Source: an uncultured candidate division WWE3 bacterium
GTDB taxonomy: Bacteria > Patescibacteriota > WWE3 > UBA101185 > UBA10185
DNA length: 64,000 nucleotides
Direction of reading: 5' to 3'
Assembly (NCBI GenBank): GCA_903879985.1
Contig: CAIRNR010000007.1
Coordinates: 216,079 to 280,078 of the forward strand
Shown here: positions 1 to 64,000 of the stretch, piece after piece
Layout of the letters: every line of letters starts with the position of its first letter
Position numbering within the stretch: position 1 is the first letter of the stretch
Notes under the pieces: generated by a model
What the model was told of the DNA's origin: nothing
The model's database searches: none
What the model saw: the letters and a program-made list of their open reading frames with translations, nothing else
Made by a program: the position numbers and the translations under genes

Positions 1-858
1 TTTGAGTTGTCTAATTCTTCTCTTAAAGCACCTGATAAAGTATTTAAGTCGATTGCTTGTAGAATTCTTTGTAAGGCTTCTGCACCAATTTCAAGTTTGG
101 CGAAGATATCTAAGTAGTCGATAAGTGAAATGTATTCGTTTTCAGAAATAACTGAGTAAAGTTCAACACTTTCAATCTTTTTCTGAATAAGTTTGTAACC
201 TTTTTCTTGTTCTTCAAACTTTTTATCAAAAGAAGTTATTACTTGTTGAATCTTTTCTCTAACTCTTAAAGATTCTTCACTTCTCTTCATTTCATCTTTT
301 TCTTTTTCAGCTGCATGAACGTCTTTATCAAATTCTTTTACTTTTGCATCAAGTTCTTTTTGGATAATGGCTTTTACTTTTTCTAAGTCTTTTTCAACGG
401 CTGATATTGCATCGGCTTTCTTTTTGTTATCAATTTCTGTAACAATGAAAGAAGCGAAGTAAACAACAGACTCAACGTTTCTTGGAGTTAAATCCAAGAG
501 TAAGGCCATCTTTGAAGGAATACCTTTAAAGAACCAAACGTGAGCAACCGGAGAAGCAAGTTTAATATGACCCATTCTTTCACGTCTTACACGGCTGTGA
601 GTTACTTCAACACCGCATTTATCGCAAACAACACCTTTGTATCTAATACCTTTGTATTTTCCGCAGTAACATTCATAGTTTTTGGAAGGTCCAAAAATTC
701 TTTCATCAAATAAACCTTCTCTTTCCGGCTTAAATGTTCTGTAGTTAATAGTCTCAGGCTTGGTTACTTCACCGTAGGACCAAGTCAACATATTCTCGGT
801 TGAGGCTAAATATATTTTTATTGCGTCAAAATCACGTAATTGGCTTATATCTTTCATA
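1..858 (-). CDS. rpoC: DNA-directed RNA polymerase subunit beta' (N-terminal part; gene continues beyond the window start)
   Basis: Minus-strand translation from ATG at 858 gives [57 protein letters not shown]...CYCGKYKG...CDKCGVEV, the beta' N-terminus with its Zn-binding Cys cluster. AGGAGG lies 8 nt upstream, inside the rpoB 3' end. Gene order is rpoB then rpoC. Confidence 0.9.
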
Positions 859-3800
859 TTATTTTTCCTCCTTAGTCGTTTCGCTTGGCGATTCGTCTAA
901 TTCACCTTGATACACTTCTTTGGCAGAATCGTCGGCTATTTCTGGTACAGCTACAGCTTCTTCTATTGCTGGTTGCTCTTCCGCTGAATATGCTTCCAAT
1001 CCTAAACCTAATCCGTTTAACTTTCTTACTAATAACTTAAATGTTTCTGGTACTGTTGATTCTGGTATTACTTTACCTTGAATCATTGCACTGTAAGCCT
1101 GTGTTCTACCTAACATATCGTCAGATTTAATGGTTAACATTTCTTTAAGTATGTGAGCTGCGCCGTAAGCTTCTAGTGCCCAAACTTCCATTTCTCCAAA
1201 TCTTTGACCACCGAATTGAGCTTTTCCTCCGAGAGGTTGCTGTGTGATCAATGAGTATGGTCCTGTAGATCTAGCGTGCATCTTTTCTTCTGACATATGA
1301 ATAAGCTTTAAGATGTAAGTATCACCTACCACGACTTCTTCGTGGAAGTAATCGCCGGTTCTACCATCGATTAACTTCATTTTTCCTGATACTGGAAGTC
1401 CTGCTTCTTTTAGTTCAACGTCAATCAATGATTCTGGAATTGCTTGTAAAGATGGAACTTCGTATGTTTTACCAAGTTTTCTTCCGGCCATTCCGAGTGA
1501 TGCTTCAAGCAATTGTCCGACGTTCATACGTGCTAAAACTGATGCTGATGAAAAGATAATATCAACAGTAGATCCATCGGCTAGCATTGGCATGTCGACT
1601 GATGGAACAATGGCTGAAATAACACCTTTGTTTCCGTGACGTCCAGCTAACTTGTCTCCTACTTCAATCTTTTTTTGTTGAGCGACGTAAACTGTAATTC
1701 TTTCAATTGTTCCTGCTGGCAATGATTCGTTGTCCTTTTTTGTAACGCGTTTAATTCCAATAACAACACCGTGCTCACCATGAGGCATGGTTAATGAAGT
1801 ATCTCTAACGTCTTTAGCTTTTTCACCGAAAATAGCTCTTAATAATCTTTCTTCTGAGGTTAAATCAACTTCACCTTTTGGAGCAACTTTTCCAACTAAG
1901 ATATCGCCTGATTTAACTTTTGATCCAACGGCAACAATTCCGTCTTCGTCTAAGTTTCTTAATGTTTCTTCTGAAACGTTTGGTATGTCTCTTGTGATTT
2001 CTTCAGGTCCTAATTTTGTTTCTTGAACTGATGTTGTGTAGTCAGAGATATGAATTGATGTTAAAACGTCGTCTTTAACTAATCTATCTGAAATGACGAT
2101 ACCATCTTCGAATTCCAAGCCACGGTAAATCATGTAAGCGACTTTCATGTTTGTTCCGATAGCCAATTCTCCGTCGTTAACAGCTGGTCCTTCAATTAAG
2201 ACATCACCTTTTTTAACTTTTTGTCCGGTTTTTACACGAACGTATTGGTTAAAACAGGTATCTGAATTTGTTTGCTGGAATTTAGCTGCACGGTATTCAA
2301 CTTTATTCTTTGGTCCGTATTTAACAACAACTTTTGTAGCGTCTGCAAAATCAATTTCACCATCTTCTTCAGCACTAATTAAAGCGTTTGTGTTTCTGGC
2401 GATATCGTTTTCAATACCTGTTCCAACTAATGGTCTTTGTGGTTTTACCAAAGGAACTGCTTGAGACATTTGTTGAGTACCCATCAAAGCACGAGCAATA
2501 TCGTTGTTTTGTAAGAAAGGAATAAGTCCTGCGGCAATACCTACGACCTGTCTTGGAACAACTTCCATGTACTCGGCAACAGAAGGATCTCCTAAGAAGA
2601 AACTTCCGGCTTTTCTAACAGGAACTAATGTATCTGAGATGTAACCATTTGCATCAATGTTTATTGATTGGTCGGTAATGTGAACGTTTTCTTCTTCGTA
2701 AGCTGCTAAATATACAACTTCGTCGGTAACTTTGATTCTTCCGTCAGCTTCTTTTTCGAGTTTAATGTAAGGAGTTTCCAAGAATCCATAATTGTTTACT
2801 TTAGCGTACATAGCTAAGTAGTTAATAAGTCCGATGTTTGGTCCTTCTGGGGTTCTAACTGGGCATACGCGTCCAAATGAAGAGTAGTGAACGTCTCGAA
2901 CTGAGAAACTTGCTCTTTCTTTGGTTAAACCACCAGGTCCTAATACTGATAATCTTCTTAAGTGATCAAGTGCGGTTAATGGATTTTGTTGATCGTGCAA
3001 TTGAGATAACTGTCCTGTTGCGAAGAAACTGTGAACAGCAGCGGCAATAGCTCTTGGTGAAATCAAAACTGATGGTTCGGGTAATATATCTCGTGGAGAC
3101 AAACTCATTCTTTCTTTAACATTCTTTTCCATTCTTAAAAAGCCAATTCTCATTTGCCATTGTAATAATTCACCCATACTCTTAACTCTTCGATTGCCCA
3201 AAAAGTCTACGTCACTTGGTGAACCAATACCGTTATTTAATTCGATTATTCTGGAAACAATCTTTAACAAATCATCCAATTGCAATAATCTATGATCTGC
3301 ATCATTTGTAATATTTAAACCTAATGTTTGGTTAAGTTTAAAACGACCTACAGAACCCATACTAAAACGTCTCTTGTTAAAGAACATGGCGTTTATTAAG
3401 GCTCTAGCGTTTTCTAAGACCAAAGGCTCGCCTGGTCTCATTTTTCTGTATATTTCTAAACAAGCTTCTTCGTAAGAAGATGCTGGATCTTTAGCTAATG
3501 TGGAATCAATGTAATTTACTTCTGGATTTGTTTCAACGCCTGTAAAGGCTTTACGTATTTCGTCGTCGGTATCAAGTCCGAATACTCTTAATATAGTTGT
3601 TGCTGTGATTTTTCGTTTACGGTCAATTCTTACACTAACGACACCATTTCTTGAGGTTTCGAATTCCAACCAGACACCACTTCTTGGCAAAACTTTAGCA
3701 CCTGCTAAAAATTGTCCTGTAACAGGAGATGGTTCTCCGGTGAATAAAACACCTTCTGATCGAATAAGCTGATTTACAATTGTTCTTTCAACACCACTAA

Positions 3801-4146
3801 TTACAAAGGTACCGCGTGCGGTCATCAATGGGATATCGCCCATATAAATTTGCTGAGCTTTCTTTTTCTTTAATATTGGGTCTTCAATGGTAGCTTTTAC
3901 GTACCAAGGAGCATCATAGTTTCGACCGGTTCTTTTGGCGTCCTCTATGGTTAAATTAGCAGCGTCGATTGTTGGATCGGATAAAGTTAAGACCCATCCT
4001 CGACCGGAGTTATCTTCGATAACACCTAATTCATCCAAAATTTCCTTTAGACCTTCATTTTTTAGCCACTCGAAGGAGTCTTTTTGGATAGCAACTAAAT
4101 CTGGTAGTGGTAATATTATTTTTCTTTTTGAAAAACTTTGTCTCAT
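859..4146 (-). CDS. rpoB: DNA-directed RNA polymerase subunit beta
   Basis: 1095-aa ORF with unmistakable RpoB conserved blocks (GDIPLMT, FFGTSQLSQFMDQ-like region, NMQRQAVPL-like, [19 protein letters not shown]). Confidence 0.97.
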
Positions 4147-4275
4147 TAAATAATTCCTAAAAATGTGTGTGTTGAAAAATTAAATCACCCTTGCAAGATG
4201 GCTGCACTAAAGGCTAGCACTGGGCGAAATAATCGTTTTCCAACAACCTTAAATACAACGAAGCGCTAACCATAT

Positions 4276-4301
4276 AAAAAAATTTCAAGGCACGAAATGC
4301 C
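4276..4301 (-). terminator. Weak intrinsic terminator downstream of lepB (GGCA-loop-TGCC followed by a T-run on the minus strand)
   Basis: The inverted repeat ggcacgaaatgcc is followed on the minus strand by ttgaaattttttt. It sits in the 240-nt lepB-rpoB intergenic region. Confidence 0.3.
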
Positions 4302-4386
4302 CTATTATTCATTATATACTATTAGCGTAAGGACAAGCCGAAAAGTAACATAATTATAAAGCACTGTCAAGGTTTAGTACATATCC

Positions 4387-4932
4387 TCAGTGTATAAAAC
4401 CTAGTTTATCGAGTGGCCAAAATATAAATACAACCCTGCCGACCACCTCTTTTGCTTGTATAACGCCAAAAAACCTAGAGTCTAAGGAAAAGGGTCTATT
4501 ATCCCCAAAAACTAAGTATTGGCCATCCTCAATCTTTAAAGCCCGACCTTCCTTAATAATAGAACCACCATTAGTACAAATATCAGTAGGAAGGTAAGTC
4601 TCCTGAAGCTCGTACTTTTGATTATCTCGGGAAATGTACACGTGGCAGTTGAATACCTCTATTATATCTCCCGGCATCCCAACAATTCTCTTTATATAAT
4701 GTTTGTCAGGTTCATTAGGTGGAATTAATACTACTACATCTCCTCGTTTAAGTGGTGAAACAATTGGAGATATTTTATCAACAAGTATTCTTTCGCCGGT
4801 ATAAAAGTTAGGCTCCATACTTGCGCCCCAAACAACTTCAACAGATCCAACAAACATATAAATCATGAAGATTACAATGAGTGAAGTAACAAAAGTCTCG
4901 AATAATTCAAAAAAATATGATTTCATTTTCAT
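4387..4932 (-). CDS. lepB: Signal peptidase I (S26A, LepB)
   Basis: N-terminal TM helix. Catalytic Ser box GASMEPNF, Lys box (KRIVGMPGD) and GDNRPFSLDSR box are present. Confidence 0.85.
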   Translation of the reverse strand: MKMKSYFFELFETFVTSLIVIFMIYMFVGSVEVVWGASMEPNFYTGERILVDKISPIVSPLKRGDVVVLIPPNEPDKHYIKRIVGMPGDIIEVFNCHVYISRDNQKYELQETYLPTDICTNGGSIIKEGRALKIEDGQYLVFGDNRPFSLDSRFFGVIQAKEVVGRVVFIFWPLDKLGFIH

Positions 4933-4965
4933 AACGTATATATAAGATATAATATCGGAATCGAT

Positions 4966-6603
4966 ATGTCCAAGAAAAAACGAATTAAATCAATACAAAC
5001 CGAAAATATAAATGAAACGGGAAAAACAATAACTACTTCTGTAGGTTTGAAAGTTCCACAAAACTTTAAACAATTTTTCAAATTAATCCAAGAAAATCTA
5101 CTTGTTTATATATTAATGTTGGTAGGTTCGGCTTTGGTTTACATGCAATTGCTTCACGCAGGGTTTTTAAACCTCGACGATTATCAAGGTATAGTGGCTA
5201 ACCCTGTAATAAAAGACTTTAGTCAGGTAATTAAGTTAGTCTCCATCTGGCACCTTCACTTAGCAGTTATATTTGCAATATTTAAACTTAACGCCGGCGG
5301 ATATCATTTGTCCTTAATAATATTTCATTCACTTAACGTATTTCTTTTCTTTTTACTAACATATGTGTTGTTCGGCAGAAAGACTTCACTAATATCGTCT
5401 TTTTTGTTTTTGGTTCACCCACTTGCCTCAGAAGCTGTGTGTTGGTTATCAGGTGGAATTTATTTGTTCACAACATTGTTCACAATCTTTCCGGTTTTAA
5501 TGTACGTCTTATTTAGAAAATCCGGAAATAAAAGTTTTTTTATTGTAGGAGTGATTTCTTTTAGCGTTACTTTAATTATTCATCACGTGCCGTGGCTTTT
5601 AACCACACCATTTTTGATAGTAGTTATTGATCAGCTTATTTTGGAAAAGAAATATCAATTAAAAAATATTAAATACTACATTCCATTTCTTGTTGGTGGT
5701 TTCGCGTACGCCGCAGTATTTGTTTATCAAAATTACTTCGCGCGAGTTGTTGCCTTAAAAACTGATTACTACTTTGATCCTACAAAACCAACACCAGTCC
5801 TAAATCGATTACCATACATTGTTTATATGGTCGCTGACCTATTGGTCTACCCAAAGGACTTAACGATTTATCACGAAGGAAACATTATTTCCCCTTCTCT
5901 ATACGCCACCATGATTGGAGTAACAGTAGCACTTATTATTGCTTGGATAATTGTTTATAAAAAGAATCGCGTTCTAGCAGCAGTATTTTTATTAATGCCC
6001 ATAACAATGTTGCCATCTTTCAGTCCGGTGGCCATTGCGTGGTTTGTTGCCGAAAGATACTTATATATAACAACCGCGTTCTTCTGCATAGCACTTGGTT
6101 ATTTACTAAACAAATTGCCTACTAAAGTAGCAGTAGGAATAACAATAGTACTAGTGGCAATATATGGAACCAGAACTTTCTATAGAACAAACGATTTTAT
6201 ATCCAGTAAAAACTTATGGCTAGCAACAATGAAAACGTCACCAAGAAGTTACCGCGTGTACAACAACCTAGGAGATGTATATTCCGAAGAAGGCGACTAT
6301 CAAAACGCGATAGAAATGTTTAAGAAGTCTGTAGAGTTATTCCCACAATACGCTGATGCCGTGCACAACATTGGTTTTACTTACATGGAGATGGGAGATA
6401 TGGTCCAAGGAGAAAAATATTTGAAACAAGCTCTTCAAATGAATCCAAGATTATTTGGTGCCAGTTACAAGCTTGGTGTTCTGGAATATCAAAGAAAAAA
6501 CTACGCGCAAGCCCGCCAATATTTTATGCAAACTTTAGCTATAGATCCGGGAAATGTTGATACTCTAAATGCAATAAGAAGTATGGATGCTGCGGGATAT
6601 TAA
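4966..6603 (+). CDS. Polytopic membrane protein with C-terminal TPR repeats (GT-C/PMT-like glycosyltransferase-type architecture)
   Basis: About 10 predicted TM helices are followed by 3-4 TPR-like repeats (YNNLGDVYSEEGDYQNAIEMFKKSVEL...). The fold is recognised by architecture only. Confidence 0.45.
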   Translation: MSKKKRIKSIQTENINETGKTITTSVGLKVPQNFKQFFKLIQENLLVYILMLVGSALVYMQLLHAGFLNLDDYQGIVANPVIKDFSQVIKLVSIWHLHLAVIFAIFKLNAGGYHLSLIIFHSLNVFLFFLLTYVLFGRKTSLISSFLFLVHPLASEAVCWLSGGIYLFTTLFTIFPVLMYVLFRKSGNKSFFIVGVISFSVTLIIHHVPWLLTTPFLIVVIDQLILEKKYQLKNIKYYIPFLVGGFAYAAVFVYQNYFARVVALKTDYYFDPTKPTPVLNRLPYIVYMVADLLVYPKDLTIYHEGNIISPSLYATMIGVTVALIIAWIIVYKKNRVLAAVFLLMPITMLPSFSPVAIAWFVAERYLYITTAFFCIALGYLLNKLPTKVAVGITIVLVAIYGTRTFYRTNDFISSKNLWLATMKTSPRSYRVYNNLGDVYSEEGDYQNAIEMFKKSVELFPQYADAVHNIGFTYMEMGDMVQGEKYLKQALQMNPRLFGASYKLGVLEYQRKNYAQARQYFMQTLAIDPGNVDTLNAIRSMDAAGY

Positions 6604-6604
6604 C

Positions 6605-7543
6605 TTAGTTCTTTACGAATCTAGCAATAAAAAATCCAGCGTAATATTGATTTGGTAATACGCGCAAAGCTTTTATTAAAGTCTCGCCAAACTCTTTTTC
6701 CTTCCAATGTGTAAATCCGGTAACAAAATTCTTTTCGGGAAAGTTAATGGTTTCAAGCTGAACTTCCGGAAAATGTTTTAACGCCCATTCAATAACCTGC
6801 TCGTTCTCTTCAAGGCTGTATGTACAAGTAGAATAAATTAATTCCCCACCACGTTTTAACATCTTAATTCCTGTGGCTAGTAACTTTTTTTGCAATTGGG
6901 AGAGTTTTTTGGGAAGCTTAGGATTCCAAAATTTAAAATCAAAGTTTTCAATATCTCGTATGTTTCCCTCATTAGAACAGGGCACGTCCACCAAAACTTT
7001 ATCAAAATATTCCAAAAGGTCCGGTCGAATATTTACAAGCGCTGCAGCATTAGCTTTTATTGTTTGAATATTTTCAAGTCCGTAGTTGGCAAAGGTTTTC
7101 TTCATAAAGTTAAAGCGATTTGAGTTTGTTTCAACCGCAAAGATTTCCGCTTTTCCTTCAGCCATGATTCCTATTTGAGTAGTTTTACTGCCGGGGGCCG
7201 CGCATAAATCTAATATTTTTTCGTTTGGTTTTGGATTTAAAACAACGGCGTCGAGCATACTGGATAATCCCTGAATATATAAAATGTGTTCGTCGACCAA
7301 ACTTGTTTGTGAAACTTTTTTCTCTGGTGAAGAAAAGTTTATGTAACTGTTTGTAAAGGGACCGGGTTTAATTTCAAATCCCAAATCTGCGAGTTTTTTA
7401 AGTATTTCGTCAGATGAATTTGCGAGTGTGTTTATTCGGAAGGTTTCAAAGCGCGTTCCCAACGAAAGTATATCTTCATTTGGATAAATTTCTTTAACCT
7501 TGGATATAAATAAATCTTTTTTATTTGCAGTGTCCTTCTTCAT
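6605..7543 (-). CDS. rRNA (cytosine-C5) methyltransferase, NOL1/NOP2/Sun (RsmB/RsmF) family
   Basis: SAM-binding motif DLCAAPGSKT and catalytic DVPCS...TCS cysteines. The longest ORF (to 7651) would overlap the secA 3' end by 100 nt. In-frame ATGs at 7567 and 7543 are more plausible starts, and 7543 lies 7 nt after the secA stop. Confidence 0.75.
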   Translation of the reverse strand: MKKDTANKKDLFISKVKEIYPNEDILSLGTRFETFRINTLANSSDEILKKLADLGFEIKPGPFTNSYINFSSPEKKVSQTSLVDEHILYIQGLSSMLDAVVLNPKPNEKILDLCAAPGSKTTQIGIMAEGKAEIFAVETNSNRFNFMKKTFANYGLENIQTIKANAAALVNIRPDLLEYFDKVLVDVPCSNEGNIRDIENFDFKFWNPKLPKKLSQLQKKLLATGIKMLKRGGELIYSTCTYSLEENEQVIEWALKHFPEVQLETINFPEKNFVTGFTHWKEKEFGETLIKALRVLPNQYYAGFFIARFVKN

Positions 7544-7550
7544 TTGGGTA

Positions 7551-10088
7551 TTAGGAGTTTGCTCCATGACAGTTTTTGTACTTCTTACCACTGCCGCAAG
7601 GACATGGATCATTACGACCAATCTTTTCTTTTCCTGAAACAATCTGTTCAACCTTTATCTGGCGCCCCATTGTATCTACCGCAACTGCCTTTGCTTCTTC
7701 TGCAACGCCAGTTTCTATTTCGCCATGTTGATAAGTAACATTTCGTTTTTGTAATGGTTTTGGCGCAACCGGTTCAATCTCTTTAGATACGCGTGACAAC
7801 CTCTGACCAATTTCCGCATAAATTTGAGCAACCAATATTCCAAATCTTTCGTGACCTTCCTTTTTATATTCAACCATTGGATCTCGTTGAGCATAACCAC
7901 GTAAACCAATTCCCTGTCTAACTTGGTCCATGTCTACTAAATGATCCATCCACATAACATCAACTACAGGCAAACTTAAATAAGCGGCTATTTGATACCA
8001 ATTTTCTTTTCCAAACTCTTTTACTTTTGAATCCCAAGTTTCTTGACTAAAAGCTTGGTATTCTTCGAGCTTACTTACAAGCCATAAAGCCATTTCGTCA
8101 TCACCACTTTGAAGTTCCAGTAGTTTGCGTCGTAATTTATAAACAACACCTCGGTGAATATTTATAACGTCGTCCATTTCCACAACTTGCTTACGTTGAT
8201 CAAAATTCATTCCTTCAACTTTTTTTTGAGCGTTTTCAATTGCGCGCGAAACGATTCCGGCTTCTAGTGGAATACTTTCATCAATACCAAAACGATCCAT
8301 GATTCTCTGAACCTGCTCACCACCAAATATGCGCATCAAGTCATCTTGTAACGAAATAAAGAATCTGGACTCACCTGGGTCACCCTGTCGTCCAGCACGA
8401 CCTCGTAATTGGTTGTCTACTCGACGGGATTCATGACGTTCGGTACCTACAACAAAGAGTCCACCAAGTTCTTTTACCTGCGCTTGCTCACCTTCAACAG
8501 CAGGATCGCCACCCAACAAAATATCAACTCCACGACCTGCCATATTTGTTGAAATGGTAACTGCGCCTTTTCTACCGGCCTGTGCAATTATTAATGCTTC
8601 CCTTTCGTGGTTTTTAGCGTTTAGGATTTCATGAGGAATTTTTCTTCTCTGCAAAAGCTCGTGCAATAGTTCACTTTTTTCAACTGAAGTTGTACCAACC
8701 AAGACCGGTTGATTATTTTTATGTCGCTCGGCAATTTCATCGGCAACGGCTCTAAACTTTGAAGCTTCAGTTTTATAAACAACATCGTTAAGATCTTTTC
8801 TGATGTTAGGCTGATGAGTTGGTAAAACGACAACATCTAATTTGTAAATCTTGAAAAATTCTTCGGCTTCGGTGATAGCGGTTCCGGTCATACCTGCTAG
8901 CTTTTTATACATTCTAAAATAATTTTGATATGAAATTTCGGCTAATGTTTTTGACTCATCCTGAATTTTTACACCTTCTTTTGCTTCAATAGCCTGGTGT
9001 AATCCGTGTGAAAATCTATTGTTCTGTAACAATCGTCCGGTAAATTGATCAACGATTATTACCTGACCATCTTTAACAACGTAATCTCTATCTTTTTCGT
9101 ATAAGGCACGTGCTGTTAAAGCTTGCTCAAGCAAGTGAACCATTTCAAAATCCTGCTCATATAAATTGCTAACACCAACTAATCTTTCTACACGGCGAAT
9201 TCCTAAGTCAGTTAAGGTTACATTTCTAAACTTTTCCTCAACTTCGTAATCGCTACCTTTTGCCAATGACTTTACAATTTTGTCTGCCTCAAAATAACGA
9301 TCACTTGGCTTGGTATCAGCAGTAGAAATTATTAATGGAGTTCTGGCAACGTCAATTAAAATAGAGTCAACTTCGTCAACAATTCCAAAGTTGTGAATTC
9401 CCCAAGTACCGTTTGGATTCGTCTGAACCATTTCCTGCAAACTTCGTGCCATATTGTCGCGCAAGTAGTCAAAGCCAAATTCATGGTTTGTTCCGTATAC
9501 AACATCACATTGATAAGCTTGTTGACGCGCTACTTCTTTCATGTGAATAGCGTAGGTATCGCCAAACTCTTTTCCCTCGTAAGTTGGATCATAAATAAAA
9601 GCGCGTTCCTGCATAACAACTCCAACGCGTAATCCTAAATAGTCGTAAACCGGACCCATCCAGCCGGCACCATGACGTGATAAGTAATCATTTGGAGTTA
9701 TTAAGTGAACACCGCGACCTGTTAAGGAATTTAAATATAAAGGTAATGTAGCAGTTAAAGTTTTTCCTTCTCCTGTTTTTTGTTCAGCAATTTTTCCTTC
9801 GTGTAAAACAACTCCCGCCATTAATTGAACATCAAAGTGGCGCATGTTTAGTGTTCTTTTGCCGGCTTCTCTAACAAGTGCAAAAGCTTTTGGAAGTATT
9901 TCGTTTAAATAGTTTTGTTGGGCTTCATCATCTAATGTTTTAAGCTCTTGTTGCCATTTTGTTGTTTGAGCTTTCATTTGTTCTTGAGTTAATTTTGAGA
10001 TCTCCTCTTCAAATGAATTTATTTTTAGAACAATAGGTCGTATTTTATTAAGTTGTTTTTCGTTTGAATCAAACAAGAATTTGAACAT
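7551..10088 (-). CDS. secA: Preprotein translocase ATPase SecA
   Basis: 845 aa. DEAD-like motor motifs and the C-terminal Zn finger CPCGSGKKYKNCHG are present. Confidence 0.97.
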   Translation of the reverse strand: MFKFLFDSNEKQLNKIRPIVLKINSFEEEISKLTQEQMKAQTTKWQQELKTLDDEAQQNYLNEILPKAFALVREAGKRTLNMRHFDVQLMAGVVLHEGKIAEQKTGEGKTLTATLPLYLNSLTGRGVHLITPNDYLSRHGAGWMGPVYDYLGLRVGVVMQERAFIYDPTYEGKEFGDTYAIHMKEVARQQAYQCDVVYGTNHEFGFDYLRDNMARSLQEMVQTNPNGTWGIHNFGIVDEVDSILIDVARTPLIISTADTKPSDRYFEADKIVKSLAKGSDYEVEEKFRNVTLTDLGIRRVERLVGVSNLYEQDFEMVHLLEQALTARALYEKDRDYVVKDGQVIIVDQFTGRLLQNNRFSHGLHQAIEAKEGVKIQDESKTLAEISYQNYFRMYKKLAGMTGTAITEAEEFFKIYKLDVVVLPTHQPNIRKDLNDVVYKTEASKFRAVADEIAERHKNNQPVLVGTTSVEKSELLHELLQRRKIPHEILNAKNHEREALIIAQAGRKGAVTISTNMAGRGVDILLGGDPAVEGEQAQVKELGGLFVVGTERHESRRVDNQLRGRAGRQGDPGESRFFISLQDDLMRIFGGEQVQRIMDRFGIDESIPLEAGIVSRAIENAQKKVEGMNFDQRKQVVEMDDVINIHRGVVYKLRRKLLELQSGDDEMALWLVSKLEEYQAFSQETWDSKVKEFGKENWYQIAAYLSLPVVDVMWMDHLVDMDQVRQGIGLRGYAQRDPMVEYKKEGHERFGILVAQIYAEIGQRLSRVSKEIEPVAPKPLQKRNVTYQHGEIETGVAEEAKAVAVDTMGRQIKVEQIVSGKEKIGRNDPCPCGSGKKYKNCHGANS

Positions 10089-10183
10089 AACGTTTTGATT
10101 TTATCACACATGTAAGGCTTTTTTTAGCAAGCACATTGTGCTATAAGTTAAAGACAAATCTAAAGTATCAGGAGGAAAGAGAT

Positions 10184-10552
10184 ATGCCGTATCCAACTAA
10201 AACAGGCTATGCGGAAACACTGGCAAAACTAACAGCTGTTGCTACGCCGAGACTAAGTTTGGAAGAAAATGCAAAACTGTTATGTGCGCAACTCAAGACC
10301 GACTTAGCAAATCTTAAGCTTAAAAAAGAAGACGCTGAGTTGGTTAGAGCACTGGTGGAGAAAAAGTTTGCTGAACATTGGCAAGATTTAACTGAAACCA
10401 AGGTGGTACAGAATATTCCACCAACTCAAGTGCATCTTGAACTTGTTATGCTCGGGCATCAGGCTGGCGAAGTGGTATACGCACTCACGATCATTAAAAA
10501 ATCAAAAACATGTGTCATCGGTTATTTAGAATGCTACCCAACCGGGCACTAA
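10184..10552 (+). CDS. Hypothetical protein (123 aa from the ATG preceded by GGAGGAAAGAGAT)
   Basis: A strong SD, caggaggaaagagat, precedes the ATG at 10184. The longer ORF from 10136 lacks an RBS. No recognisable domain. Confidence 0.5.
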   Translation: MPYPTKTGYAETLAKLTAVATPRLSLEENAKLLCAQLKTDLANLKLKKEDAELVRALVEKKFAEHWQDLTETKVVQNIPPTQVHLELVMLGHQAGEVVYALTIIKKSKTCVIGYLECYPTGH

Positions 10553-10580
10553 CAAAAATTTTCCCTCGGGAATAAAAACA

Positions 10581-10619
10581 GGCACCCCCGTATCAACTTA
10601 CTCGGGTGCCACTTTTTTT
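10581..10619. terminator. Bidirectional intrinsic terminator between convergent genes
   Basis: 7-bp GC-rich stem ggcaccc/gggtgcc with a 16-nt loop. It is flanked by an A-run upstream and acttttttt downstream, so it is T-rich on both strands. Confidence 0.6.
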
Positions 10620-11337
10620 ACTTAAAAATTACAAAGCCGATTAAAATCAAAAATAAGACAATGCGATAAATAATAAATGGTAATAAGCTTTTACTTTTCA
10701 AAAACTTAATCAAAAAATCTACAGCAATATATCCGGTTATCGCACTGACTAAAAATCCAACCAACAGGGGTGCCGCTGTTAACCCTAATGGATCATGTCG
10801 AAGATGTAACAACTGAGAACCACCCGCCGCTAGAATTACAGGAATAGAAAGTATAAATGAAAACTTAGCCGCGTTTTCTCTGTTTAAACCAAGCAACATA
10901 CCTCCAGAAATAGAAGCACCAGATCTTGAAAATCCTGGGAGTAAAGCTAAACTTTGAAAAAATCCTACGAATAAACTATCTAAAAAAGTTGGATTGTCCT
11001 TTTTTTGCGTAACTTTGTAACGGTATTCTGCAAAAATCATTAATATACTGCCCAAAAGCAAGAACACTGCTACCGAAGCAACACCTCTAAAGGTATTGTC
11101 CAAAAAATCGCTTAATAAAAATCCTAAAATTCCCGCAGGTAAACTCGCGAGAATAATCTTCAACCCAAACTTCCCGTCAGGAGAAAAGCTTTTAAAATTA
11201 AATTTATTTTTAAGTACATCTTTAACAAAAGCTTTAACTAAAATTACTAAATCTTTAAAGAAGTAAATTATAAGCGCCAAAGCTGTTCCCAAATGCAAAG
11301 TTGTATCAAAGGCTAAAGGCTGTTCGGCCCAACCCAA
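10618..11337 (-). CDS. uppP: Undecaprenyl-diphosphate phosphatase (UppP/BacA)
   Basis: PGFSRSGASISGG motif and a multi-TM topology. The annotated TTG at 11337 is internal. The conserved N-terminus (ILHALILGIVQGLTEFLPISSSGHLIIFPQILGW) is encoded in-frame upstream to about 11442 with no ATG/GTG/TTG start. See the finding on this gene. Confidence 0.8.
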   Translation of the reverse strand: MGWAEQPLAFDTTLHLGTALALIIYFFKDLVILVKAFVKDVLKNKFNFKSFSPDGKFGLKIILASLPAGILGFLLSDFLDNTFRGVASVAVFLLLGSILMIFAEYRYKVTQKKDNPTFLDSLFVGFFQSLALLPGFSRSGASISGGMLLGLNRENAAKFSFILSIPVILAAGGSQLLHLRHDPLGLTAAPLLVGFLVSAITGYIAVDFLIKFLKSKSLLPFIIYRIVLFLILIGFVIFK

Positions 11338-11438
11338 TATTTGAGGAAATATAATTAAATGTCCAGAAGATGAAATAGGTAAAAATTCTGTTAGACCCTG
11401 AACTATTCCTAATATTAAAGCGTGAAGTATTGTCGTAT

Positions 11439-12128
11439 TTATGTCCTTCCGTAAATTAGAACATTGTCAGAGTTCGTGTAGCCCGCGACAACCTGGTTTG
11501 AAACATTTTGCAGGGTTTCAGATACGTAATCAATAAATGTGTTCACGTCATCCTGATGATAATCCAGGTATATACGATTAAAGATAATCAAACCACCAGA
11601 TACGGTCATTCGCTTTAAAGCTGCAATAAAGTTACCAGACTTACCTAAATCAGGAAATTTTTCGCCTAAAAAGATATCAACAATAATAGCTTGGAAGTAA
11701 TGTTCGCGTAAGTCAAAGGTTTCTGGTTCAACAACAACACGTAAAGCATCGTCATTAATAATTCTGTGATTTGGAATAGTTTCGATATCAAAATAATCTT
11801 TAGCAATTTGTACCATTGCCGGATCAAGCTCGACACTAACGATTTCTACCTCAGGAAAAGCTCTGGATATAAGATGTGCCATTGTCCCACCACCAAGCCC
11901 TAATATTAAAACATTCTTTAAGTTGGGTTCTTGCTCTTTTAAAATATCAACTGCTTTTCCCCATACAAGGCGATTACAAGAAGGAGAAGTATAACTAATA
12001 GATTGGTCAATTTTATCTACCTTAATCTTTTTAGTGTTACCTACCTGCCAAACCTGTATATGACCGTTATACTTAGAATCAGTTTCAAACAATATTTTTG
12101 GTAATTGAAGTCCGTCGAATACACCCAT
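11439..12128 (-). CDS. Spermidine/spermine synthase-like SAM-dependent aminopropyl/methyl-transferase
   Basis: Rossmann motif VLILGLGGGTMAH, followed by acidic residue patterns typical of the spermidine synthase family. The stop overlaps the uppP N-terminal coding region. Confidence 0.5.
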   Translation of the reverse strand: MGVFDGLQLPKILFETDSKYNGHIQVWQVGNTKKIKVDKIDQSISYTSPSCNRLVWGKAVDILKEQEPNLKNVLILGLGGGTMAHLISRAFPEVEIVSVELDPAMVQIAKDYFDIETIPNHRIINDDALRVVVEPETFDLREHYFQAIIVDIFLGEKFPDLGKSGNFIAALKRMTVSGGLIIFNRIYLDYHQDDVNTFIDYVSETLQNVSNQVVAGYTNSDNVLIYGRT

Positions 12129-12175
12129 CGTTTTTTATCTTATCAAATTCTTTCCCTGCTAGATAGCCTAAATCC

Positions 12176-13495
12176 TCATTTCTCTTTTGGGGCAATAACT
12201 TCGAAATTTACATACTTTCTTAAGGCTTCCGGAACAACTACTGTTCCATCTTTTTGCTGATAATTCTCAATAATAGCTACTAAAATACGACCAACGGCAA
12301 AAGCCGTGGCGTCATTCATATGCACAAATCTCTTTTTACCTGTACTGTCGACATACGCGGTACTTAATCTGCGCGATTGGTAGTCGGTCATATAATCTGA
12401 CGTGTGAGTTTCTCGATATTTGTTTTGTGAAGGCATCCAGCATTCCATGTCCATTTGGCGATAATCTGGTTTACCCATGTCCCCTGTACAAATAGCTACC
12501 ACCTGATATGGAATACCCAATTGTTGAATCATATATTCTTGAATAGCAACAATTAAGTCCTGCTCAACTAGTCCGTTTTCTGCAGTTGTAAAAGATTCCA
12601 TTTCTAATTTATCGAATATGTGGACTCTTATAATTCCCTTGGTGTCTTTACCATAAGAACCGGCTTCTCGTCTGAAAGCTGGCGAAAATCCAATGTATCT
12701 AATAGGAAGCTGAGATAAGCTTAATGTTTCGTCCATATGCAAAGGACCAAGTGTGTGCTCGGCACTACCTATAAGTACTAAGTCATCTTTTTCAAAATAA
12801 TAGCGTTCGTCAATAGGATGCAGTCTGGCCATTCGGTCCATAACGGGTGCTTTTATAAATAAAGGAGGAATAACAGGCACAAAAGCTTTTGTGGAAGGAT
12901 TATTTGTCTTCGCTGCCAACGTTTTAAGTATTTCCGGGTTTCTTAACGTATCAAAAACAAAGTTAACTATGGCGTATTCAAGTAGTGCGGCTTCATTTTT
13001 CAAATAGTAAAAGCGTGAGCCCGACACCTCAACGGCTTTTTCTGTATCAATAATGTCTAAATACTTTCCCAAATCAACGTGGTCTTTAACCTCAAAATCA
13101 AACTTTTTTGGCGTTCCTACTTGGCGTAATATAACATTCTCTGATTCGTCCTTACCTACTGGGACTTCTGAATCCACAACGTTTGGAACTTGCTTTAACA
13201 AGACATTTAGCAAAACCTCAGCATCTTCTAGGTCTTTTTCGCTACTTTTTATTTCTTCTTTTACTTGGGAAGCTTCTGCAATAAGCTTTGTGCGCTCGTC
13301 GGCACTTACTTTGGATATGTTCTCTGAAAGCTGATTTCTTAGGGCGCGGTGGTTTTCTACCTTCTTTAATAGGTCAGCATATGTTTGATATTGGTCTAAA
13401 AGCTTCTCTATATCAACCGATTCGCCAAGTTGCTTATCAATAACAGCCTTTTTAACTAATTCTTTGTTTTCTTTTATAAAATTAATATCTAGCAT
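12176..13495 (-). CDS. serS: Seryl-tRNA synthetase
   Basis: N-terminal coiled-coil arm, then class II motifs (FRREAGS, GDMGK-like, terminal GR.L). Confidence 0.95.
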   Translation of the reverse strand: MLDINFIKENKELVKKAVIDKQLGESVDIEKLLDQYQTYADLLKKVENHRALRNQLSENISKVSADERTKLIAEASQVKEEIKSSEKDLEDAEVLLNVLLKQVPNVVDSEVPVGKDESENVILRQVGTPKKFDFEVKDHVDLGKYLDIIDTEKAVEVSGSRFYYLKNEAALLEYAIVNFVFDTLRNPEILKTLAAKTNNPSTKAFVPVIPPLFIKAPVMDRMARLHPIDERYYFEKDDLVLIGSAEHTLGPLHMDETLSLSQLPIRYIGFSPAFRREAGSYGKDTKGIIRVHIFDKLEMESFTTAENGLVEQDLIVAIQEYMIQQLGIPYQVVAICTGDMGKPDYRQMDMECWMPSQNKYRETHTSDYMTDYQSRRLSTAYVDSTGKKRFVHMNDATAFAVGRILVAIIENYQQKDGTVVVPEALRKYVNFEVIAPKEK

Positions 13496-13547
13496 AAATC
13501 CTTTTGGAATCAGTCTTTTTATTGCATTTCAAATATATATAATGGTA

Positions 13548-13576
13548 ATATAAGTGGCATTGCTTGCCTTGTCAAT
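13548..13576 (-). promoter_or_regulatory. Candidate sigma70-type promoter for serS (TTGACA-17-TATATT on the minus strand)
   Basis: Read directly from the sequence in the divergent serS/infA intergenic region. Confidence 0.4.
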
Positions 13577-13634
13577 GAATACATAGGTTTAGGTTTAACC
13601 CTAAAAGCTAATTTCCCTACTTGCGGAATCTTCA

Positions 13635-13663
13635 TTGACCTTGTAATTTTGTTCTGATACAAT
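13635..13663 (+). promoter_or_regulatory. Candidate sigma70 promoter for the infA-ribosomal protein operon (TTGACC-17-TACAAT)
   Basis: ttgacc at 13635-40, a 17-nt spacer, tacaat at 13658-63, about 56 nt upstream of the infA ATG. Confidence 0.55.
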
Positions 13664-13719
13664 CAAGCGCGTCCACACTGCACTTTGTTTTAAAAAGTGT
13701 GTAAAATGTTAATAAATTA

Positions 13720-13938
13720 ATGAATACAAAAGAAGTAGTAACAAAAGACGGTAAAATAGTAGAAGCTCTAATGGGAGGAATGTTTAAGATTGTCGTGGAC
13801 GACGAGCAAAACGTTTTGGCTGTTATTTCAGGCAAAATGAGAAAGGCTCATATTCGTGTATTGCCAGGAGATAAAGTTCGTGTAGAGTTCTCACCTCATG
13901 ACTTAACAAGAGGTAGAATTACCTACCGTTTGAAATAG
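13720..13938 (+). CDS. infA: Translation initiation factor IF-1
   Basis: 72-aa S1-like OB fold ([33 protein letters not shown]). Confidence 0.9.
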
Positions 13939-13959
13939 TTTGAAAATAATAAAAAATAT

Positions 13960-14076
13960 ATGAAAGTAAGATCATCAGTAAAAGCGATCTGCAGAGATTG
14001 CAAAGTTATAAAAAGACAAGGTGTGCTTAGGGTTATTTGTAAAAGAAATCCTAAACATAAGCAAAGACAAGGTTAA
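13960..14076 (+). CDS. rpmJ: 50S ribosomal protein L36 (bL36)
   Basis: 38-aa [41 protein letters not shown] with the C-x2-C-x12-C-x4-H zinc ribbon. It is too short for the ORF track and sits in the canonical infA-rpmJ-rpsM position. Confidence 0.9.
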
Positions 14077-14079
14077 AAT

Positions 14080-14466
14080 ATGCCTAGAATAAAAGGTGTT
14101 GATATACCAAATGAAAAAAGAATAGAGGTATCTTTATCTTACATTTATGGCGTTGGTCCAATGATATCTAAGAAGATACTTGGAATTGCTGAAATTAATC
14201 CTGATACAAGAGCTAAAGACCTAACAGACGATGAAATTGCTAAAATTAACAATGCTATAGCCAAACTTGATATTCCAGTAGAAGGCGAATTGAAAAGAAT
14301 GGTTAATCAGAATATTAGAAGATTGGAAGAAATTAAGTCATATCGCGGTTCCAGACATTTAGCTGGTTTACCAGTAAGAGGTCAAAGAACTAGATCAAAC
14401 TCTAGAACCCGTAAGGGTAAAAGAAAGACAGTCGGCGGTATGAAAAAGAAATTAGCTAAGAAGTAA
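14080..14466 (+). CDS. rpsM: 30S ribosomal protein S13
   Basis: MPRIKGVDIP...IAKINNAI...SYRGSRHLAGLPVRGQRTRSN is the S13 signature. Confidence 0.95.
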   Translation: MPRIKGVDIPNEKRIEVSLSYIYGVGPMISKKILGIAEINPDTRAKDLTDDEIAKINNAIAKLDIPVEGELKRMVNQNIRRLEEIKSYRGSRHLAGLPVRGQRTRSNSRTRKGKRKTVGGMKKKLAKK

Positions 14467-14469
14467 CAT

Positions 14470-14856
14470 ATGGCAATAACAAAAAAAGGTAAAAATAAAA
14501 CAAAAGTAGTAACAGCCAGCGGAAGAGTTTATATCTCCGCAGGGATGAACAATACAATTATTACAATTACTGATTCTGAAGGTAATACCTTATTTACCGC
14601 TAGCTCAGGAAGATCCGGATTTAAAGGATCTAGAAAATCAACTCCTTACGCAGCTACAAAAGCAGCCGAATCTTGTGGAACAGCCGCATCACAAGCAGGT
14701 ATGCGAGAAGTTGCTGTATTTTTAAAAGGACCAGGACTAGGAAGAATTTCTTCAATTAAAGCTTTAAAAACAGTTGGACTTAATGTCGTATCAATTTCTG
14801 ATCTAACACCAATCCCCCACAACGGTTGTAGACCATCTAAGAGACGAAGGGTTTAA
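14470..14856 (+). CDS. rpsK: 30S ribosomal protein S11
   Basis: [30 protein letters not shown]...[13 protein letters not shown]. Confidence 0.95.
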
Positions 14857-14859
14857 CAT

Positions 14860-15462
14860 ATGGCACGATATATTGATGCAAAATGTAGATTATGTAGAAG
14901 AGAAGGTTCAAAGCTTTACTTAAAAGGTGTTAGATGTGATTCCGACAAATGCGCAGTTGCTAAAAGACCACAAGCCCCAGGTCAACACGGTACCTCAAGA
15001 AAGTCATTATCTGAATATGGAAAACAATTAAGAGAAAAACAAAAGGTTAAGAGAATTTACGGTGTTTTAGAAAAACAATTTAAAAACTACGTAAATACCG
15101 CTTTAAACTCAAAAGGTATCTCAGGCGAAATCTTAATGCAGAAGCTTGAATCCCGCTTAGATAACATGATTTACAGAAGTGGATTTGCTGTTTCCCGTGC
15201 TCAAGCCAGACAACTTGTAAGAAGAGGCTTGTTTTTAGTCAACGGAAAAGCTATAACAACAGCATCAGCTCAGTTAAGAGCCGGCGATACAATAAAACCT
15301 GTATCTTTCGACAAAATTCACGTTAGAGAAGGTTTTGTTATGCCAGAATGGCTTGAAGCTAATACAAAAGAGAAGTATGTAAAGTATACAAAGCTACCAA
15401 GGACCGAAGATTTACAGGAAAAAGTTGATGTCCAGTCAATTGTAGAGTTTTATTCTAGATAA
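14860..15462 (+). CDS. rpsD: 30S ribosomal protein S4
   Basis: MARYIDAKCRLCRREG...LESRLDNMIYR (Zn-ribbon N-terminus, S4 domain). Confidence 0.95.
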   Translation: MARYIDAKCRLCRREGSKLYLKGVRCDSDKCAVAKRPQAPGQHGTSRKSLSEYGKQLREKQKVKRIYGVLEKQFKNYVNTALNSKGISGEILMQKLESRLDNMIYRSGFAVSRAQARQLVRRGLFLVNGKAITTASAQLRAGDTIKPVSFDKIHVREGFVMPEWLEANTKEKYVKYTKLPRTEDLQEKVDVQSIVEFYSR

Positions 15463-15485
15463 CTTTAAAGGAGGTTATTTTAATT

Positions 15486-16403
15486 ATGCAAGTTAGTAAA
15501 GAAAATTTAAAAATTAATATAGTAAAAGAAAATAATACTAGTGGTACCTATTCTATTGAGCCTTTACCAACAGGTTTTGGTCATACTTTAGGAAATGGTT
15601 TAAGAAGAGTCTTATTGACATCTATTCAAGGTGCCGCTGTTACTCAAGTTAAAATTAACGGTGCTAATCACCAATTTACAACCATCCCAGGTTTAAAAGA
15701 GGATGTTGTTGAATTAACCTTAAACTTAAAGAAACTTAGATTTAGTTTACATGGTAAAAATCCAGTAATAGCTCTTATTAAGAAAAAAGGCGCTGGCGAA
15801 ATCACAGCTAAAGATATTGAAGTTACATCAGAAGCTGAAGTAATGAACAAAGATTTACACATTGCTACACTTGCGGATTCAAAAAGTGAATTAAACATTG
15901 AAATGGTTATTGAACCAGGAACCGGTTATTCACCAATGGAAGAAAGACAAACTTCAAAAGTTGGAGTTATTGTTTTAGATGCATTGTTCTCACCTATCGT
16001 AAACGCTGTATATGAAATTGAACCTACTAGATTTGGCGACAGAACCGATTTAGACAAAGTTATACTTCACGTTGAAACCGACGGAAGTGTTACACCAAAA
16101 CAAGCCGTTGTTGACGCATCAAAGATTGTAAAAGAATACTACGCAGCTTTCGAAAAATGGGAAACAACAGAAGCTAAAGAAGAAGAAACAGTAAAAGACG
16201 CCGAAACAGCTAAATCAGAAGATGTAGCTATTGAAGAATTGCCATTACAAACAAGAACAATAAACGCTCTTAAGAAACATGGAATTTCTACATTACATGA
16301 ATTATCTAGTAAAACAGATGAGGAAATTGCAGATATTAAGAACTTAGGCGAAAAATCATTAGACGAAATCAAAGTATTATTAAACAAGGAAGGTCTTAGA
16401 TAA
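15486..16403 (+). CDS. rpoA: DNA-directed RNA polymerase subunit alpha
   Basis: Strong SD aaggagg. N-terminal-domain motifs (PLPTGFGHTLGNGLRRVLL) and a C-terminal domain with helix-hairpin-helix (ELSSKTDEEIADIKNLGEKSLDEI). Confidence 0.95.
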   Translation: MQVSKENLKINIVKENNTSGTYSIEPLPTGFGHTLGNGLRRVLLTSIQGAAVTQVKINGANHQFTTIPGLKEDVVELTLNLKKLRFSLHGKNPVIALIKKKGAGEITAKDIEVTSEAEVMNKDLHIATLADSKSELNIEMVIEPGTGYSPMEERQTSKVGVIVLDALFSPIVNAVYEIEPTRFGDRTDLDKVILHVETDGSVTPKQAVVDASKIVKEYYAAFEKWETTEAKEEETVKDAETAKSEDVAIEELPLQTRTINALKKHGISTLHELSSKTDEEIADIKNLGEKSLDEIKVLLNKEGLR

Positions 16404-16429
16404 GCTTGGAAAAGTAAGTCGATTATTAT

Positions 16430-16921
16430 ATGAGACACCATATTGTAGGCAAAAGATTAAATAGGGACATGGACCACAGAAAAGGGTTGTTGAAGAATTT
16501 GTCAGAACAACTTATTGAACACGAAAAAATTGTGACCACCGAAGCCAAAGCTAAGTACTTAAGATCTCACTTTGAGAAACTTATAACTAAAGCTAAAAAG
16601 GTCAATATGGCAACTCCAATCGAAAAGTTTAACGTACTTAAAGGCTTAAGAAAAAACTTAACAGCCGAAACTGTAATTAAGAAATTAGTCGAAGAATTAG
16701 GTCCAAGATTCAAAGATCGAAATGGTGGCTACACAAGAATAACTAAAGTCGGTAACAGAGATGGCGATAACGCTTCAATGTCCCGAATCGAACTTGTAAA
16801 AGATGAAGCAAAAGCTGAGAAGCCAGTAAAAGCCACAAAACCAGAAATAGTTGAAAAAACCAAAAAGCCTGCTAAGATTGCAAAGCCTAAAACTACTAAA
16901 AAAGAGGTAACACATGAATAA
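16430..16921 (+). CDS. rplQ: 50S ribosomal protein L17 with a Lys-rich C-terminal extension
   Basis: MRHHIVGKRLNRDMDHRKGLLKNL...GGYTRITKVGNRDGD, plus a roughly 40-aa KPxK-rich tail. Confidence 0.93.
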   Translation: MRHHIVGKRLNRDMDHRKGLLKNLSEQLIEHEKIVTTEAKAKYLRSHFEKLITKAKKVNMATPIEKFNVLKGLRKNLTAETVIKKLVEELGPRFKDRNGGYTRITKVGNRDGDNASMSRIELVKDEAKAEKPVKATKPEIVEKTKKPAKIAKPKTTKKEVTHE

Positions 16922-17333
16922 AACTACATCACCAAAACCAGCAGACATGTTAAGAAAATGGCACTTCGTTAATGCAGACGGTAAAATACTTGGAAAAGTA
17001 GCCGTTGAAGTGGCTAGAATCTTAATTGGTAAACATAAACCAATGTATGCACCAAACGCAGACATGGGTGATATTGTTGTTGTTACAAACGCATCAAAGA
17101 TTATTGTTACTGGTAAAAAAGTTAAAGAAAAGAAATATTATCACCACACTGGTTTCCCAGGAGGTTTAAGAACAGCTTCATATGAAGAAATTGAAACCAA
17201 AAAACCAGGAGATACATTAAGACTCGCTATAAAGGGAATGCTTCCACATAACAAATTAGAAAAAATAAGAGTTGCTAACTTACATATTTACGCCGGCGAG
17301 GAACATCCTCACAAAGCACAAGAGGTTAAATAA
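16914..17333 (+). CDS. rplM: 50S ribosomal protein L13
   Basis: WHFVNADGKILGKVAVEVARILIGKHKPMYAP. Overlaps rplQ by 8 nt. Confidence 0.93.
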   Translation: MNKTTSPKPADMLRKWHFVNADGKILGKVAVEVARILIGKHKPMYAPNADMGDIVVVTNASKIIVTGKKVKEKKYYHHTGFPGGLRTASYEEIETKKPGDTLRLAIKGMLPHNKLEKIRVANLHIYAGEEHPHKAQEVK

Positions 17334-17749
17334 TGGCCGAAGCTAAAATAAAACCAGGATTTATAACAGGAACAGGAAGAAGAAAAACAGCAGTAGCCAG
17401 TGTATTCGTATGGGACGAAAAAGGTGAAATCATAGTAAACAACGTAGACATCGCAGAATACTTCCCTACTGAAAAAGAACAACTTAAATGGACAAGACCT
17501 TTTCATTTAATTGGTGTTTCACATCCAAAAGCTAAATTTAACGCCAGCATAAAAGTTCGAGGTTCTGGTAAAGCCGCTCAGTTAGATGCAGTCGTTCATG
17601 GATTATCACGTGCTTTATCAGCCATGAATCCTGAATATGACGAAGTGTTAAGAAAACAAGGCCTTTTGACTAGAGACGATCGCATGGTCGAAAGAAAGAA
17701 GCCTAACTTACACAAAGCTAGAAAAGCTTCACAATACTCTAAACGTTAA
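17333..17749 (+). CDS. rpsI: 30S ribosomal protein S9
   Basis: GTGRRKTAVASV...C-terminal KASQYSKR. Overlaps the rplM stop by 1 nt. Confidence 0.93.
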   Translation: MAEAKIKPGFITGTGRRKTAVASVFVWDEKGEIIVNNVDIAEYFPTEKEQLKWTRPFHLIGVSHPKAKFNASIKVRGSGKAAQLDAVVHGLSRALSAMNPEYDEVLRKQGLLTRDDRMVERKKPNLHKARKASQYSKR

Positions 17750-18060
17750 TCTTTGGCGAGTAGCAAGGTTTCCAATTCAACTATCGCTTGTTTAACTTGT
17801 TGTAGTTGTAATTTAAGAAAATCTTTTCTCTCCGTTTTAACGTGGAAAATAGCAGCATCATAAACTTCAGATATTGTTTCTAATACTCTTAGAGAAGGTA
17901 TGGCTCGACCCGTTTCATACGCGGATATTGTTTTACCACTTAAGCCTATTTTTTGACCAAAACGATCCTGCGACAAATTTTTGCTTGTACGAATATCCCT
18001 TATTTTTTTGCACATTTCTTTTTTAAATTCACACATACTATTTGGAATAGAAGTTAACAC
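17746..18060 (-). CDS. XRE-family helix-turn-helix transcriptional regulator
   Basis: HTH_XRE signature IRDIRTSKNLSQDRFGQKIGLSGKTISAYETGRAIPSLRVL. Convergent with rpsI and divergent from the radC-like gene. Confidence 0.7.
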   Translation of the reverse strand: MLTSIPNSMCEFKKEMCKKIRDIRTSKNLSQDRFGQKIGLSGKTISAYETGRAIPSLRVLETISEVYDAAIFHVKTERKDFLKLQLQQVKQAIVELETLLLAKD

Positions 18061-18098
18061 ATTGAAATGAAAATTAGATTAACTTATATTGCACCTTA

Positions 18099-18827
18099 AT
18101 GTCTACAAATTTAATTAAGGATTTTCAGCAGGACGAGAGACCCCGAGAAAAGGCTGTCTCCAAGGGAATTGGGACACTTACAGATACAGAAATACTTGCA
18201 CTATTATTAAGATCCGGCGGAAAAAATGAATCAGTAATTGAACTAGCCAGAAAAATTTTAAATCGATTTGAAAACTTTAACGGATTACTTTCTTGTGATT
18301 TAAACGAACTTATAAATTTTCACAATGTGGGATTAGCAAAAGCCACGGCTATAAAAGCTGCTTGCGAAATTGCGCTAAGAATTAAAAGCAAGTCAAACGA
18401 AAACGATAAACAATATATTAAAAATCCGGAAGACATAAAAAAACTTTTAAATTCAGAACTATATGGAAAAACAAACGAAAATTTATATTTGGTTTCCCTG
18501 GATTCCAGAAATAAAGTAATTGCCAAAGATTTAATATCCGTGGGCACAGCGACCGAATCAGTTATTCACCCCAGAGAAATTTATAAAAAAGCCATATCTA
18601 GAAACGCGATATCAATAATACTTGTGCACAATCACCCATCTAATGAACCAAGCCCCAGCCTCGAAGACATTAATGTGACAAAACAAATCGCTGAGGCCGG
18701 TCAACAAATAGGTATTCCTCTCGTGGACCATATTATCTTTTGCGACAATTCCTTTTCAAGCATGAAAGCTTTACAAATATTTAGCTCGTACAAACTTAAA
18801 AAGGAAGGAGGTGAAATACATGCATAA
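18099..18827 (+). CDS. RadC-like JAB/MPN-domain protein (UPF0758)
   Basis: N-terminal HhH region and a C-terminal JAB motif (HNHPSNEPSPSLEDINVTKQI). Confidence 0.85.
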   Translation: MSTNLIKDFQQDERPREKAVSKGIGTLTDTEILALLLRSGGKNESVIELARKILNRFENFNGLLSCDLNELINFHNVGLAKATAIKAACEIALRIKSKSNENDKQYIKNPEDIKKLLNSELYGKTNENLYLVSLDSRNKVIAKDLISVGTATESVIHPREIYKKAISRNAISIILVHNHPSNEPSPSLEDINVTKQIAEAGQQIGIPLVDHIIFCDNSFSSMKALQIFSSYKLKKEGGEIHA

Positions 18828-19410
18828 AATAAAAAACAAACTGCTATTTGTGTTAGGACTTTTGGCAACACTAGCAAGCGTTGTCGGAATCTCCATGGCC
18901 GCATTTACGGATGAAGGAAAAGTACTTGGTTCTACATTTACAGTTGGAAGTGCTGACTTAAAGTTTCAAGCAGATTTAACACGAGGTACTGATCCTGCAA
19001 ACTTAGTTGATCAACTAAACGGACCAACCTTTAGTAATATTGGCTCAACTTGGGAAGGTGTGTACTTGCTGAAACTTGAAAATCATGGCACCAAAAAGAT
19101 CGATGTTACGTCGTACGCAGATTATGTAACAGCTAACGATCCTGATGACCTAAGAACCTATATGGAGGTATCCATTTACGAATGGAATGACACCGATCAG
19201 GATGGTCAACTGGATGACGGAGAACAAAATTTGTTGTTGGGCAAAAAGACAATTACTAAGTGGAAAACTGAGGGAATATATGTAGGAGAAAGAAACCCAA
19301 ACCAAGCCATTCCGCTAGTAATACGCTTCACAACCAATAACTTAAGCGAAACAAAACAAGGATCAAACGCTATATTCGACTTTAACTTTGAGGCAACAGA
19401 AAAAAATTAG
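18811..19410 (+). CDS. Secreted TasA/camelysin-like protein with a SipW-cognate-class signal peptide
   Basis: Signal peptide ends in the ...SMAAFTDEGKVLGSTFTVGSADLKF pattern (A-x-F-x-D ... N/S-T-F-x-x-G-x-x-D-L) typical of SipW substrates. An acidic DTDQDGQLDDGEQ Ca-binding-like loop is present. It lies directly upstream of a SipW-type peptidase. Confidence 0.55.
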   Translation: MKYMHKIKNKLLFVLGLLATLASVVGISMAAFTDEGKVLGSTFTVGSADLKFQADLTRGTDPANLVDQLNGPTFSNIGSTWEGVYLLKLENHGTKKIDVTSYADYVTANDPDDLRTYMEVSIYEWNDTDQDGQLDDGEQNLLLGKKTITKWKTEGIYVGERNPNQAIPLVIRFTTNNLSETKQGSNAIFDFNFEATEKN

Positions 19411-19445
19411 TTCTTTGGTTCTACCCGGGGGAACCGATAACTAGT

Positions 19446-19892
19446 ATGAAAAATATAATTCTAGTTCTAACAATTATTTTTGGAATATTAATTTATATGT
19501 TTAGTGTCGAAAAAATTCAGGTATTTTTGATAAACGGCGAATCAATGCAACCATTTTTTCAAAAGTATGCTGTAATTATTACTAAACAAAGCGACGTATA
19601 CCAAATTGGGGATATTATAAGTTTTAATAAATCTAATCAGGTTATTACTCACAGAATAAACGAAATTAAGCTGGCTTCAGGACAGGTTTTGTATTACACA
19701 AAAGGCGACAATAACGATGTAACGGATGATATGCCTCACTCAAAAAAAGAAATAATTGGTAAGGTCGTGTGGTTTTCAAATTTATTGGGTAACATTTTCA
19801 GTACACTGGTTATCGAAAAATATGGAATATTACCAGTTCTGGCTATATTAGGATATTTAACAGGAATTCAGCTAAAACGATTACTTATTTGA
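19446..19892 (+). CDS. Signal peptidase I, archaeal/ER-type (S26B, SipW-like)
   Basis: One N-terminal TM, the Ser box GESMQP, a His box (ITHRINE), and a C-terminal TM anchor. There is no Lys box, consistent with a Ser-His dyad SipW-type enzyme. Confidence 0.75.
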   Translation: MKNIILVLTIIFGILIYMFSVEKIQVFLINGESMQPFFQKYAVIITKQSDVYQIGDIISFNKSNQVITHRINEIKLASGQVLYYTKGDNNDVTDDMPHSKKEIIGKVVWFSNLLGNIFSTLVIEKYGILPVLAILGYLTGIQLKRLLI

Positions 19893-20640
19893 GTTTTGCT
19901 AAAAGAGATTGAGCTTCTCTCTTACGGTCTTTTAAAATGCCACGCTCATCGGGCATACTTAAAACCGATTGTACATAAAAGTTAGCCAAAATTAACTTAT
20001 TTTCTTTAGCACAAATTTCTGCAGCAGTTAAGTACAATCCAGACAGCCATATTGGCAACTTAATTTCTGCCTGATCACCCGCGGCTTCTTCGTCAACATA
20101 ACCTTCAAACAACGCTTTTTGGCCAGCAAGCACCACGTCATAAGCAGCATCGCCGTTGCCTTGTAATAACAATATGTTAGCTTTTTGATTTAAAGGCCAC
20201 GCAAGGTGCGCTTTTGAGCCTGGAAAAGACACTAAAGCCTCGTCTACAAGTGCCAAAGCTTCAGCCAACAGTTCCGCTTTTCTCGTAACATTCAACTCAA
20301 TACCTGAAAGACCTCGCAACACAGCCGCTTTATGAACCTTAGTTATTGCTAAAACCCCCTCTTCCAAATGTTGTGAACTTATAATTTGCATTGCTTTATC
20401 AACACAAACCAAAGCGGCATTTAACAAACTCAACTTATCTTCAACACCTGCTGACATCATAGAATAAGTTATGCGTAAATGTCCTAAAACGTCGACCTGA
20501 TCTTTAAAATTTCCATGTGTTTCGTCCCAATCTTCCAAGTTACTAAAAATATCCAAAGCTTCCTGCATATTGCCCTGCTCTCTTTTGAAAACAGCTTCTG
20601 CTTTTAAAGTTTCGTATTGTTCTTTTGATTGTATTTGCAT
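19885..20640 (-). CDS. Hypothetical alpha-helical protein
   Basis: 251-aa ORF, all-alpha and TPR-like in composition, with no recognisable catalytic motif. Confidence 0.45.
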   Translation of the reverse strand: MQIQSKEQYETLKAEAVFKREQGNMQEALDIFSNLEDWDETHGNFKDQVDVLGHLRITYSMMSAGVEDKLSLLNAALVCVDKAMQIISSQHLEEGVLAITKVHKAAVLRGLSGIELNVTRKAELLAEALALVDEALVSFPGSKAHLAWPLNQKANILLLQGNGDAAYDVVLAGQKALFEGYVDEEAAGDQAEIKLPIWLSGLYLTAAEICAKENKLILANFYVQSVLSMPDERGILKDRKREAQSLLAKLK

Positions 20641-20696
20641 AGCCTAATTATAGCGTATGTATACTACTGTTGACCGATTTCTGATATCCTAATCAT

Positions 20697-23267
20697 ATGC
20701 AATCAGCATATTTACTGCCCCACCAGTTCTTGCTTTGGTGGCTTGTGTGGGCACCAAAAAGAATATTTAAAGTAGCAAAAAGATTCATTATTCTTGTTAA
20801 CAACAGCGTTTCCTTTACATTAAATATCAGACTTTTGTTTACTCCTCTGTTTGGAGACTACTCACTTGTCGGTCACTTTATAGGATTTTTCATAAGAATT
20901 TTCCAAATTATCCTTGGTTTAGTATTTCTTCTTTGCTTTACAGCAATTTCTCTTGCGCTGCCGCTACTTTGGCTGGCAATTCCATATTTTATATTTAAAG
21001 AAGGCAACATTGGATTTGTATTAATTTTCTTTGGTTTACTTTATGCATCTTGGTTCTTATATCACTTAGATAAACCAATAATTACTGCGAAACAAGCAAA
21101 CAAACTAAACTGGCATTTGGCAATGAAACCAAGCACACATACATTGGTAACAAAGTTTATGCAGGAACCTAATGCCGGATTTATAAAACTATTAGCACAT
21201 CCGGCAATTATTGCGCTTTTACGCAGATCCGAGCTATTATCAAACGAATTTATTGAAAAGATAAAACAAGCGCCATTAACACAAGTTGAAAACATTGGCG
21301 AAAAGGCACTGGATATTGCGAATTCCCAAGGCACCAAATACATAGAACCTGAACACATATTTTTAGCAATAGTATTAAATCTACCCAAAGTAGATGTTTT
21401 ATTCTCGACATTTAATCAAAAACCTGAATACCTCTCCGAAGCAGCTCATTGGATTATTCACAGCCGCGAAGCATTTAATAAGTTGTTTATTTGGCAAGAC
21501 GACTACGAAATGTTAATGATAGGTGGAATTGGTAAAGGTATGATCGGACATGTAACACCTCACTTGGATTTCGTTTCCACAGATTTCACAAAGGAAGTTG
21601 AACGCGGCCATGTTAAAAGAATGATTGGACGCGAAGCCGAAATTAAAAAGATTGCGGATATTCTAAATAATGAAGGAAAACAAAACGTTTTAATAATTGG
21701 CTCACCAGGAAGTGGAAAAACATCAATTGTTAAAGGCATCGCTTACAAGGTTATCGAAGGTACTGAATACAAAGCTTTACAAGGTAAACGAATCGTCAGC
21801 TTGGAGGTTGGCGGAATAATTGAAGGATCTAAAACGGCAGGGCAGTTAGCCGAAAATGTTAATCAAATAATGGCGGAGGTTAAAAGTTCCAGAGATATCA
21901 TTTTATTTATCGATGAGATACATAACCTTGTTGCGGGCGGTGGCGATAGCAATGCAGAAATTTCTACTATCTATTCCATTCTAGAACCACACTTGGCTTC
22001 ATCGGATGTTCAATGTATTGGCGCCACCTCAATTCCAAACTTTAGAAAATTCATTGAACCAAATGGTGCTTTCACAAGGTTATTTAACATTGTAGAAATT
22101 AATGAAGCTTCAAAGGAAGACACTTTGGAAATTTTAAAAGAAAAAGCTAGGGAACTCAGCTCGAAATTTGGAGTGGTAATTACATACCCTGCTCTTCTAC
22201 GCACAATAGAATTGTCTGAAAAATTAATTCACGAAAGAGTTCTTCCCGATAAAGCCATCGATATATTAACCAGAGCCATTTCCCGCGCAAGCAGTACCGA
22301 CCGAATTGTGGACTCCGAAGATATAGCCAAAGAAATAGCTGAAATAACGCACATTCCGGTTTCAGCTATAACCCAAGACGAAGCTCAAAAACTACTAAAC
22401 ATAGATCAAGACATGAACCATATGGTAATCGGACAAGGTGAAGCAATTAAACAAGTCTCCTCGGCTCTAAAAAGGGCCCGTACAGGCATGAGAAATGAAA
22501 ACAAGCCTATTGCTAGCTTCTTGTTTGTTGGAACCACAGGAGTTGGAAAAACACAAACCGCAAAAGCCTTAGCAAAATCGTACTTTGGCGACGCAAAAAA
22601 CATGATTCGCTTGGATATGAGTGAATATCAACAACTAGACAGCATGAGCAGATTAATAGGCTCACCTGACGGTTCCACAAAAGGCATTCTTACCGAACAC
22701 GTACGAACTAAACCATTTGCCTTAATACTTTTAGATGAAGTAGAAAAAGCCCACCAAAATATTTTATTAATGTTTTTACAAGTTCTTGATGATGCACGTT
22801 TAACCGATGCTACGGGAATGGTTATTGATTTCACAAACACAATTATCATTGCCACAAGTAACGTAGGAACTCGTGCAATTCAACAGGTCTTTGCCGAACA
22901 CGGCAACTTTGATCAAATGAAGGACGCCGCGATGAAAGATGTCCGCGAAAAATTTGCTCCTGAATTTTTAAACAGGTTTTCGGGCATTATCGTATTTGAT
23001 CCCCTATCTGTAGATAGCATTCGTCAAATAACACAGCTATTACTCGAAGACGTTAGAAAAGAAGCAGAACAAAAAGGAATTAAACTCAAATTTAAAGATG
23101 AGTTAGTTGATACATTAATGAAAAAAGGTTACAACCCAGAATGGGGCGCGCGACCAATGGCACGTGTTATTGAAGACACGGTTGAAACATATTTAGCCAC
23201 AAAAATGCTATCAAAAGAAGTTCAACAAGGTTCGGAATTATATTTGGGTAATGAGGTTTTCAACTAA
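20697..23267 (+). CDS. Clp/Hsp100-family double-AAA+ ATPase with an N-terminal membrane domain
   Basis: About 140 aa encoding 3 predicted TM helices, in-frame with a Clp_N-like repeat (EKALDIANSQGTKYIEPEHIFLAIVL). D1 carries Walker A GSPGSGKTS and Walker B DEIHNL. D2 carries GTTGVGKTQ and LLDEVEKAH. There is no long M-domain and no IGF/IGL ClpP-docking tripeptide. Confidence 0.85.
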   Translation: MQSAYLLPHQFLLWWLVWAPKRIFKVAKRFIILVNNSVSFTLNIRLLFTPLFGDYSLVGHFIGFFIRIFQIILGLVFLLCFTAISLALPLLWLAIPYFIFKEGNIGFVLIFFGLLYASWFLYHLDKPIITAKQANKLNWHLAMKPSTHTLVTKFMQEPNAGFIKLLAHPAIIALLRRSELLSNEFIEKIKQAPLTQVENIGEKALDIANSQGTKYIEPEHIFLAIVLNLPKVDVLFSTFNQKPEYLSEAAHWIIHSREAFNKLFIWQDDYEMLMIGGIGKGMIGHVTPHLDFVSTDFTKEVERGHVKRMIGREAEIKKIADILNNEGKQNVLIIGSPGSGKTSIVKGIAYKVIEGTEYKALQGKRIVSLEVGGIIEGSKTAGQLAENVNQIMAEVKSSRDIILFIDEIHNLVAGGGDSNAEISTIYSILEPHLASSDVQCIGATSIPNFRKFIEPNGAFTRLFNIVEINEASKEDTLEILKEKARELSSKFGVVITYPALLRTIELSEKLIHERVLPDKAIDILTRAISRASSTDRIVDSEDIAKEIAEITHIPVSAITQDEAQKLLNIDQDMNHMVIGQGEAIKQVSSALKRARTGMRNENKPIASFLFVGTTGVGKTQTAKALAKSYFGDAKNMIRLDMSEYQQLDSMSRLIGSPDGSTKGILTEHVRTKPFALILLDEVEKAHQNILLMFLQVLDDARLTDATGMVIDFTNTIIIATSNVGTRAIQQVFAEHGNFDQMKDAAMKDVREKFAPEFLNRFSGIIVFDPLSVDSIRQITQLLLEDVRKEAEQKGIKLKFKDELVDTLMKKGYNPEWGARPMARVIEDTVETYLATKMLSKEVQQGSELYLGNEVFN

Positions 23268-23566
23268 TAATCGTACTTAACATTAAACTTGCCGGCAGCA
23301 TTAGTTTCAAAAATAACCTTTTTCAACGAACCTTTACCGTCTGTAGAGTTAATAATCTTTAAATCCAAAAGCAAAGTTTTTATGTTGTCAGGAATCGTTA
23401 AGTTTGTAGAAAAGCGTTCAAACTTGTAAACAGCTGTCGCAACAACATCAGTTTCAGAATACTCGGCTGTAAGTATTAGCTTCTCCCACTTATCCTTAAC
23501 CAAGGCAATTGTCTCTTTTAATATTGACGTGATTAGCTCGTTTGATTGATCAAAGTAGTCTGCCAT
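23264..23566 (-). CDS. Hypothetical small protein (100 aa)
   Basis: ORF convergent with and overlapping the Clp ATPase stop. No recognisable domain. Confidence 0.4.
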   Translation of the reverse strand: MADYFDQSNELITSILKETIALVKDKWEKLILTAEYSETDVVATAVYKFERFSTNLTIPDNIKTLLLDLKIINSTDGKGSLKKVIFETNAAGKFNVKYDY

Positions 23567-23610
23567 ATTCGTAAGAATAAACTACCTTTAGTGTTCGAGC
23601 AACAACAAAA

Positions 23611-24636
23611 ATGATAAAATCAGCTGATATGCTAGAAGAACACAAACAAAGACTGGAAATATTGCGAAATTCCCTTTTTATTGAGGAAAAACGCCAAAAA
23701 ATAAAAGAATTGGAGGAACGCCTTACAGATGAATCACTATGGCAAAATTGGGAAGCAGGACAAGCGGTTTCCAAAGATTTATCAGCTTTAAAAAAGGATA
23801 TTGAAGACTACGAAATGTTAGAGCTGTATTTAGAGGAAAACGAACCTGAAAGATTTGAGCAGGAAATCAAAAAACTCGAGCTTAAAACCTTTATGTCAGG
23901 TAAACGTGATAAAAATAATGCAATATTGTCTATTCATGCAGGTCAAGGTGGCACAGAAGCTATGGATTGGACCGAAAGCTTACTTCGCATGTACGTGCGC
24001 TACGCTGAAAGGAACCACTGGGATGTTGAAGAAATAAACAAAGTTCCTGGTGACGAAGCCGGTTTAAAAACCGTTTCCATTGAAATTACCGGTCGAAACG
24101 CTTATGGCTTTTTAAAAAATGAAAGTGGTGTTCACCGACTTGTTAGACAATCCCCTTTTAATGCCGATAGTTTACGACAAACATCCTTTGCCCTTGTTGA
24201 AGTAATCCCAGAGGTCGATGACAACTCCGATGAAATGGAAATAAATCCTGAGGACTTAGAATGGGACTTTTTCAGATCTGGAGGTAAGGGCGGACAAAAC
24301 GTAAATAAAGTTTCTACAGCCGTACGCTTAAAACACAAACCATCAGGAATTATCGTTGAATGTCAGGAAGAAAGATTCCAAGGCAAAAACCGCGAAAAAG
24401 CAGTAAAAATATTAAAATCCAAATTACTCGTTTTAGAAGAAGCCAGATTACTTGCTGAAAAAAAAGAAGCTAAAGGTGAATATAAAATGCCGGGTTGGGG
24501 AAACCAAATTAGAAACTATGTTTTGCATCCATACAAATTAGTTAAAGACTTGCGAACTGACATTGAAAGCACAAATCCAGAATCAGTTTTAGACGGTAAC
24601 TTGGATGAATTTATTGATGCTGAAATAAGGCTGTAA
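23611..24636 (+). CDS. prfB: Peptide chain release factor 2
   Basis: SPF tripeptide (RQSPFNAD) and GGQ motif ([11 protein letters not shown]). The ORF is continuous. CUU UUU AUU stands where the CUU UGA C frameshift site usually is. Confidence 0.95.
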
Positions 24637-24638
24637 GT

Positions 24639-24902
24639 TTAAAACTTCACGAACTTCTGAACTAGATTAAGACCAAATCCCGTATATTTCAATGTCATAA
24701 CTGCAATTATTGCGAAAGCTGTGTATCCTATATTTTTAAGTAAATCCATTTTTATTTCAGCTATTGGGAGTTTATATTTCTCATCAGGTTGTGCTTGAGT
24801 TGAAGTTGTCTGCGCTACTGCCGCCACAACATTTTGTTTAACAGCAGAAACTGCCGGTGCTATGTTATATTTAATTTGTTTCTTTTTAAGCTTCTTTGCC
24901 AT
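24639..24902 (-). CDS. Hypothetical small membrane protein
   Basis: 87-aa ORF with one C-terminal TM helix, downstream of ftsK. Confidence 0.35.
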   Translation of the reverse strand: MAKKLKKKQIKYNIAPAVSAVKQNVVAAVAQTTSTQAQPDEKYKLPIAEIKMDLLKNIGYTAFAIIAVMTLKYTGFGLNLVQKFVKF

Positions 24903-24921
24903 GTGAGTAGAATACCAGAAA

Positions 24922-27219
24922 TTACTCTAAGGAATCAACCGGAAAATCTTCTTCGGTACTTATACCTTGATTATACCCGCCACCACTACCGCCTAATAAT
25001 ATATCACGCGTTTTACTTCCGCCCATGGAATGACCAATAATTCCCTTTTCTTCCATTTCATCAATAATTCTGGCAGCACGAGCATAACCAATCGACAATT
25101 TTCTTTGTAAAAGCGACGCTGAAGCTTTTCCTGCAGTCGAAATGATTTCAACAGCTTGATCAAATAACTCATCAACGTCCTCACCCCAAGTTGCTGAACC
25201 ATTAGCACCTTTTGTGCCTTTGTTAGCGGGCATTTGTAAAATATCATCTCGGTAATCTGTAGGCATACCTTGAGATTTCAAATAATTTACCAAGTTGTTA
25301 ATTTCTTTATCCGTGATGTTTGCTACTTGTAAACGAACAGGTTTTTGTACATCAGGTGGAACAAAAAGCATGTCTCCCTTACCTAAAAGTTTTTCAGCAC
25401 CTGGTTGGTCAAGGATGACTCGGGAATCTATCTGACTTGGTACGTTAAAAGCGGCACGTGTAGGAATATTAGCTTTAATCAGTCCTGTAATAACGTTTGT
25501 AGAAGGTCTTTGAACTGCCAAAATTAAGTGTATTCCTGTAGCACGAGAAAGTTGCGCCAAACGAATAATACTTTTTTCAACACCGGCAGGATCTTGAATC
25601 ATGATTTCGGCTAACTCATCAACGACCAAAACAATATAAGGCATCACTTGAATACCCGACTTTTCATTATAAGATTCAATGTTACGCACCTTGGCCTGTT
25701 CAAATAATTTGTATCTCTTTGTCATCTCATCTACCAGCCATCTAAACACCGAGGGCGCTCTATCCATATCCGTAACGACAGGTGTCAACAAATGAGGAAT
25801 ATCTTGGTAGTAACTCAATTCAATACGCTTTGGGTCTACCAATATAAGTCTAACTTCCTGTGGGGAAGCTCTAAACAAAATAGAGAATAAAATATTGTGA
25901 ATAAATACGGACTTTCCTGAATTGGTAGCTCCTGCAATAAGCATATGTGGCATTCTCGTAATATCGTAAACGCAGGTTTTTCCACCAACGTCCTTACCAA
26001 GACCAATAGCCAGTTTTGATTTAATGTTTTTCATGGCATCAGAAGTCATGATGGATTTAAAATAAACCATAGTTCTATTTGCGTTTGGAACTTCAATACC
26101 AATGTAAGGTTTACCTGGAATTGGCGCTTCTATTCTTACCGAACCTGTCGGAGAAGCTAAAGCCATGGCCAAGTCCTCATGCAAACTGGCGATTTTAGAT
26201 ACTTTTGTTACAGATTTAGTTAACAATGAATATTGTGTAACAGAAGAACCAACCAATGGTGGCACCATTATTTCAACATCAATTCCAAAAGAGCGTAAGG
26301 AATCTTTAATAATTTTAGATTTCTTTTCGGCCTCGCTTGTATCATGAACCTCAACAGGAGGCTCAATAAGTAAATCAAGAGGTGGTTCTTGCCATATTTT
26401 ATCAGGAGGAAGTCGCATAAATTCCAAAGGCGCAATCGAGCCTGATGGAGCTAATGTTGAAACAGTGTTATCTATTCTTGGCATATTTGACGAGAACTGA
26501 GGCTCTGATGGTGAAGGAATGACTTCAAAGTTCGCACCGGAATCTTCTTTAGCTGAAGAGAAAGTTGAGGTTGCTGGAGGACTCGTTGAGTCGTATGACG
26601 TTGACATACCTGACGTAATGCTTATATCGTCAGTATCATTTAGTACAGCACCTTTATCTTTTTTCAAAAAATTAAATTTACTTAAATCAATGTTGGCCGT
26701 AACTTTGGAAAAAAATTCGGCAATTTGCTCAAACGACATATCGAAAAGTAAAAATACAGCAATAAAAAGCACGATAAACAAAACAATAACTGCCCCATAA
26801 ATACTAATTGCACCGGTGAGCATACTAGAGATAGAATATCCAACCATTCCCCCACCCATGCCTTTTTCGGCTAAGGTATAAGCACTACTCGCAGGAGTAA
26901 ATACATGCAATAGACTTGCTAAACCAAGCAAAAGCATAGTTAACCCTGCAACCACGCGGGGTTCCTTGATTTTCATTTTAAGACTGGGAATAAAGAGTAA
27001 ACCAAAAATACCAATTAAAAATGGCAAAAATATCGCTGCACCGCCAAAATAACCTTTTAGTAAATGTTGTACTTGCGCGTTTAGTGCGTAGTTTGGCACA
27101 AAAAAGGATAATAAGCTGAGTAAAGCAAACAAAATCAAGCCTAAAGCTAGTAATGTTCTTGTAGTTTCGGGTTTTAAGCTGAAATTAACCTTAAATTTCT
27201 TTTTTCGTCCTCTTGGCAT
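24922..27219 (-). CDS. ftsK: DNA translocase FtsK/SpoIIIE
   Basis: N-terminal 4-TM domain, a linker, and the motor domain (IAGATNSGKSVFIHNILFSIL, LVVDELAEIM, C-terminal gamma wHTH). Confidence 0.93.
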   Translation of the reverse strand: MPRGRKKKFKVNFSLKPETTRTLLALGLILFALLSLLSFFVPNYALNAQVQHLLKGYFGGAAIFLPFLIGIFGLLFIPSLKMKIKEPRVVAGLTMLLLGLASLLHVFTPASSAYTLAEKGMGGGMVGYSISSMLTGAISIYGAVIVLFIVLFIAVFLLFDMSFEQIAEFFSKVTANIDLSKFNFLKKDKGAVLNDTDDISITSGMSTSYDSTSPPATSTFSSAKEDSGANFEVIPSPSEPQFSSNMPRIDNTVSTLAPSGSIAPLEFMRLPPDKIWQEPPLDLLIEPPVEVHDTSEAEKKSKIIKDSLRSFGIDVEIMVPPLVGSSVTQYSLLTKSVTKVSKIASLHEDLAMALASPTGSVRIEAPIPGKPYIGIEVPNANRTMVYFKSIMTSDAMKNIKSKLAIGLGKDVGGKTCVYDITRMPHMLIAGATNSGKSVFIHNILFSILFRASPQEVRLILVDPKRIELSYYQDIPHLLTPVVTDMDRAPSVFRWLVDEMTKRYKLFEQAKVRNIESYNEKSGIQVMPYIVLVVDELAEIMIQDPAGVEKSIIRLAQLSRATGIHLILAVQRPSTNVITGLIKANIPTRAAFNVPSQIDSRVILDQPGAEKLLGKGDMLFVPPDVQKPVRLQVANITDKEINNLVNYLKSQGMPTDYRDDILQMPANKGTKGANGSATWGEDVDELFDQAVEIISTAGKASASLLQRKLSIGYARAARIIDEMEEKGIIGHSMGGSKTRDILLGGSGGGYNQGISTEEDFPVDSLE

Positions 27220-27289
27220 TGGTACTATTCTATCAATTTCACTGCAACACCGCTACTCCGATATTTCGGAGCGCGCGTGCTACAAAGGT

Positions 27290-29002
27290 TTATACAGTAA
27301 TAGAATGTACAATGACCAATGGTGCTTTTGAGGTTTCTTTTCTCAAAAAGTATTCAATTTCGGTTTCAAGCTTTCGCTTAAGCGCTGGCCAATCTTTATT
27401 TTTACCAACATTCTTTTCGACATTCTTCTCAACTTCTTTGGTAATAAACTTTCTGGACTTATCCATTAGTTCTTGTGAACCTTTAACATAAATGAAACCT
27501 CTAGTTACAACATCAACTTTACTTGCAAGTAACTCACCTGTGGAAGTCATTGGTAACACAACCACGAACACTCCGTCTGTCGAAAGTAAGTCGCGATCTT
27601 TTATAACAACTGGGTTTATTTCATTAGTCTTGTCAGCGTCGATGTAAACCGGTTGAGTATTTATTCTTGTACCTTTTTTGGCGTTTCCATTTAAGAATTC
27701 TGTGACGTCACCCTCCATGCATTCAAACACCCGCCTTTTATCAACACCCAAATCTCCAACCATATTAGTGTAAGCTCTCATACGAGTTATAGTTCCACCA
27801 ATAGGAATAAAGAATTTTGGTTTAACAATTGCTGCTATTGTCATTAAGTCCCCTCTAGTACCATGACCCGAGACGTGTAAGTTATCCTGAATTTTAGAAT
27901 AGATAACTTCAGCACCGGCAAGAGTTAACAATGACATCAATTTTTCAACATCGTCGGCTACTCCAGGAGGATTTGGATCAGCTGAAAAGATTACCATAGC
28001 ATCTTTTTCGATATCTATATTTTTATGTTCACCACGAGCAACCCGTGAAAGTGCCGAACCTTCTTGTCCGTAACAACCGGCTATTATGTAAACCAAATCA
28101 CCTTGAAGATATCTTGAAGCATCTTCTTCGGGGACAAATAAATTGTTATCAAATGGTAAGTAACCAAGTTTTCTACCAACGTTTACACTTTGTTCAATGG
28201 AACGACCACTAATAACAACACGTCGACCATGTTTTTGAGCTGCAGAAATAAGTTGATGCATTCTAGATAAGTTAGACGATATTGTTGTAACAAATACCTG
28301 GCGTTTCACAGCACTTTCAAACAGATTAAAGAATGTGTCGTTAAGCGAGCTTTCGGATTTAGAATAACCCTCTGTGGTTACGTTTAAACAGTCTGATAGT
28401 AAGCACACAACGCCTTCCTTTGCGTATCCGGCAATCTTAACGATATCAATTGGTTTATCTAAAACAGGCGTCCAGTCTATTTTAAAGTCTTGCATGTGTA
28501 AAGCAGTTCCCTGTGGAGTTTTAATTGCTAATCCAAATGAAGATGGAACTGAGTGATTAATACCAAAAGCCTCAACTTTAAAAGATGTACCCAATGTAAC
28601 AGGGCCACTATCTGGTGAAATAATATGGAATCGTGCCTTTTCAGCTAAATGCTTAAATGGCTTTTCGTTTAATCTTTCGGATAAAAATCCTTGGACTAAC
28701 TTACTTGTATAAATCGGAACATCTAATTGATCCAATAAGAACGGAACCGCTCCTAAATGATCTTCATGTCCGTGAGATACAAATAGTCCTCTAATCTTAT
28801 GAGAATTTTCTAAAACGTAAGTGAAGTCAGGGATGACGACATTAACGCCCAGTAAATCTGCATCTGGAAATCCAATACCGCAGTCAACGATAATAATATC
28901 GTCGCCGTATTCGTATAACGTCATGTTTTTTGTGACGCTTTCTGTACCACTCAAAGTAATAATTTTTAAGGGTGTTTCTTTGTTTGTATTCAAAAAATTC
29001 AT
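27290..29002 (-). CDS. rnj: Ribonuclease J (metallo-beta-lactamase/beta-CASP RNase)
   Basis: HGHEDHLGAVP motif, beta-CASP region, and a C-terminal domain, about 570 aa. Confidence 0.92.
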   Translation of the reverse strand: MNFLNTNKETPLKIITLSGTESVTKNMTLYEYGDDIIIVDCGIGFPDADLLGVNVVIPDFTYVLENSHKIRGLFVSHGHEDHLGAVPFLLDQLDVPIYTSKLVQGFLSERLNEKPFKHLAEKARFHIISPDSGPVTLGTSFKVEAFGINHSVPSSFGLAIKTPQGTALHMQDFKIDWTPVLDKPIDIVKIAGYAKEGVVCLLSDCLNVTTEGYSKSESSLNDTFFNLFESAVKRQVFVTTISSNLSRMHQLISAAQKHGRRVVISGRSIEQSVNVGRKLGYLPFDNNLFVPEEDASRYLQGDLVYIIAGCYGQEGSALSRVARGEHKNIDIEKDAMVIFSADPNPPGVADDVEKLMSLLTLAGAEVIYSKIQDNLHVSGHGTRGDLMTIAAIVKPKFFIPIGGTITRMRAYTNMVGDLGVDKRRVFECMEGDVTEFLNGNAKKGTRINTQPVYIDADKTNEINPVVIKDRDLLSTDGVFVVVLPMTSTGELLASKVDVVTRGFIYVKGSQELMDKSRKFITKEVEKNVEKNVGKNKDWPALKRKLETEIEYFLRKETSKAPLVIVHSITV

Positions 29003-29013
29003 ATGTTTTTGTG

Positions 29014-29637
29014 TTAGAAACTCAAGCCCAACTGCCCATTTTGATCTTGTGTGTTCTCAATTTTTTCTAAATTACCTTTCTTAACTAATTCAATTATACG
29101 GGGAATCCTTAAAAAGTCATCTTTAAAATCCTTCATCATCGTTGGATTCCTTAGGGCGGCTGCCGGATGATAAACAGGATATACGTTATACAAATCTGTT
29201 TTTAACATGTGACCACGATCTCTCGAAATTTTTCCTTCGGGATAAAAGTAGCTCATGGAAAAGCGACCTAAAGTTACAATTAAAAGCGGCGCAATAGCTT
29301 TAAGTTGTAATGCCAAGTAAGGTTCGCACGCAGATATTTCATCTGGCAAAGGATCGCGGTTTTCAGGTGGACGATGTTTGATAATATTTCCTATCCAAAC
29401 ATCAGCACGCTGTAAACCAATTTCTGCAAGTGATGCTTCTAAAAGTTTTCCGGCACGACCAACAAACGGGCGACCTGTTAAATCTTCAGTTTCACCTGGA
29501 GCTTCACCAATAAAAACTATCTCAGCGTTTATATTTCCTTCTCCGGGAACTGCATTCTTTGCCATTTCGCACAAACGACACTTTTTGCAACTTTTAACGT
29601 TTATTTCTATTTGTTTTAGAAATGTTTCTTTGTCCAT
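29014..29637 (-). CDS. Uracil-DNA glycosylase, family 4 (Fe-S type)
   Basis: CKKCRLC...GEGNINAEIVFIGEAPGETEDLTGRPFVGRAGKLL...HRPPENRDP. Confidence 0.88.
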   Translation of the reverse strand: MDKETFLKQIEINVKSCKKCRLCEMAKNAVPGEGNINAEIVFIGEAPGETEDLTGRPFVGRAGKLLEASLAEIGLQRADVWIGNIIKHRPPENRDPLPDEISACEPYLALQLKAIAPLLIVTLGRFSMSYFYPEGKISRDRGHMLKTDLYNVYPVYHPAAALRNPTMMKDFKDDFLRIPRIIELVKKGNLEKIENTQDQNGQLGLSF

Positions 29638-29646
29638 ATCAATGCA

Positions 29647-30708
29647 TCAATGAGGCAGGTAATATTTAAGATTTTCAGCGGTCAATGTAACCGACTGGGA
29701 TTTTCCTTCAACAATTTCCTTTGCAACTTTACGACAAATAGATTCCAACGTTCTTCCTAAACTTCTGATTCCTGAATCATATCCAAACGGACGCACAATA
29801 CCTGGCCACAAATTTGGATCTATCAAGAGTTCTTCGTCTGTTAAACCGGCGTTTTCGCGAACCTTTGGGAAAATGTAGTCTCGAGCAATAACCATTTTTT
29901 CGTGATCAGAGTATGAAGGCATCTTTATGATTTCCATACGATCCATGAGTGCTGTTGAAATAGTACCTGTGTTGTTTGCAGAACACACAAACAAAACGTC
30001 AGACAAATCTGTTGGATAATCAACATAATAATCTCGGAAAGACTTATTTTGGTTTGGATCCAAGATTTCAAGCAAAACTGCCATGATATCCATTCTAAGT
30101 CCGGCCTCACCACTCGCTTTTTCAATTTCATCCAAAAGAATAAGTGGATTTCGTACGCCTGATGTCATCAAGCCCTTAATAATTTGTCCCGGCTCGGCCT
30201 CAGGAAACGCCTTACTTTTACCACGTAACTCAAGTGTCGAACCTAAACCTCCCATTGCAATACGGACAAATTCTCGACCCAAAGCTTCGGCCATGGAAAT
30301 AGCCAATGTTGTTTTACCAACACCTTGCAAACCTACAAAAAGTAAAATTGGTGAACGTGCGATAGCATCTTTTCCACGCTGTTTTAAAAGAATAATCGTT
30401 GAAAGGTATTCGAGAATACGTTCTTTAACATCTTCCATTCCGTAGTGGTTTTTATCAAGCAATCTTTTTGTTTCAGCCAAATCAAGGCGATCCTCAGTTT
30501 TTTTCATCCAAGGAATACTCGTAACAACTTCAATGTATCTGGAAAGCGTGTCGAACTCAGAAGCGTAATGACCAATAGTAGCCATTCTTTCAAGTCGCTG
30601 AATCATCTGAATCATACGACCTCTAAGATCTTCTGGTAATCCTGGAGTTTGATTTACGTGATCGGTGAGTGTTTTAAGTTCTTCAAATACAAATGTTTCT
30701 ACGGGCAT
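29647..30708 (-). CDS. Lon-family AAA+ ATPase module without the LON N-domain and without the S16 protease domain
   Basis: Aligns to E. coli Lon residues roughly 250-590 (IPWMKKTED...HYGMEDVKERILEYLS; Walker A GLQGVGKTT; Walker B LILLDEIEK; LMDRMEII). It ends at ...NLKYYLPH, where the protease domain would start. The next gene begins 9 nt later. Confidence 0.8.
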   Translation of the reverse strand: MPVETFVFEELKTLTDHVNQTPGLPEDLRGRMIQMIQRLERMATIGHYASEFDTLSRYIEVVTSIPWMKKTEDRLDLAETKRLLDKNHYGMEDVKERILEYLSTIILLKQRGKDAIARSPILLFVGLQGVGKTTLAISMAEALGREFVRIAMGGLGSTLELRGKSKAFPEAEPGQIIKGLMTSGVRNPLILLDEIEKASGEAGLRMDIMAVLLEILDPNQNKSFRDYYVDYPTDLSDVLFVCSANNTGTISTALMDRMEIIKMPSYSDHEKMVIARDYIFPKVRENAGLTDEELLIDPNLWPGIVRPFGYDSGIRSLGRTLESICRKVAKEIVEGKSQSVTLTAENLKYYLPH

Positions 30709-30788
30709 ATTTTAATTCTATCATCTGAGATGATCTGTCGCTAGGCAACAGACCATCCGAGATTTTAAGTTACGAGATAAGTCTAGAA

Positions 30789-32987
30789 TTATCTTCTAGG
30801 TCTAAAACCGCCTCTGTCTCCACCGCGATCGCCACTATGTCCACGTGGTGCACCACCGCGATCGTTTGTATTTTCATAGGCATCGCCCATATCAATAGCT
30901 TTTTTAGACAAACTGATTTTTCCGTCATTACCAAGACCGACAACTTTTACCTTAACGGCATCACCTGGTTTAAACCATTCGCGAACGTCTTTAACATAAG
31001 AATCGGCTATTTCACTTACGTGTAATAAACCAACGCGGCCTGGTAAAATTTCGACCAAAGCACCAAAGTCTAATAAGTCTTTTACAACACCATCGTAGGT
31101 ATCGCCAACTTCTAAATCTCTGGTTAAACCGTCAACGATTTGTAATGCTTTTTCAGCTCCTGATTTATCAACTGCTGTTATTACAACTGTTCCGTCTTCT
31201 TCAATAGAAATTTCGGCTCCGGTTGTTTCTTGGATTTCTTTAATTACTTTTCCGCCTGTACCAATGACCATTCCAATTTTAGAAGGATCAATTTTGATTC
31301 TTAACATTTTTGGAGCGTAATCAGAAACAGCTTCTTTTGGTTTACTAATTGTTTTTTCCATTGAGTCCAAAACAACCATACGACCTGTTTTAGATTGAGC
31401 AATAACTTCATTTAAAACATTCATTGGCATTCCTGGCACCTTCATATCGCATTGAATTGCTGTAACACCTTCGCGGGTTCCGGTCATCTTAAAGTCCAAG
31501 AAACCACTAAAGTCTTCTTCTCCAGCCAAATCAGTAATTACTTTGTATTTAGTAAAGTCATAATCACTAACCATTAATCCCATTGCAACACCACCAACCA
31601 TAGCTTTAATAGGTACACCTGCGTCCATAAGGGCTAAGGTTGAACCACATGTTGCGGCCATTGAAGATGATCCATTTGATGAAAGTATTTCTGATACCAA
31701 AACTACTGTATATGGAAATTCTTCTTGGTTTGGCATTACAGCTTTTAAGGCTTTTTCTGCAATCATTCCGTGACCAATTTCACGACCTTTTGGTGAACCA
31801 AATCTTCCAATTTCACCTGTTGAGAATGGAGGAAAGTTATAGTAATGCAAAAATCTTTTACTTCTTTCGCCATACATATCTTGAACTAAAAGTTCCATAG
31901 TAGGAGAACCTAATGTAGCAACTGTTAAAGCTTGTGTTTCACCTCTAAAGAACAAGGCACTTCCGTGTGTTCTTGGTAATACAGAAACTCGTGAGGATAA
32001 AGGTCTGATTTCGGTTACGGATCTTCCATCAATTCTTGTTCCGTCGTTTAATACTTTGTTTCTAATAACTGTTTTTTCGGCAGCATCAAGTGCGGCTTGC
32101 ATATCAACTTTTTTGTAAGTACCTTCAAATTTCTTGAAAAGTTCTTCGGCTAAAGCGGCTTTTGCTGCAACTCTTTTACTTTTGTCAAAACCGGTACTGA
32201 ACATTTCAGTAAGCTTGGCATCGGCAAATTCACTAACAGCTTTTGCAAGTTCTGCTGTCACAGCATGTGAGATATAAGCGTATTTTTCGTGAGTTGGATT
32301 TACTTCATTAGCGAAATCTTCAACAAGATCTAATAATGTATCCATACTATCGCGAACAAAGTTTATAGCTTCTAATAACTTTGTTTCTGGCAATACGTTC
32401 ATTCCTGCTTCGATTGCTAAAAATCTTTTTTCACGTCCAACAAAAGAAACTAACATATCCATTTCGGATTTTGTTTCTAAGTCATCAACATTTGGGCACA
32501 TTACAAGTTTTCCGTCTATTAAACCAACTCTTCCTGAAGCCATAGGGCCTTTCCAAGGAACGTTAGAAGCTGTTAAAGCAGCTGATGTAGCAACCATTGC
32601 TAAGAATTCTGGATCAGCAGTTTTATCTAAAGATAAGACCGTAGCAACAACTTGAACTTCATCTGCATAATCTTTTGGAAATAATGGTCTAATTGCATGG
32701 TCAATTGCTCTTTGAGCAATAATAGCGTCGTCTGAACCTTTTCCATCTCTTTTTACAAATCTTGAACTCTTAATTGTTCCACTGGAGTAAAGTTTTTCTT
32801 CGTAGTTAACGGTCAATGGGAAAAAATCTATATCTGGAGTAGCTTCACCTGAAACAACAGTTAACAATACAACGGTATCGCCATATGAAGCTTTAACAGC
32901 CATATTAGCGCGTGGTGCAAGTTCGCCTGTTTCCAATACCAATTTTTTACCAGCGAATTCTATCTCTTTTTTTACGATTTTATTCAT
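30789..32987 (-). CDS. pnp: Polyribonucleotide nucleotidyltransferase (PNPase)
   Basis: Two RNase PH domains, then KH and S1 domains, then an unusual RGG/RG-rich tail (RGGAPRGHSGDRGGDRGGFRPRR). Confidence 0.97.
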   Translation of the reverse strand: MNKIVKKEIEFAGKKLVLETGELAPRANMAVKASYGDTVVLLTVVSGEATPDIDFFPLTVNYEEKLYSSGTIKSSRFVKRDGKGSDDAIIAQRAIDHAIRPLFPKDYADEVQVVATVLSLDKTADPEFLAMVATSAALTASNVPWKGPMASGRVGLIDGKLVMCPNVDDLETKSEMDMLVSFVGREKRFLAIEAGMNVLPETKLLEAINFVRDSMDTLLDLVEDFANEVNPTHEKYAYISHAVTAELAKAVSEFADAKLTEMFSTGFDKSKRVAAKAALAEELFKKFEGTYKKVDMQAALDAAEKTVIRNKVLNDGTRIDGRSVTEIRPLSSRVSVLPRTHGSALFFRGETQALTVATLGSPTMELLVQDMYGERSKRFLHYYNFPPFSTGEIGRFGSPKGREIGHGMIAEKALKAVMPNQEEFPYTVVLVSEILSSNGSSSMAATCGSTLALMDAGVPIKAMVGGVAMGLMVSDYDFTKYKVITDLAGEEDFSGFLDFKMTGTREGVTAIQCDMKVPGMPMNVLNEVIAQSKTGRMVVLDSMEKTISKPKEAVSDYAPKMLRIKIDPSKIGMVIGTGGKVIKEIQETTGAEISIEEDGTVVITAVDKSGAEKALQIVDGLTRDLEVGDTYDGVVKDLLDFGALVEILPGRVGLLHVSEIADSYVKDVREWFKPGDAVKVKVVGLGNDGKISLSKKAIDMGDAYENTNDRGGAPRGHSGDRGGDRGGFRPRR

Positions 32988-33124
32988 TTTTTTATATGTT
33001 TGAGTGAAAGATTCCTTGGGGATTAAGACCTAAATTACTAAGCACCAAATGCGCAATAATTTATTTCCTAATCTTCCAAATAATCTTCTTCTCGACTAAT
33101 TAAATATTAATTACTATCAAAGAG

Positions 33125-33394
33125 TTATTTAGACAACTCTAACTTTTCAGCGACTTTAGTGTATCTATCTTCATCTTTCTTTTTAAGATAGGACAAAAGT
33201 CTTCTTCTTTTATTAACCATTTGTAATAACCCTCTTCTTGAGTGGTTATCTTTTTTATGTAACTTTAAATGGTCGGAAAGTTTAGTTATACGCTCATTCA
33301 ATATTGCGACTTGAACCTCTGGAGATCCTGTGTCGGCGTCATGCAATCTATTGCCTCTTATTATTTGTGCTTTTTTTTCTTTTTGTAGAGCCAT
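33125..33394 (-). CDS. rpsO: 30S ribosomal protein S15
   Basis: [60 protein letters not shown]. The start is taken at the internal Met (M8 of the ORF-track entry), and coordinates follow the ORF track. Confidence 0.92.
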
Positions 33395-33438
33395 AATATT
33401 GCAATATTCTAGCAAATTGATTAGTAAAACGCAATGCC

Positions 33439-34086
33439 CTAAATACCCGCTTTATACATAGCACCGCCCAATAAAGCCTTAGCAGCTCTGCGGTCTAGGT
33501 TTAAACCCCAAATTCCAAAGGTATTAAGTATTAAAAGACTGAGATTTTCCTTTGAAATATCGATTAAATTTACCTTACCGTACTTTGTATTTTTATCAGT
33601 ATTATCAATGTTTACAACAGTTGCCTCTTTTAAATTAGCTTCCATATCTGAATATGTTTGTCCAAGATCCTCTAAGGTCTGAGAACCAATTACAAATATA
33701 AGGTCGAAGTCAAAACCCTTTAAACTGGATGTTATCTTTGAGAAATCAAAGTTTTTGCTCATGGGACTTAAGGTTAGGTATAAAACGTCGTTTTCAGTTG
33801 TGTATTGAACTTTTGAAGCTGGAGTATTTGAATAGTCAACGGCTACAACAAGCTCGCGTCTTCCTGTATCAGCGGTTAATTCTTCTCTTGAGATGATGTC
33901 GGGAAACTCATCCGGTGTTTTACCGGGATAAATTAAGGAAACATTCTTTTCAGCGTTTTTTAAAAGGTAGTAAAGGCCAACACCTGCAGCATATGCTTCA
34001 GGACCGGCAAGTTTTGACGGTATAACAGCTATTCTCTTGGCTGATGCTAAAAGCTCAGCAATTTGATTCTTTTCTTCTGTATTCAT
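33439..34086 (-). CDS. Degenerate DHH-family (NrnA-like) domain protein that lacks the catalytic DHH motif and the DHHA1 domain
   Basis: Collinear with B. subtilis NrnA residues roughly 10-210 ([25 protein letters not shown] vs [20 protein letters not shown]; [15 protein letters not shown] vs KAAELIYAGIVGDTG). However, DHH is replaced by DNT and DPD by GPE. The syntenic position matches nrnA downstream of the infB/rbfA cluster in other bacteria. Confidence 0.4.
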
Positions 34087-34174
34087 AGTTAAATTGGGCT
34101 GAAATTGGTTTACGCCGGTATTGTACCCGAATAGCCCTATAGTGTCAAATCGCGAGGCTGCGTGACAAAAAGAA

Positions 34175-34217
34175 AAGACTCCGATGAACCAGCAGTTTTG
34201 CGGTTGATCGGAGTCTT
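34175..34217 (-). terminator. Intrinsic terminator: perfect 11-bp stem, 21-nt loop, T-run on the minus strand
   Basis: aagactccgat...atcggagtctt is followed on the minus strand by tttctttttg, immediately 3' of the 253-aa gene. Confidence 0.6.
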
Positions 34218-34226
34218 ACATAACCA

Positions 34227-34988
34227 TTACTTTGTGATCTGCATAGATCCAAAGCCCTTCAAATTCTCTGCCAAAATATAAACATCGGGCAGCATTTCAA
34301 GAAACTTATCACTATCGCCAAAAGGGGTTTCGCCAAAGGAATTATTACCATCCTTGCGAATTCCTCCAACAAATATGCGTCCATCTTCCCGACGAAAGGC
34401 CACTGTTACAATCCCAAATTCGGCGTCGTTCCAGTTTTTAAAGTTCTCTTCCCAAATGCTTTTTGCGTCATTGCGTAAGCATGCCGCAATTTCTCCCAAA
34501 CGTACCCAGACAAAAGTACAATCTGGAATTTCCTTCAGCTTTACGCTATGCAAAAGCTTACAATGTATGGATAAAGTATTTACTACCTCCGTTTTCATAG
34601 CGGGGGGCTGCCGTCGGTGCGAAATCCCTAAGCGAGATAAAAATCGCTTCCAGGTGTATTTGCTAAATAAGCCTGGAGTTTCATTCACAGCGCCAGCAAA
34701 CTCAAGCATACGAATATGCAGTTCTAATACATCGGCCACAACTGGACCTTTGACTTCTATAATATAAACCCGTTCTTGATTCAGGTTATAGTCAATGCGC
34801 CCAATTCCGAGTGCGGTATTAAACGCGTAAACCCGGGAAACTTGATTGGTATAGGGCATTATCGTTAACCCGCTTAAACGTAAACCTTTTTCTAGGATAA
34901 AATCCCTTACAGGCGATGTGGTCAACACACATTTTGTTGAACCATCATCAGAAACTAAAATCCATGACTGTGTCATGATTCTCTCCAT
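34227..34988 (-). CDS. Hypothetical cytoplasmic protein (253 aa); possible PD-(D/E)xK-like motif
   Basis: No TM helix. GC and codon usage are richer in CTG/CGC/GCG than the flanking ribosomal genes. GRIDYN...(13 aa)...YIIEVKG resembles a D...ExK nuclease core, which is speculative. It has its own terminator. Confidence 0.45.
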   Translation of the reverse strand: MERIMTQSWILVSDDGSTKCVLTTSPVRDFILEKGLRLSGLTIMPYTNQVSRVYAFNTALGIGRIDYNLNQERVYIIEVKGPVVADVLELHIRMLEFAGAVNETPGLFSKYTWKRFLSRLGISHRRQPPAMKTEVVNTLSIHCKLLHSVKLKEIPDCTFVWVRLGEIAACLRNDAKSIWEENFKNWNDAEFGIVTVAFRREDGRIFVGGIRKDGNNSFGETPFGDSDKFLEMLPDVYILAENLKGFGSMQITK

Positions 34989-35113
34989 TTTTGATCCGCC
35001 ATAACTTTGTTACGGTCGGTCTATTTTCTCACCGCGTGAGATTTGATTTCTGGATTATAGGTTAAACATAGCGAAAGTGCAAACCCATAGCATTGAGAAC
35101 TGGCAGAATTAGG

Positions 35114-35162
35114 CGCAAAAAAAGGCAGCTTGTGTTCCTGGCGGGGAAGACAAACTGCCTTT
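35114..35162 (-). terminator. Intrinsic terminator (8-bp stem aaaggcag/ctgccttt, then a T-run on the minus strand)
   Basis: Located 7 nt downstream of the stop of the 211-aa membrane-protein gene. Confidence 0.55.
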
Positions 35163-35168
35163 ACTGAC

Positions 35169-35804
35169 TTAATCTAACTGTGTATCACTTCGGGTATAAA
35201 TTTTACCATCGACTTTTAATACGAGTAATCCCTGATTATATTGCGTTTCATGATCCAGGGTTACCACAAACTGCGTATTGATGAGCGCACCTTCGATTTT
35301 GCTTTGAATAAGCTTAGTCGCATCTTTCATGTACAAATGTACGCGAGCTTCCTTAAGCAAAATTCTGATTTCACCGGATGCGGTTTTTCCATCAATCAAA
35401 GCTTTTGTAAAATCGCTAATCGCCTTGTTCAAACCACCACTCCAATGCAACTGTGTTGATACAATATGCATTTCGCAGCGGTAGTGGATATATGCACATA
35501 TTGGCTGGACAGTCATGAGCAATAAGCCAGCTACACATATGACAATAACTATGCCAAAGACAATCATCAAAAACATCTCGTACAGAGTGCCCTTATTGTC
35601 TGGCATAGTGTCAATGGTAGACCACACAAATAATCGCATAATACTGACCAACACGATCATCAGCGGAATCATGCGAATCGCGCCTGGTGTATTGAACTCG
35701 GTCCAATAAAACTTAGGAAAACTAATCATCACATACCTATCCTTCTGCCCTAACGGCATCATCATATTTTTATTGGGTTTGATAGGCCTAACGCCTCCGC
35801 CCAA
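35169..35804 (-). CDS. Hypothetical membrane protein: 2 TM helices plus a roughly 110-aa C-terminal soluble domain (bacterial PH-domain-like architecture)
   Basis: TM helices at roughly aa 40-63 and 76-110. The C-terminal domain is of unknown function. It has its own promoter, operator and terminator. Confidence 0.5.
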   Translation of the reverse strand: MGGGVRPIKPNKNMMMPLGQKDRYVMISFPKFYWTEFNTPGAIRMIPLMIVLVSIMRLFVWSTIDTMPDNKGTLYEMFLMIVFGIVIVICVAGLLLMTVQPICAYIHYRCEMHIVSTQLHWSGGLNKAISDFTKALIDGKTASGEIRILLKEARVHLYMKDATKLIQSKIEGALINTQFVVTLDHETQYNQGLLVLKVDGKIYTRSDTQLD

Positions 35805-35926
35805 TTTTTGAGTGCTTGAACCATTCGGTTTTTAAAGAGCTTTCCGCCAAAAGCCTCATACAAGCAAACTGCGCTCCATAGCGTTGTGAAACGCAAATTG
35901 CCTGTATGAATACTAAAGGGGAAATA

Positions 35927-35982
35927 TTTGTATTCCATTGGAATACAAAGGAATTATGCTCCAAATCGTGCTTTTTGTCAAC
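35927..35982 (-). promoter_or_regulatory. Sigma70-like promoter (TTGACA-18-CATAAT, minus strand) immediately followed by a 23-bp perfect palindrome (operator candidate)
   Basis: The minus strand reads ttgaca aaaaagcacgatttggag cataat, then tcc, then tttgtattccaAtggaatacaaa. The palindrome has 11-bp arms around a single central base and spans about -6 to +17. It lies about 120 nt upstream of the 211-aa gene. Confidence 0.45.
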
Positions 35983-36053
35983 CTATAGCATTTATATCTG
36001 AGGCAAACGATATTACTACTCAATATCTAGAAAATGGAAAATTATTTGGAAAC

Positions 36054-37550
36054 TTATAAAACTTCAATCCAATAACCAGCCTTAATATCATCAAACTGAG
36101 GCTTCAAGAAAACACCACACTCAACATCCTTACCTACAACGGTAACTTCGTCTTTACCACGTTTAAGGTTTCTAATAGCACCGGTATACAAAGATGTATC
36201 ACCGTCTACTAAAGTGGATGGGTCTTTATCATAAACAGAAACTCGCGTATTTGGCTTTAAAGCTCCGGCAATAACTCTACTACCTGCAACCAAATCACCG
36301 GACTGTAATTTAAATGTTTTTAAAACTTGGGCACGACCTTTAATTTTTAATTCTTCTTTTAATGCAGTGCCTTCAAGCAATTTTTCGGCATCATCGATGA
36401 GATCGTAAATTGTTTTATAACTTTTAACTGTAACCTTATTATTAAGAGCTAAATCGGCAACTGCGGTTGGTATTCTCACGTTGAAACCGATGACTACACC
36501 ACCACGGCTACTTTGAGCTAAAACAACATCGGATTCTGTAACGTCGCCTGTACCTGAGAATAAAAATTTTAATGCATATGTGGCTTCGACCGAGGATGTA
36601 ACTAAATTAGCTAGACTTCCTTTAACAGCTTCTAATGTGCCATAAGTATCAGCTTTTAAAACAACAGCAACTGTCTTTTTTGAGTTTTTGCCGATTATTT
36701 CTACTTGGTTCTCATCTACAGTCAACGAGGCAAGTTCACTACCTTCAGTAACTAATAAATCTCCAACGTGAGGTACTTGGCTAAATCCAAATATTTGAAC
36801 CGGAGTTGAAGGACCTGCTGATTTAATAGGTAAACCTTTGTCGTCTAGTAATGATTTAATTTTTGCTACATAACCACTTGCAGTTATTTTATCGCCTACG
36901 TTAAGCACGCCATTACGAACAATAACGGATACATTAACACCGCGTTTGCGATCTAAGAAAGATTCAATGATTACAGCTTCTAACTCGTTTTCGACACTTC
37001 CTTTAATGGGATTAAGATCAGCTATTAGCAAGATAGCGTCTAAAAGTTTATCAATGTTTGTTTTATTTTTTGCAGAGACTTCTATACACACAACATCGCC
37101 ACCCCAATCCTCAACCTGCACACCTTCAGATGCCAATTCTTGTTTTATTTTCTGGGCATCTGCCCCGTTAGCGTCCATTTTATTAATAGCGACTATCATA
37201 GGAACTTGTGCAGCGTGGATATGTTGAATAGCTTCTTTGGTTTGTGGCATAACGCCTTCGTCTGCAGCCACAACTAATATGCAAATATCGGCAGCTCTAC
37301 CACTTCGTGCGCGCATTTGAGTAAAAGCCGCGTGGCCTGGGGTATCGATAAATGTTACTTTTTGGTCTTTGTAGGTGATTTGGTAAGCGCCAATATGTTG
37401 GGTTATTCCACCATATTCTTTGGCTTGAACATCTGTGTGACGGATTGCGTCAAGTATGCTGGTTTTGCCATGATCGACGTGACCCATGACTGCAACAATA
37501 GGCGGACGTATCCCATCTTTAATTGTGTTTGTAATTTCATTTTTTGCCAT
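36054..37550 (-). CDS. infB: Translation initiation factor IF-2 (short form, 498 aa, no N-terminal extension)
   Basis: G-domain AVMGHVDHGKTSILD, DTPGHAAF, NKMD, followed by the beta-barrel and C-terminal domains. Confidence 0.95.
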   Translation of the reverse strand: MAKNEITNTIKDGIRPPIVAVMGHVDHGKTSILDAIRHTDVQAKEYGGITQHIGAYQITYKDQKVTFIDTPGHAAFTQMRARSGRAADICILVVAADEGVMPQTKEAIQHIHAAQVPMIVAINKMDANGADAQKIKQELASEGVQVEDWGGDVVCIEVSAKNKTNIDKLLDAILLIADLNPIKGSVENELEAVIIESFLDRKRGVNVSVIVRNGVLNVGDKITASGYVAKIKSLLDDKGLPIKSAGPSTPVQIFGFSQVPHVGDLLVTEGSELASLTVDENQVEIIGKNSKKTVAVVLKADTYGTLEAVKGSLANLVTSSVEATYALKFLFSGTGDVTESDVVLAQSSRGGVVIGFNVRIPTAVADLALNNKVTVKSYKTIYDLIDDAEKLLEGTALKEELKIKGRAQVLKTFKLQSGDLVAGSRVIAGALKPNTRVSVYDKDPSTLVDGDTSLYTGAIRNLKRGKDEVTVVGKDVECGVFLKPQFDDIKAGYWIEVL

Positions 37551-37593
37551 ATTTTAAAATGTTTAGTGCTTATCAAGTTCATATGCAAAAGCC

Positions 37594-38715
37594 TTACTGA
37601 GCTTGAGTATCTAAACTATCTTCAGCTTTTTCTTCTGTAGCTTCTTCGGATTTTGGTTTTTCTTCATGTCTAATTTCGGAATCCCAAACACCAACGATTC
37701 TTGCGTTTTCTTTAGCTTCTTCTTTTTGTGCTACTGTTTGTTCATTTCCACCGAATGCCCCGACAATTCCTTTGATATCAATCTTCCATTTGGTTAGTTT
37801 GTTAGCAAGTCTTGCGTTTTGACCTTCTTTACCAATGGCTAAACTTTGCTGTTCTTCTGGAACGGTTACAATGGCACGTTTGTTTTCTTTGTCTAATTCA
37901 ACATCGGTAACTTTTGCTGGAGAAAGTGCTGCAGCAATAAATTTTTCAGTTGATAAGTGATAAGGCAATATATCGATCTTTTCGCCGAATAATTCGGAAA
38001 TAATTGCTTGAACACGAACACCTTTTTGTCCAACGCAACTACCTACTGGATCAACTTTGTCGTCTTTTGAAAATACGGCCATTTTAGTTCTTGAACCGGC
38101 TTCACGGGCGATAGCTTCGATAACTACAACGCCTGAAGCAATTTCTGGAACTTCTTGTTCGAATAGTCTAACAACAAACTGAGGATCTGAACGGCTAACA
38201 ATTACTTCAGTTCCACGGGATGATTCTTTGATATCTTTAACCAAAACCTTTAGTCTTTGATTTATTCTATAATGTTCAGATTGAACTTGTTCGCCTGAAG
38301 GCATAACACCTTGAGTTCTAGTTTTACCTAAATCTAATGTAACAAGACCATTATCTAATCTGAAAACGTGACCAGTAACAATAGTTCCGATTTTAGCTTT
38401 AAATTCAGTGATAATAACGTCCTTTTCAGTTTCTCTAATCTTTTGCAATATAACTTGTTTGGCTGTTTGAGCTGCGATACGACCAAACCCTGCTGGTGTA
38501 ACATCGCGACCATCTCTTATAACTTTTACTTCACCTGAGTCTGGATTAAGATCAACTGATATTTCTTCTATGGCGACTTCTTCACCGTTTTCTTTTCGGT
38601 CTTTTTTGTACGCCGTAGCCAGAGCCGATTGTACCGACTCTAGAACACTACTAACAGAGATTCCCCGCTCAGTAGCAACTTGATTTATCGCTGCGCTAAA
38701 TTCTGATATTGCCAT
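37594..38715 (-). CDS. nusA: Transcription termination/antitermination factor NusA
   Basis: N-terminal domain, S1 domain, and two KH domains (VGSCVGQKGVRVQAI, AIGKEGQNARLANKLT), with an acidic tail. Confidence 0.95.
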   Translation of the reverse strand: MAISEFSAAINQVATERGISVSSVLESVQSALATAYKKDRKENGEEVAIEEISVDLNPDSGEVKVIRDGRDVTPAGFGRIAAQTAKQVILQKIRETEKDVIITEFKAKIGTIVTGHVFRLDNGLVTLDLGKTRTQGVMPSGEQVQSEHYRINQRLKVLVKDIKESSRGTEVIVSRSDPQFVVRLFEQEVPEIASGVVVIEAIAREAGSRTKMAVFSKDDKVDPVGSCVGQKGVRVQAIISELFGEKIDILPYHLSTEKFIAAALSPAKVTDVELDKENKRAIVTVPEEQQSLAIGKEGQNARLANKLTKWKIDIKGIVGAFGGNEQTVAQKEEAKENARIVGVWDSEIRHEEKPKSEEATEEKAEDSLDTQAQ

Positions 38716-38824
38716 ATTTTTCCCTTAATAACTAAAAAGGCGGGACAAGCCCACCAAATACTATGAATAAGTTATCACAATGCGGGGTTGGGGTCAACTT
38801 GGGTTTGGGATAATAATGGGTCTT

Positions 38825-39763
38825 TTAATTCTTCAAAAACTCTTCCAACAACTCTTTTTGCTTCCTATTTAACTTCTTTGGCGTGACAACGGCAACCTGA
38901 ACCAGCACGTCACCTTGTCCTTTTGATTGCAACCTTGGCATACCTTTGCTTCTAATAATAAAACGAGCGCCATAATCGGTACCAGCTGGGATTTTAAGCT
39001 TCGCAGAACCTATTCCGGTTTTTTGCTCTAAATCGATAACAGGAACTTCAATAACACCACCCAAGGCGGCGGTAGCAAAATCAAGCTCTTTTGTAACAAC
39101 TAGATTATCGCCGGAAATATTAAATTGCTGAGGTTTTTTGATTCTTAATGTTAAAAACAGATCACCTGTCACTGTACCTTGTGGACCAGGCATACCGCGC
39201 CCAGGAAACTTGAGTTCTAGGCCATCACGCGCTCCCTGTGGAATCTTTACAGTAAACTTGCCACTTTCTACATTGATTTCTTTTTCGGCGCCAAATATGG
39301 CTTCAGCGAATTCGACGTTTAATTCGTAATATAAGCTTTTACCTTTGTGAGGAGCTCGTCGGCCACCTGCACCACGAAATCCAAAGAATTCTTCGAAAAT
39401 ATCAAAAGGATCAAAATCACCAAAGTCCTGACCTGCACCATTGGCACCACCGTTTGAAGTGTAAGAATAGTTAAAAGGACCCCACTGGCCACCAGCACCT
39501 GGGCGTTGACCTTGCCCAAAGCCACCCATGTTTGGATCGGCAGTACCGTAGGTATCAAACGTTTTTCTTTTTTCGGGATCACCTAAAACGCGATATGCCT
39601 CGTTTATTTCTTTAAAGCGTTTTTCAGCCGCTTCTTTATCACCGGCACCTACGGCATCAGGATGATGTTCTCGTGCTAGTTTGCGATATGCTTTTTTTAT
39701 TTCTTCAGCGGAAGCTGTTTTTGATACGCCTAATATGTTGTAGTAGTCTTTTCCGTTTGCCAT
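38825..39763 (-). CDS. DnaJ-class chaperone without the Cys-rich zinc-finger domain (CbpA/type II-like)
   Basis: J-domain (DYYNILGVSKTASAEEIKKAYRKLAREHHPD, with HPD), a G/F-rich linker, and a C-terminal substrate-binding domain. No CxxCxGxG repeats. Confidence 0.85.
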   Translation of the reverse strand: MANGKDYYNILGVSKTASAEEIKKAYRKLAREHHPDAVGAGDKEAAEKRFKEINEAYRVLGDPEKRKTFDTYGTADPNMGGFGQGQRPGAGGQWGPFNYSYTSNGGANGAGQDFGDFDPFDIFEEFFGFRGAGGRRAPHKGKSLYYELNVEFAEAIFGAEKEINVESGKFTVKIPQGARDGLELKFPGRGMPGPQGTVTGDLFLTLRIKKPQQFNISGDNLVVTKELDFATAALGGVIEVPVIDLEQKTGIGSAKLKIPAGTDYGARFIIRSKGMPRLQSKGQGDVLVQVAVVTPKKLNRKQKELLEEFLKN

Positions 39764-39776
39764 ACAGTGTGTATTC

Positions 39777-39795
39777 TATCACCTACGGTGATCGG
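39777..39795. promoter_or_regulatory. 19-nt dyad TATCACCTACGGTGATCGG (copy 1), 13 nt upstream of the dnaJ-like ATG
   Basis: Identical 19-mer to 47377-47395. The inverted repeat is ATCACC-TAC-GGTGAT, and the GTGATAGAAT part doubles as an extended -10 box. Confidence 0.5.
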
Positions 39796-39847
39796 TCGCC
39801 AAAGGCAACAGAGCACGTTAAGTGGGTTGATTAGTGGGTTTTTGTGA

Positions 39848-39889
39848 CAAAAAAAGACCCTGATAAGTTGGTTTGCTTATGCAGGGTCT
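39848..39889 (-). terminator. Intrinsic terminator (8-bp stem agaccctg/cagggtct, 19-nt loop, 7-U run on the minus strand)
   Basis: Directly 3' of the 154-aa gene. Confidence 0.55.
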
Positions 39890-39902
39890 TGCTTACTATT
39901 TT

Positions 39903-40367
39903 TTATTCGTAACCACGGTGACCGTTATATTTCTCGGTGTGGTAACGAACTTGGGCTTCAACTTCTTCGGGCGGTTCTTCGTCAGGGTCTTGTTCGGCAT
40001 TGCGAGGATCGCCTTCAGTATATGCGGCATCTTCTAACGCAGCCATTTCCCATCGCCAAACAGCAGCATCAATCTGGGTAGCAAAACATCGAAGTTGACC
40101 TTGCGGATCCCGCGGAAGCTTTTTAAGCGTAACAACAGCTGTGGTATCAGTCCAAACAATATCATTGAAAATCGGGCTGATCACACTTTTCGTACCTTCC
40201 ATATCCCTTGTATTTGGATGTAGTGTTATCCACAATTGTACGGGATCAATACTATCGCGAAATCCCATCCAGCCAATATTTCCCTGATCTAATGTGGTCC
40301 ATTCTTCTCCTAGCGGAGCTTTACGATTCTTTGGGTGCACTATAACCTCTCTCTTTCCGTATCGCAA
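39903..40367 (-). CDS. Hypothetical protein (154 aa) with an acidic C-terminal tail
   Basis: Elevated GC. Own promoter (TTGTGT-17-TACAAT on the minus strand at about 40406-40434) and own terminator. No recognisable domain. A 5-bp inverted repeat gtatc...gatac abuts the ATG in place of an SD. Confidence 0.5.
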   Translation of the reverse strand: MRYGKREVIVHPKNRKAPLGEEWTTLDQGNIGWMGFRDSIDPVQLWITLHPNTRDMEGTKSVISPIFNDIVWTDTTAVVTLKKLPRDPQGQLRCFATQIDAAVWRWEMAALEDAAYTEGDPRNAEQDPDEEPPEEVEAQVRYHTEKYNGHRGYE

Positions 40368-40455
40368 TTGATACGCGCAACTTTATTAGTCAGCTGTTGC
40401 TAGCTCTGATTTGTGGTGATTGTAGCAAAAATCCGATGTTTACACAAGCTATAGG

Positions 40456-40484
40456 TTGACTGAAGTTTGTTAAGGATATACAAT
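40456..40484 (+). promoter_or_regulatory. Strong sigma70 promoter TTGACT-17-TACAAT
   Basis: ttgact at 40456-61, a 17-nt spacer, tacaat at 40479-84, about 36 nt upstream of the SD and ATG of the 97-aa gene. Confidence 0.55.
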
Positions 40485-40520
40485 GCTGAAAATAGCCAGA
40501 TAAACCAAAAGGAGAGAAAA

Positions 40521-40814
40521 ATGGCACTTAAAGGAACAATGATCTTAAACGGTCACTACAACATCACGCAGGCACCATCGCTGGATGACATAGTAGGTTC
40601 ATTAATATCAGCGGGTGCAAATCGGAAGTCACTGAGTTTTATCACAAGCACGGGATTAATCATCCGCAATGTGGCTATAAAGTCATTAGCTCGCGAAGAT
40701 GGCTCAGGCAAACGGTATGTATTCGAAGGCGAATTCGTCGGAACTGCCGGAACAATAAAAGGCTATTTTGACGTCGCCAACAGGGTGGGATTCTGTAACA
40801 TCACAGTAGAATAA
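40521..40814 (+). CDS. Hypothetical small protein (97 aa from the ATG preceded by AAAGGAGAGAAAA)
   Basis: Good SD. The longer ORF from 40467 lacks an RBS. Probably a beta-rich protein with no recognisable family. A terminator follows. Confidence 0.5.
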   Translation: MALKGTMILNGHYNITQAPSLDDIVGSLISAGANRKSLSFITSTGLIIRNVAIKSLAREDGSGKRYVFEGEFVGTAGTIKGYFDVANRVGFCNITVE

Positions 40815-40840
40815 CCCGCAAGTAACAAAAAGGTCTACTA

Positions 40841-40888
40841 GTTCGGAACAAATCCAACAGTAGGCCTTTTCTTTTTCCCAAGCTTTCT
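40841..40888 (+). terminator. Intrinsic terminator (ggtctact/agtaggcc stem with one G-U pair, then TTTTCTTTTT)
   Basis: Located 27 nt after the stop of the 97-aa gene. Confidence 0.5.
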
Positions 40889-40907
40889 AACATTCAAAAA
40901 TCATTAT

Positions 40908-40937
40908 CAAAAAACAAAAGACCCCGCTTTCGCGAGG
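40908..40937 (-). terminator. Intrinsic terminator for hup (CCUCGC-GAAA-GCGGGG stem-loop plus a U-run on the minus strand)
   Basis: A GAAA tetraloop hairpin is followed by ucuuuuguuuuuug on the minus strand, about 55 nt downstream of the hup stop. Confidence 0.55.
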
Positions 40938-40991
40938 CCCAATGTTTTTAATCGACTCAAAATTTAAATCGAAAAAGTCAGAAAGATTACT

Positions 40992-41258
40992 TTACAGCAT
41001 CTTCATTCCTTTACCGGCTTTAAAAGCTGGAGTCTTACTTGCTGGGATATGGAGAGGAGCTCCGGTCTGTGGATTTCTTCCCATTCTTGCGGCTCTGGAT
41101 CTAACTTCGAATGTTCCAAATCCTGTCCAGGTTACTTTTTCACCTTTTTGCAATGCTGCGGTTACTGCGTCAGCTACTGCATCAACGGCTTTAGCGGCGT
41201 CCACTTTTGTCATTCCTGCCATATCGGCTACTTTAGCTATTAAGTCTTGTTTTACCAT
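40992..41258 (-). CDS. hup: DNA-binding protein HU
   Basis: [11 protein letters not shown]...[38 protein letters not shown] is the HU/IHF fold signature. Confidence 0.92.
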
Positions 41259-41292
41259 TTATAAAACACCCCCTTTCAAATCAAAAATTTAA

Positions 41293-42075
41293 TTAACTTA
41301 AATTATCAATACGAGTCACTGTTTTGGCGTCTGTATCAAATAGTACACTTCTAAATGCACGTCTTCCAGATTCTTCCCATTCAAAACGTTGATTTCTTGC
41401 GGTTAAATATTGTGCGATAACAATTTCGGATTTTACGCCAAGTACAGAATCAACTGCGCCAACCATTCCAATATCTGTTATGTACAATGTACCTTTTGGT
41501 AATGCCATGCCATCTGCTGTAGGAACATGTGTGTGTGATCCGACAATTGCAGTAACGCGTCCATCTAAGTAAAGACCGAATGCAATTTTTTCACTTGTAG
41601 CTTCTGCATGAAAATCAATAATGATTGCGGATAAGTTTTCGTTTTTAAATTTTTCTAAAATTTCATCAGCTTTTTTAAATGGATCATCTAAATATGCGAA
41701 CGTATTTGAAAATGATGTGCGACCCATGAGATTAATTAATAAAATAGAACCTTTGCTTCCGGCATCTAACAAAGTGTAACCTTTTCCGGCAACAGTTCCT
41801 TCGGGATAATTTGCTGGGCGTAAAACTGGAAGATCGTCAATTATATCTTCTGTTCCTTTTTGCCAAAATACATGATCGCCACCAGTGAAATAATCTATAC
41901 CGACTTTTCTCATTTCATCTAAATTTTCACGGGTAACACCACGGCCGCCTGAAATATTTTCGGCGTTAGCTAAAACTAAATCTGGTGAATATGTTTTGAT
42001 TATACCTGGCAATAAAGCCGCAACAGTTTTTCTTCCGGGGCCTGCAACAATTTCTCCTACAAATAAGATTTTCAT
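41293..42075 (-). CDS. YmdB-like metallophosphoesterase (2',3'-cyclic-nucleotide phosphodiesterase family, TIGR00282)
   Basis: MKILFVGEIVAGPGRK...GGDHVFW...DFHAEATSEK...GSHTHVPTAD. Located downstream of rny as in Firmicutes. Confidence 0.85.
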   Translation of the reverse strand: MKILFVGEIVAGPGRKTVAALLPGIIKTYSPDLVLANAENISGGRGVTRENLDEMRKVGIDYFTGGDHVFWQKGTEDIIDDLPVLRPANYPEGTVAGKGYTLLDAGSKGSILLINLMGRTSFSNTFAYLDDPFKKADEILEKFKNENLSAIIIDFHAEATSEKIAFGLYLDGRVTAIVGSHTHVPTADGMALPKGTLYITDIGMVGAVDSVLGVKSEIVIAQYLTARNQRFEWEESGRRAFRSVLFDTDAKTVTRIDNLS

Positions 42076-42156
42076 AAATCGATAATATTTTTATACATCA
42101 AAGTTGTTGTAATGACAAGGTTTTTCACTAGTCACACGCTATAAGATTATGTGCAC

Positions 42157-42190
42157 AAAAAAAGATACCGCGTTTTTTATTCGCGGCATC
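42157..42190 (-). terminator. Intrinsic terminator for rny (9-bp stem with one G-U, 9-nt loop, 7-U run)
   Basis: gatgccgcg-aauaaaaaa-cgcgguauc is followed by uuuuuuug on the minus strand. Confidence 0.55.
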
Positions 42191-42214
42191 TTCTTTTTAA
42201 TTTTTTTATTAAAG

Positions 42215-43846
42215 TTATTTAGCAGTTTCTGTTACGCGCGTTTCTCTTATAACAATAACCTTAACGACACCTGGATATGTTTGTTCTAACTCAATCTTTT
42301 TTGCAATTTCTTTTGCTAGATATGCTGTTGAGTAATCATCAACTTTTTCTGGTGATACAAACACACGAACTTCACGACCTGCTGAAACTGCGAATGCTCT
42401 ATCAACTCCGTCAAATGATAACGCGGCACCTTCAAGTTCTTTTAATCTTGTAACATAAGATTCGTAATCTTCACTTCGTGCACCTGGTCTTGTACCACTA
42501 ACATGATCTGATAAATTAACGATTGCAGATTCAATGGAACTAAATGGTCTGTCTTCGTGATGCTCGGCGACGCAGTTAATTATTTCTTCAGGTACTTTAT
42601 ATTTTCTTAATAGATCAACACCTAATTGAATATGTGTACCTTCTTCGTCTGATACAACTTTTCCAATATCGTGAAATAAACAACCCATACGAACAACATC
42701 AACATTAACACCAAGCTCGTGAGCCAAAGCAATACCAATTCTTGATTCTTCTAAGGTATGCTCAAGCATGTTTTGACCGTAGGAAAATCTATATTTAAAT
42801 CTACCCAAAGTTTGGATTAAATCTTTGTGAACATTGTATGCACCAACTTTATGACATAAATCGTCTCCGGCTTTATACATCAAGTGTTCGGTTTCTGATC
42901 TTGTTTTTTCAACAATTTCTTCGATACGTGCAGGTTGAATACGACCATCGGCAATTAATTTTTCCATGGAAAGCTTTGCAATCTCACGTCGAACTGGGTC
43001 AAAGCTTGAGATCATTATTTCACCTGGGAAAGAATCAAGATCTAAATCAACACCTGTTAGTTCTTCAAAAGCTTTTATGTTACGACCTTCCTTTCCGATA
43101 ATACGTCCTTTTATTTCTTCATCTGGTATTTTTATACGAGATGTAGCGTGCTCAACAACTATATCTGTAGCACCAAAGCGCATGGCACTTACCAAAATTT
43201 CCTGTGCTTTTTTATCGGAATCGTGTTTAATTTCTTCTTCCATTTCACGAATACGTTTACCTTTTTCTTGGCTAAGTTCACGATCAAAAGAGTTTAACAA
43301 TTGTGCTTTTGCTTCTTCTTTTGTTAAGTTAGCTATCTTTTCTAAGTCTTCTTGTTTTCTTTTGTGCAAAATTTCAACTTCTTCTTGTTTCTTTTCTATA
43401 GCTTCTTTAGCAGCACGTAATACTTTAGTACGTTGCTCTAACTCTCTAGTCGTATTTTCAAGTTGAGCTTTTTGTAGAGCCTGACGTTTTTCGGTCTCTA
43501 TAGCTTCTTCCTTGATTCTACGGGAATCATCTTCGGCTTTGGTTCTAAGCTTTAAAGCCATGTCTTTAGCTTCGATTATGATTTCTCGGGCTTGAGCACG
43601 AGCTTGAATGACTCTTGGATCGTTCTCAGGATCAACAGGGGCGGCAACAGGCGCTACTGCAGCAACTGGCTGTGGTTGTGCTACTACAGTAACAGGAGCG
43701 GCAACAACAGCAGGTTTAGAAGCTTCCTGAACAGGAGCTTCGACCGCAGATGATGTGGCTTTCTTTTTAGAATTTAAAACAAAGTATGAAATCGCACTAC
43801 CGGATACAACTGCACCAACAACGAGCAAAACATTTGAAATATCCAT
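42215..43846 (-). CDS. rny: Ribonuclease Y
   Basis: N-terminal TM, a coiled-coil region, a KH domain (GRIIGKEGRNIKAFEELTGVDL), and an HD domain (H...HD). The SD ggaggt is 9 nt upstream. Confidence 0.93.
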   Translation of the reverse strand: MDISNVLLVVGAVVSGSAISYFVLNSKKKATSSAVEAPVQEASKPAVVAAPVTVVAQPQPVAAVAPVAAPVDPENDPRVIQARAQAREIIIEAKDMALKLRTKAEDDSRRIKEEAIETEKRQALQKAQLENTTRELEQRTKVLRAAKEAIEKKQEEVEILHKRKQEDLEKIANLTKEEAKAQLLNSFDRELSQEKGKRIREMEEEIKHDSDKKAQEILVSAMRFGATDIVVEHATSRIKIPDEEIKGRIIGKEGRNIKAFEELTGVDLDLDSFPGEIMISSFDPVRREIAKLSMEKLIADGRIQPARIEEIVEKTRSETEHLMYKAGDDLCHKVGAYNVHKDLIQTLGRFKYRFSYGQNMLEHTLEESRIGIALAHELGVNVDVVRMGCLFHDIGKVVSDEEGTHIQLGVDLLRKYKVPEEIINCVAEHHEDRPFSSIESAIVNLSDHVSGTRPGARSEDYESYVTRLKELEGAALSFDGVDRAFAVSAGREVRVFVSPEKVDDYSTAYLAKEIAKKIELEQTYPGVVKVIVIRETRVTETAK

Positions 43847-44049
43847 ATTTATTTACCTCCAATATTCTATACATATTAAAAACTAGTTAATTCAGGATGA
43901 TGCTATCAAGGCACATTGAGGAGCGTCGTCTCCTCTTCTTCGCGTTCTTTGCGGGGGCTTTGCCAGATCACCCGCTCAGAATAAAATTGGGATTAGAGTT
44001 CAGAAATAACAGTAAATCTCGACTTTATAGCAAAATCCATGACTAGATT

Positions 44050-44586
44050 CTATTTTACACTCGCTATCCTGTCAACTACGCTATTACAAACATTGTAGGG
44101 ATATCCCTTACCTAAAAGGTACATGTACAGTTTCTTATGTGCCAAATTGGCATCGTAATTCCTTGAAAGTTGCAAAATTCTTAGTTTTTTCTCTCCATCA
44201 GCGAGGGCTGAAGCGAATTCAAACTCCGGATCCATATCTTTTATAGCCTCATCAACAATTTGCCTGTCTATGCCCTTTTTGTATAAAAACGTACGTATCT
44301 TTTGAGCACTTGTGGACCTTCCGCTGGAAAAACTTGAAACATACGACTTTGCAAACTCCAGGTCACTTAAAAGGTGAATTTCCTTAAGTTCTGTGATTAC
44401 TTGCGATTTAAGTTCAGCCAGTTCCTCGGGGGAAAGATCCCATCTTTGACTAAGTTTATCTATTTTTTGGGAAACCTCATGTGTAGTTCGAGGCTGATAG
44501 GAAATAAAATCTAGGATTCTTGAATAAATCTTTTCGAAAAGCTCACCTGTTTGCATGGATACATAATACACTGGGCAGCCCACCAA
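44050..44586 (-). CDS. recX: RecX-like regulatory protein
   Basis: Three-helix repeat pattern immediately downstream of recA. The likely start is the internal MQTGELFEKIY at about 44556. Confidence 0.75.
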   Translation of the reverse strand: MVGCPVYYVSMQTGELFEKIYSRILDFISYQPRTTHEVSQKIDKLSQRWDLSPEELAELKSQVITELKEIHLLSDLEFAKSYVSSFSSGRSTSAQKIRTFLYKKGIDRQIVDEAIKDMDPEFEFASALADGEKKLRILQLSRNYDANLAHKKLYMYLLGKGYPYNVCNSVVDRIASVK

Positions 44587-44620
44587 ACGGCAGCTGCCCC
44601 AGCATACTAACTAATATTTG

Positions 44621-45763
44621 TTATTCATCAGCACCCATTACGTCTTCGGTATCAGGACTACCGATTGGTGCATCGCCACTGTGACCAAGTTCTAAAGGAA
44701 TATCGTGCTTCTGCTTGATAACTTCTCTAATCTTTTTAGAAATTTCGTCTCTTACCTTTATGTTTTCCTTTAAATACATACGAGTTGCTTCTTTACCTTG
44801 ACCAATCTTTTGACCGGCATATTCGTACCAAGCGCCAGATTTTTTAACAACGCCCATATCAACACCAACGTCGATAATGTTTGCTTCCTTACTTATTCCT
44901 TCGTTGAACATGATGTCGAACTCAGCTTTTCTAAATGGTGGTGCCATTTTATTCTTTACTACTTTAGCGACAACTCTAATACCATTAACATCTGTACCAA
45001 CCTTAATAGATTCACCTTTTCTTACTTCAATACGAACAGATGCGTAATACTTTAAGGCTTTACCACCTGGGGTTGTTTCCGGGTTACCAAACATAACACC
45101 GATTTTCATTCTTAATTGGTTTGTGAATATTAATGTACAGTTTGAGTGACTGACAGCGCTGGTTAATCTTCTTAAAGCCTGACTCATTAACCTGGCTTGA
45201 ATTGCGATAGTTGAATCTCCAATGTTTCCTTCAAGTTCTGCTCTTGGAACAAGTGCCGCAACGGAGTCTATAGCTATTAAATCAACAGCATTTGATCTTA
45301 TTAATGTTTCGGCAATTTCTAAAGCTTGTTCTCCGGTATCAGGTTGTGAAACCAAAAGATCTTCAACATTAACACCGGTTTTTTCAGCGTAAGTTGGATC
45401 AAATGCATGTTCTGCATCAATTAAAGCTGCTGTTCCGCCTTCTTTTTGAGCTTCGGCGATAATATGTTGAACGAGTGTGGTTTTACCTGAAGATTCTGGT
45501 CCGTAAATTTCAACGATTCTTCCACGGGGAACACCACCAATGCCCAATGCTAAATCTAAAGCAATGGAACCTGTTGGAATAAATGGTATTAATCTTTCAC
45601 CTTGGTTTCCACCTAATTTCATAATGGAACCTTTACCAAAATTCTTTTCAATTTGATCTATCGCGGTTTGCAAAGCAATGTTTTTGCCCTTTTGAGAAGT
45701 ACTAATTTCTTTTACTTCTTTTGTTGCCTCTCTAGCTTCACGAATTTCTTTATTTGTTGCCAT
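44621..45763 (-). CDS. recA: Recombinase RecA
   Basis: GPESSGKTT Walker A, L1/L2 loops, 380 aa. The SD GGAAGG is present. Confidence 0.97.
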
Positions 45764-45908
45764 ATGTATAAACCTTCCCGGTTAGATAAATGTGAATGCA
45801 AAACATAAAGTGTTTAGCAAACGCATATAAGTACCTTTTCTTTAGTACGCTACTAAATTTATTTTATTTAAATACGTGTCTGTAGCAAGGACAAGTATTC
45901 TAATTTTA

Positions 45909-47363
45909 TTAGAGGGCAGATTTAATACGATCTAAAGATTCTTCCCGACCCAAAACTTCTAAGATATCAAAAATATGTGGCGTTGCAGTTTGACCTGAAA
46001 GCGCAACACGTAATGTCATGAAAGCTTCCTTCGGGCTATATTCGTATTTTGTAATTAAATCATGGCACACTTTTTCCAAATTGTCTCTAGTCCAATTTTC
46101 TTTTTGAGTAATTTCCAAAGTATTATAAAAATTATTTAGAATTTCTTTTGTGCGCTCTTCGGATTTTGTATATGAAATCAACATTTCTTTTTTTACTTCT
46201 GGTTTTGAATAGAAATAAGAAATCAAATCATTTACTTCACTAAACTTTTTAAGTCTTTCTTTTATCAGAGCTACAACTTTAATATCGATTTTGTCATCTC
46301 CTGAAAAGTTAAGTTTTATCTCAAACCTTTTTGCCCAAGCTTTTATTTTATCGAAAAGGACATCATCACTTAAATTACGAATATAATAACCGTTAAACCA
46401 AAGTAACTTGTCGCGATCAAAGGCAACTAAATCTGTTTTTTGAATTCTCTCTAAAGAAAAATCATTTATAAATTCATCTAAAGTGTAAATTTCTTTTTCG
46501 GTACCAGGATTCCAACCAACAAACATTAAAAAGTTAACAAGCGCTTCTACCAAATAACCTTCTTGCAAAAAATCGACCGCAGCAACAGCTCCCTGGCGTT
46601 TACTTAGTTTAGCGGCTGATCCTTTTTCTTTTAAGTTAGGTAAGTGCGCAATTATAGGCATGTCCCAACCTAAGAATTTGTAAATCAAAACATGCACTGG
46701 TGAAGAAGGCATCCAGTCGATTCCGCGCAAAACGTGTGTAATTTTCATTAAATGATCGTCAACCATTGCGGCTAAGTGGTAAGTAGGAATTCCGTCGGAT
46801 TTTAACAAAATCATATCGTCAACGTCGTTAGTATTAAAGGAAATATCACCATGAATAGCGTCGTGTAATACTACAGTTTCATTCGCAGGAATTTTTATTC
46901 TAATAACATAAGGAACTCCGTCCTTAAGATTTTTTTCAACTTCTTCCTTTGAAAGATTTCGACAATGCTTGTCATAGCATGTTTTTGGCAAATGCTGAGC
47001 TTGTTGCTCGGCTCTAACTTGATCTAATCTTTCGGGAGTGCAAAAACAGTAGTATGCGCCGCCTTTTTCAATAAGTTCTAATGCATATTTTTTATATATT
47101 TCTAATCTTTGGGTTTGAACATAAGGTTCGTAAGGACCACCAATGCCTGGACCTTCATCCCAACTAAAACCGTAGTCTTTTATAATCTGCAACGTTCTAT
47201 CGGCAGCACCCTCAACAAATCTATTTCTATCTGTGTCTTCAATACGGACTATAAATTGTCCATTATATTTTTTGGCAAACGCATAGTCATACAAAATGGT
47301 TCTCATGTGACCGATATGCAGTTCTCCTGTTGGACTTGGAGCTATTCTTGTTCTGGCAATCAT
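45909..47363 (-). CDS. gltX: Glutamyl-tRNA synthetase
   Basis: Class I HIGH (PSPTGELHIGHMRT) and KLSKR (KMSKS-like) motifs. Confidence 0.95.
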   Translation of the reverse strand: MIARTRIAPSPTGELHIGHMRTILYDYAFAKKYNGQFIVRIEDTDRNRFVEGAADRTLQIIKDYGFSWDEGPGIGGPYEPYVQTQRLEIYKKYALELIEKGGAYYCFCTPERLDQVRAEQQAQHLPKTCYDKHCRNLSKEEVEKNLKDGVPYVIRIKIPANETVVLHDAIHGDISFNTNDVDDMILLKSDGIPTYHLAAMVDDHLMKITHVLRGIDWMPSSPVHVLIYKFLGWDMPIIAHLPNLKEKGSAAKLSKRQGAVAAVDFLQEGYLVEALVNFLMFVGWNPGTEKEIYTLDEFINDFSLERIQKTDLVAFDRDKLLWFNGYYIRNLSDDVLFDKIKAWAKRFEIKLNFSGDDKIDIKVVALIKERLKKFSEVNDLISYFYSKPEVKKEMLISYTKSEERTKEILNNFYNTLEITQKENWTRDNLEKVCHDLITKYEYSPKEAFMTLRVALSGQTATPHIFDILEVLGREESLDRIKSAL

Positions 47364-47376
47364 ATATCTTGGATTT

Positions 47377-47395
47377 TATCACCTACGGTGATCGG
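47377..47395. promoter_or_regulatory. 19-nt dyad TATCACCTACGGTGATCGG (copy 2), 13 nt upstream of the gltX ATG
   Basis: Identical to 39777-39795. GTGATAAAAT, the same 10-mer found upstream of secA, sits 9 nt before the ATG. Confidence 0.5.
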
Positions 47396-47431
47396 CGACT
47401 AGTGTCGCAGATCAGTTTAACAGTATGAGCG

Positions 47432-48607
47432 TTGTATCTCCTCCGCGTTATAGTTATAATATTAATAATGCACTTGAACCTGACCCAAGTTTCTGCCTAT
47501 TTTAAAAGATATACTAAAATTGGAGCTATTGTAATTGGCGGATATTATCTATGGATACTTGTCATTGTCCCTGCTTCCGTAGGTACATTTAAAGCTATAT
47601 TTAACAGACCAGCACCTCCTAATCCTGTTTATGGCTTGCTTGATCCACTTGAATTTGTTGAAAAATCTACTTTAAATTCAACTCCAACCTTTGCATTAAA
47701 TACTAAAAATGGTCGCTTACCTTCTGGTTTTCCTGTAACAATGCCTGTATATAAATTTAAGGCTAAACCTTTTTCTTACTTATCATCTGATAATGCCCTT
47801 AAAGATGCTGCATACTTAGGCTTTTCCGAATCAGATTTAATTACAGATTTAAAAGGTACAGTGTTTAGATGGAGAAATCCTATTACCGGAACTGTATTGG
47901 AAATAGATAAAGATTCTAGGAGAATAAATCAAAATACAAACCTTACAGGTAAGTCACAAGACTTTGTTCCAGGAACAATAACAGAAGCCGATGCAAAGAA
48001 AAAAGCAATCCAATTATTTAAAGACCTCACAAGATTTAATGACACACTGTATCCTTTGGGTTTTCAGAACGTAGTTTTGGGCTCCTACTCAGGCAGTAAA
48101 ATGACACAGACAACAGCTACGCGAGATGCTGAAATAGCACGTGTAGACTTATATAGAAAGGTTGGCGATTACAATATATTGGGTCCTGATCCCAAAAAAG
48201 GTTTACTTAATGCTTTTATACGAGGAAATGCCGCGCAAAACTCACAAGACGTTTTGAATTATCCAAAGATAGACGCCAATTATACTGAAATAGATACAAA
48301 ATCTGTAGCTACGTACTCAATAATTCCAATTAGCCAGGCATGGAAAGCAGTAAGTGCGGGACAAGGTATTGTTGTAAATGTAACCCCAGCCGGCACCAAT
48401 CCGTTTGAAGAGATTCCAGCTACAGCCATTGGTAATGTTTTAATAGATAACATGTACCTGGCATATTACGAATCAATAAAACCTGAAAACTTTTTACAAC
48501 CTATATATGTATTTGAAGGAAAATATACTACCAGTGCAAACGCTGGAGGAAGTATTGTTATTTACTTTCCGGCTGTAGCAGGTGAAAACGTAAAGAAAAT
48601 TGAGTAA
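47432..48607 (+). CDS. Hypothetical membrane-anchored extracytoplasmic protein (391 aa)
   Basis: One N-terminal TM/signal anchor, then a Thr/Asn/Gly-rich probable beta-rich domain. No known family recognised. Confidence 0.5.
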   Translation: MYLLRVIVIILIMHLNLTQVSAYFKRYTKIGAIVIGGYYLWILVIVPASVGTFKAIFNRPAPPNPVYGLLDPLEFVEKSTLNSTPTFALNTKNGRLPSGFPVTMPVYKFKAKPFSYLSSDNALKDAAYLGFSESDLITDLKGTVFRWRNPITGTVLEIDKDSRRINQNTNLTGKSQDFVPGTITEADAKKKAIQLFKDLTRFNDTLYPLGFQNVVLGSYSGSKMTQTTATRDAEIARVDLYRKVGDYNILGPDPKKGLLNAFIRGNAAQNSQDVLNYPKIDANYTEIDTKSVATYSIIPISQAWKAVSAGQGIVVNVTPAGTNPFEEIPATAIGNVLIDNMYLAYYESIKPENFLQPIYVFEGKYTTSANAGGSIVIYFPAVAGENVKKIE

Positions 48608-48620
48608 CACTATGCGTGTT

Positions 48621-49649
48621 TTATTCCCAACTATAACTGCTTAACGTCCAATCAAGAAGTGCGCGTGTATCGTAAAATCTATCGGTGCTTCCCATAACTA
48701 CAATAGTTATATCTTTTTTATCAACAGAATATTCGTAGATTAAAACCTCACCGGCGCTGGCTGTAGTTCCGGTTTTTACACCGACACTTCCGGGAATTTG
48801 CCACAACAAAGCGTTTGTGTTTAACAATTTTGTTTCAAACTTTTGGTCGGCCGAAAACATATCAAACTCTTTTTGGGCAACAGCTCGTTTTATAAAATCA
48901 TTTGAAGTGGCCTTTTGTGACAAAATATAAAGTTCGGCAGCTGTCGAATGATGCTCCCCAACAAGTCCATCTAAACCAACTGGGTTTGTAAAATTGGTAT
49001 TCTTCATCCCAAACTCTGCGGCTTTTTTGTTCATAAGATTTACAAAATCAGTTATAGAAGTTTTTCCCTCAGCTAAAACACATGCACTATCACCTGCAGA
49101 TCCCACCATCATACTTAATAAGAGATCACGAACCTTATATGTGGAGGCAACGGGAAGCCAAGCTTTTGTACTGTCTATTTGTGTGCAATTTAAAGGCACA
49201 GTTACTTCGTCATCTAAGTTATATAAGTCCAAAGCTACAAGAGCTGTCATAAGTTTTGTAGTTGAAGCGGGTGCAAGTTTTAAATCAGGTTTATATTCGT
49301 ATAAACGTTTTCCGGATTTATTATCAACCACCAAAGCAGCTACAGCTGATATAGAAGGAGCTGGTTTAGTCGCGATTTTTACTGGGAAATCTGGTTTAAC
49401 GTAAGTGGTGTAAATAAAACTTTGAGAACCAAACATATAGCCATCAAAAATAGAATATAAAGTTTTTGAGGGAATTGCGTAAATCAAAAATCCAACTGTA
49501 GTGCTTAAAACAACAGCAACAAAAACAGCGCGAGAAATTTTTAAAACTTTTCTAACGCTAAAGCTGGTGACAACATCAACAAACCAGATTACACGGATAA
49601 CAAAAAATATTATTCCTAGAACAAACTGTTGATAAAAAGCTAAGCTCAT
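48621..49649 (-). CDS. D-alanyl-D-alanine carboxypeptidase (PBP5/DacA-like serine peptidase S11)
   Basis: N-terminal TM, SxxK (ASTTKLMTA), an SGN-like motif, and KTG (VKTGTTASAG). Confidence 0.85.
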   Translation of the reverse strand: MSLAFYQQFVLGIIFFVIRVIWFVDVVTSFSVRKVLKISRAVFVAVVLSTTVGFLIYAIPSKTLYSIFDGYMFGSQSFIYTTYVKPDFPVKIATKPAPSISAVAALVVDNKSGKRLYEYKPDLKLAPASTTKLMTALVALDLYNLDDEVTVPLNCTQIDSTKAWLPVASTYKVRDLLLSMMVGSAGDSACVLAEGKTSITDFVNLMNKKAAEFGMKNTNFTNPVGLDGLVGEHHSTAAELYILSQKATSNDFIKRAVAQKEFDMFSADQKFETKLLNTNALLWQIPGSVGVKTGTTASAGEVLIYEYSVDKKDITIVVMGSTDRFYDTRALLDWTLSSYSWE

Positions 49650-49652
49650 TTT

Positions 49653-50954
49653 TTACGGTTTTAGACGCTTCACATCTCGAGGCAGATAGGTTGCATCTTT
49701 AACACTTTCAAGTTCAAGCATACGCGTAATTATTCTACTTGGGCCCATTCCAATTCCTCCGTGAGGTGGACAGCCATATCTAAAGAAGTTTACGTAATCT
49801 TGAAGTGGTGCTAAATCCATTCCTTTTTCTGTTGCTTGTTTTTCCAATACTTCAACACGATGCTCTCGTTGCGCGCCAGTGGTTATTTCAACACCTTTGT
49901 ATATAAGGTCAAAACTCTTTGTAAATTCAGGTTTATCTTCATAGCGCATATGATAAAAAGGTCTTACAGAAATGTGATAATCGGTTATAAAAATAAAATC
50001 ACTTCCTGTTTCTTCCTTAATCATTTTACTGATTTCACGCTCTTCCTCTGGTGACATATCATAACGCTTTTCACTTTTAACACCGGCGGCTTTTAGTTTT
50101 TCCTTTACTTCTTCCATCGTCATTTTTGGAAATGGAATTGAAGGAACTTCTAAGTCAGGAAGTACTGTTTCTTTAAGGTGAGTAAATCCGGCAACAATTA
50201 ATTTTTCTTGTTCGGCCATAACTTCGTAGTGATCTTTAATGTAGGAAATTTCAAAATCCCAACCTGTAAACTCAGTTGTGTGTCTTGTTGTATATGATGG
50301 TTCGGCTCTAAATACCGGACCGGCCACAAATACTTTTTCAAATCCTGATGCCATGGCCATTTGTTTATAAAACTGAGGTGACTGTGAAAGATAAGCTTTT
50401 TGTTCAAAGTATTTAACTTCAAAAACTTCAGCACCGGTTTCACTTGGTGTACTCATAAATGAAGGTGCGTAAATTTGAATATAGTTGTTGGATGCAAAAT
50501 AATCTCGGAAACCGCGCTCAAGCTCGGTCCAAACTTTAAATATCTTTAGTTTGTTAGGTTTTCTAAGATCCAACCAGCGCCAGTCAAAACATTTAATAAG
50601 TTCGGTTTCGTCGCCACCTTTTTCCTCAACAACAGGAATAGGAAGTTCGGGTTCGGCTTTTGACAAAACTGTTAACTTTTTGGCTTGAACTTCGAGTCCG
50701 CCTGGAGCCTGCTTTTCTTCTTTAGCAAAGCCTTCAAGGGCAACAACACTTTCTAAAGTTAGATCTTTAATAATATCGAAAACTTCTTTTTCTGATTTTA
50801 GGATAACGATTTGGACTACGCCTGTAACGTCTCTAATATTTAAAAATTTGATTCCGCCCTGGTCGCGGATTGCCTGGATAAATCCTTCAATCAAGATATC
50901 TTGACCGATTGTTTCTTTTAGATCTTTTATATATGTTCTTGCCATAACCTTCAT
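49653..50954 (-). CDS. aspS: Aspartyl/asparaginyl-tRNA synthetase, archaeal/eukaryal-type class IIb
   Basis: N-terminal OB anticodon-binding domain, motif 2 FRAEPSYTTRHTTEFTGWDFE, and motif 3 GGIGMGPSRIITRML. The 433-aa length fits the archaeal-type AspRS. Confidence 0.7.
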   Translation of the reverse strand: MKVMARTYIKDLKETIGQDILIEGFIQAIRDQGGIKFLNIRDVTGVVQIVILKSEKEVFDIIKDLTLESVVALEGFAKEEKQAPGGLEVQAKKLTVLSKAEPELPIPVVEEKGGDETELIKCFDWRWLDLRKPNKLKIFKVWTELERGFRDYFASNNYIQIYAPSFMSTPSETGAEVFEVKYFEQKAYLSQSPQFYKQMAMASGFEKVFVAGPVFRAEPSYTTRHTTEFTGWDFEISYIKDHYEVMAEQEKLIVAGFTHLKETVLPDLEVPSIPFPKMTMEEVKEKLKAAGVKSEKRYDMSPEEEREISKMIKEETGSDFIFITDYHISVRPFYHMRYEDKPEFTKSFDLIYKGVEITTGAQREHRVEVLEKQATEKGMDLAPLQDYVNFFRYGCPPHGGIGMGPSRIITRMLELESVKDATYLPRDVKRLKP

Positions 50955-50990
50955 TATATTAGATAAGTCAAAAAAAGCTATATCTTGGGC

Positions 50991-52631
50991 TTAAACCGAA
51001 CGCTTGAAGTCTTTTAGCATTAAATCGATAGATTCATTACCGTTGTAGTTATTGCGCTTAATAGTGTAAACAACGTCCAGTTTATCTCCCATGGCCAAAT
51101 CTTTTACCAATTCGGCACCGCTAAACAATATAGCTTTGTAATATTTGTTCTGCTTATAAAGTTTTAAACTCACGTGCTGTTTCTCTTTTCCCATGAGAGT
51201 GATATCCATTAAACCAACGTTATCGCTCATAAAAACAGGTTCTTCATTGCCAAGACCAAATGGTTTTAACTTATCTATAGAATTTAATAGTTCCATATCA
51301 ATTAAATTTATTGGAATCTTTATATCAACGTTAAGTGATTCACAAAGTAAGTCGTCGGATATTTCGGTTTGAGCTAACGCCAACAACTTTTCTTCAAGGA
51401 CTGGAATATTTTCTTTTTTAATCGTAAAACCTGCGGCCATTGGGTGCCCACCTAAGCTATCAAATAAATTTTCAAAGTTTCTGAGTAATGAGATTATGTT
51501 TACTCCCCTAACCGAACGAACGGAGCCTTTTCCGTAACCATCATTTAAACTTATAACAATACTTGGTCTAAAAAATTTTTGTACAAGTTTTGCTGCAACC
51601 AAACCGCTTATTCCTTCGTGGTAATTTTCGCTGGCTGAAATAATTATTTTTGGAAGATTATCGGGATCAACTCCAGATGCAAACGCGTACATTTCTAAAG
51701 TTTTGTCCTGACGAGTAACATTTACATCATTTAGTTTGTGAGCTATTTCTGCAACTTTTTCAGCATTTTTTTCAACCAATAACTTAAGTGATTCCGAAGC
51801 ATCAATAAGTCGTCCGGTTGCATTTAATCTTGGACCAATCACCCAACCTAAATCATAAGTTGTAACCTCGCCTGAACGTCGAGCTGATACGTCTAAAAGT
51901 TTTGCTAAACCAATTGGTGGATCAGAATTTATTACTTCAAGTCCCCGTTTAACCAAACTTCTATTAAAATCTAAAACAGGTTGAAGATCTGTTATTGTTG
52001 CCAGAGCGGCTAAGGCAATAGACTTAACATCTTTTGAACCGAGCGCTCTTCCAAAAACCCAAGCGATACCTGCACCAACAAGCTTGTCCGACCAAATAAT
52101 AACGTCGGCAGTGGGCAAAGGTTCGGGTGGTTGGTGGTGATCTGTAATGATAACCTTGTGTCCTAAACTTTTAATATAATCAACTTCAACGTTTGCGGTA
52201 ATTCCGCTATCAACTGTTATAAATAAAACTTCATCAATGTTAACTCCGGCAGCAGTTACTTGTTCCAAAACTGTATCAACTGATTTTTTTGAAACACCAT
52301 AGCCGTGCTCAAATCTATTTGGAATAAAACTAAAGACCTTATCGTAACCAAATTCAGTTTTTAAAATGTTATACAAAATTGCGGTTGAACAGATTCCATC
52401 GGCATCGTAGTCGCCGTGAATTATAATTGCTTTATTTTCGGCGATAAATTTGTGAACTAATTGGGCGCCGTTCTTCAGCGATTCTTTAAATTCTGTTGAA
52501 AAACTTTTAAATGCCTCGTTTATGGCCGGGGGGTTTAAAAAAGTTTCAACATCGGTGACACCACGGTTTAAGATGAGTTGATTTACAATATCGCCTTCTT
52601 TATATTCGGATAAAATATTCCACTTTTTCAT
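50991..52631 (-). CDS. recJ: Single-stranded-DNA-specific exonuclease RecJ
   Basis: DHH motifs (HGDYDADGICS, ITDHH) and a DHHA1 domain (GGHPMAAGF), with a C-terminal OB-like domain. Confidence 0.9.
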   Translation of the reverse strand: MKKWNILSEYKEGDIVNQLILNRGVTDVETFLNPPAINEAFKSFSTEFKESLKNGAQLVHKFIAENKAIIIHGDYDADGICSTAILYNILKTEFGYDKVFSFIPNRFEHGYGVSKKSVDTVLEQVTAAGVNIDEVLFITVDSGITANVEVDYIKSLGHKVIITDHHQPPEPLPTADVIIWSDKLVGAGIAWVFGRALGSKDVKSIALAALATITDLQPVLDFNRSLVKRGLEVINSDPPIGLAKLLDVSARRSGEVTTYDLGWVIGPRLNATGRLIDASESLKLLVEKNAEKVAEIAHKLNDVNVTRQDKTLEMYAFASGVDPDNLPKIIISASENYHEGISGLVAAKLVQKFFRPSIVISLNDGYGKGSVRSVRGVNIISLLRNFENLFDSLGGHPMAAGFTIKKENIPVLEEKLLALAQTEISDDLLCESLNVDIKIPINLIDMELLNSIDKLKPFGLGNEEPVFMSDNVGLMDITLMGKEKQHVSLKLYKQNKYYKAILFSGAELVKDLAMGDKLDVVYTIKRNNYNGNESIDLMLKDFKRSV

Positions 52632-52668
52632 TGCTTAAATATATTACACCAACTTACGCGACAGTCAC

Positions 52669-53571
52669 TCAAAGCTTTTTGTGTCTTTTACTTTCCCACT
52701 CTTCCCAGATAACTAGAATTGGTGAAGCGGTAAAAATAGAAGAATATGTTCCTGAAGCAACTCCAACTAACATTGCGAGTACAAATGTTTTAATTGTTTC
52801 ACCACCTAATATAAATAAGGCAAACAATGTTATAAGAACGGTTAAAGATGTTGCAAGAGATCTGCTTAATGTTTCAACAACTGAGTAGTTAACGATATCT
52901 GAAAAATTCATAGCTTTTGAAAGTTTTCCAAGATTCTCGCGAATTCGGTCGAACACAACAATGGTGTCGTGTACTGAAAATCCGATAACAGTTAGAACAG
53001 CAGTAATAAATAATGAATCAACTTCCACGTGACCAAAATGTCCCAATATAGAAAATAAACCTAATACCATAAGAGCGTCATGGAACATCGCCAAAATTGC
53101 ACTTATACCAAATCTAAAACTTGAATATGGTTTTGGAATATTTCTAAACGCATATGCAATATATAAAAGTATTCCAACCATAGCCCAGATTAGTGCTACA
53201 AATGCTTTTTTAGTTGTTTCACCGCCAATTGCTGGACCAACAGTTTCAAACGAAACTTCCTGCGCGTCTGCGTATTTTTGAGCCACACCAGCTTTTATAT
53301 CTGTGTTTCTATTTGGGTTTACTTCACGAGTTCGGACTACGTAAATATCACTCTCTTTGCTTATAGATTCAACAAAAACGTTTTGAGCAGTAAAGGTATT
53401 TTTAAGTTCGTTTTGGTCAACAACTTGGTTAAATTTATATTTAAAAACAGAACCACCCGTAAAATCAATGGATAAATCAAGTTTGAAAACAAATAAAGAA
53501 ATTATTCCCGGTACCAAAAGTACTGCAGAAAATATTATGTATAACCATTTGTATTTAATTATTTGAATCAT
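52669..53571 (-). CDS. secF: Protein translocase subunit SecF
   Basis: Six-TM SecF topology with conserved SecD/F motifs. Overlaps the secD stop by 4 nt. Confidence 0.93.
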   Translation of the reverse strand: MIQIIKYKWLYIIFSAVLLVPGIISLFVFKLDLSIDFTGGSVFKYKFNQVVDQNELKNTFTAQNVFVESISKESDIYVVRTREVNPNRNTDIKAGVAQKYADAQEVSFETVGPAIGGETTKKAFVALIWAMVGILLYIAYAFRNIPKPYSSFRFGISAILAMFHDALMVLGLFSILGHFGHVEVDSLFITAVLTVIGFSVHDTIVVFDRIRENLGKLSKAMNFSDIVNYSVVETLSRSLATSLTVLITLFALFILGGETIKTFVLAMLVGVASGTYSSIFTASPILVIWEEWESKRHKKL

Positions 53572-54974
53572 TTAGCTACCGCTTTCCTTTCGGCTTTTGT
53601 GTGACCAACTTTGAATAAATGAATAAATGTTCTTACAACAAAAAGAGATGTGAACAATGAAACAATAACTCCCAAGGCCAATGTTAAGGCAAATCCTTTA
53701 ACCGGACCGGAACCAAACTGGAACAAAATAAATGAGGTAATAAGTGATGAGATGTTTGAATCTCTAATGGAATTCCAAGCGCGATCAAAACCTAAGTTGA
53801 TAGCGATATTGCTTGGTTTGCCCCACAAGACTTCTTCTTTTATTCGTTCGAAGATTAAAATATTTGCGTCCGTGGCCATTCCGATAGAAAGAATAAATCC
53901 TGCGATACCTGGTAATGTTAAAACAACAGGAATTAATTTGAAAATTGCTAAAACAATTAATGAATAAATAATTAAGGCAACACCTGCAAGTGCTCCCAAT
54001 TTTCCGTATCTAAAGATTAAGAATACAAAAACCAACAACAATCCAACGGCCGCAGCGTAAAAACTTTTGTGAATAGAATCAGCTCCCAAGGTTGCTCCAA
54101 TGGTTTCTTGCTGCAAGATTTTTACTGGAACGGGTAAAGCACCGGCGCGTAACTGAATACTTAAGTTCTTAGCGGTATTAAAATCAAAGTTACCACTAAT
54201 AACAGGATCGTTTGTTAAACCTTTTGCCAAATCTGGACTTACAACAGGCATTGAAAGTGGTGCTGCGTTTTGATCTAAAAATATTCCGATTGGCTTATCA
54301 ACATTAGCTTTTGCTAAATCAGAAAACTTTTGGCGTCCTTCATCGGTAAATTGTAATTGGATTTGTGGCTGATTTTGTTGTTGTAAAGTCCCCTGTTGAT
54401 TAACTACAACGGTTGCACCTTTCATATCAGCACCGGTAATTCCGGTATCTTGCCAAACATTTGGATTCAAATAATATTGTGAAAATTTATCTTGTGACCA
54501 AGGATATTCAGGTTTTAAGACTTTAAATGTTAATTGCGCTGTTTGGCCAATTAAATTAACAGCCTGTGTAATATCGTCTAATCCTGGTATTTCTACATCG
54601 ATTCGGTAATTATCATTTACTTTGGAGGTTGTAATGTTAGGTTCGGATACACCCAACAAGTTAACACGACGAGAAATAACTTCCTTTGCAGATTCCAAAG
54701 CGTTTGTTCTATTAGCCGCGTCAATTTTAGACATGTCTGCTTCTAAAACAATTCTGATTCCTCCGTTTAAGTCCAAACCTTTTTTGAAATCTCGTAAATC
54801 TTTTTGGATTTTTCCTCCGAACCAATCAATGTTATATCCACCAAGAGTTGTATCAAGTTGGAGAAGCTGATTGTCCATTTGTAGTTTAACTGGAGGTAAA
54901 ACAATAAGGAGTGCCACAATGGTTATTACTGCTATTAATCCTAATCGAGTTGATAGACGCTTGAACATACGCAA
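53568..54974 (-). CDS. secD: Protein translocase subunit SecD
   Basis: A large periplasmic P1 domain between TM1 and TM2, then five TMs (LGLDLKGG-like). Confidence 0.93.
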   Translation of the reverse strand: MRMFKRLSTRLGLIAVITIVALLIVLPPVKLQMDNQLLQLDTTLGGYNIDWFGGKIQKDLRDFKKGLDLNGGIRIVLEADMSKIDAANRTNALESAKEVISRRVNLLGVSEPNITTSKVNDNYRIDVEIPGLDDITQAVNLIGQTAQLTFKVLKPEYPWSQDKFSQYYLNPNVWQDTGITGADMKGATVVVNQQGTLQQQNQPQIQLQFTDEGRQKFSDLAKANVDKPIGIFLDQNAAPLSMPVVSPDLAKGLTNDPVISGNFDFNTAKNLSIQLRAGALPVPVKILQQETIGATLGADSIHKSFYAAAVGLLLVFVFLIFRYGKLGALAGVALIIYSLIVLAIFKLIPVVLTLPGIAGFILSIGMATDANILIFERIKEEVLWGKPSNIAINLGFDRAWNSIRDSNISSLITSFILFQFGSGPVKGFALTLALGVIVSLFTSLFVVRTFIHLFKVGHTKAERKAVAK

Positions 54975-54994
54975 TATTATCTCACAAATCTTTC

Positions 54995-55585
54995 TTAAAT
55001 TGCAGTCATTACTGAACCGAACTTTTCTTCATCACCAATTAACATTGTTCTTGCTTGAGATAACACCTTTAAAATGAATTGATCGTTGGTGCGTTTTCGA
55101 TAATTAAACTGTTCCGGATCCATAACCGAAAAGTTTACTTCACGTGCACTTTTTGATTCAAACTCTTTAACTAATTTTTCCAAAACATCAACTTTTATTT
55201 CACCAACAATAAATAAATCTACATCTAATGCTGTTGACTGACGACCTCGTAAAAATGCTTTAGACAATGTTGCGTACTCAACGTTTCCCAAAGATTTTTT
55301 AGCGTCAATAATATTTGCACCTAAACCTTCTTCTTTTGAAAATAGTGAAATTAAATCTGAAAAATAGGGGTGCTCAACATCAACTCGATAATAAATTCTG
55401 TTTGAGCTTTGTCTCTTAGTTAAAAGTTTTATTTCGTTTAAATTCTCAAGCTCTCGTCTGACAGCATTTATTTCAGCGTCAACTGCACGCACAACTGCAC
55501 GCACATGGAACTGTTTGTCAGAGTTCAACAAGAACAGTTTTAAAACTTTTACTCTTACATCAGATACAAATAAATTTTTTAACAT
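54995..55585 (-). CDS. Putative winged-helix transcriptional regulator (ArsR/MarR-like N-terminus plus a C-terminal uncharacterised domain)
   Basis: The N-terminal wHTH pattern VRVKVLKLFLLNSDKQFHVRAVVRAVDAEINAVRRELENLNEIKLL is called by architecture only. Confidence 0.4.
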   Translation of the reverse strand: MLKNLFVSDVRVKVLKLFLLNSDKQFHVRAVVRAVDAEINAVRRELENLNEIKLLTKRQSSNRIYYRVDVEHPYFSDLISLFSKEEGLGANIIDAKKSLGNVEYATLSKAFLRGRQSTALDVDLFIVGEIKVDVLEKLVKEFESKSAREVNFSVMDPEQFNYRKRTNDQFILKVLSQARTMLIGDEEKFGSVMTAI

Positions 55586-55633
55586 TTTTTAAGTCCACCT
55601 GGGGCGGTAACTTATATTAGTGGCTCTCCTAAT

Positions 55634-56836
55634 TTAATCGTACACAACTTGCTTAACATTTCGATCTGGCACAATACTAATCCAAAACTTTCCGCGATTA
55701 AACTCTATTTCGTTACCATTCATATCGTAAAACATTGCACGTGCATCTCTGCTGGCCTTACTCCATGTAGCCTTAACAACATGTCCGTCAATAAAAACCA
55801 AAGCTTCCCCACTACCAACCAATTGATAATCCAAACGATTTTTCTCATCACCGGGTATAGAAGTTTCAGTTGCAAATTCAACGATTAAATTTTGAACGGC
55901 AACCTGTTGCTTTGTTTCACGATCAAGTAACGCAATTGGTTTATCGTTGGCATCAACACCTGAAAATCTTAAATAAGAATTTGTTGATGAATCATACTTG
56001 AAATAAGCAGTGTAATCTCCGTGTGTCCAGAAATCAATTGTAACTTCGCTGGCAGCAGGAGATGTGGAATATTTTGCGGGATCATCCTTAAATTTCCAAG
56101 GTGTAAATGAATGTAAACCATCCCATCCTAAACTACTTCCCAAAGTTCGCAAATCTTTTCCATTAACATAAGCTGTATGTTCTATTGCAACATTTAAAGT
56201 TTCATCTCGCCAAAACGTTGCACCACCACGTGCTAAACTTCGCACAGGCCATTGCTCTATATCAAGTAAAGCCTGAGGCGAATATCCAATATGCATAACC
56301 ATGGCGTCACCCATTTCTTTTACCAAAACCAAAAAGTACTCGCGAATACTTCTGACAGGACCAATCTTTTCGGGAGTGTTTGTGTCGAAGAATGCCAAAA
56401 ACCTTGTAATTCCGCCCTCTGCTATTACTTCGTAAACAACGTCAGCATAAATCAATCCAGATTGTGGCCTGGCATCAACATGATTATTTACCATAACACC
56501 AAGAGGTCTATTATTTACCCAAGCTGCAGCATTTTCAGGAAACAGCATACCGGTTAAAGGATTCATAATTTTTGTGGCATCCACGGGTGCTGAACCACCT
56601 GCAATAGCGTTCTTATTTTTATTTTGTGAAAGAGGACTTAGAATTTGAAAAGAAGATTGGCGTAATACAAAAAACCAAACGCCTAAACCTATTGCCAGCA
56701 CAACAACAATACCTAATACAATCCAGATACCTTTACTATTCGAATTCTTTGGAGAATCGGAGTTTGACATGCCATTAGGGTAGAAACTTCCCAGACTTCC
56801 AATGGACCCATTATTTGAGTTCTGAGGGAATTCCAT
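55634..56836 (-). CDS. DUF3048-family (YerB-like) membrane-anchored extracytoplasmic protein
   Basis: N-terminal TM, then the RPQSGLIYADVVYEVIAEGGITRFLAFF block characteristic of DUF3048 lipoproteins. Confidence 0.55.
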   Translation of the reverse strand: MEFPQNSNNGSIGSLGSFYPNGMSNSDSPKNSNSKGIWIVLGIVVVLAIGLGVWFFVLRQSSFQILSPLSQNKNKNAIAGGSAPVDATKIMNPLTGMLFPENAAAWVNNRPLGVMVNNHVDARPQSGLIYADVVYEVIAEGGITRFLAFFDTNTPEKIGPVRSIREYFLVLVKEMGDAMVMHIGYSPQALLDIEQWPVRSLARGGATFWRDETLNVAIEHTAYVNGKDLRTLGSSLGWDGLHSFTPWKFKDDPAKYSTSPAASEVTIDFWTHGDYTAYFKYDSSTNSYLRFSGVDANDKPIALLDRETKQQVAVQNLIVEFATETSIPGDEKNRLDYQLVGSGEALVFIDGHVVKATWSKASRDARAMFYDMNGNEIEFNRGKFWISIVPDRNVKQVVYD

Positions 56837-56882
56837 ACCTATTATTATATATTGAGTACATTTTTTGTCTAGTTGTTATGGG

Positions 56883-58691
56883 CTAGATCTTGTTTAATTT
56901 TTTTGCTAATGCCCACGTTTCATCAAGAAGTGCGGATATTTCATTTAAACCTTTGTCCCAAAAACTTTTGTCGGCAATATCAATTCCCATTTTTAAAAAA
57001 GTAGCGCGCGGAGATTCTGAAGTACCGGCACTTAAAAATTCTTTAACCTTTTCTATATCTTTTGGATTTTGTCTCACCATATTTTGCAAAGATTTTGATA
57101 TCAGTAAACCGCTTGCATAAGAATACACATAAAAAAATCTTCTAATATGCATCCAATAAACCCACCAATTTTCACACCCTGTAGTTTGCTCAACAAAATC
57201 TCCCATGTACGCATGCATATGTTTTGAAAATAATGCGCCAATTTCTTCTTTTGACAGATATCCTTTTTCTCGGTAAGCCGTATGCAAAGCTTGCTCAAAT
57301 TTATAGCAGGCAACCTGTCGAACAATTGAAGAAATATCGTCGTTTATTTTTAACATGTTCAAATTCAACCGTGTTTCCTCAGACATTTCTTTTGAAAGTT
57401 CCATCAAGGAGAAGTCTTCCATAAATGTACTTGCGACTTCTGCTGTAGCAACAGAAGTTCCGCAGTTTAACGAATTTTGCTTAGTTTTTATTAAGGTATC
57501 GTTTATCGCATGACCCATTTCATGAGCGAGCGTGGTTACATCTTGAATCCGACCTGTGTAATTTAGCAAAACAAAAGTTGGAAGTGCTTTTGCAACGTCC
57601 ACACAAAAACCACCATTTTCTTTTCCTTTATTTGGATATACATCTATCCTTCCTTCTTTTAAAAATGTTTCGAAAATATCTAAAAAGGAAGTGTCTAGTT
57701 TTTTAAAAGAATCTGAAACTATTTCCAAACCCTTTTCAAACGGAATTGTTTCTGAATTATCACCAATCTCAACATTGCGTTCGTGATACTCTAATTTCTC
57801 TTGACCTAAAAATTTAGCTTTTAATTCGTAAAACCTTGCAGAAATGTCATAACTCTTTTCAACGCTTTCCAATAACGCATCCACAACTTCGGGTTCAATA
57901 TCATCTCCGAGTAAAGTTAAAAAATCTGGACGTGTAATTTTTCTTAAATCGTCTACGGTTTTATGTACTTCCAAAACAGAGTTAAGTTCTCGTTCGGCAA
58001 CATCCACATACTTTTGAAGAATCACGTTAAAGGCACTTGCGGCCGAATCTCTAACCTGTTTGTTTTTATTCGACATCAACGAGCTAAGTTCAGAAAATAC
58101 TTTTTTTGTTTCCTTGCCATCTTCATCTAAAACAACAGCCTCTTCTCTGCTTAAAAACTCCTCAGTCATTTCTACCCAGTTTGAATAAGCGGGCTTCATC
58201 ATTAAATTAAGTATCTTCTCTTCTTCCTCGGACAAAAGGTATTTCGCGTCCTTAAATGAGGATTCCAGTAAGTGTTTATAAGAAACTAATTCTGGTGAAT
58301 TTAAAAATAAATCCTGTTTATCAACCGCAATCTTGGAAATCCTATGCATAAAAAAACTTAAATCGTTTGCCTGTTTTACCCCAAATTCATCCATTTTGTT
58401 TGCCAAAGCCTTTAAATCTGTGGCTTCCTGGTCTAAAGCACGTCTTAACCAAAAGTAATAACCAACCTTACCTCCGGTAACTCCCTCTGATTCCATAACC
58501 TCAAACTCGTCCAAAGCCTCCTTTAATACCGCTGGATCCTCTAAATAGTCGGTTCTATCCTTCCATTTAGCCACAAAAGCCTTATTTCTATTAGCAATAG
58601 CTTCCTTGGTTTGCTCTATTATAGGGTCGTTATCCCCGCTTAACAGTCCGGAAAGGTCCCACGAGGTTTTTATATTTGCCTTATCTAACAT
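56883..58691 (-). CDS. pepF: Oligoendopeptidase F (M3B family)
   Basis: HEMGH zinc motif (LAHEMGHAIND) with a downstream E ligand, 602 aa. Confidence 0.9.
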   Translation of the reverse strand: MLDKANIKTSWDLSGLLSGDNDPIIEQTKEAIANRNKAFVAKWKDRTDYLEDPAVLKEALDEFEVMESEGVTGGKVGYYFWLRRALDQEATDLKALANKMDEFGVKQANDLSFFMHRISKIAVDKQDLFLNSPELVSYKHLLESSFKDAKYLLSEEEEKILNLMMKPAYSNWVEMTEEFLSREEAVVLDEDGKETKKVFSELSSLMSNKNKQVRDSAASAFNVILQKYVDVAERELNSVLEVHKTVDDLRKITRPDFLTLLGDDIEPEVVDALLESVEKSYDISARFYELKAKFLGQEKLEYHERNVEIGDNSETIPFEKGLEIVSDSFKKLDTSFLDIFETFLKEGRIDVYPNKGKENGGFCVDVAKALPTFVLLNYTGRIQDVTTLAHEMGHAINDTLIKTKQNSLNCGTSVATAEVASTFMEDFSLMELSKEMSEETRLNLNMLKINDDISSIVRQVACYKFEQALHTAYREKGYLSKEEIGALFSKHMHAYMGDFVEQTTGCENWWVYWMHIRRFFYVYSYASGLLISKSLQNMVRQNPKDIEKVKEFLSAGTSESPRATFLKMGIDIADKSFWDKGLNEISALLDETWALAKKLNKI

Positions 58692-58844
58692 CTGAATATT
58701 GTAGCATGCGTAATCTGGCTGGAACTAGGGTAAATGCTGTGAGATTTCTGAATATACGTTGATATAACAGTACTTATACTAATGTCCGCAATTTGACACT
58801 ACCTTGCTATTATGATAAATATAAAGGCGTCAGTATTTGTAATT

Positions 58845-58876
58845 CCCTATATATTTGTATAGGGATATTTTCTTTC
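58845..58876 (+). promoter_or_regulatory. Leader hairpin plus T-run in the greA 5' UTR (attenuator/terminator-like)
   Basis: 7-bp stem ccctata/tataggg with a 6-nt loop, followed by atattttctttc. It lies about 90 nt upstream of the greA ATG, downstream of the candidate promoter TTGACA at 58793. Confidence 0.3.
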
Positions 58877-58963
58877 AGAGGAACAGGAAACCTAATTTCT
58901 CAATCAATATCGTGGCGTTGCCCGTGGATTAAGTGATTATCGTTTTCTATTAATAGTAAAAAT

Positions 58964-59434
58964 ATGGATAAAGTAAATACTTTATATATAACAAAAGAAG
59001 GTTTAGAAAAGCTCAGAAGTGAGTTAAATGACCTAAATGTCGTAAGAAGACCTGAAATTGCTCAAAGAATTAAGGACGCTAGAGAAATGGGCGATATCTC
59101 CGAAAACTCCGAATACGATTCTGCAAAACAAGAACAATCTTACATTGAAGGTAGAATTGCCGAACTTGAAGAAGTTATTAAAACCGCTAAAGTCACAGAA
59201 GGTAATGGAAACAAAGAATTAGTGGGAATTGGCTGTAGAGTTACAGTTCACATTGATAATACAGTTGAAACATTTCATATAGTTGGTGCTCCAGAAGCCA
59301 ATCCTTTACAAATGAAGATCTCTCATGAATCACCTTTAGGTTCCGCACTTGTCGGAAAAAAACTCGGTGACAAAATTGAGGTTGATGCTCCAGTTGGAAA
59401 ATTAATATACACAATCCAAAAGATTGAATATTAA
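58964..59434 (+). CDS. greA: Transcription elongation factor GreA
   Basis: N-terminal coiled coil carrying the acidic tip (EGLEKLRSELNDL...GDISENSEYDSAKQEQ) and a C-terminal FKBP-like domain. Confidence 0.93.
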   Translation: MDKVNTLYITKEGLEKLRSELNDLNVVRRPEIAQRIKDAREMGDISENSEYDSAKQEQSYIEGRIAELEEVIKTAKVTEGNGNKELVGIGCRVTVHIDNTVETFHIVGAPEANPLQMKISHESPLGSALVGKKLGDKIEVDAPVGKLIYTIQKIEY

Positions 59435-59457
59435 TACCAATAAAGTAAAATAGCTTC

Positions 59458-61041
59458 ATGTATTGGCCAGAAACACTCTCAAAAGACATCCAAAATAAGC
59501 TTAGTGGACCTTATCATGTTGACGATATGAAAACGCCATCGGGACAGGTGCACATTGGTGCTCTTCGCGGTGTAATACTTCACGATGTTCTACATAAAGA
59601 GTTTTTAAAAGAAGGTCAAAAATCCGTTTACACATACATTTATAACGATATGGATCCTATGAAAAAGATTCCATCTGATCTTGTTGGCAAAGGTTACGAA
59701 GCCGATTTGGGTAAACCAATTTTTATGATGAAAGCTCCCGAAGGTACTAAGGATTACGCAAGATATTTTGCAGATATTTTTACCGGCGCATTTAACAAAA
59801 TGGGAGCAACACCAGAAATTTTATTTTCCTCCGAAATGTACAAGGCAGGAAAATTTAATGATGTCATTAAAGAAGCATTAGACAAAGTTGAAAACATTAG
59901 AAAAATTTACAGCGAAGTAGCCGGTTACGAAAAACCTGAAAACTGGTTTCCAGTTCAAGTTATTTGTCCAAAATGCGGCAAAGTAGGAACCACAATAGTA
60001 ACGGGTTGGAATGGAAAAGAAGTTGAATTTGAATGTCGCACAGACTTAGTAACATGGGCTCAAGGTTGTGCATACAAAGGTTCTATATCTCCGTTTGATG
60101 GTAATGCAAAACTTATGTGGAAAGTTGATTGGCCAGCTCACTGGAAAGTCCTTGGTGTTAACGTTGAAGGTGCAGGTAAAGATCACTCAAGCGCGGGTGG
60201 CTCACGAGATATGGCAACAGAACTTTGTAAACTTTTTGGAATTCAAGAACCCGCAGATATTCCTTACGAATGGTTTTTAACAAAGGAAGGCAGCAAAATG
60301 TCTACTTCCTCCGGCGTGGGAATGTACGCTAAAGATTTAGTTGAAGTATTACCTCCAGAGGTTGCCAGATTTTTGGTATTAAGAACAAACTACAACACAG
60401 CTATTCTATTTGAACCAGAGGGTGAAACTATTCCAGATTTGTACGACGAATTTGATAGATGCGCGACTAATTTTTACGCGGAAACTCCAGAAGACGCTGA
60501 CGCCGCTAAATATTTTGACGCCGCGATAATTAGGGATCAATTTAAACAGCATAACTTTTTACCACGATTCAGAACATTAAGTAGCTATATACAAATGCCT
60601 TCGATGGACATTCAAAAATGGGCAACGGACGAAAAAGGTTCGGAATTAACACAATTTGAAAAAGACATCCTAAACGAACGAATCGCTTACGCAAAAATCT
60701 GGCTAAACACATACGCTCCAGAAAAATATGTATTTATGTTCAAAACAGAAATTCCAGAAAACGCTACAAAATTAAGTGATGTCCAAAAAAACTTTTTAAA
60801 TAGTGTAACTAAATTAATTAACGAAAAATATATAAACTCCGAGCACACTGCCGACGAATTACAATTTGATATTTTTGAACTTACAAAAGTAGTGGGAATT
60901 CCTTCAAAGGAAGCCTTTAAAGCTATGTATACTTCTCTAATCGGAAAAGAACATGGCCCAAAAGCCGGATGGTTAATTAAAGATATCGGTTACGCAACTG
61001 TGAACGAAAGATTCGAAAAAATATGGAAAAACTCACTGTAG
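59458..61041 (+). CDS. lysK: Lysyl-tRNA synthetase, class I (archaeal-type LysK)
   Basis: Class I HIGH-like motif (VHIGALRG), a Zn-binding Cys cluster (CPKCGK...C...C), and KMSKS-like GSKMSTS. Confidence 0.9.
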   Translation: MYWPETLSKDIQNKLSGPYHVDDMKTPSGQVHIGALRGVILHDVLHKEFLKEGQKSVYTYIYNDMDPMKKIPSDLVGKGYEADLGKPIFMMKAPEGTKDYARYFADIFTGAFNKMGATPEILFSSEMYKAGKFNDVIKEALDKVENIRKIYSEVAGYEKPENWFPVQVICPKCGKVGTTIVTGWNGKEVEFECRTDLVTWAQGCAYKGSISPFDGNAKLMWKVDWPAHWKVLGVNVEGAGKDHSSAGGSRDMATELCKLFGIQEPADIPYEWFLTKEGSKMSTSSGVGMYAKDLVEVLPPEVARFLVLRTNYNTAILFEPEGETIPDLYDEFDRCATNFYAETPEDADAAKYFDAAIIRDQFKQHNFLPRFRTLSSYIQMPSMDIQKWATDEKGSELTQFEKDILNERIAYAKIWLNTYAPEKYVFMFKTEIPENATKLSDVQKNFLNSVTKLINEKYINSEHTADELQFDIFELTKVVGIPSKEAFKAMYTSLIGKEHGPKAGWLIKDIGYATVNERFEKIWKNSL

Positions 61042-61616
61042 AAAACGCCAATAAACTTCTAATTACTCATATGCAAAATCAAAATTTAAGAAGACACTGC
61101 TATGCGGTTGGAAAAACTTTGTCTGCATTTTACGATCTATACAAAAATCAAAACCGCGAAATAGGATCACTTTCTAAAGAACAATGGGAAACAATTGGAA
61201 TATTGCATGACGCTGATTGGGAAGAAACAAAGGATGTACCTGAGAAACACACTGTTTTAACTTTAGAATGGTTTAAAGAATATGACGTTCCTGAAGAAAT
61301 GGTTAATGTAATAAAATCTCACAACAATAAAATGACTCACCTGCGCGAACCCGAAACGTTATTAGAATGGACCTTGGAATGCGTTGACGAGCTTACAGGT
61401 TTTATCGTAGCCGTTACCTTAGTATTACCCTCAAAAAAGTTAGAAGATGTAAAACCCGAATCAGTGTTGAAAAAATTTAAACAAAAAGAGTTTGCAAAAG
61501 CTGTTGATCGATCTCAGATGGAACAATGTGAAGAGAAGATTCAGGTTGATATTAATACTTTGGTTGAAACAACGTTAAAAGCTATGCAAGAGAATCATGA
61601 GCTGTTAGGTCTTTAA
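61023..61616 (+). CDS. HD-domain phosphohydrolase
   Basis: H...HD motif (LRRHCYAVG...GILHDADW). Overlaps the lysK 3' end by 19 nt. Confidence 0.75.
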   Translation: MEKLTVENANKLLITHMQNQNLRRHCYAVGKTLSAFYDLYKNQNREIGSLSKEQWETIGILHDADWEETKDVPEKHTVLTLEWFKEYDVPEEMVNVIKSHNNKMTHLREPETLLEWTLECVDELTGFIVAVTLVLPSKKLEDVKPESVLKKFKQKEFAKAVDRSQMEQCEEKIQVDINTLVETTLKAMQENHELLGL

Positions 61617-61688
61617 TTTTTCCTTTTTACTACGTTCATAAAAAAACAATTCGGCAAGCCTCATGGTTTTTTATTCGCAGTAGCTCAT

Positions 61689-61728
61689 AAAAAACTAAGA
61701 GCGGCTTCCATATGGTCGAACCGCCCTT
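61689..61728 (-). terminator. Intrinsic terminator on the minus strand (aagggcgg/ccgctctt stem 7/8, 16-nt loop, aguuuuuua)
   Basis: The stem begins inside the stop codon of small ORF2 of the K-rich peptide locus. Confidence 0.5.
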
Positions 61729-61840
61729 AGCAACATTCAAAAGTCCAATTGTTACTCCCGAGCAGATGCGTGAGAGCAACCAAGCAACCAGAGAACAAAG
61801 TTACTTTCGAGCTAATGCGAGAAAGCAACGAAGTAATCAT
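61727..61840 (-). CDS. Candidate small ORF (37 aa, MITSLLSRISSKVTLFSGCLVALTHLLGSNNWTFECC), translationally coupled to the upstream K-rich peptide gene
   Basis: Its ATG lies 2 nt after the TAA of the K-rich gene (TAAcgATG). Its stop is embedded in the terminator stem. It is hydrophobic with 4 Cys. It could be a chance ORF. Confidence 0.25.
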   Translation of the reverse strand: MITSLLSRISSKVTLFSGCLVALTHLLGSNNWTFECC

Positions 61841-61842
61841 CG

Positions 61843-61938
61843 TTACTTTTTCTTAGCTTTTTTAGCGACTTTCTTTACTGTTTTCTTTACTACTTTTTTA
61901 GCGACTTTCTTTGCGACTTTCTTTTTCTTTACTACCAT
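61843..61938 (-). CDS. Small lysine-rich basic peptide (31 aa, MVVKKKKVAKKVAKKVVKKTVKKVAKKAKKK)
   Basis: A perfect SD AGGAGGTG lies 7 nt upstream of the ATG. A terminator lies downstream. The sequence is a periodic KK(V/A)(A/V)KK repeat. The gene was missed by the ORF track (under 60 aa). The competing plus-strand 76-aa ORF is its antisense, has low-complexity F/T-rich composition and has no RBS. Confidence 0.45.
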   Translation of the reverse strand: MVVKKKKVAKKVAKKVVKKTVKKVAKKAKKK

Positions 61939-61964
61939 CTAAATCACCTCCTAAAAAAATTTTA

Positions 61965-61993
61965 GGACTCCCCATAAAACTGAGTTAGTCCTA
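61965..61993 (-). promoter_or_regulatory. 5' leader hairpin plus U-run immediately upstream of the SD of the K-rich peptide gene (attenuator-like)
   Basis: The minus strand reads ggacuaacucaguuuuauggggagucc (6-bp stem aggact/agtcct), then uaaaauuuuuuu, then AGGAGGUG. No minus-strand gene lies upstream, since the region is divergent. Confidence 0.3.
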
Positions 61994-62095
61994 GTTTAGA
62001 ATATTCGAGCAGAAATAAAAACGTTTAATATTCATTTGTATGTTAATTACACAAATATTCTGACAATTTGTCAATAATTTTGATATTATTTATAT

Positions 62096-63334
62096 ATGAA
62101 TGAACCAAAAGTTAACAAAAATTTTATAGATGATACAAAAATTCCAATAGAAGAAAAAGAAAAAGTAATTAAACGTAAGAAAGTTTTATTCACTATAACC
62201 TCGTGGATAGTGACGTTGTGTATAGTTATTCCTCTACTTGGTTTTGGATCTTATAAATTTTATGTTTCGTACATACGCAATGTAACCATCCCAATAATAA
62301 AACAAACACCAACGCCATCTCCAACAAAAAGCGGTGCAAATTCAGAACCAATTGTTTCAAATGAATATAGCAGCGATAATTTACGAGTAAATATTACCTA
62401 TTTAAGTGATGCAAAAGTTACCGACTCACCAGAAGTTAACGGACAATCCAGAACGCTTGTTGTACTTTATACAAAAGATGACACCAGCAAAGACACGTGG
62501 ACAGAAGATAATTTAGCAAACGGATATATTTTTAAAGTAACAACTTTTGATACACAAATAAGAGATTTGGATGAAATTGTTAATGTTAAATTAGCAAGTT
62601 ATACAGCCAATTGCGCGGCGACAGCAGTGTTTAGCAAAATAACCGATACAACAGTAAATTTCGAACCAGCTAAAACTTTTACAATTCAAAACTGTAATGG
62701 TGATTATGTAATAACGTATGTTTCAAAATTTAATACCAACTACGAAATTACACGCATATTTAGAGGTGATGTAGGTTATCGCCAACTATATCAAAGTAAT
62801 GCAAACGATATTTATAACAGCTTAACTTTTTATCCTGAGGGAGGACCTGTTGGACCAACGGAAACGTACACAAATACAGACTACGGATTTGCATTCGTAC
62901 ATCCTCATCTGGATTCAGCATGCTGTAACGTTCCAGCACCAACATTAAAAAATCCGGAAAAAATAATTTCTCTCGGAAATAAATACACCTACGTAGATAA
63001 AAATAATTTTGATGGAATAGGGTTCTATGCATTTAGACTTAACGACCAATATAATTTTCAGCAATATGTTACCAATAATAGAAAAGCTTTAACCGACGAT
63101 TACATGGTAGTTCGTGGCGTTCCACCAAAAGCACAAGATACTGAAATGAAAATTGGGGGTAAAAATGCAATTTTATTGCACGGATATTCTTGGCAAGGAA
63201 ACGACTTAATATTTGTGGATGTGGAAAAAGATTTCGGAAAATCATATGCGTTAATAATTTCAATAAAAAATACTTCTGGAGATGCCTTCCAAAAAACTAT
63301 AGATGATCTGTTGAAGTCATTTAAGTTTAATTAA
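62096..63334 (+). CDS. Hypothetical membrane-anchored extracytoplasmic protein (412 aa)
   Basis: One N-terminal TM, then a Thr/Asn-rich domain with 4 Cys (CAAT...CNG...ACC). No known family. Confidence 0.5.
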   Translation: MNEPKVNKNFIDDTKIPIEEKEKVIKRKKVLFTITSWIVTLCIVIPLLGFGSYKFYVSYIRNVTIPIIKQTPTPSPTKSGANSEPIVSNEYSSDNLRVNITYLSDAKVTDSPEVNGQSRTLVVLYTKDDTSKDTWTEDNLANGYIFKVTTFDTQIRDLDEIVNVKLASYTANCAATAVFSKITDTTVNFEPAKTFTIQNCNGDYVITYVSKFNTNYEITRIFRGDVGYRQLYQSNANDIYNSLTFYPEGGPVGPTETYTNTDYGFAFVHPHLDSACCNVPAPTLKNPEKIISLGNKYTYVDKNNFDGIGFYAFRLNDQYNFQQYVTNNRKALTDDYMVVRGVPPKAQDTEMKIGGKNAILLHGYSWQGNDLIFVDVEKDFGKSYALIISIKNTSGDAFQKTIDDLLKSFKFN

Positions 63335-63335
63335 T

Positions 63336-64000
63336 ATGCCACTAAAGATATACGACAAAAAACTTGATTATTCTTACACGTACGGTGTCTTCCCAACGCT
63401 AGACTTGTTTAAGTTCAAACGAGATAAAATCGTGAGAATTATTCTAAATACAGAAGGCATCCGCAACGAAGGTTACCACGTGCTCGAAGAAGTATGTAAA
63501 GAAAAAGGTGTGCCTCTTGATTACGATAACAAGTTTATTAAAAGTATTTCAGCTAAAGACAACACTTACGCCGTAGGCATGTTTCGCAAATACGAAACTA
63601 AGTTGGCCGAAAATGAAAACCACGTGGTTTTAGTAAATCCAAGCAACACAGGAAACCTAGGCACAATAATTAGAACCATGGTTGGTTTTGGATATCATAA
63701 CCTGGCCATAATAAAGCCGGCCGTGGATATATTTGAACCAAAAGTTGTTAGATCCTCAATGGGAAGTTTCTTCAACTTAAACTTTGAATACTTTGATACT
63801 TTTGAGGAATATCAAACCAGATTCAGTAACAAGCCATACACATTTATGCTTGATGGGGCGACAGAAATTAATGAAGTGAAATTTGAAAAACCTTTCGCTC
63901 TTGTTTTTGGTAACGAAAGCCAAGGGCTAGAGGCTAAATATCAAAAGGTCGGCCAAAGTGTGTACATTAAGCATAATGATGAAATTGATTCTTTGAATTT
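63336..64000 (+). CDS. SpoU/TrmH-family RNA 2'-O-methyltransferase (C-terminus beyond the window end)
   Basis: SPOUT motifs VLVNPSNTGNLGTIIRT and LVFGNESQGL. Starts at the ATG 1 nt after the preceding stop. Confidence 0.85.
   Translation, partial: MPLKIYDKKLDYSYTYGVFPTLDLFKFKRDKIVRIILNTEGIRNEGYHVLEEVCKEKGVPLDYDNKFIKSISAKDNTYAVGMFRKYETKLAENENHVVLVNPSNTGNLGTIIRTMVGFGYHNLAIIKPAVDIFEPKVVRSSMGSFFNLNFEYFDTFEEYQTRFSNKPYTFMLDGATEINEVKFEKPFALVFGNESQGLEAKYQKVGQSVYIKHNDEIDSLN

What the first reader, a model, noticed from the sequence alone, without database searches (positions are those of the whole stretch)
34087..36053. Two-gene insertion inside the conserved nusA-infB-//-rpsO-pnp cluster, each gene with its own promoter and terminator signals
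On the minus strand the order is nusA, infB, [211-aa 2-TM protein], [253-aa soluble protein], degenerate nrnA-like gene, rpsO, pnp. In most bacteria rbfA/truB occupy the stretch between infB and rpsO, and neither is present here. The two inserted genes have elevated G+C and a different codon flavour (CTG/CGC/GCG) compared with the flanking translation genes. Each ends in a strong intrinsic terminator (11-bp perfect stem at 34175-34217; 8-bp stem at 35114-35162). The upstream gene has a dedicated TTGACA-18-CATAAT promoter followed by a 23-bp perfect palindrome. The soluble protein carries a possible D...ExK motif (GRIDYN...YIIEVKG). Together this looks like an acquired, autonomously regulated module of unknown function, inserted in an operon that is normally read through. 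Candidates include a membrane effector plus a nuclease-like partner, or a defence or toxin-type pair.
Basis: partly seen in the sequence, partly recalled or inferred. Interest (0 to 1): 0.7.

Follow-up and report, generated by a model that had tools for sequence, protein, structure and literature searches.

The report
Two orphan-gene cassettes inserted after infB
A Saccharibacteria (candidate phyla radiation) genome carries about 1.9 kb of foreign-looking DNA between infB and the next gene, holding two separately transcribed genes of unknown function, at a spot where related genomes also gain genes; this is a real but fairly ordinary accessory-gene islet.

Summary
On the minus strand the order is nusA, infB, a 2-TM protein (geneA, 197-211 aa), a soluble protein (geneB, 249-253 aa), a catalytically dead DHH/NrnA-like gene, rpsO, pnp. 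In 12 related Saccharibacteria loci that hold both genes, infB is followed within about 70-145 bp by the DHH-like gene. About 1.9 kb (34149-36053) is therefore an insertion. Both genes have atypical codon use, a sigma-70-like promoter and a strong terminator.

- The site is not inside a read-through operon. A conserved promoter (TTGACA-CTATAGG-N10-TACAAT) sits directly after infB in the window and in relatives, so this is an operon boundary.
- The site is used repeatedly. Another species shows presence/absence of a different one-gene insertion at the same place.
- The two genes are not a conserved pair. GeneB has only three distant homologues among 1.84 billion representatives, none next to a geneA-like gene.
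- The D...ExK motif is not conserved.
- There is no supported match to nucleases, defence systems, RbfA, TruB, phages or plasmids.

Best reading: two moron-like promoter-ORF-terminator cassettes gained horizontally. Their function is unassigned. A second such islet lies 4 kb away and shares the promoter 13-mer GCTATAGGTTGAC.

The parts
36054..37550 (-). infB (498 aa), the last gene of the upstream nusA-infB unit. No terminator follows it.
   Evidence: (Pfam GTP_EFTU/IF-2).
34149..36053 (-). The inserted segment (about 1.9 kb). It runs from the base after the infB stop codon to just upstream of the ancestral DHH-gene promoter.
   Evidence: Twelve relatives that hold both genes have infB and the DHH-like gene 70-145 bp apart. 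Composition is atypical.
35969..36053 (-). Left-junction spacer. In strain contig L004 this patch is only about 60% identical, while the flanks are about 99.9% identical. Within the patch, the 20 nt AATGCTATAGGTTGACAAAA are invariant.
35953..35989 (-). GeneA promoter: GCTATAGG (35982-35989) abutting the -35 TTGACA (35976-35981), a 17-nt spacer, and the -10 CATAAT (35953-35958).
35927..35949 (-). A 23-bp perfect palindrome, TTTGTATTCCAATGGAATACAAA, overlapping the predicted transcription start. It could be an operator or a 5'-terminal mRNA hairpin.
35841..35924 (-). Structured leader with a core hairpin of 22 pairs (35856-35909). Several pairs are G-U, so the hairpin forms only on the sense RNA. 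The 196-nt leader folds with z = -5.8.
   Evidence: There is no Rfam family; the best match, tsr25, scores 23.5 bits against a gathering score of 63.
35169..35762 (-). GeneA: a 197-aa protein (the longest ORF reaches 35804) with two TM segments and a C-terminal soluble domain of about 110 aa. No homologue was found outside this species.
   Evidence: No hits.
35114..35162 (-). GeneA intrinsic terminator: a 13-pair outer stem with a U-G pair, then U7.
   Evidence: -24.7 kcal/mol, z -5.9.
35054..35091 (-). GeneB promoter: GCTATGGG, TTTGCA, 18-nt spacer, TATAAT. A small palindrome, TCTCACGCGGTGAGA, follows at 35027-35041.
34227..34976 (-). GeneB: a 249-aa soluble protein (the longest ORF reaches 34988). 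It belongs to a very small family with a conserved C-terminal domain of about 100 aa.
34167..34217 (-). GeneB intrinsic terminator: an 11-bp perfect outer stem plus an inner stem, then UUUUCUUUUU.
   Evidence: I3; -24.8 kcal/mol, z -5.5.
34120..34148 (-). Ancestral promoter of the DHH-like/rpsO unit: TTGACA-CTATAGG-N10-TACAAT. It is conserved in relatives and is not part of the insertion.
33439..34086 (-). DHH/NrnA-like 215-aa gene with the catalytic motifs lost (NIDNT in place of DHH). It is conserved in Saccharibacteria.
33125..33394 (-). rpsO (S15).
30789..32987 (-). pnp (PNPase).
39764..40991 (.). Second orphan-gene islet, between hup and dnaJ: a 154-aa ORF (39903-40367, -) and a 97-aa ORF (40521-40814, +). 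Each has its own terminator. The 97-aa ORF has the same GCTATAGGTTGAC promoter signature.

Best explanation
The segment 34149-36053 is a horizontally acquired accessory islet made of two independent cassettes, each consisting of a promoter, one ORF and a terminator. This is the architecture described for phage 'morons'. The cassettes sit in a 'safe harbour', the short spacer between the infB stop codon and the conserved promoter of the next unit (DHH-like, rpsO, pnp).

Shown:
- The insertion is absent from all relatives examined.
- Its composition is foreign.
- Each gene has a near-consensus promoter and a strong terminator.
- The downstream core genes keep their ancestral promoter, so the insertion does not disrupt them, and the geneB terminator shields that promoter from read-through.
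- The same spacer holds different cargo in other Saccharibacteria.
- The two genes are not a conserved pair.

Inferred:
- Entry was by natural transformation with recombination in the conserved flanks. No integrase, transposase, terminal repeats or target duplication are present, and Saccharibacteria are naturally competent.
- GeneA is an inner-membrane hairpin protein with both termini in the cytoplasm. GeneB is a cytoplasmic two-domain protein.
- Biochemical function is not assigned. My guess is strain-level accessory functions in envelope, competitor or phage interactions. The palindrome at the geneA start may act as an operator or as a 5' mRNA-stabilising hairpin.
For: - Insertion: infB is followed by the DHH-like gene within about 70-145 bp in L009, L010, L011, L097, L098, L099, L102, L103, L104, L106 and L107.
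- Recurrent site: L101 and L102 have identical flanks, and L101 carries a 680-bp insertion with a 188-aa multi-TM gene starting right after infB. L100 has an AAA/DUF4143 gene upstream of the DHH-like gene.
- Ancestral promoter: TTGAC[AG]CTATAGG is retained in the window (34136-34148) and in 8 relatives.
- Foreign composition: GC3 z-scores are +1.9 and +3.0, and codon log-likelihood z is about -2.5.
- Autonomous units.
- Not an artefact: 17 contigs from several samples and assemblers are 99.3-100% identical across the junctions.
- Not an obligate pair: geneB homologues P0004, P0005 and P0006 lie next to an IS30-like transposase and orphan genes, or next to an AddA-like helicase, with no geneA relative nearby.
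- Cassette architecture elsewhere: P0005 has its own long-stem terminator. P0004 and neighbouring orphan genes carry CTATAGGTTGAC-N17-TATAAT-type promoters.
- Shared promoter: the exact 12-mer CTATAGGTTGAC occurs twice in the window, against about 0.01 expected from base composition. Both copies lie in front of atypical orphan genes.
- No mobility signatures were found.
- Competence of Saccharibacteria: PMC10633639.
Against: - No donor or close homologue of geneA was found, so horizontal origin rests on composition and phyletic pattern only.
- The nearest relatives are distant (infB 55-66% identical), so the time of gain and any presence/absence polymorphism within the genus are unknown.
- Promoters and terminators are predictions; there is no expression data.
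- Adjacency of the two genes in all 17 contigs is also compatible with a functional pair.
- The count of promoter-like sites in the region is not above shuffled expectation.
Confidence: 0.72

Rival explanations
1. The two genes form one functional module, such as a defence, abortive-infection or toxin-immunity pair. A membrane effector (geneA) would be controlled by a soluble sensor or enzyme (geneB).
For: The genes are adjacent and co-oriented in all 17 contigs. GeneA is a small 2-TM protein with a cytoplasmic domain. The DNA is accessory and compositionally foreign.
Against: - There is no PADLOC, PHROG, Pfam or NCBIfam hit.
- Each gene has its own promoter and terminator.
- GeneB homologues never have a geneA-like neighbour.
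- The proposed D...ExK motif is not conserved.
Confidence: 0.1
2. GeneB is a DNA-binding regulator. Its conserved C-terminal domain would be a winged-helix-like fold, and it would repress geneA by binding the 23-bp palindrome over the transcription start.
For: - The predicted order of elements is strand-helix-helix-hairpin, with pLDDT 66-82.
- The conserved pattern W-V-x-L-x-E-[IL]-A-x-x-L...W-x-x-[YF]-F resembles MerR/excisionase-type HTH motifs. This resemblance is recalled from memory and is a lead only.
- The perfect palindrome lies at the classical operator position.
Against: - No HTH family or HTH structure was matched by sequence or fold.
- The geneB promoter carries a different, weak palindrome.
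- The homologues' neighbourhoods show no comparable palindromes.
- The same pattern could equally fit a SUKH-like immunity fold.
Confidence: 0.08
3. GeneB is a decayed remnant of the ancestral truB that sits between infB and rpsO in other bacteria, so the segment is a relic and not an insertion.
For: In tblastn, geneB residues 57-138 align with Clostridium TruB residues 56-153 (E 2e-4 to 6e-3 in small search spaces). With TruB as the query, geneB is the best hit in the window.
Against: - Profile-profile comparison gives a probability of 0.45%.
- The TruB HMM scores geneB at -1.1 bits, and 38 of 1000 shuffles do as well. The other family members show nothing.
- The invariant TruB residues, including the catalytic Asp motif, are absent.
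- Relatives have no gene at this position.
- The geneB homologues lie in unrelated contexts.
- The composition is foreign rather than ameliorated.
Confidence: 0.03
4. The ORFs are non-functional: neutral junk DNA or decaying genes that merely persist at a tolerated site.
For: There are almost no homologues and no sequence variation with which to measure selection. One contig truncates geneB at codon 59.
Against: - ORFs of 197 and 249 codons are very unlikely by chance in 38% G+C DNA.
- GC1 exceeds GC2, as in coding sequence.
- GeneB has conserved distant homologues.
- Promoters, SD-like sites and terminators are intact.
Confidence: 0.07

Closest known systems
Phage 'morons' (autonomous promoter-gene-terminator units inserted between conserved genes; concept of Hendrix and colleagues, cited from memory)
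   Same: One ORF is flanked by a sigma-70-type promoter and an intrinsic terminator. The composition differs from that of the neighbours. The unit is inserted between two genes that are adjacent in relatives. No mobility gene is present.
   Different: The host here is a bacterial chromosome of a candidate-phyla-radiation organism, in a translation-gene cluster and not a prophage. No phage genes are nearby, and there is no match in IMG/VR or INPHARED.
Chromosomal hot spots or islets of accessory genes between conserved core genes
   Same: The core flanks are conserved and the cargo varies between lineages at the same spacer (window, L101, L100). The cargo consists of orphan genes.
   Different: The islet is very small (1-2 genes), has no integrase or tRNA, and sits exactly between a stop codon and the next promoter.
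Integron gene cassettes
   Same: Single-ORF units are stacked head to tail at one site.
   Different: Integron cassettes lack promoters and carry attC sites next to an integrase. Here each unit has a promoter and a terminator, and no attC-like repeat family or integrase was found.
infB-rbfA-(nrnA)-truB-ribF-rpsO-pnp cluster of Firmicutes and other bacteria
   Same: The flanks are nusA-infB and rpsO-pnp, with a DHH/NrnA-like gene between them (one search shows the Clostridium order).
   Different: rbfA, truB and ribF are absent here and in all Saccharibacteria relatives examined. The DHH-like gene is truncated and has lost its catalytic motifs.

Membership tests
PD-(D/E)xK nuclease (proposed for geneB) | A conserved D...(D/E)xK catalytic motif on a restriction-endonuclease-like fold | tested here: not met
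   D62, E75 and K77 are replaced by T/E, E/Y and L/Y in homologues. There is no Pfam or PDB sequence hit and no fold hit; the model is of low confidence in this region.
TruB pseudouridine synthase | A match to the TruB profile, including the GHxGTLD catalytic motif | tested here: not met
   hhalign probability is 0.45%. The HMM score of -1.1 bits lies within the range of shuffles. The invariant residues listed are absent. Only a weak pairwise tblastn similarity exists.
RbfA | Sequence similarity to RbfA | tested here: not met
   tblastn of Clostridium RbfA against the window gives no hit better than E = 6.6. Pfam finds nothing.
Known anti-phage defence systems | A match of any component to a PADLOC model | tested here: not met
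   No hits at E <= 1 for geneA or geneB.
Toxin-antitoxin or other obligate two-gene module | Co-transcription, and conserved co-occurrence of the two genes | tested here: not met
   A terminator and a new promoter lie between the genes. The geneB homologues lack a geneA-like neighbour.
Moron-like cassette | Own promoter and own intrinsic terminator flanking one ORF | tested here: met
   By prediction only. Promoters match 11/12 and 10/12 positions. Terminator hairpins have z -5.5 and -5.9.
Moron-like cassette | Composition differs from the neighbours, and the unit is inserted between genes that are adjacent in relatives | tested here: met
Moron-like cassette | Resides in a phage or prophage genome | tested here: not met
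   The flanks are core translation genes. There are no relatives in viral collections.
IS element or transposon | A transposase, terminal inverted repeats and a target-site duplication | tested here: not met
   No transposase domain. No flanking repeats beyond chance-length matches.
Integron cassette | An attC recombination site and a nearby integron integrase | tested here: not met
   No repeated imperfect-palindrome family is shared by the cassette ends. There is no integrase in the ORF list of the window; the neighbouring ORFs were not all annotated.
DHH/NrnA phosphoesterase (downstream 215-aa gene) | The DHH and DxD catalytic motifs plus a DHHA1 domain | tested here: not met
   Homology to NrnA is detectable through relatives (E = 4e-6). 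However, motif III is NIDNT and motif I is absent, and the length is 215 aa against 320 aa. The gene is a degenerate relative.
Known RNA families (geneA leader) | An Rfam model score at or above the gathering threshold | tested here: not met

The most novel reading that the evidence does not exclude
Saccharibacteria and related candidate-phyla-radiation genomes may share a pool of self-contained promoter-ORF-terminator cassettes. These would be marked by a common promoter signature (CTATAGG abutting TTGACA), moved between genomes by natural transformation, and dropped into spacers at operon boundaries. The geneB family would be one such travelling cargo, and the CTATAGG element the binding site of a dedicated regulator that co-controls this accessory pool.
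Probability: 0.2. Interest if true: 0.55.

Novelty: new member of a known kind. Interest (0 to 1): 0.3.

Why it matters
These bacteria have tiny genomes, and about half of their genes are uncharacterised. How they gain and control strain-specific genes is poorly known. This locus gives a clean, small example:
- a defined insertion site at an operon boundary that is reused in different lineages;
- cargo that brings its own transcription signals;
- a promoter motif shared with other orphan genes.

It offers candidate neutral insertion sites and promoters for genetic work in Saccharibacteria. It also adds two protein families that lack any homology-based annotation. It does not reveal a new type of system.

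Tried and rejected
- **Family scans.** Pfam, PHROGs, PADLOC and NCBIfam scans of both proteins and of the geneB family gave nothing.
- **Protein-database searches.** The 5.8-billion-protein word-indexed search found only same-species copies. Adding the distant homologues as a profile found no more. GeneA could therefore not be searched that sensitively.
- **Solved structures by sequence.** PDB sequence searches found nothing relevant.
- **Mobile-element collections.** Viral, phage and plasmid searches found nothing. A metagenome scan for geneB relatives also found nothing.
- **TruB lead.** It was raised by tblastn and rejected by profile and shuffle tests.
- **Promoter signature in viral contigs.** 56 single hits, about what I estimate by chance, so uninformative.
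- **Flanking repeats.** Nothing convincing was found.
- **Literature.** Searches for comparable Saccharibacteria islets found nothing specific.
- **Contig L008.** It fuses geneB codons 1-59 to a prepilin-peptidase C-terminus. I judge it a chimeric assembly or rearranged strain, because the rest of the contig has 45-56% G+C and does not match the window.
Full report
**What is there**

On the minus strand the window reads as follows:
- nusA, 37594-38715
- infB, 36054-37550
- geneA, 35169-35762 (longest ORF to 35804)
- geneB, 34227-34976 (longest ORF to 34988)
- a 215-aa DHH-like gene, 33439-34086
- rpsO, 33125-33394
- pnp, 30789-32987

The same arrangement is present in 17 contigs from several samples and assemblers, including GCA_903994745.1. 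They are 99.3-100% identical to the window, so the arrangement is not an assembly artefact. The closest infB genes in the species-representative genome collection belong to Candidatus Saccharibacteria MAGs and are 63-65% identical.

**Check of the observation**

GeneA has two hydrophobic segments and a C-terminal soluble part of about 110 residues.

Both genes stand out in composition. GC3 is 0.46 and 0.40 against a window mean of 0.286 (sd 0.058). Their codon log-likelihoods are among the lowest of 56 genes.

Both are followed by strong hairpins with U-tracts, at -24.7 and -24.8 kcal/mol and z -5.9 and -5.5.

The geneA promoter TTGACA-17-CATAAT (35981-35953) is one of five 11/12 matches in the whole window. 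The 23-bp perfect palindrome at 35927-35949 is unique. The geneA leader of about 190 nt is unusually structured (z -5.8). Its 22-pair hairpin needs G-U pairs and so exists only in the sense RNA. It matches no Rfam family. GeneB has a weaker promoter, TTTGCA-18-TATAAT.

rbfA and truB are absent from the 64 kb.

**Is it an insertion?**

Yes. In the Saccharibacteria loci that hold both infB and the DHH-like gene, the two lie about 70-145 bp apart and are followed by rpsO and pnp. These are three genome representatives and nine metagenome contigs, with infB 54-66% identical. None of these loci encodes a relative of geneA or geneB.

The DHH-like gene keeps a conserved promoter. The sequence TTGAC[AG]-CTATAGG-N10-TAnAAT begins within a few bases of the infB stop in relatives. 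It is present in the window at 34120-34148, just downstream of the geneB terminator. The inserted DNA is therefore 34149-36053.

In this lineage the site is not inside a read-through operon. It is the boundary between two transcription units, which explains why an insertion is tolerated. The cassette terminators protect the downstream promoter from read-through.

**The site is reused**

Contigs L101 and L102 come from another species and have identical flanks. L101 carries a 680-bp insertion that begins at the end of infB and encodes an unrelated 188-aa multi-TM protein. L102 has the empty site. In L100 an AAA/DUF4143 gene lies upstream of the DHH-like gene.

Within the window's own species, contig L004 is identical except for an 85-bp patch at the left junction (35969-36053). 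The patch is only about 60% identical, and within it the 20 nt AATGCTATAGGTTGACAAAA are invariant. This pattern points to recombination at the spacer and to constraint on the promoter core.

**What are the genes?**

GeneA has no detectable relative outside the species.

GeneB has only three distant relatives among 1.84 billion representative proteins (P0004, P0005, P0006; E 1e-9 to 2e-5). Two share both domains. All share a C-terminal domain of about 100 residues with invariant W, V, A, L, W, F, A, F, GG, G and G positions. The residues of the suggested D...ExK motif vary.

The relatives lie in unrelated neighbourhoods:
- P0005 is beside an IS30-like transposase among orphan genes, upstream of Wzy and glycosyltransferase genes.
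- P0006 is upstream of an AddA-like helicase-nuclease.
- P0004 is on a short contig.

None has a geneA-like neighbour, so the pair is not a conserved module.

No family library, solved-structure sequence, phage, plasmid or viral contig matches either protein. Structure prediction reached usable confidence only for the geneB C-terminal domain (pLDDT 66-82). Fold searches gave nothing significant.

**The TruB lead**

A tblastn screen of all fetched loci aligned geneB residues 57-138 with TruB of three Clostridium genomes. With TruB as the query, geneB was the best hit in the window (E = 3.5e-4). Because truB is the gene expected here in other phyla, I tested this further.

A 57-sequence TruB alignment compared with the geneB family gave an hhalign probability of 0.45%. 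The TruB HMM scored geneB at -1.1 bits, which 38 of 1000 shuffles matched, and the other family members scored no better than their shuffles. The invariant TruB residues are missing. I reject the relic reading.

**Cassette architecture and a shared promoter signature**

Each gene is a promoter-ORF-terminator unit.

A second islet 4 kb away (39764-40991) separates hup from dnaJ, which are 113 bp apart in L011. It holds two more compositionally atypical orphan ORFs, each with its own terminator.

The exact 12-mer CTATAGGTTGAC occurs twice in the window. I estimate about 0.01 expected from base composition. One copy precedes geneA and the other precedes the 97-aa ORF of the second islet. GeneB has the variant GCTATGGGTTTGCA.

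The same arrangement, CTATAGG abutting TTGAC with a -10 box 17 nt downstream, precedes P0004 and orphan genes around P0005 in other genomes. P0005 also has its own long-stem terminator. In viral contigs the signature is no more frequent than I estimate by chance.

**Most likely explanation**

Two moron-like accessory cassettes were gained horizontally and parked at an operon boundary that acts as a recurrent insertion site. There is no integrase, transposase, terminal repeat or target duplication. Saccharibacteria are naturally competent (PMC10633639). Uptake of DNA followed by recombination is therefore the likeliest route; this is an inference.

Function is not assigned. Rival readings are listed with their tests:
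- a functional effector-sensor pair;
- geneB as a regulator acting on the geneA palindrome;
- a TruB relic;
- non-functional DNA.

**Verdict**

This is a new member of a known kind, a small accessory-gene islet with moron-like units. Interest is moderate to low. The shared promoter signature and the reuse of the site are the parts worth following up.

Noticed in passing
window 39764-40991: A second orphan-gene islet lies between hup and dnaJ. It holds a 154-aa ORF (39903-40367, -) and a 97-aa ORF (40521-40814, +), each with its own terminator hairpin. Both have atypical codon use and no family hits. In relative L011, hup and dnaJ are 113 bp apart.
   Followed up: partly
window 35977-35989 and 40448-40460; L089 4977, 5465, 7549; L095 386: The promoter signature (G)CTATAGG directly abuts TTGAC(A/T), with a -10 box 17 nt downstream. 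It is found in front of orphan and accessory genes in the window and in the unrelated genomes that carry geneB homologues. It may be a shared regulator site or an extended -35 element.
   Followed up: partly
window 34120-34148; L009 1908, L011 5513, L097 2218, L098 967, L101 1593, L102 841, L105 112: The promoter TTGAC[AG]CTATAGG-N10-TAnAAT follows the infB stop directly and is conserved across Saccharibacteria, including its spacer sequence. The core TGACACTATAG equals the SP6-type phage RNA polymerase promoter core as I recall it, which is probably a coincidence.
   Followed up: partly
window 39770-39815, 30715-30755, 47370-47395: A shared motif of about 45 nt contains the palindrome TATCACC-TAC-GGTGATC. 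It lies upstream of dnaJ, upstream of the Lon-like AAA gene, and in a third intergenic region. It looks like a heat-shock-type operator.
   Followed up: partly
window 33439-34086: The 215-aa DHH/NrnA-like protein has lost its catalytic motifs (NIDNT in place of DHH, and no DGD motif) and lacks the DHHA1 domain. It is nevertheless conserved next to rpsO in every Saccharibacteria locus examined, which suggests a non-catalytic role.
   Followed up: partly
window 35969-36053 versus L004 2799-2880: An 85-bp patch is only about 60% identical between two strains that are otherwise about 99.9% identical over 4.7 kb. A 20-nt invariant promoter core lies inside it. This suggests a local recombination import or a hypervariable spacer.
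   Followed up: partly
L008 1-4174 (breakpoint at window 34794): This contig fuses geneB codons 1-59 in frame to the C-terminus of a prepilin peptidase. aroC, aroK and dprA follow, at 45-56% G+C. It is seen in two assemblies. It is either a chimeric assembly or a rearranged strain.
   Followed up: partly
L101 985-1551 versus L102: A 680-bp insertion is present in L101 and absent in L102. It carries a 188-aa multi-TM protein and lies at the same infB-proximal spacer in another Saccharibacteria species.
   Followed up: yes

Follow-up and report, generated by a model that had tools for sequence, protein, structure and literature searches.

A lineage-specific self-complementary module at predicted extended -10 promoters of three genes in a candidate division WWE3 bacterium

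The CPR/Patescibacteria have tiny genomes with few recognisable regulators, and to our knowledge almost nothing is known of how their transcription is controlled. The operators bound by lambda cI and Cro are 17-bp dyads with the consensus TATCACCGCCGGTGATA. CIRCE, the element of HrcA, has the form TTAGCACTC-N9-GAGTGCTAA and acts at both the DNA and RNA levels, and HAIR, the element of HspR, has the form CTTGAGT-N7-ACTCAAG. REP and BIME palindromes, for which RAYT transposases are known, usually occur in great numbers, at 3' ends or in the space between convergent genes, and have a conserved GTAG-type tetranucleotide.

The hairpins of phage N4 early promoters are GC-rich inverted repeats with a 5-bp stem and a 3-base loop (PMC13037366). 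With a C:G closing pair and a loop that has G at its 5' and A at its 3' end, they extrude at or below physiological superhelical density (-0.035), and Dai et al. (1997) found that an N4 hairpin set between the -35 and -10 of E. coli rrnB P1 abolished activity, which novobiocin restored (PMC4496689). Mini-hairpin DNA of the type d(GCGAAGC) or d(GCGNAGC) is extraordinarily stable and has been reported at sites of replication and transcription initiation (PMC13037366). Promoter reuse by putative mobile promoters leaves near-identical upstream sequence before non-homologous genes of one genome (PMC3575422).

A 19-mer before two genes and the module to which it belongs

The window, by which we mean the whole stretch of DNA that was analysed, comprises 64,000 nt from an uncultured candidate division WWE3 (CPR) bacterium, and the copy search also took in about 4 kb of flanking DNA at either end. 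The 19-mer TATCACCTACGGTGATCGG occurs in the window in exactly two copies on the + strand (39777-39795 and 47377-47395), and no match was found across 100 dinucleotide-preserving shuffles. An earlier note on this DNA had described both as identical, in the same orientation relative to minus-strand genes and each 13 nt from an ATG, and their positions confirm this. The operator-like dyad that it had pointed out, ATCACC-N3-GGTGAT, agrees with the lambda consensus TATCACCGCCGGTGATA at 14 of 17 positions by direct count (39777-39793). The dyad also overlaps a predicted extended -10, as had been claimed, with the sense-strand 3' arm running into TG-A-TAGAAT or TG-A-TAAAAT, which ends 9 nt ahead of the ATG at both sites. 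Likeness between the dnaJ and gltX sites reaches 35 nt, at 83% identity. A search of the window with up to 3 mismatches allowed gave no additional match to the 19-mer. A third, diverged copy of the surrounding sequence lies at 30715-30757.

The 19-mer forms the promoter-proximal end of a self-complementary, lineage-specific module of about 43 nt (42-44 nt). Its parts are, in order, the segment r1 (xxTGnTC), the GC-rich hairpin HP1, the segment r2 (GATCAxx), a loop of the form NNA and the segment r3 (xxTGAT, overlapping the -10). The third copy, the second hairpin upstream in each copy and the r1 segment had been overlooked in the earlier reading. Modules were seen at three loci in the window, with no further copy in the approximately 4 kb added on each side, so that the sampling amounts to three loci in about 72 kb of one 715-kb genome and two loci in one relative, L001. 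The features in the window are:

38825..39763, minus strand: gene for a DnaJ/CbpA-type J-protein (312 aa; J domain and DnaJ_C, without a zinc finger)
39773..39781, minus strand: predicted extended -10 of dnaJ, TG-A-TAGAAT, with 9 nt to the ATG at 39761-39763
39773..39816, minus strand: whole module at the dnaJ-like promoter, GTGCTCT (r1), GTTGCC-TTT-GGCGAC (HP1), C, GATCACC (r2), GTA, GGTGAT (r3), leading into TAGAAT
39778..39792, minus strand: mini-hairpin hp2 of dnaJ, ATCACC-GTA-GGTGAT with the loop C-GTA-G, core of the 19-mer
39795..39809, minus strand: HP1 of dnaJ, GTTGCC-TTT-GGCGAC, with one sense-strand G·T wobble
39810..39816, minus strand: r1 of dnaJ, GTGCTCT, which can pair with r2 (CGATCAC) at 5 of 7 positions in place of r2:r3
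45909..47363, minus strand: glutamate--tRNA ligase gene (GluRS, gltX), after which recA and recX come in all relatives
47373..47414, minus strand: whole module at the gltX promoter, TGATC (r1), T, GCGAC-ACTA-GTCGC (HP1), C, GATCACC (r2), GTA, GGTGAT (r3), leading into TAAAAT
47378..47392, minus strand: mini-hairpin hp2 of gltX, same sequence as hp2 of dnaJ
29647..30708, minus strand: gene for an AAA+ ATPase with a Lon lid domain and without a protease domain (353 aa; 72-89% identity across WWE3)
30715..30757, minus strand: third, diverged module at the Lon-like AAA+ promoter, GATGGTC (r1), TGTTGC-CTA-GCGACA (HP1), GATCATC (r2), TCA, GATGAT (r3), leading into TAGAAT, 6 nt and the ATG
20667..20690, plus strand: uncertain, possible decayed copy at a clpB-type promoter, CTGTTGACCGATTTCTGATATCCT, sharing CTGTTG, ACCGAT and TGATA and having no stems

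Two of the three module-bearing genes in the window are proteostasis genes. The DNA fold of the dnaJ module consists of two adjacent hairpins, with the 3' arm of HP1 at the -35 position (TTGGCG, then an 18-nt spacer), and at the Lon-like gene r1, HP1 and r2 fold jointly as a 13-bp hairpin. By hand count the Lon-like and dnaJ modules are identical in 32 of 41 aligned columns, including TCTGTTGCCT and GCGAC; the resemblance of the clpB-type sequence is weak and was judged by eye without statistics. The mini-hairpin hp2 has a 6-bp stem and a 3-nt loop in all five promoter-fused copies, its loop is C-GNA-G in five of seven copies (C-GTA-G three times, C-GAA-G twice; C-TCA-G and T-TAA-G in the other two), and its outer positions, ATCA and TGAT, are invariant in 7/7. 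None of the three window modules contains a terminator-like site, as no T-run follows the stems.

A canonical terminator (39849-39890), whose hairpin is separate from the module, precedes the dnaJ module, and the gene on the upstream side of the gltX module is divergent. The Lon-like module lies 80 nt past the pnp stop codon with no terminator between and is therefore probably transcribed. Directly upstream of dnaJ in both dyad-carrying genomes lies an ORFan, gene A (39903-40367), for which 1.8 billion representative proteins yielded only five relatives, and Pfam and PHROG no match. Its AF2 model (pLDDT 72) gave no significant PDB match and no DNA-binding fold, and a third homologue adjoins a tRNA gene, where there is no dyad; gene A is thus unsupported as a candidate regulator.

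The downstream half-site and the module among relatives

A -10-like hexamer stands 4-12 nt ahead of the start codon in 23 of 57 genes (peak at 6 nt), against 21% at random positions, and GGTGATANAAT with at most 1 mismatch was observed 19 times against 5 expected. In the relatives compared for the gltX, dnaJ and Lon-like promoters (all WWE3), the orthologues in L003/L207, L084, L085, L086, L208 and L209 carry (T)GTGnTAnAAT 6-9 nt from the ATG without the upstream arm, and L001 was the remaining genome. The downstream half (GTGATA-R-AAT) is thus, as judged from sequence, the ordinary extended -10 of near-leaderless genes, found at the same position in five or six related WWE3 genomes that lack the upstream half; at dnaJ, the 9 nt between the -10 and the ATG would make the mRNA near-leaderless. 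The same TGATAnAAT is found without a module at the secA and ftsK promoters. That this half-site is generic to the promoters of this genome had escaped the earlier reading. Upstream of the modules, no promoter of sigma-70 type was detected on the sense strand. The 3' arm ends 14 nt before the ATG at dnaJ and gltX (GGTGAT) and 11 nt before it at the Lon-like gene. We rejected a Shine-Dalgarno/anti-SD hairpin: r2 (GATCACC) is similar to the 3' tail of 16S rRNA, but its spacing does not fit, nor are the variant arms GATGAT and GCTGAT SD-like.

The one relative that keeps the module is L001, at gltX and dnaJ; the module is absent from its orthologous Lon-like promoter, and the dyad was absent before the dnaJ-like or Lon-like orthologues in L003/L207, L086, L208 and L209. 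Lack of the upstream half-site in related genomes is what the earlier note had named as evidence against its operator, and this is the case in all relatives but one. The gene set is not conserved either, as L001 has gltX and dnaJ copies and no Lon-like copy. Outside these genomes, a metagenome search with CCGATCANNNNANNTGATARAAT gave at least 119 matches, and those among the matches listed were all unrelated or coding sequence; one promising match among them (L154) proved random. GluRS identity between the window and L001 is 67%, and both have the module at the orthologous gltX and dnaJ positions, where upstream identity is about 70% at gltX and 26/26 nt at dnaJ; the median over other upstream regions is about 55%. 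At dnaJ in L001 a hairpin-rich insertion of about 78 nt splits the hairpin after GGTG and ends as a new half-hairpin that re-forms the stem on the -10.

The changes within the module are compensatory. In L001, hp2 reads ATCATT-TAA-GATGAT at gltX and ATCAGC-GAA-GCTGAT at dnaJ, and in the window it reads ATCATC-TCA-GATGAT at the Lon-like gene. The loop-adjacent pair 8-14 is C-G in three copies, G-C in two, U-A in two and unpaired in 0/7, a count in which the middle and proximal L001 copies are mutual duplicates and the two identical window copies may represent one conversion event. In the hp2 alignment 97.6% of cells are paired, and the observed covariation score, which stems from one base pair and about three independent changes, was reached in 1 of 500 shuffles. 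The r1 segment follows the variable loop-adjacent position in four of five modules, with TGnTCTG also kept in four of five; r1:r2 pairing is retained in all five and used by the RNA MFE folds of four. HP1 pairs in every module, though its sequences and the order of its arms differ. By our own tally, about six of the non-Watson-Crick positions are G·T on the sense strand and one is A·C. Pairing-competent ATCAxx-N3-xxTGAT sites number three in the window, all on a -10, against 0.39 in shuffles with both strands counted, and the DNA fold z-scores are unremarkable (-1.16 for the dnaJ module, +0.16 for the gltX module of L001). This pattern suggests that base-pairing, rather than a repressor-binding sequence, is the conserved feature of the module.

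A DNA structure weighed against a repressor, a repeat and an RNA

We tentatively favour, with somewhat less than even confidence, the reading that the module is a cis-acting nucleic-acid structure that sequesters promoter DNA, possibly in a supercoiling-dependent manner. The module would be joined to the extended -10 of sigma-70-type promoters making near-leaderless mRNAs. r3 supplies the TG of the extended -10, and its last T falls at -12. Pairing of r2 with r3 would give a 6-bp, 3-nt-loop mini-hairpin burying -17 to -12; r2 could instead pair with r1 in a long hairpin or cruciform around HP1, which would cover -55 to -21 and with them the -35 position. The invariant ATCA/TGAT follows from the promoter's own TGnT together with complementarity; position -16 would be unconstrained and free to vary, its pairing partners following. 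Such a structure would form in vivo, as DNA rather than RNA, and would repress: the likeliest form is hairpin or cruciform extrusion under negative supercoiling, which would withdraw promoter DNA from RNA polymerase, and relaxation or heat would release it. Against this reading stand the small sample, the single covarying pair of hp2, the marginal length of 6-bp stems for cruciform extrusion, the unremarkable z-scores, the two loops that are not GNA (TCA, TAA), the secA and ftsK promoters without a module, and the outer ATCA/TGAT and 26/26 nt at dnaJ, which are conservation at the level of sequence such as a protein site would also predict.

With the N4 hairpins and the rrnB P1 construct the module shares a 5-7 bp stem and a 3-nt loop and, in five of seven copies, C:G closing with a G..A loop (here C-GTA-G and GCGAAGC), and with the rrnB P1 construct the placement of a hairpin in a sigma-70 promoter spacer. 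However, N4 hairpins serve a single-subunit RNA polymerase of the phage as recognition elements, and the rrnB P1 promoter was an engineered case, whereas the 3' arm described here would be the natural extended -10 of cellular genes and comes with a second hairpin and with r1 as an alternative partner. As in mini-hairpin DNA, the exact GCGAAGC occurs twice in L001 and CCGTAGG twice in the window, inside the stems; known mini-hairpins belong to phage and plasmid single-stranded DNA origins and N4 promoters, and not to cellular sigma-70 promoters. A fuller version of the structural reading, which we consider rather unlikely, is a natural, protein-independent topological switch in which extrusion of mini-hairpin DNA (CCGTAGG/GCGAAGC) swallows the extended -10 of two near-leaderless proteostasis genes and gltX in a bacterium poor in transcription factors, the r1:r2 cruciform competes, and the cassette is copied from promoter to promoter to yield a supercoiling- or temperature-responsive gene set.

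The earlier note had proposed a small regulon under a dimeric HTH repressor. The non-random sharing by unlinked genes and the -10 overlap that it relied on still stand, but the 3' half is just promoter, the loop-adjacent pair covaries and the pairing of HP1 is kept. That a repressor (lambda cI/Cro-, XRE-like or HspR/HrcA-like) binds GATCA-N7-TGAT across the spacer and extended -10 and blocks RNA polymerase at the J-protein, Lon-like AAA+ and GluRS genes is possible, though we think it unlikely. A site at -29 to -12 has the classical repressor position, and the invariant outer ATCA and TGAT, the 7-3-7 geometry with 14/17 identities to the lambda consensus, the 19/19 nt shared by two genes, the 26/26 nt shared by two genomes, the two proteostasis genes among three targets and the XRE/RstR-like HTH protein encoded in the window all agree with it. 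However, promoter constraint and pairing already account for the constancy of ATCA/TGAT, HP1 is kept as structure and not as sequence, and the inner positions change symmetrically; this two-sided change, tracked by r1, is unlike a symmetric dimer that reads its half-sites independently. The five or six related genomes that lack the dyad have the same genes and promoters, and the gene set is unlike even between the two carrier genomes. As to the regulator itself, the promoter of the XRE gene at 17746-18060 that had been nominated carries no such dyad, and there is no other link between this gene and the sites; the ORFan next to dnaJ is without a DNA-binding fold.

The resemblance to lambda operators thus extends to geometry, identities and promoter overlap. 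The dyads here differ in being single and lying before core syntenic genes, with no tandem operators by a repressor gene and no prophage context; the only HTH gene in the window is without a nearby dyad, the inner positions covary, and a viral-contig search with the exact 19-mer (0 matches) and BLAST of the dnaJ module against phage records gave no matches. Like CIRCE and HAIR, the module sets an inverted repeat over chaperone/protease promoters, with an N7 spacer as in HAIR, but it has no sequence match to either, and whereas CIRCE and HAIR are conserved phylum-wide with unconstrained spacers, only two of the sampled genomes have the module, and pairing is maintained in its spacer. Other candidates were rejected: the DnaA box, parS and the Fur box for want of a sequence match, as were CIRCE and HAIR themselves; a LexA/SOS box, as the upstream region of recA itself has no dyad; and a Dam/GATC methylation switch, as GATC is mildly under-represented (170 observed vs 216 expected) and r3 has no GATC.

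The identity of dnaJ and gltX over 19/19 nt is best explained by gene conversion, one copy of the module having been copied onto another. It is distinctly unlikely, in our estimate, that copying is the whole account, with the module a REP/BIME- or MITE-type palindrome, or a by-product of template switching or gene conversion, that has no dedicated regulatory role; it would then spread by copying and be tolerated at, or targeted to, the promoter TGAT, the hairpin being needed by the copying machinery or by ssDNA intermediates. The Lon-like copy matches the dnaJ copy in non-stem bases too among its 32/41 columns and, being absent from the orthologous L001 promoter, was gained by copying. The L001 dnaJ insertion (about 78 nt by count) points the same way, as do r1 and r3, which look like a short direct duplication flanking an inserted segment, the G·T wobbles on the sense strand, which negative GC skew and gene orientation suggest to be the lagging-strand template, and the lineage-restricted, fast-changing character of the element. 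Yet every copy (three window loci, two L001 loci) sits exactly on a -10 box, while most TGAT sites in the window (uncounted) lie elsewhere and none of those has a copy, and the gltX and dnaJ copies are held at orthologous sites across saturated divergence.

REP/BIME and IS200/IS605 hairpin ends are likewise short extragenic imperfect palindromes that keep their structure with one-stranded G·T wobbles and are copied within the genome. Unlike REP/BIME, each copy here is fused to a -10 box, there are three copies in about 72 kb, and no transposase or RAYT-like gene was recognised among the window ORFs; the module, at about 35-40 nt, is also shorter than known MITEs and PATEs. The case differs from the mobile promoters (PMC3575422) in that the relatives show a pre-existing -10 at each gene, to which the structured upstream segment was added or copied. 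The 7.6 kb between the two 19-mer copies is core, syntenic DNA, and attL/attR ends of an integrated element were rejected.

We regard it as improbable that the module acts as RNA, with an r1:r2 versus r2:r3 switch in a leadered isoform controlling stability, processing or translation in the manner of a thermosensor or attenuator. Mutually exclusive helices and three-way covariation are what RNA switches typically show, the sense-strand wobbles would be G·U, the MFE is -14 to -25 kcal/mol in four of five modules, and the Lon-like copy, lying past pnp, is probably transcribed. However, the terminator ahead of the dnaJ module, the divergent gene upstream of gltX and the lack of a detected sense promoter upstream stand against it. 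Rfam 15 gave no family in the window at the gathering threshold and chance-level matches only at E up to 10, which, with no upstream promoter detected, argues against an RNA leader at dnaJ and gltX. The main transcript would start downstream of the module, since r3 is a -10 box conserved in relatives; neither fold reaches the AUG, there is no Shine-Dalgarno to sequester, and GNA triloops are more distinctive of DNA than of RNA (PMC13037366).

Chance similarity of two AT-rich promoters is hardly credible and effectively refuted: the TGATAnAAT part of the match is indeed generic promoter sequence, but the shuffles gave no 19-mer, pairing-competent copies number three against 0.39 expected, and the module is kept, with compensation, at orthologous L001 sites.

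Implications for regulation in WWE3

Near-leaderless expression from predicted extended -10 promoters is widespread in this WWE3 window, which is useful for the annotation of start codons and promoters. If regulation by DNA structure is true, the module would provide in nature what has to date been demonstrated only in E. coli with an engineered N4 hairpin, and it would be a cheap way of recruiting genes into a stress response without a transcription factor. Should the module be the binding site of a repressor, it would mark a very young regulon, whose operator it would define.

Anatomy of the promoter module

The 19-mer TATCACCTACGGTGATCGG occurs as two exact copies within the 64-kb window, at 39777-39795 and 47377-47395, and a third site was not found in the window at up to 3 mismatches (0 in 100 shuffles). 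The copies lie upstream of two genes:

38825-39763, minus strand, DnaJ/CbpA-type J-protein gene
45909-47363, minus strand, GluRS gene (gltX)

At both sites the minus (sense) strand reads CCGATCACC-GTA-GGTGATA(G/A)AAT, followed by 9 nt and the ATG. The earlier note had described a 6-3-6 dyad 13 nt from the ATG of both dnaJ-like and gltX, overlapping TG-n-TAnAAT and matching the lambda consensus at 14 of 17 positions, and direct reading bore out each of these points. The dyad is the promoter-side end of a 42-44 nt self-complementary module, which was also found in a further promoter:

30715-30757, third, diverged module, in the promoter of the Lon-like AAA+ gene (29647-30708)

This copy reads ...GATGGTC TGTTGC-CTA-GCGACA GATCATC-TCA-GATGAT AGAAT, then 6 nt and the ATG. 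All copies follow a common plan:

r1, xxTGnTC(T)
HP1, a GC-rich hairpin of 5-7 bp
r2, (C/A)GATCAxx, followed by an NNA loop
r3, xxTGAT, its TG being that of the extended -10 and its last T position -12

Segment r2 can pair with r3, giving a mini-hairpin (hp2), or with r1, giving a 26-33 nt imperfect palindrome that encloses HP1, an alternative that forms a 13-bp stem at the Lon-like copy. The 3' arm of HP1 occupies the -35 position (TTGGCG, 18-nt spacer) and, from the positions of r1-HP1-r2 and hp2, both stems together therefore span about -55 to -12 of the promoter. In the window, pairing-competent ATCAxx-N3-xxTGAT was seen 3 times compared with 0.39 in shuffles, each time on a -10, and this anatomy is firm.

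The Lon-like AAA+ protein (29647-30708, minus strand; 353 aa) has a Lon lid domain and no protease domain; it is 72-89% identical across WWE3 and appears as 'ATP-dependent Lon protease' in some annotations. The closest named homologues of both this protein and the window GluRS belong to candidate division WWE3 / Patescibacteria.

Several known identities were set aside. No Rfam family matched, and searches for the exact 19-mer in viral contigs and for the dnaJ module in phage records found nothing. The modules lack the T-run of an intrinsic terminator (the true terminator preceding dnaJ is another hairpin, at 39849-39890), and they are not a Shine-Dalgarno/anti-Shine-Dalgarno pair, as 14 nt separate the end of GGTGAT from the ATG (11 nt for the Lon-like gene) and none of the variant arms resembles a Shine-Dalgarno sequence. 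An att-site identity was rejected because the DNA between the two 19-mer copies is core and syntenic, CIRCE and HAIR because they show no sequence likeness, and an SOS box because the recA upstream region has no dyad.

The promoter half and its setting in related genomes

Near-leaderless expression is frequent in the window (GC about 37%): at 23 of 57 genes a -10-like hexamer ends 4-12 nt ahead of the start codon, compared with 21% at random positions. The distance peaks at 6 nt (10 genes exactly), and these genes often carry an extended TG and lack a Shine-Dalgarno sequence. Examples are 19885-20640, 24922-27219, 56883-58691 and 62096-63334; a clear GGAGG precedes a minority of window genes, rny and that at 15486-16403 among them. 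As GGTGATANAAT was also observed 19 times at up to 1 mismatch in the window, with 5 expected, the downstream half of the 'operator' is a generic promoter element of the organism; that the 3' half of the dyad is promoter sequence is firm.

The order gltX-recA-recX-rny-ymdB-HU-dnaJ-nusA-infB...pnp-lonL is kept on the contigs of related genomes that encode orthologues, with identities to the window of 69% (GluRS) and 85% (Lon-like) for L003/L207, and of 67% and 89% for L001/L206, two handles for the same contig. Conservation of the dyad in relatives' promoters, raised in the earlier note, proved partial: among the relatives examined it is kept only in L001/L206. The gltX, dnaJ-like and Lon-like genes of L003/L207, L084, L085, L086, L208 and L209 have a (T)GTG-n-TA-n-AAT or TATAAT-like box 6-9 nt from the ATG and no complementary upstream arm. 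With the dyad missing there but the -10 kept, the 3' half is the pre-existing promoter, and the novelty of the window's lineage is therefore the 5' arm and the sequence upstream of it. Upstream regions of gltX and dnaJ showed an identity of about 0.70 between the window and L001, where the median for other genes was near 0.55; coverage extended to about 72 kb in the window's genome and about 37 kb in L001, the sole informative relative.

Two further promoter regions were noted. A canonical promoter (TTGACACTATAGG, about 12 nt, TA(C/A)AAT; 34136-34148, minus strand) precedes an unannotated gene of about 215 aa, and is conserved in five WWE3 genomes (the window, L206, L207, L208 and L209) upstream of a 213-218-aa gene before rpsO, so the clade's sigma-70 uses a TTGACA -35 too. 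A conserved block, TAGAATACTTG(T/G)(C/T)CTTGCTACAG (45895-45930, minus strand; L001 ~11464-11500), straddles the end of gltX upstream of recA and is probably the recA promoter with the start of the recA leader.

In both genomes with the dyad, dnaJ is directly preceded by an ORFan, gene A (39903-40367), which the others lack at that position and which was considered as a candidate regulator. A search of 1.8 billion representative proteins gave gene A only five relatives, and it had no family match and no significant structural match; a third homologue adjoins a tRNA gene and has no dyad. With gene B, gene A forms a divergent two-gene cassette between HU and dnaJ (window 39903-40814; L001 16540-17464) that is confined to the two genomes with the dyad; gene A encodes 154 aa (window) or 122 aa (L001), and gene B 115 or 100 aa. 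The gene A 5' leader, CAAATCAGAGCTAGCAACAGCTGACTAATAA(A/T)GTTGC (window 40377-40413, minus strand; L001 ~17030-17066), is near-identical between the window and L001, where the proteins are only about 40% identical, and similar at the third homologue (L212 ~395-430); with its GCAAC...GTTGC stem, the leader may be a small cis-regulatory RNA.

Two more ORFans (35169-35804 and 34227-34988) lie within 33439-36053, between infB and the conserved 215-aa gene, which directly follows infB in L207; in L206 the interval holds just one ORF of 106 aa. A motif, CTATAGGTTGAC, is repeated at 35977-35988 (minus strand) and, beside the gene A/B cassette, at 40449-40460 (plus strand), and is in L001 too, a hint that the inserted cassettes are related. 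A perfect 6-bp, 3-nt-loop hairpin, TCTCAC-GCG-GTGAGA (35023-35041, minus strand), stands 34 nt upstream of ORFan 34227-34988 and runs into AAAAT (TGAGAAAAT, a pseudo extended -10), an hp2-like layout of different sequence. The 116-aa ORF at 40942-41292 (plus strand) is an artefact; the real HU gene is opposite (40992-41258, minus strand; 88 aa, 84-97% identical in relatives).

Pairing, copying and turnover

In L001 the hp2 sequences are ATCATT-TAA-GATGAT at gltX and ATCAGC-GAA-GCTGAT at dnaJ. In the seven copies the four outer pairs hardly vary (the exception is T.T at pair 5-17 in one copy), the loop-closing pair includes one U·G, and the pair adjoining it is C-G in three, G-C in two, U-A in two and unpaired in none. 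The observed covariation score, which rests on few independent events (some three at a single base pair, and r1), was reached by 1 of 500 shuffles, and sliding the partner lowered pairing to 14-33% at 1-2 columns and 50-60% at 3 columns. The r1 base opposite the variable r2 position tracks r2 in 4 of 5 modules (G-C, A-T, A-T, C-G), TGnTCTG is kept in 4 of 5, and HP1 is paired in every module despite differing sequence and arm order (GTTGCC/GGCGAC at dnaJ and Lon-like, GCGAC/GTCGC at gltX). By our own tally, non-Watson-Crick positions comprise about 6 G·T on the sense strand compared with 1 A·C. The promoter would fix TGnT in r3, and pairing would then fix ATCA in r2 and TGAT in r1, with position -16 free to drift and its pairing partners following; on this parsimonious reading, promoter constraint and pairing explain the sequence conservation without a protein.

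The Lon-like and dnaJ modules are identical at 32 of 41 aligned columns (hand count), non-stem TCTGTTGCCT included, and the orthologous Lon-like promoter in L001 has no module (tttcTGATAGAATaaaaccATG); the Lon-like copy thus arose by copying within the lineage of the window. L001 dnaJ retains CCTTTGGCGACCGATCACCGTAGGTG (26/26 nt shared with the window), followed by a hairpin-rich insertion of about 78 nt by count (z = -5.7 for the 109-nt stretch of insertion and flanks) that ends ...CCGATCAGCGAAGCTG|ATAGAAT, rebuilding the stem on the -10. The window gltX r1 (ACTGATC) mismatches gltX's own r2/r3 variant, a sign that the dnaJ copy may have overwritten the gltX hp2; this would explain why the two 19-mers are identical.

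The gene for the ClpB-type ATPase (20697-23267) is preceded by CTGTTGACCGATTTCTGATATCCT (20667-20690, plus strand), which has CTGTTG, ACCGAT and TGATA in common with the dnaJ module and no stems, the orthologues in L206/L207 having only TTGATATCCT / TTGATATGCT. This could be a fourth copy that has collapsed, again on a proteostasis gene, or a coincidence.

Candidate mechanisms

For the mechanism, we infer, at somewhat less than an even chance, that the module is a cis-acting nucleic-acid structure, a reading favoured by the covariation, by the choice of r2 between r1 and r3 as helix partner, by HP1 being conserved in structure only, and by the strand bias among wobbles. A dimeric repressor is the classical explanation for a dyad at such a position and accounts for the strong sequence identity, but it leaves the compensation, r1 and HP1 unexplained and the element is missing in most relatives, so that an operator is possible though unlikely. 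The earlier note's candidate regulator, the XRE/RstR-like protein encoded at 17746-18060, gained no support, its own promoter having no dyad and nothing else tying it to the sites. A REP-like or recombination-generated palindrome spread by copying would account for the turnover and is compatible with a cis-acting structure; however, it explains neither the exact placement of every copy on a -10 nor the keeping of two copies at orthologous sites over saturated divergence, and we regard it as doubtful. An RNA switch is improbable: RNA MFE was -14 to -25 kcal/mol in 4 of 5 modules, but a search upstream of the modules for sense-strand promoters of sigma-70 type found none, and the -10 of the conserved promoter is r3 itself, which places the dnaJ and gltX modules outside the main transcript and points to DNA rather than RNA. 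That the 19-mer likeness is chance is scarcely credible.

For a cis-acting DNA structure, C-GTA-G or GCGAAGC loops are present in 5 of 7 copies; these are 'mini-hairpin DNA' motifs, with a Tm of 76.5 C for GCGAAGC (PMC13037366), and the other two copies have C-TCA-G and T-TAA-G. The promoter hairpins of phage N4 share the module's short GC-rich stem and 3-nt loop and, with those 5 copies, the C:G closing pair and G..A loop. They extrude at or below physiological superhelical density (-0.035), and with an N4 hairpin set between its -35 and -10 the rrnB P1 promoter was inactive except under gyrase inhibition (PMC4496689). From these loops and the N4 precedent we propose that hp2, or the larger r1-HP1-r2 cruciform, would extrude and so deny RNA polymerase the -35-to-(-12) DNA, and that the duplex promoter would re-form on relaxation or heating.

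An inverted repeat overlapping a promoter is an already known kind of element. For cellular sigma-70 promoters, the combination of a 3' arm that is the extended -10, a covarying inner stem with an alternative partner, mini-hairpin loops and copying between promoters appears undescribed. Two of the three module genes are proteostasis genes, which would fit a stress-linked switch.

Follow-up and report, generated by a model that had tools for sequence, protein, structure and literature searches.

A mostly unannotated yet conserved poly-lysine peptide gene in WWE3 bacteria, probably encoding a nucleic-acid-coating polycation, with an upstream ORF that may couple to a proposed leader attenuator

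Near one end of the 64,000-nt stretch of DNA analysed here (the window), which comes from an uncultured candidate division WWE3 bacterium, open reading frames lie on both strands over the same few hundred nucleotides, raising the question of which of them, if any, is a gene and what a product made largely of lysine would do in the cell. The plus strand carries a 76-aa F/T-rich ORF (61712..61942), present as the earlier note had described it. Opposite, on the minus strand, lies a frame for a 31-aa poly-lysine peptide, MVVKKKKVAKKVAKKVVKKTVKKVAKKAKKK (61843..61938; hereafter the K-ORF), which that note had favoured, and directly behind it, on the same strand, a 37-aa ORF (61727..61840). The K-ORF is flanked by genes for an HDIG protein and a membrane-anchored protein, its downstream neighbour being the convergent HDIG gene (61023-61616, plus strand).

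Of the 31 residues of the peptide, 17 are lysine, set in a KKxx period with V, A or T between them, and none is aspartate or glutamate. Its computed net charge is about +16.5 at pH 7, with a pI of 11.2 and a mass of 3.5 kDa; the strongly basic character claimed earlier is therefore retained, and the charge of +19 given with it is corrected to about +17, as follows from 17 lysines without an acidic residue. No hydrophobic stretch of the signal type was seen when the sequence was read by eye, the sequence averages -0.44 in hydrophobicity, and its hydrophobic moment, 0.32 at 100 degrees, peaks at 0.85 at 90 degrees in an 18-residue window.

Conservation and coding pattern of the lysine-rich frame

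Behind the greA-lysS-HDIG genes, a unit of promoter, leader, Shine-Dalgarno (SD) sequence, K-ORF, 3'UTR and terminator recurs in nine syntenic WWE3 loci; it reads TTGACA-N17-TGTAAT, a leader of about 100 nt, a hairpin, a U-run, AGGAGGTGA and an ORF opening with M[PV]VKKK, then a folded 3'UTR with an intrinsic terminator. Because the whole unit is kept in related genomes, the arrangement goes beyond chance. K/R-rich ORFs of 24-34 aa are found at the corresponding position, and on the matching strand, in L007, L010, L018, L019, L021 and L024, and the metagenome contigs L072 and L097 also carry a syntenic K/R-rich ORF; the N-terminus M[PV]VKKK is kept among the syntenic orthologues, and lysine is exchanged for arginine in the higher-GC relative L024. 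Six further contigs (L001-L006) are from the same strain and 100% identical, so their comparative signal is zero; a gene caller annotated the K-ORF in one of these assemblies (L004) and skipped it in the other five. The K-ORF is missing at this position in at least four related loci (L008, L009, L011 and L022), which still have greA-lysS-HDIG, and it is thus not universal at the site.

Codon differences among the relatives set the K frame apart from the five others, with 24 synonymous to 22 non-synonymous changes as against 1/45, 15/27, 14/36, 8/42 and 6/36, the plus-strand 76-aa frame accounting for the 15 synonymous versus 27 non-synonymous. Furthermore, AAG makes up 41% of the lysine codons in the K-ORF compared with 22% in the genome, and the longest A-run is 6 where 10.6 would be expected from the genome's lysine codon usage (P = 0.0075); through this over-use of AAG, long A-runs are avoided. 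The K-to-R exchanges, the synonymous excess in the K frame and the over-use of AAG together argue that the frame is translated, and the pattern of change is that of a translated K/R-rich frame. What the relatives keep is thus the K/R-rich frame and not the plus-strand 76-aa frame, whose conservation in its place the earlier note had named as evidence against its choice, and that choice of the minus strand is upheld. The 76-aa frame, which stays open because of the composition of the K-rich frame and has its ATG inside the CATATG loop of the terminator, is judged to be a compositional mirror and not a gene. On this evidence, the K-ORF is a genuine gene, stand-alone and monocistronic, of a bacterium from candidate division WWE3 (Katanobacteria, Patescibacteria); it is mostly unannotated yet conserved in this lineage.

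Promoter, leader and 3' untranslated region

All features of the transcript described below lie on the minus strand. A putative promoter, drawn from conservation, has its -35 box TTGACA at 62069..62074, kept in place as TTGACA or TTGACT in all syntenic and leader-sharing loci; this box sits within the palindrome TTGACAAATTGTCAG, which is common to the promoter of a divergent 412-aa gene. The -10-like box TGTAAT (62046..62051) follows 17 nt downstream, and TATGTAATTAAA at the -10 region is identical in L010, L018, L019, L021, L024 and L072. TGTAAT was not listed in the consensus promoter scan, where the G at position 2 kept it out, and for this reason we infer the -10 assignment from its conserved setting.

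Ten nucleotides past the -10 box starts a candidate leaderless regulatory upstream ORF (uORF), MNIKRFYFCSNILN (61991..62035), whose stop codon UAG forms the first three bases of the 5' arm of the leader hairpin. Similar uORFs of 10-27 codons were found by a scan in 11 of 16 leaders, and by eye also in L007, L097 and L067; neither the scan of the 16 leaders nor inspection by eye revealed one in the L010 leader. The uORF peptide is not conserved, its frame relative to the conserved nucleotide block varies by lineage when inspected by eye, and it contains no run of regulatory codons. The block itself, TTATTTCTGCTCGAATATT at 62000..62018 (TTATTTCTGYCCAATA in relatives), emerged from comparison of the leaders; no further copy of it occurs in the 64-kb window, which thus gives no sign of a regulon.

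The leader hairpin (61963..61993) pairs UAGGACU with AGUCCUA and, across an internal loop, CUCA with UGGG, has a predicted energy of -13.5 kcal/mol (z = -2.6) and is followed on its 3' side by AAA and then by a terminator-like U7 tract (61953..61959). A 5' hairpin had been claimed at this place, and it is indeed present and conserved, with 7 + 4 bp instead of the 6 bp stated; the T-tract said to abut the SD is likewise found there, U7 directly meeting it. Equivalent hairpins with other stem sequences occur in L007, L097, L018, L019, L021, L024, L072, L041, L070 and L139. At least five distinct stem sequences can be told apart, each followed by a U-run and the SD, 21-30 nt before the AUG, and pairing is kept among the relatives while the sequence changes. 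The exceptions are L043, L047 and L089, where the hairpin lacks a U-run, and L010, which has no hairpin. RNAalifold run on a MAFFT alignment of the leaders left the hairpins misaligned and returned only a weak, G-U-rich pairing between block and SD (-2.7 kcal/mol), which is given no weight here. Rfam produced no gathering-score match in the window and only chance-level matches (E 0.5-10) in 61550-62150.

The SD, AGGAGGTGA at 61944..61952, is as perfect as the earlier note had it and is invariant among the WWE3 relatives, its distance to the ATG being 5 nt (6 nt counted from AGGAGGTG) and not 7 nt. The full 9-nt sequence is absent from the other long ORF starts listed in the window, where most genes lack an SD and have a -10 box 6-9 nt ahead of the ATG, which gives them a leaderless appearance.

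Beyond the stop codon, the 37-aa ORF had been put forward as a second, coupled gene. Its ATG does stand 2 nt (CG) past the TAA and its stop (61729-61727) does fall within the terminator stem, as described, but coupling finds no support, since none of the eight syntenic relatives (L007, L010, L018, L019, L021, L024, L072 and L097) has an ORF there. The 37-aa ORF has no SD and overlies two hairpins and the terminator, and the homologous 3'UTRs differ by indels and form strong hairpins at this place; judged from these comparisons, the region is folded 3' untranslated RNA only and the ORF is not a gene. Hairpin HP1, GUUGCUUUC-N12-GAAAGUAAC (61800..61829), was recognised from the fold, and HP2, GUUGCUCUC-N12-GGGAGUAAC (61751..61780), is a paralogous copy of it with compensatory stem changes; the window holds two copies of this motif where 0 are expected by chance. 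HP2 contains UCUGCUCG, found again in the leader block, and its stretch aligns with a conserved AACTGCCCTCAATTAAC block in the 3'UTRs of the relatives. The claim that the locus has its own terminator is confirmed by the fold of CUAAGGGCGGUU...AAGCCGCUCUUAG (61689..61730), a 12-bp stem followed by U6, and by terminators with compensatory pairs at the equivalent site in all relatives. The 148-nt 3'UTR (61695-61842, to the terminator stem) has a predicted energy of -50.8 kcal/mol (z -3.8), and the transcript region as a whole also folds strongly, with z -3.5 across 431 nt.

From these elements a regulatory scheme can be proposed, in which RNA polymerase, having left the promoter, would run into the terminator-like hairpin with its U-run some 20-30 nt ahead of the AUG, so that only read-through transcripts would carry the K-ORF. 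A stable hairpin and a U-tract between promoter and start, the marks of a leader of the intrinsic-terminator type, are present in the window; against an attenuator speak the AAA that separates the stem from the U-run there, the missing U-run in L043, L047 and L089 and the missing hairpin in L010. In most lineages the short uORF, which is probably leaderless, has its stop at or in the hairpin, and a ribosome completing the uORF would cover the 5' arm of the hairpin and so allow read-through, as in a translation-coupled attenuator of the pyrBI style; in this manner, the uORF may couple to the leader attenuator. The hairpins of the 3'UTR, together with the terminator, would stabilise the short mRNA. 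No antiterminator alternative to the leader hairpin was found, and in the literature searched no regulatory device was found described for the lineage.

Wider family, proposed function and competing readings

Sequence searches are powerless on a peptide of 31 aa and low complexity. It gave 0 matches against 1.84 billion representatives, a profile built from an alignment of 14 peptides yielded 8000 word candidates of which 0 scored, and the same profile, which has low power on low-complexity sequence, had 0 matches at E <= 10 against all PDB chains. Pfam and NCBIfam returned nothing meaningful for the 31-, 37- and 76-aa products, and an exact look-up in a collection of 15 billion proteins found all three absent. 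When metagenomes were scanned for genes that start M[APV]VKK[KR] behind GGTGA, about half proved to be wholly K-rich mini-ORFs of 16-148 aa, and 120 metagenome pattern matches gave 61 non-redundant K/R-rich mini-ORFs; related mini-ORFs stand in unrelated gene contexts. A terminator lies within 200 nt of 32 of 51 K-rich mini-ORFs compared with 7 of 27 control genes, as counted by a simple scanner that misses bulged stems, including the window's own. Homology past the syntenic WWE3 clade rests on composition, shared leader features and an N-terminal motif that the search pattern itself forces. A mobile or viral origin was rejected, as 0 of the 11 viral matches was a repeat peptide K-rich throughout.

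Against PF07382, with its cut-off of 40, metagenomic relatives of 59-69 aa reach 21-22 bits (E 2e-4 to 4e-4); with NF038052 they reach 17-20 bits against a cut-off of 135, and NF038053 likewise stays below its cut-off. No Hc2/H1-like model is matched, even at E <= 1-10, by the 31-aa peptide or by its 34-aa orthologue from L018. No curated family, PDB chain or literature description covering the K-rich mini-ORFs was found, and the literature searched describes no stand-alone poly-lysine mini-proteins of Patescibacteria and contained no CPR ribosome structure.

With reasonable though limited confidence, we read the locus as a monocistronic WWE3 gene whose product would be an abundant polycation of H1/protamine-like kind, serving DNA or RNA, and whose expression the leader attenuator would gate; by analogy with known lysine-rich repeats, the 31-aa peptide probably acts by coating nucleic acid. 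It would be made in quantity, an abundant product being suggested by a perfect 9-nt SD in a genome whose genes mostly lack an SD, and it would act purely by charge, as a counter-ion in the manner of a histone-H1 tail or a protamine that coats and condenses a cellular polyanion. DNA would be the most likely target, with rRNA/ribosomes or polyphosphate as the other choices; the analogy is drawn from the lysine-rich repeats of Hc2 (PMC2848022), AlgP (PMC9239181), mycobacterial Ku (PMC3553676), MDP1 (PMC13639343) and PhaF (PMC12818456), which bind DNA, RNA or polyphosphate granules. Among the functions that the earlier note put up for consideration, the best fit is an H1/Hc-like or ribosome-associated polycation. 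A more far-reaching reading, offered tentatively and with considerable doubt, is that ultra-small Patescibacteria use stand-alone, protamine-sized poly-lysine peptides as a major counter-ion for compacting DNA or rRNA, with a hitherto undescribed uORF-hairpin leader linking their production to translational capacity; the leaderless uORF would then end at a terminator hairpin directly before a rare SD-led gene of a largely leaderless genome.

Other readings have to be weighed against the nucleic-acid-coating polycation. The peptide could be a new small ribosomal or ribosome-associated protein (bS22-, bL37-, bTHX- or eL41-like) that fills rRNA grooves of the reduced WWE3 ribosome and has an autoregulatory leader, which we regard as unlikely. 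Small size, high charge and a stand-alone, highly expressed gene, often missed by callers, are typical of bS22, bL37, bTHX and eL41, and the K-ORF fits them in size, charge and stand-alone design; its conserved leader with a terminator-like hairpin resembles r-protein leaders, a K-rich ORF follows rpsT-serS in L148 (neighbours checked against Pfam), and in L107 one stands near a putative bL25, which we take to be such from its N-terminus. Additionally, uL30, bL9 and 23S helix 78 are missing in WWE3, and A/K-rich tails occur on CPR r-proteins, as seen in parcubacterial uS19 (PMC9297842). However, neither the ribosomal-protein models of Pfam and NCBIfam nor PDB chains, including solved ribosomes, gave a match, family members vary widely in sequence and, with repeats expanding, span 16-148 aa, unlike r-proteins seated in a fixed rRNA pocket, and the K-ORF lies outside the r-protein operon in the WWE3 clade and is absent at the site in close relatives. 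The literature search found no paper on WWE3 ribosome proteomics or structure. It is very unlikely, in turn, that the K-ORF is a lysine-sensing leader peptide, with ribosome speed over its Lys codons setting the folding of GUAAC/GUUGC segments and hence termination at 61689-61730, and with read-through running antisense into the HDIG-lysS operon. The 17 Lys codons in 31 do form a run of potentially sensed codons, the K-ORF adjoins lysS, of class I or II, in all syntenic loci, and complementary GUAAC and GUUGC segments alternate, by eye, six or seven times between stop and terminator. Yet, when the MFE fold is inspected by eye, no alternative pairing overlaps the terminator stem by more than 1 bp, the final C being all that the last GUUGC has in common with that stem; the GUAAC/GUUGC array is peculiar to the window and missing from the 3'UTRs of the relatives; no gene follows on the same strand, the next being the convergent HDIG gene; and composition and N-terminus are conserved as in a product, with related mini-ORFs in unrelated contexts, while L008, L009, L011 and L022 keep greA-lysS-HDIG without a K-ORF. 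The K-ORF was rejected as a leader peptide of the trp/his type, having neither an antiterminator nor a downstream gene.

An exported, membrane-active or contact-dependent cationic peptide, or a toxin/partner pair with the 37-aa ORF, both raised by the earlier note, would be in keeping with the high charge, the V/A periodicity of 4 and the moment peak of 0.85 at 90 degrees, with the start of the 37-aa ORF 2 nt past the K-ORF stop, and with the life of Patescibacteria as episymbionts that must contact host cells. Such a role is highly improbable for a peptide whose mean hydrophobicity of -0.44 compares with +0.1 to +0.2 for magainin and melittin, whose moment is low at 100 degrees (0.32), and which has no signal or leader sequence and no hydrophobic segment; the two flanking genes scanned, for the HDIG and the membrane-anchored protein, gave no transport or immunity match in Pfam or NCBIfam. 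The toxin/partner pair falls together with the coupling of the 37-aa ORF, which is found in no relative and has no SD. Membership in an antimicrobial or bacteriocin class was rejected as well, the amphipathicity, export and immunity that mark it not being found. That nothing is translated, the locus being an A-rich spacer or a non-coding RNA, or that the plus-strand 76-aa ORF is the real gene, is barely credible: callers do skip the K-ORF in five of six identical assemblies, the small ORFs are absent from the 15-billion-protein collection and the transcript is strongly structured, but ATG, perfect SD at optimal spacing and stop are conserved, the frame bears K/R exchange, synonymous bias and A-run avoidance, no Rfam family is matched above chance level even at E <= 10, and the plus-strand ORF is open by composition, starts in the terminator loop and has the poorer substitution pattern.

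If the poly-lysine peptide is made, it would be an abundant and systematically missed component of a very small CPR proteome, and it would bear on the packing and charge neutralisation of a 0.7-Mb genome and of ribosomes in cells of minimal volume. The blind spot is a general one, because metagenomes are rich in wholly K-rich mini-genes, which make up about half of those with the start motif. Such ORFs lie near the length limits of gene callers and are always faced by an apparently longer ORF on the antisense strand; in profile searches they are dropped for their low complexity, and digestion with trypsin would leave very short fragments. The conserved leader, with its uORF, block, terminator-like hairpin and perfect SD, constitutes a testable candidate regulatory device.

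Comparison with known systems

In its layout, the leader resembles those of pyrBI and ampC and the trp and his leaders, with a promoter, a short ORF, a terminator-like hairpin with a U-run and a structural gene in succession, and, as in these attenuators, the uORF stops at or in the hairpin. It differs from them in that no antiterminator was found and the uORF holds no run of regulatory codons, as well as in the leaderless look of the uORF and the conserved block TTATTTCTGYCCAATA inside it. With bS22, bL37, bTHX and eL41 the peptide shares its basic character and a length of some tens of residues, whereas it has no sequence or profile match to them, varies widely in length among its relatives and lacks an r-operon context.

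Salmon protamine has about 32 aa, two-thirds of them Arg. The WWE3 peptide is like protamines, and like the 'protamine-like protein' of the E. coli tpr ORF (mentioned in PMC3141248), in size, charge density and the absence of a hydrophobic core; it is Lys-based and not Arg-based, and homology is not implied. The role it would have in common with protamines, by analogy, is the neutralisation of DNA charge in a very small compartment.

The H1-like set comprises Chlamydia Hc1 and Hc2 (hctA and hctB), Pseudomonas AlgP, the Burkholderia H1-like protein and the K-rich tails of mycobacterial Ku, MDP1/HupB and Streptomyces HupS. Unlike these, the WWE3 peptide lacks a folded or anchoring domain and does not form the tail of another protein, its K-rich family stays below every curated cut-off, and the K-ORF is preceded by a conserved leader of its own, in which a terminator-like hairpin and a uORF lie; with 24-35 aa in the WWE3 clade, the peptide is also several-fold shorter than Hc2 with its 165-237 aa (PMC2848022). 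It is like them in the short K/A/V/T/P repeats (KKxx, KKKxA) free of acidic residues, like hctB in the variation of repeat number within the K-rich family (PMC2848022), and, by analogy, in its expected mode of action, the electrostatic binding and condensation of a polyanion.

The K-ORF and its conservation

On the minus strand, a 31-codon gene at 61938-61843, here called the K-ORF, encodes MVVKKKKVAKKVAKKVVKKTVKKVAKKAKKK, with its ATG at 61938 placed 5 bases after the Shine-Dalgarno sequence AGGAGGTGA at 61952-61944. The minus-strand reading of 61400-62400 and the ORF listing agree, almost to the base, with the layout proposed in an earlier note made from the sequence. The peptide comprises 17 lysines and no acidic residues, with a mass of 3.5 kDa, a pI of 11.2 and a computed charge of about +16.5, against the overestimate of +19 in that note. 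AAG accounts for 7 of the 17 lysine codons (41%) vs 22% in 24 long window genes, and the longest A-run is 6, where genome codon usage gives an expected mean of 10.6 (P(<=6) = 0.0075); AAG excess and short A-runs form the pattern that selection against slippage in an expressed poly-lysine gene would give.

Relatives were collected through the neighbouring HDIG-domain protein, with one genome per species, yielding 22 loci, mostly labelled candidate division WWE3, Patescibacteria or Saccharibacteria, at 58-67% identity. A composition screen of these loci recovered ORFs rich in K/R, 24-34 aa long, that share both the strand and the slot 3' of the HDIG gene, in L007, L010, L018, L019, L021 and L024, and the metagenome contigs L072 and L097 carry one likewise. 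The consensus across relatives is MPVKKKAKKVAKKVVKKAKKTVKRKAKK..KK, with many K-to-R replacements in L024, the relative of highest GC. Codon differences in L018, L019, L024 and L072 number 24 synonymous and 22 non-synonymous in the K frame, 15 and 27 in that of the plus-strand ORF, and 1/45, 14/36, 8/42 and 6/36 in the other four frames. The K-rich frame is thus the conserved one, and the F/T-rich 76-aa antisense ORF listed at 61712-61942 (+), whose conservation in place of the K-rich frame would, by the earlier note, have refuted the proposal, shows the poorer substitution pattern. That ORF is open in relatives too, which is attributed to composition, the complement of AAR, GCN and GTN codons containing no stop; its ATG is the CATATG of the terminator loop. 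At the HDIG junction of L008, L009, L011 and L022 the K-ORF is absent and a membrane-protein gene follows directly; the unit behaves as a self-contained cassette.

Plus-strand genes for greA, a class I lysyl-tRNA synthetase (LysRS) and the HDIG-domain protein converge on the K-ORF, and its other flank is a divergent gene for a 412-aa protein with no family match. The HDIG protein is also encoded on a 715-kb contig and by several same-strain metagenome assemblies, among which the locus is 100% identical. Between the HDIG and 412-aa genes, no gene is called in 5 of 6 assemblies, and the 31-aa ORF is called in the same-strain contig L004. The K-ORF is very probably a real protein-coding gene, and one that is systematically overlooked. 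Exact look-up of the 31-aa product in the protein collection returned nothing, yet the gene called in L004 translates to the identical sequence; the exact-match index may leave out very short products. Within the greA-lysS-HDIG slot, the LysRS class has been swapped in place: lysS of the window (59458-61041, +) encodes a class I enzyme (PF01921, 288 bits), and L007:2490-3992 and L018:2469-3980 encode class II enzymes (PF00152 plus an OB anticodon-binding domain). The gene filling the slot in L024:2468-3982 and L072:1786-3300 is similar in length and has the same N-terminus.

Leader and 3'UTR of the transcript

Most of the 53 window ORFs whose upstream regions were examined have no Shine-Dalgarno sequence, and in many window genes a TAnAAT or TGnTAnAAT box ends 6-9 nt upstream of the ATG (e.g. 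62096, 27219, 58691, 20640, 30708), a pattern that points to leaderless mRNAs as the norm for this WWE3 genome. The divergent 412-aa gene seems leaderless: the region 62060-62096 (+) holds CTGACA-N18-TATTAT, plus an upstream TG, and the ATG at 62096 comes 6 nt later. Against this background the K-ORF is an outlier, with a long 5'UTR and a 9-nt Shine-Dalgarno sequence found in full at no other listed start among the ~53 long ORFs. All syntenic loci carry TTGACA, a 17-nt spacer and TGTAAT upstream of it; TGTAAT is the putative -10 box, although a consensus scan rejects the G at position 2. The -35 boxes of the two divergent genes overlap in the palindrome TTGACAAATTGTCAG (62074-62060).

The leader, of ~100 nt, contains the block aatgaat.gaaataaatTTATTTCTGYCCAATA, kept in syntenic loci and present in the window once, as TTATTTCTGCTCGAATATT at 62018-62000 (-). 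It is followed by a hairpin at 61993-61963 (-) (7+4 bp, -13.5 kcal/mol, z = -2.6), then by AAA and U7 abutting the Shine-Dalgarno sequence. Stem sequence varies by lineage with pairing kept: UAGGACU/AGUCCUA in the window, GACACUUCAC/GUGGGGUGUC in L007 and L097, UUGGCACACA/UGUGUGCUAA in L018, AGAACACACU/AGUGUGUUCU in L019, L021 and L072, and AAAGACUCU/GGGUCUUU in L070 and L139. The attenuator-like hairpin of the earlier note is therefore no local accident but is conserved throughout the lineage. Next, 3' of the hairpin, come a U-rich run and the invariant AGGAGGTGA; in the ten loci whose fold recovered the hairpin, 21-30 nt separate the end of its stem from the AUG. Looser leaders (CTGCCCATATTT or CTTGCCTATTTATTT plus hairpin) precede K-rich ORFs in other metagenome contigs (L041, L043, L047, L067 and L089), those of L043, L047 and L089 without the U-run; the leader of L010 has neither hairpin nor uORF.

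The beginning of the leader itself resembles that of a leaderless gene. An upstream ORF, MNIKRFYFCSNILN, opens at an AUG at 62035 (-), 10 nt past the -10 box, and closes at a UAG (61993-61991) formed by the first three bases of the hairpin 5' arm. Comparable uORFs of 10-27 codons occur in 11 of 16 scanned leaders and, by eye, in L007, L097 and L067, ending shortly before, within or just past the hairpin. Their peptides are unrelated, and the frame across the conserved block, as read from the sequences, differs between lineages; the act of translation, not its product, would be what matters. A ribosome terminating at the uORF end would cover the 5' arm and block hairpin formation. The pyrBI and ampC attenuators work by such masking, and by this analogy the leader may be a uORF-coupled attenuator. 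No antiterminator structure was found in the leader.

Downstream, the 37-aa ORF at 61840-61727 (-) opens 2 bases past the K-ORF stop, and its own stop lies, as previously described, within the stem of a strong intrinsic terminator at 61730-61689 (-) (12-bp stem, U6). Its reading as a coupled second gene finds no counterpart in any relative: homologous 3'UTRs have indels and no ATG. The region folds as HP1 (61829-61800, -), of the form GUUGCUYUC-N12-GRRAGUAAC, and HP2 (61780-61751, -), its paralogue of the same form with compensatory changes; these are the sole two copies in the window, and with the terminator they give -50.8 kcal/mol (z = -3.8). Since the ORF is unconserved and the stretch folds as hairpins and terminator, it is regarded as a by-product of a structured 3'UTR. 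The leader and the 3'UTR of the same transcript also each hold one copy of a similar short motif, in the window (62000-62018, 61751-61780) and in L018, L019, L021, L024 and L072. The relatives' copies are TTCTGCCCAATAA in the leader and AACTGCCCTCAATTAAC in the 3'UTR; the window has TCTGCTCG at both ends, and UCUGCUCG likewise.

Distribution of lysine-rich mini-ORFs

As sequence search with a 31-aa low-complexity query is powerless, metagenome contigs were scanned for GGTGA-N3-9-ATG-[SY]-AGTAAARAARAR, a pattern that forces the start motif and not the K-rich remainder. The 120 matches contained 61 non-redundant ORFs of 15-148 aa with K+R of at least 40%, including MAVKKKAAKKKTAKKK, MPVKKKARKAAKKVVKKAKKTVKRKAKKATKRK and repeat-expanded MAVKKKAAAKKKRPAAKKKRPAAKKK... 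(72-148 aa). Most have strong promoter-like boxes upstream, and a terminator lies within 200 nt of 32/51 K-rich mini-ORFs vs 7/27 ordinary genes that share the start motif. Applied to viral contigs, the scan gave 11 matches, none wholly of the K-rich type. Contexts are heterogeneous; the K-ORF of L148 comes after rpsT and serS.

In other low-GC lineages (L047 at about 2050-2170 (+), L089, L043) the K-ORF is followed on its 3' side by another small ORF, which has a Cys motif and a K-rich tail and is exemplified by MCKTCGCGQPLMKKTKKTATKKATVTRKTTAKKKTAKRK and MCKTCKAHNPGKSSSMKKKTTTKKTKKK, read from downstream sequence. Very short K-ORFs of 16-32 aa, such as MAVKKKAAKKKTAKKK, make up a subfamily of their own (L063, L073, L076, L081, L082, L088, L110, L118, L135 and others); they have in common a conserved promoter region with TTGACA/TTTACA and a near-identical terminator, AGGCTGGAGRAGAAAYTCTCCAGCCT, ~30 nt past the stop. 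Some K-ORF loci also contain, or adjoin, genes for longer proteins whose N-terminus is K-rich and H1-like (L110:7090-7413 (-), L084); one, of 107 aa, starts MVKKKTTKKAVAKKTTKK... and continues into a segment resembling, by eye, a SWIB/MDM2 domain, and the other, of 412 aa, starts MVVKKKKFGKKAAKKVVKKK.

Likely function of the peptide

The peptide has the composition of histone-H1-type tails. Against the Hc2/H1-like models, longer K-rich members remain sub-threshold (PF07382, 21-22 bits, cut-off 40; NF038052 and NF038053 also below cut-off) and the 31-aa peptide matches none of the three; membership of these families is thereby excluded, but the peptide plausibly works like them. Lysine-rich repeats bind and condense DNA, RNA or polyphosphate in Hc2 (PMC2848022), AlgP (PMC9239181), mycobacterial Ku (PMC3553676), MDP1 (PMC13639343) and PhaF (PMC12818456), and parcubacterial uS19 carries an A/K-rich tail (PMC9297842).

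By analogy, a nucleic-acid- or polyanion-binding polycation is moderately favoured, and the best explanation appears to be a polycation made in abundance that would serve DNA, or else rRNA or ribosomes; a dedicated ribosomal protein, the main competitor within this reading, is unlikely. Among the functions listed in the earlier note, the H1-like polycation fits best, whereas the toxin/partner and membrane-active or antimicrobial readings fail on conservation, hydrophobicity (mean H -0.44) and context. A lysine-sensing leader peptide was likewise rejected, two of its three defining features being missing, namely an overlapping antiterminator and a downstream gene.

Neither a stand-alone poly-lysine mini-protein nor such a leader in Patescibacteria was found in Pfam, NCBIfam, Rfam, PDB or the searched literature. 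Lysine-rich nucleoid proteins are a well-known kind; the putative regulatory leader attached to the K-ORF may itself be new.
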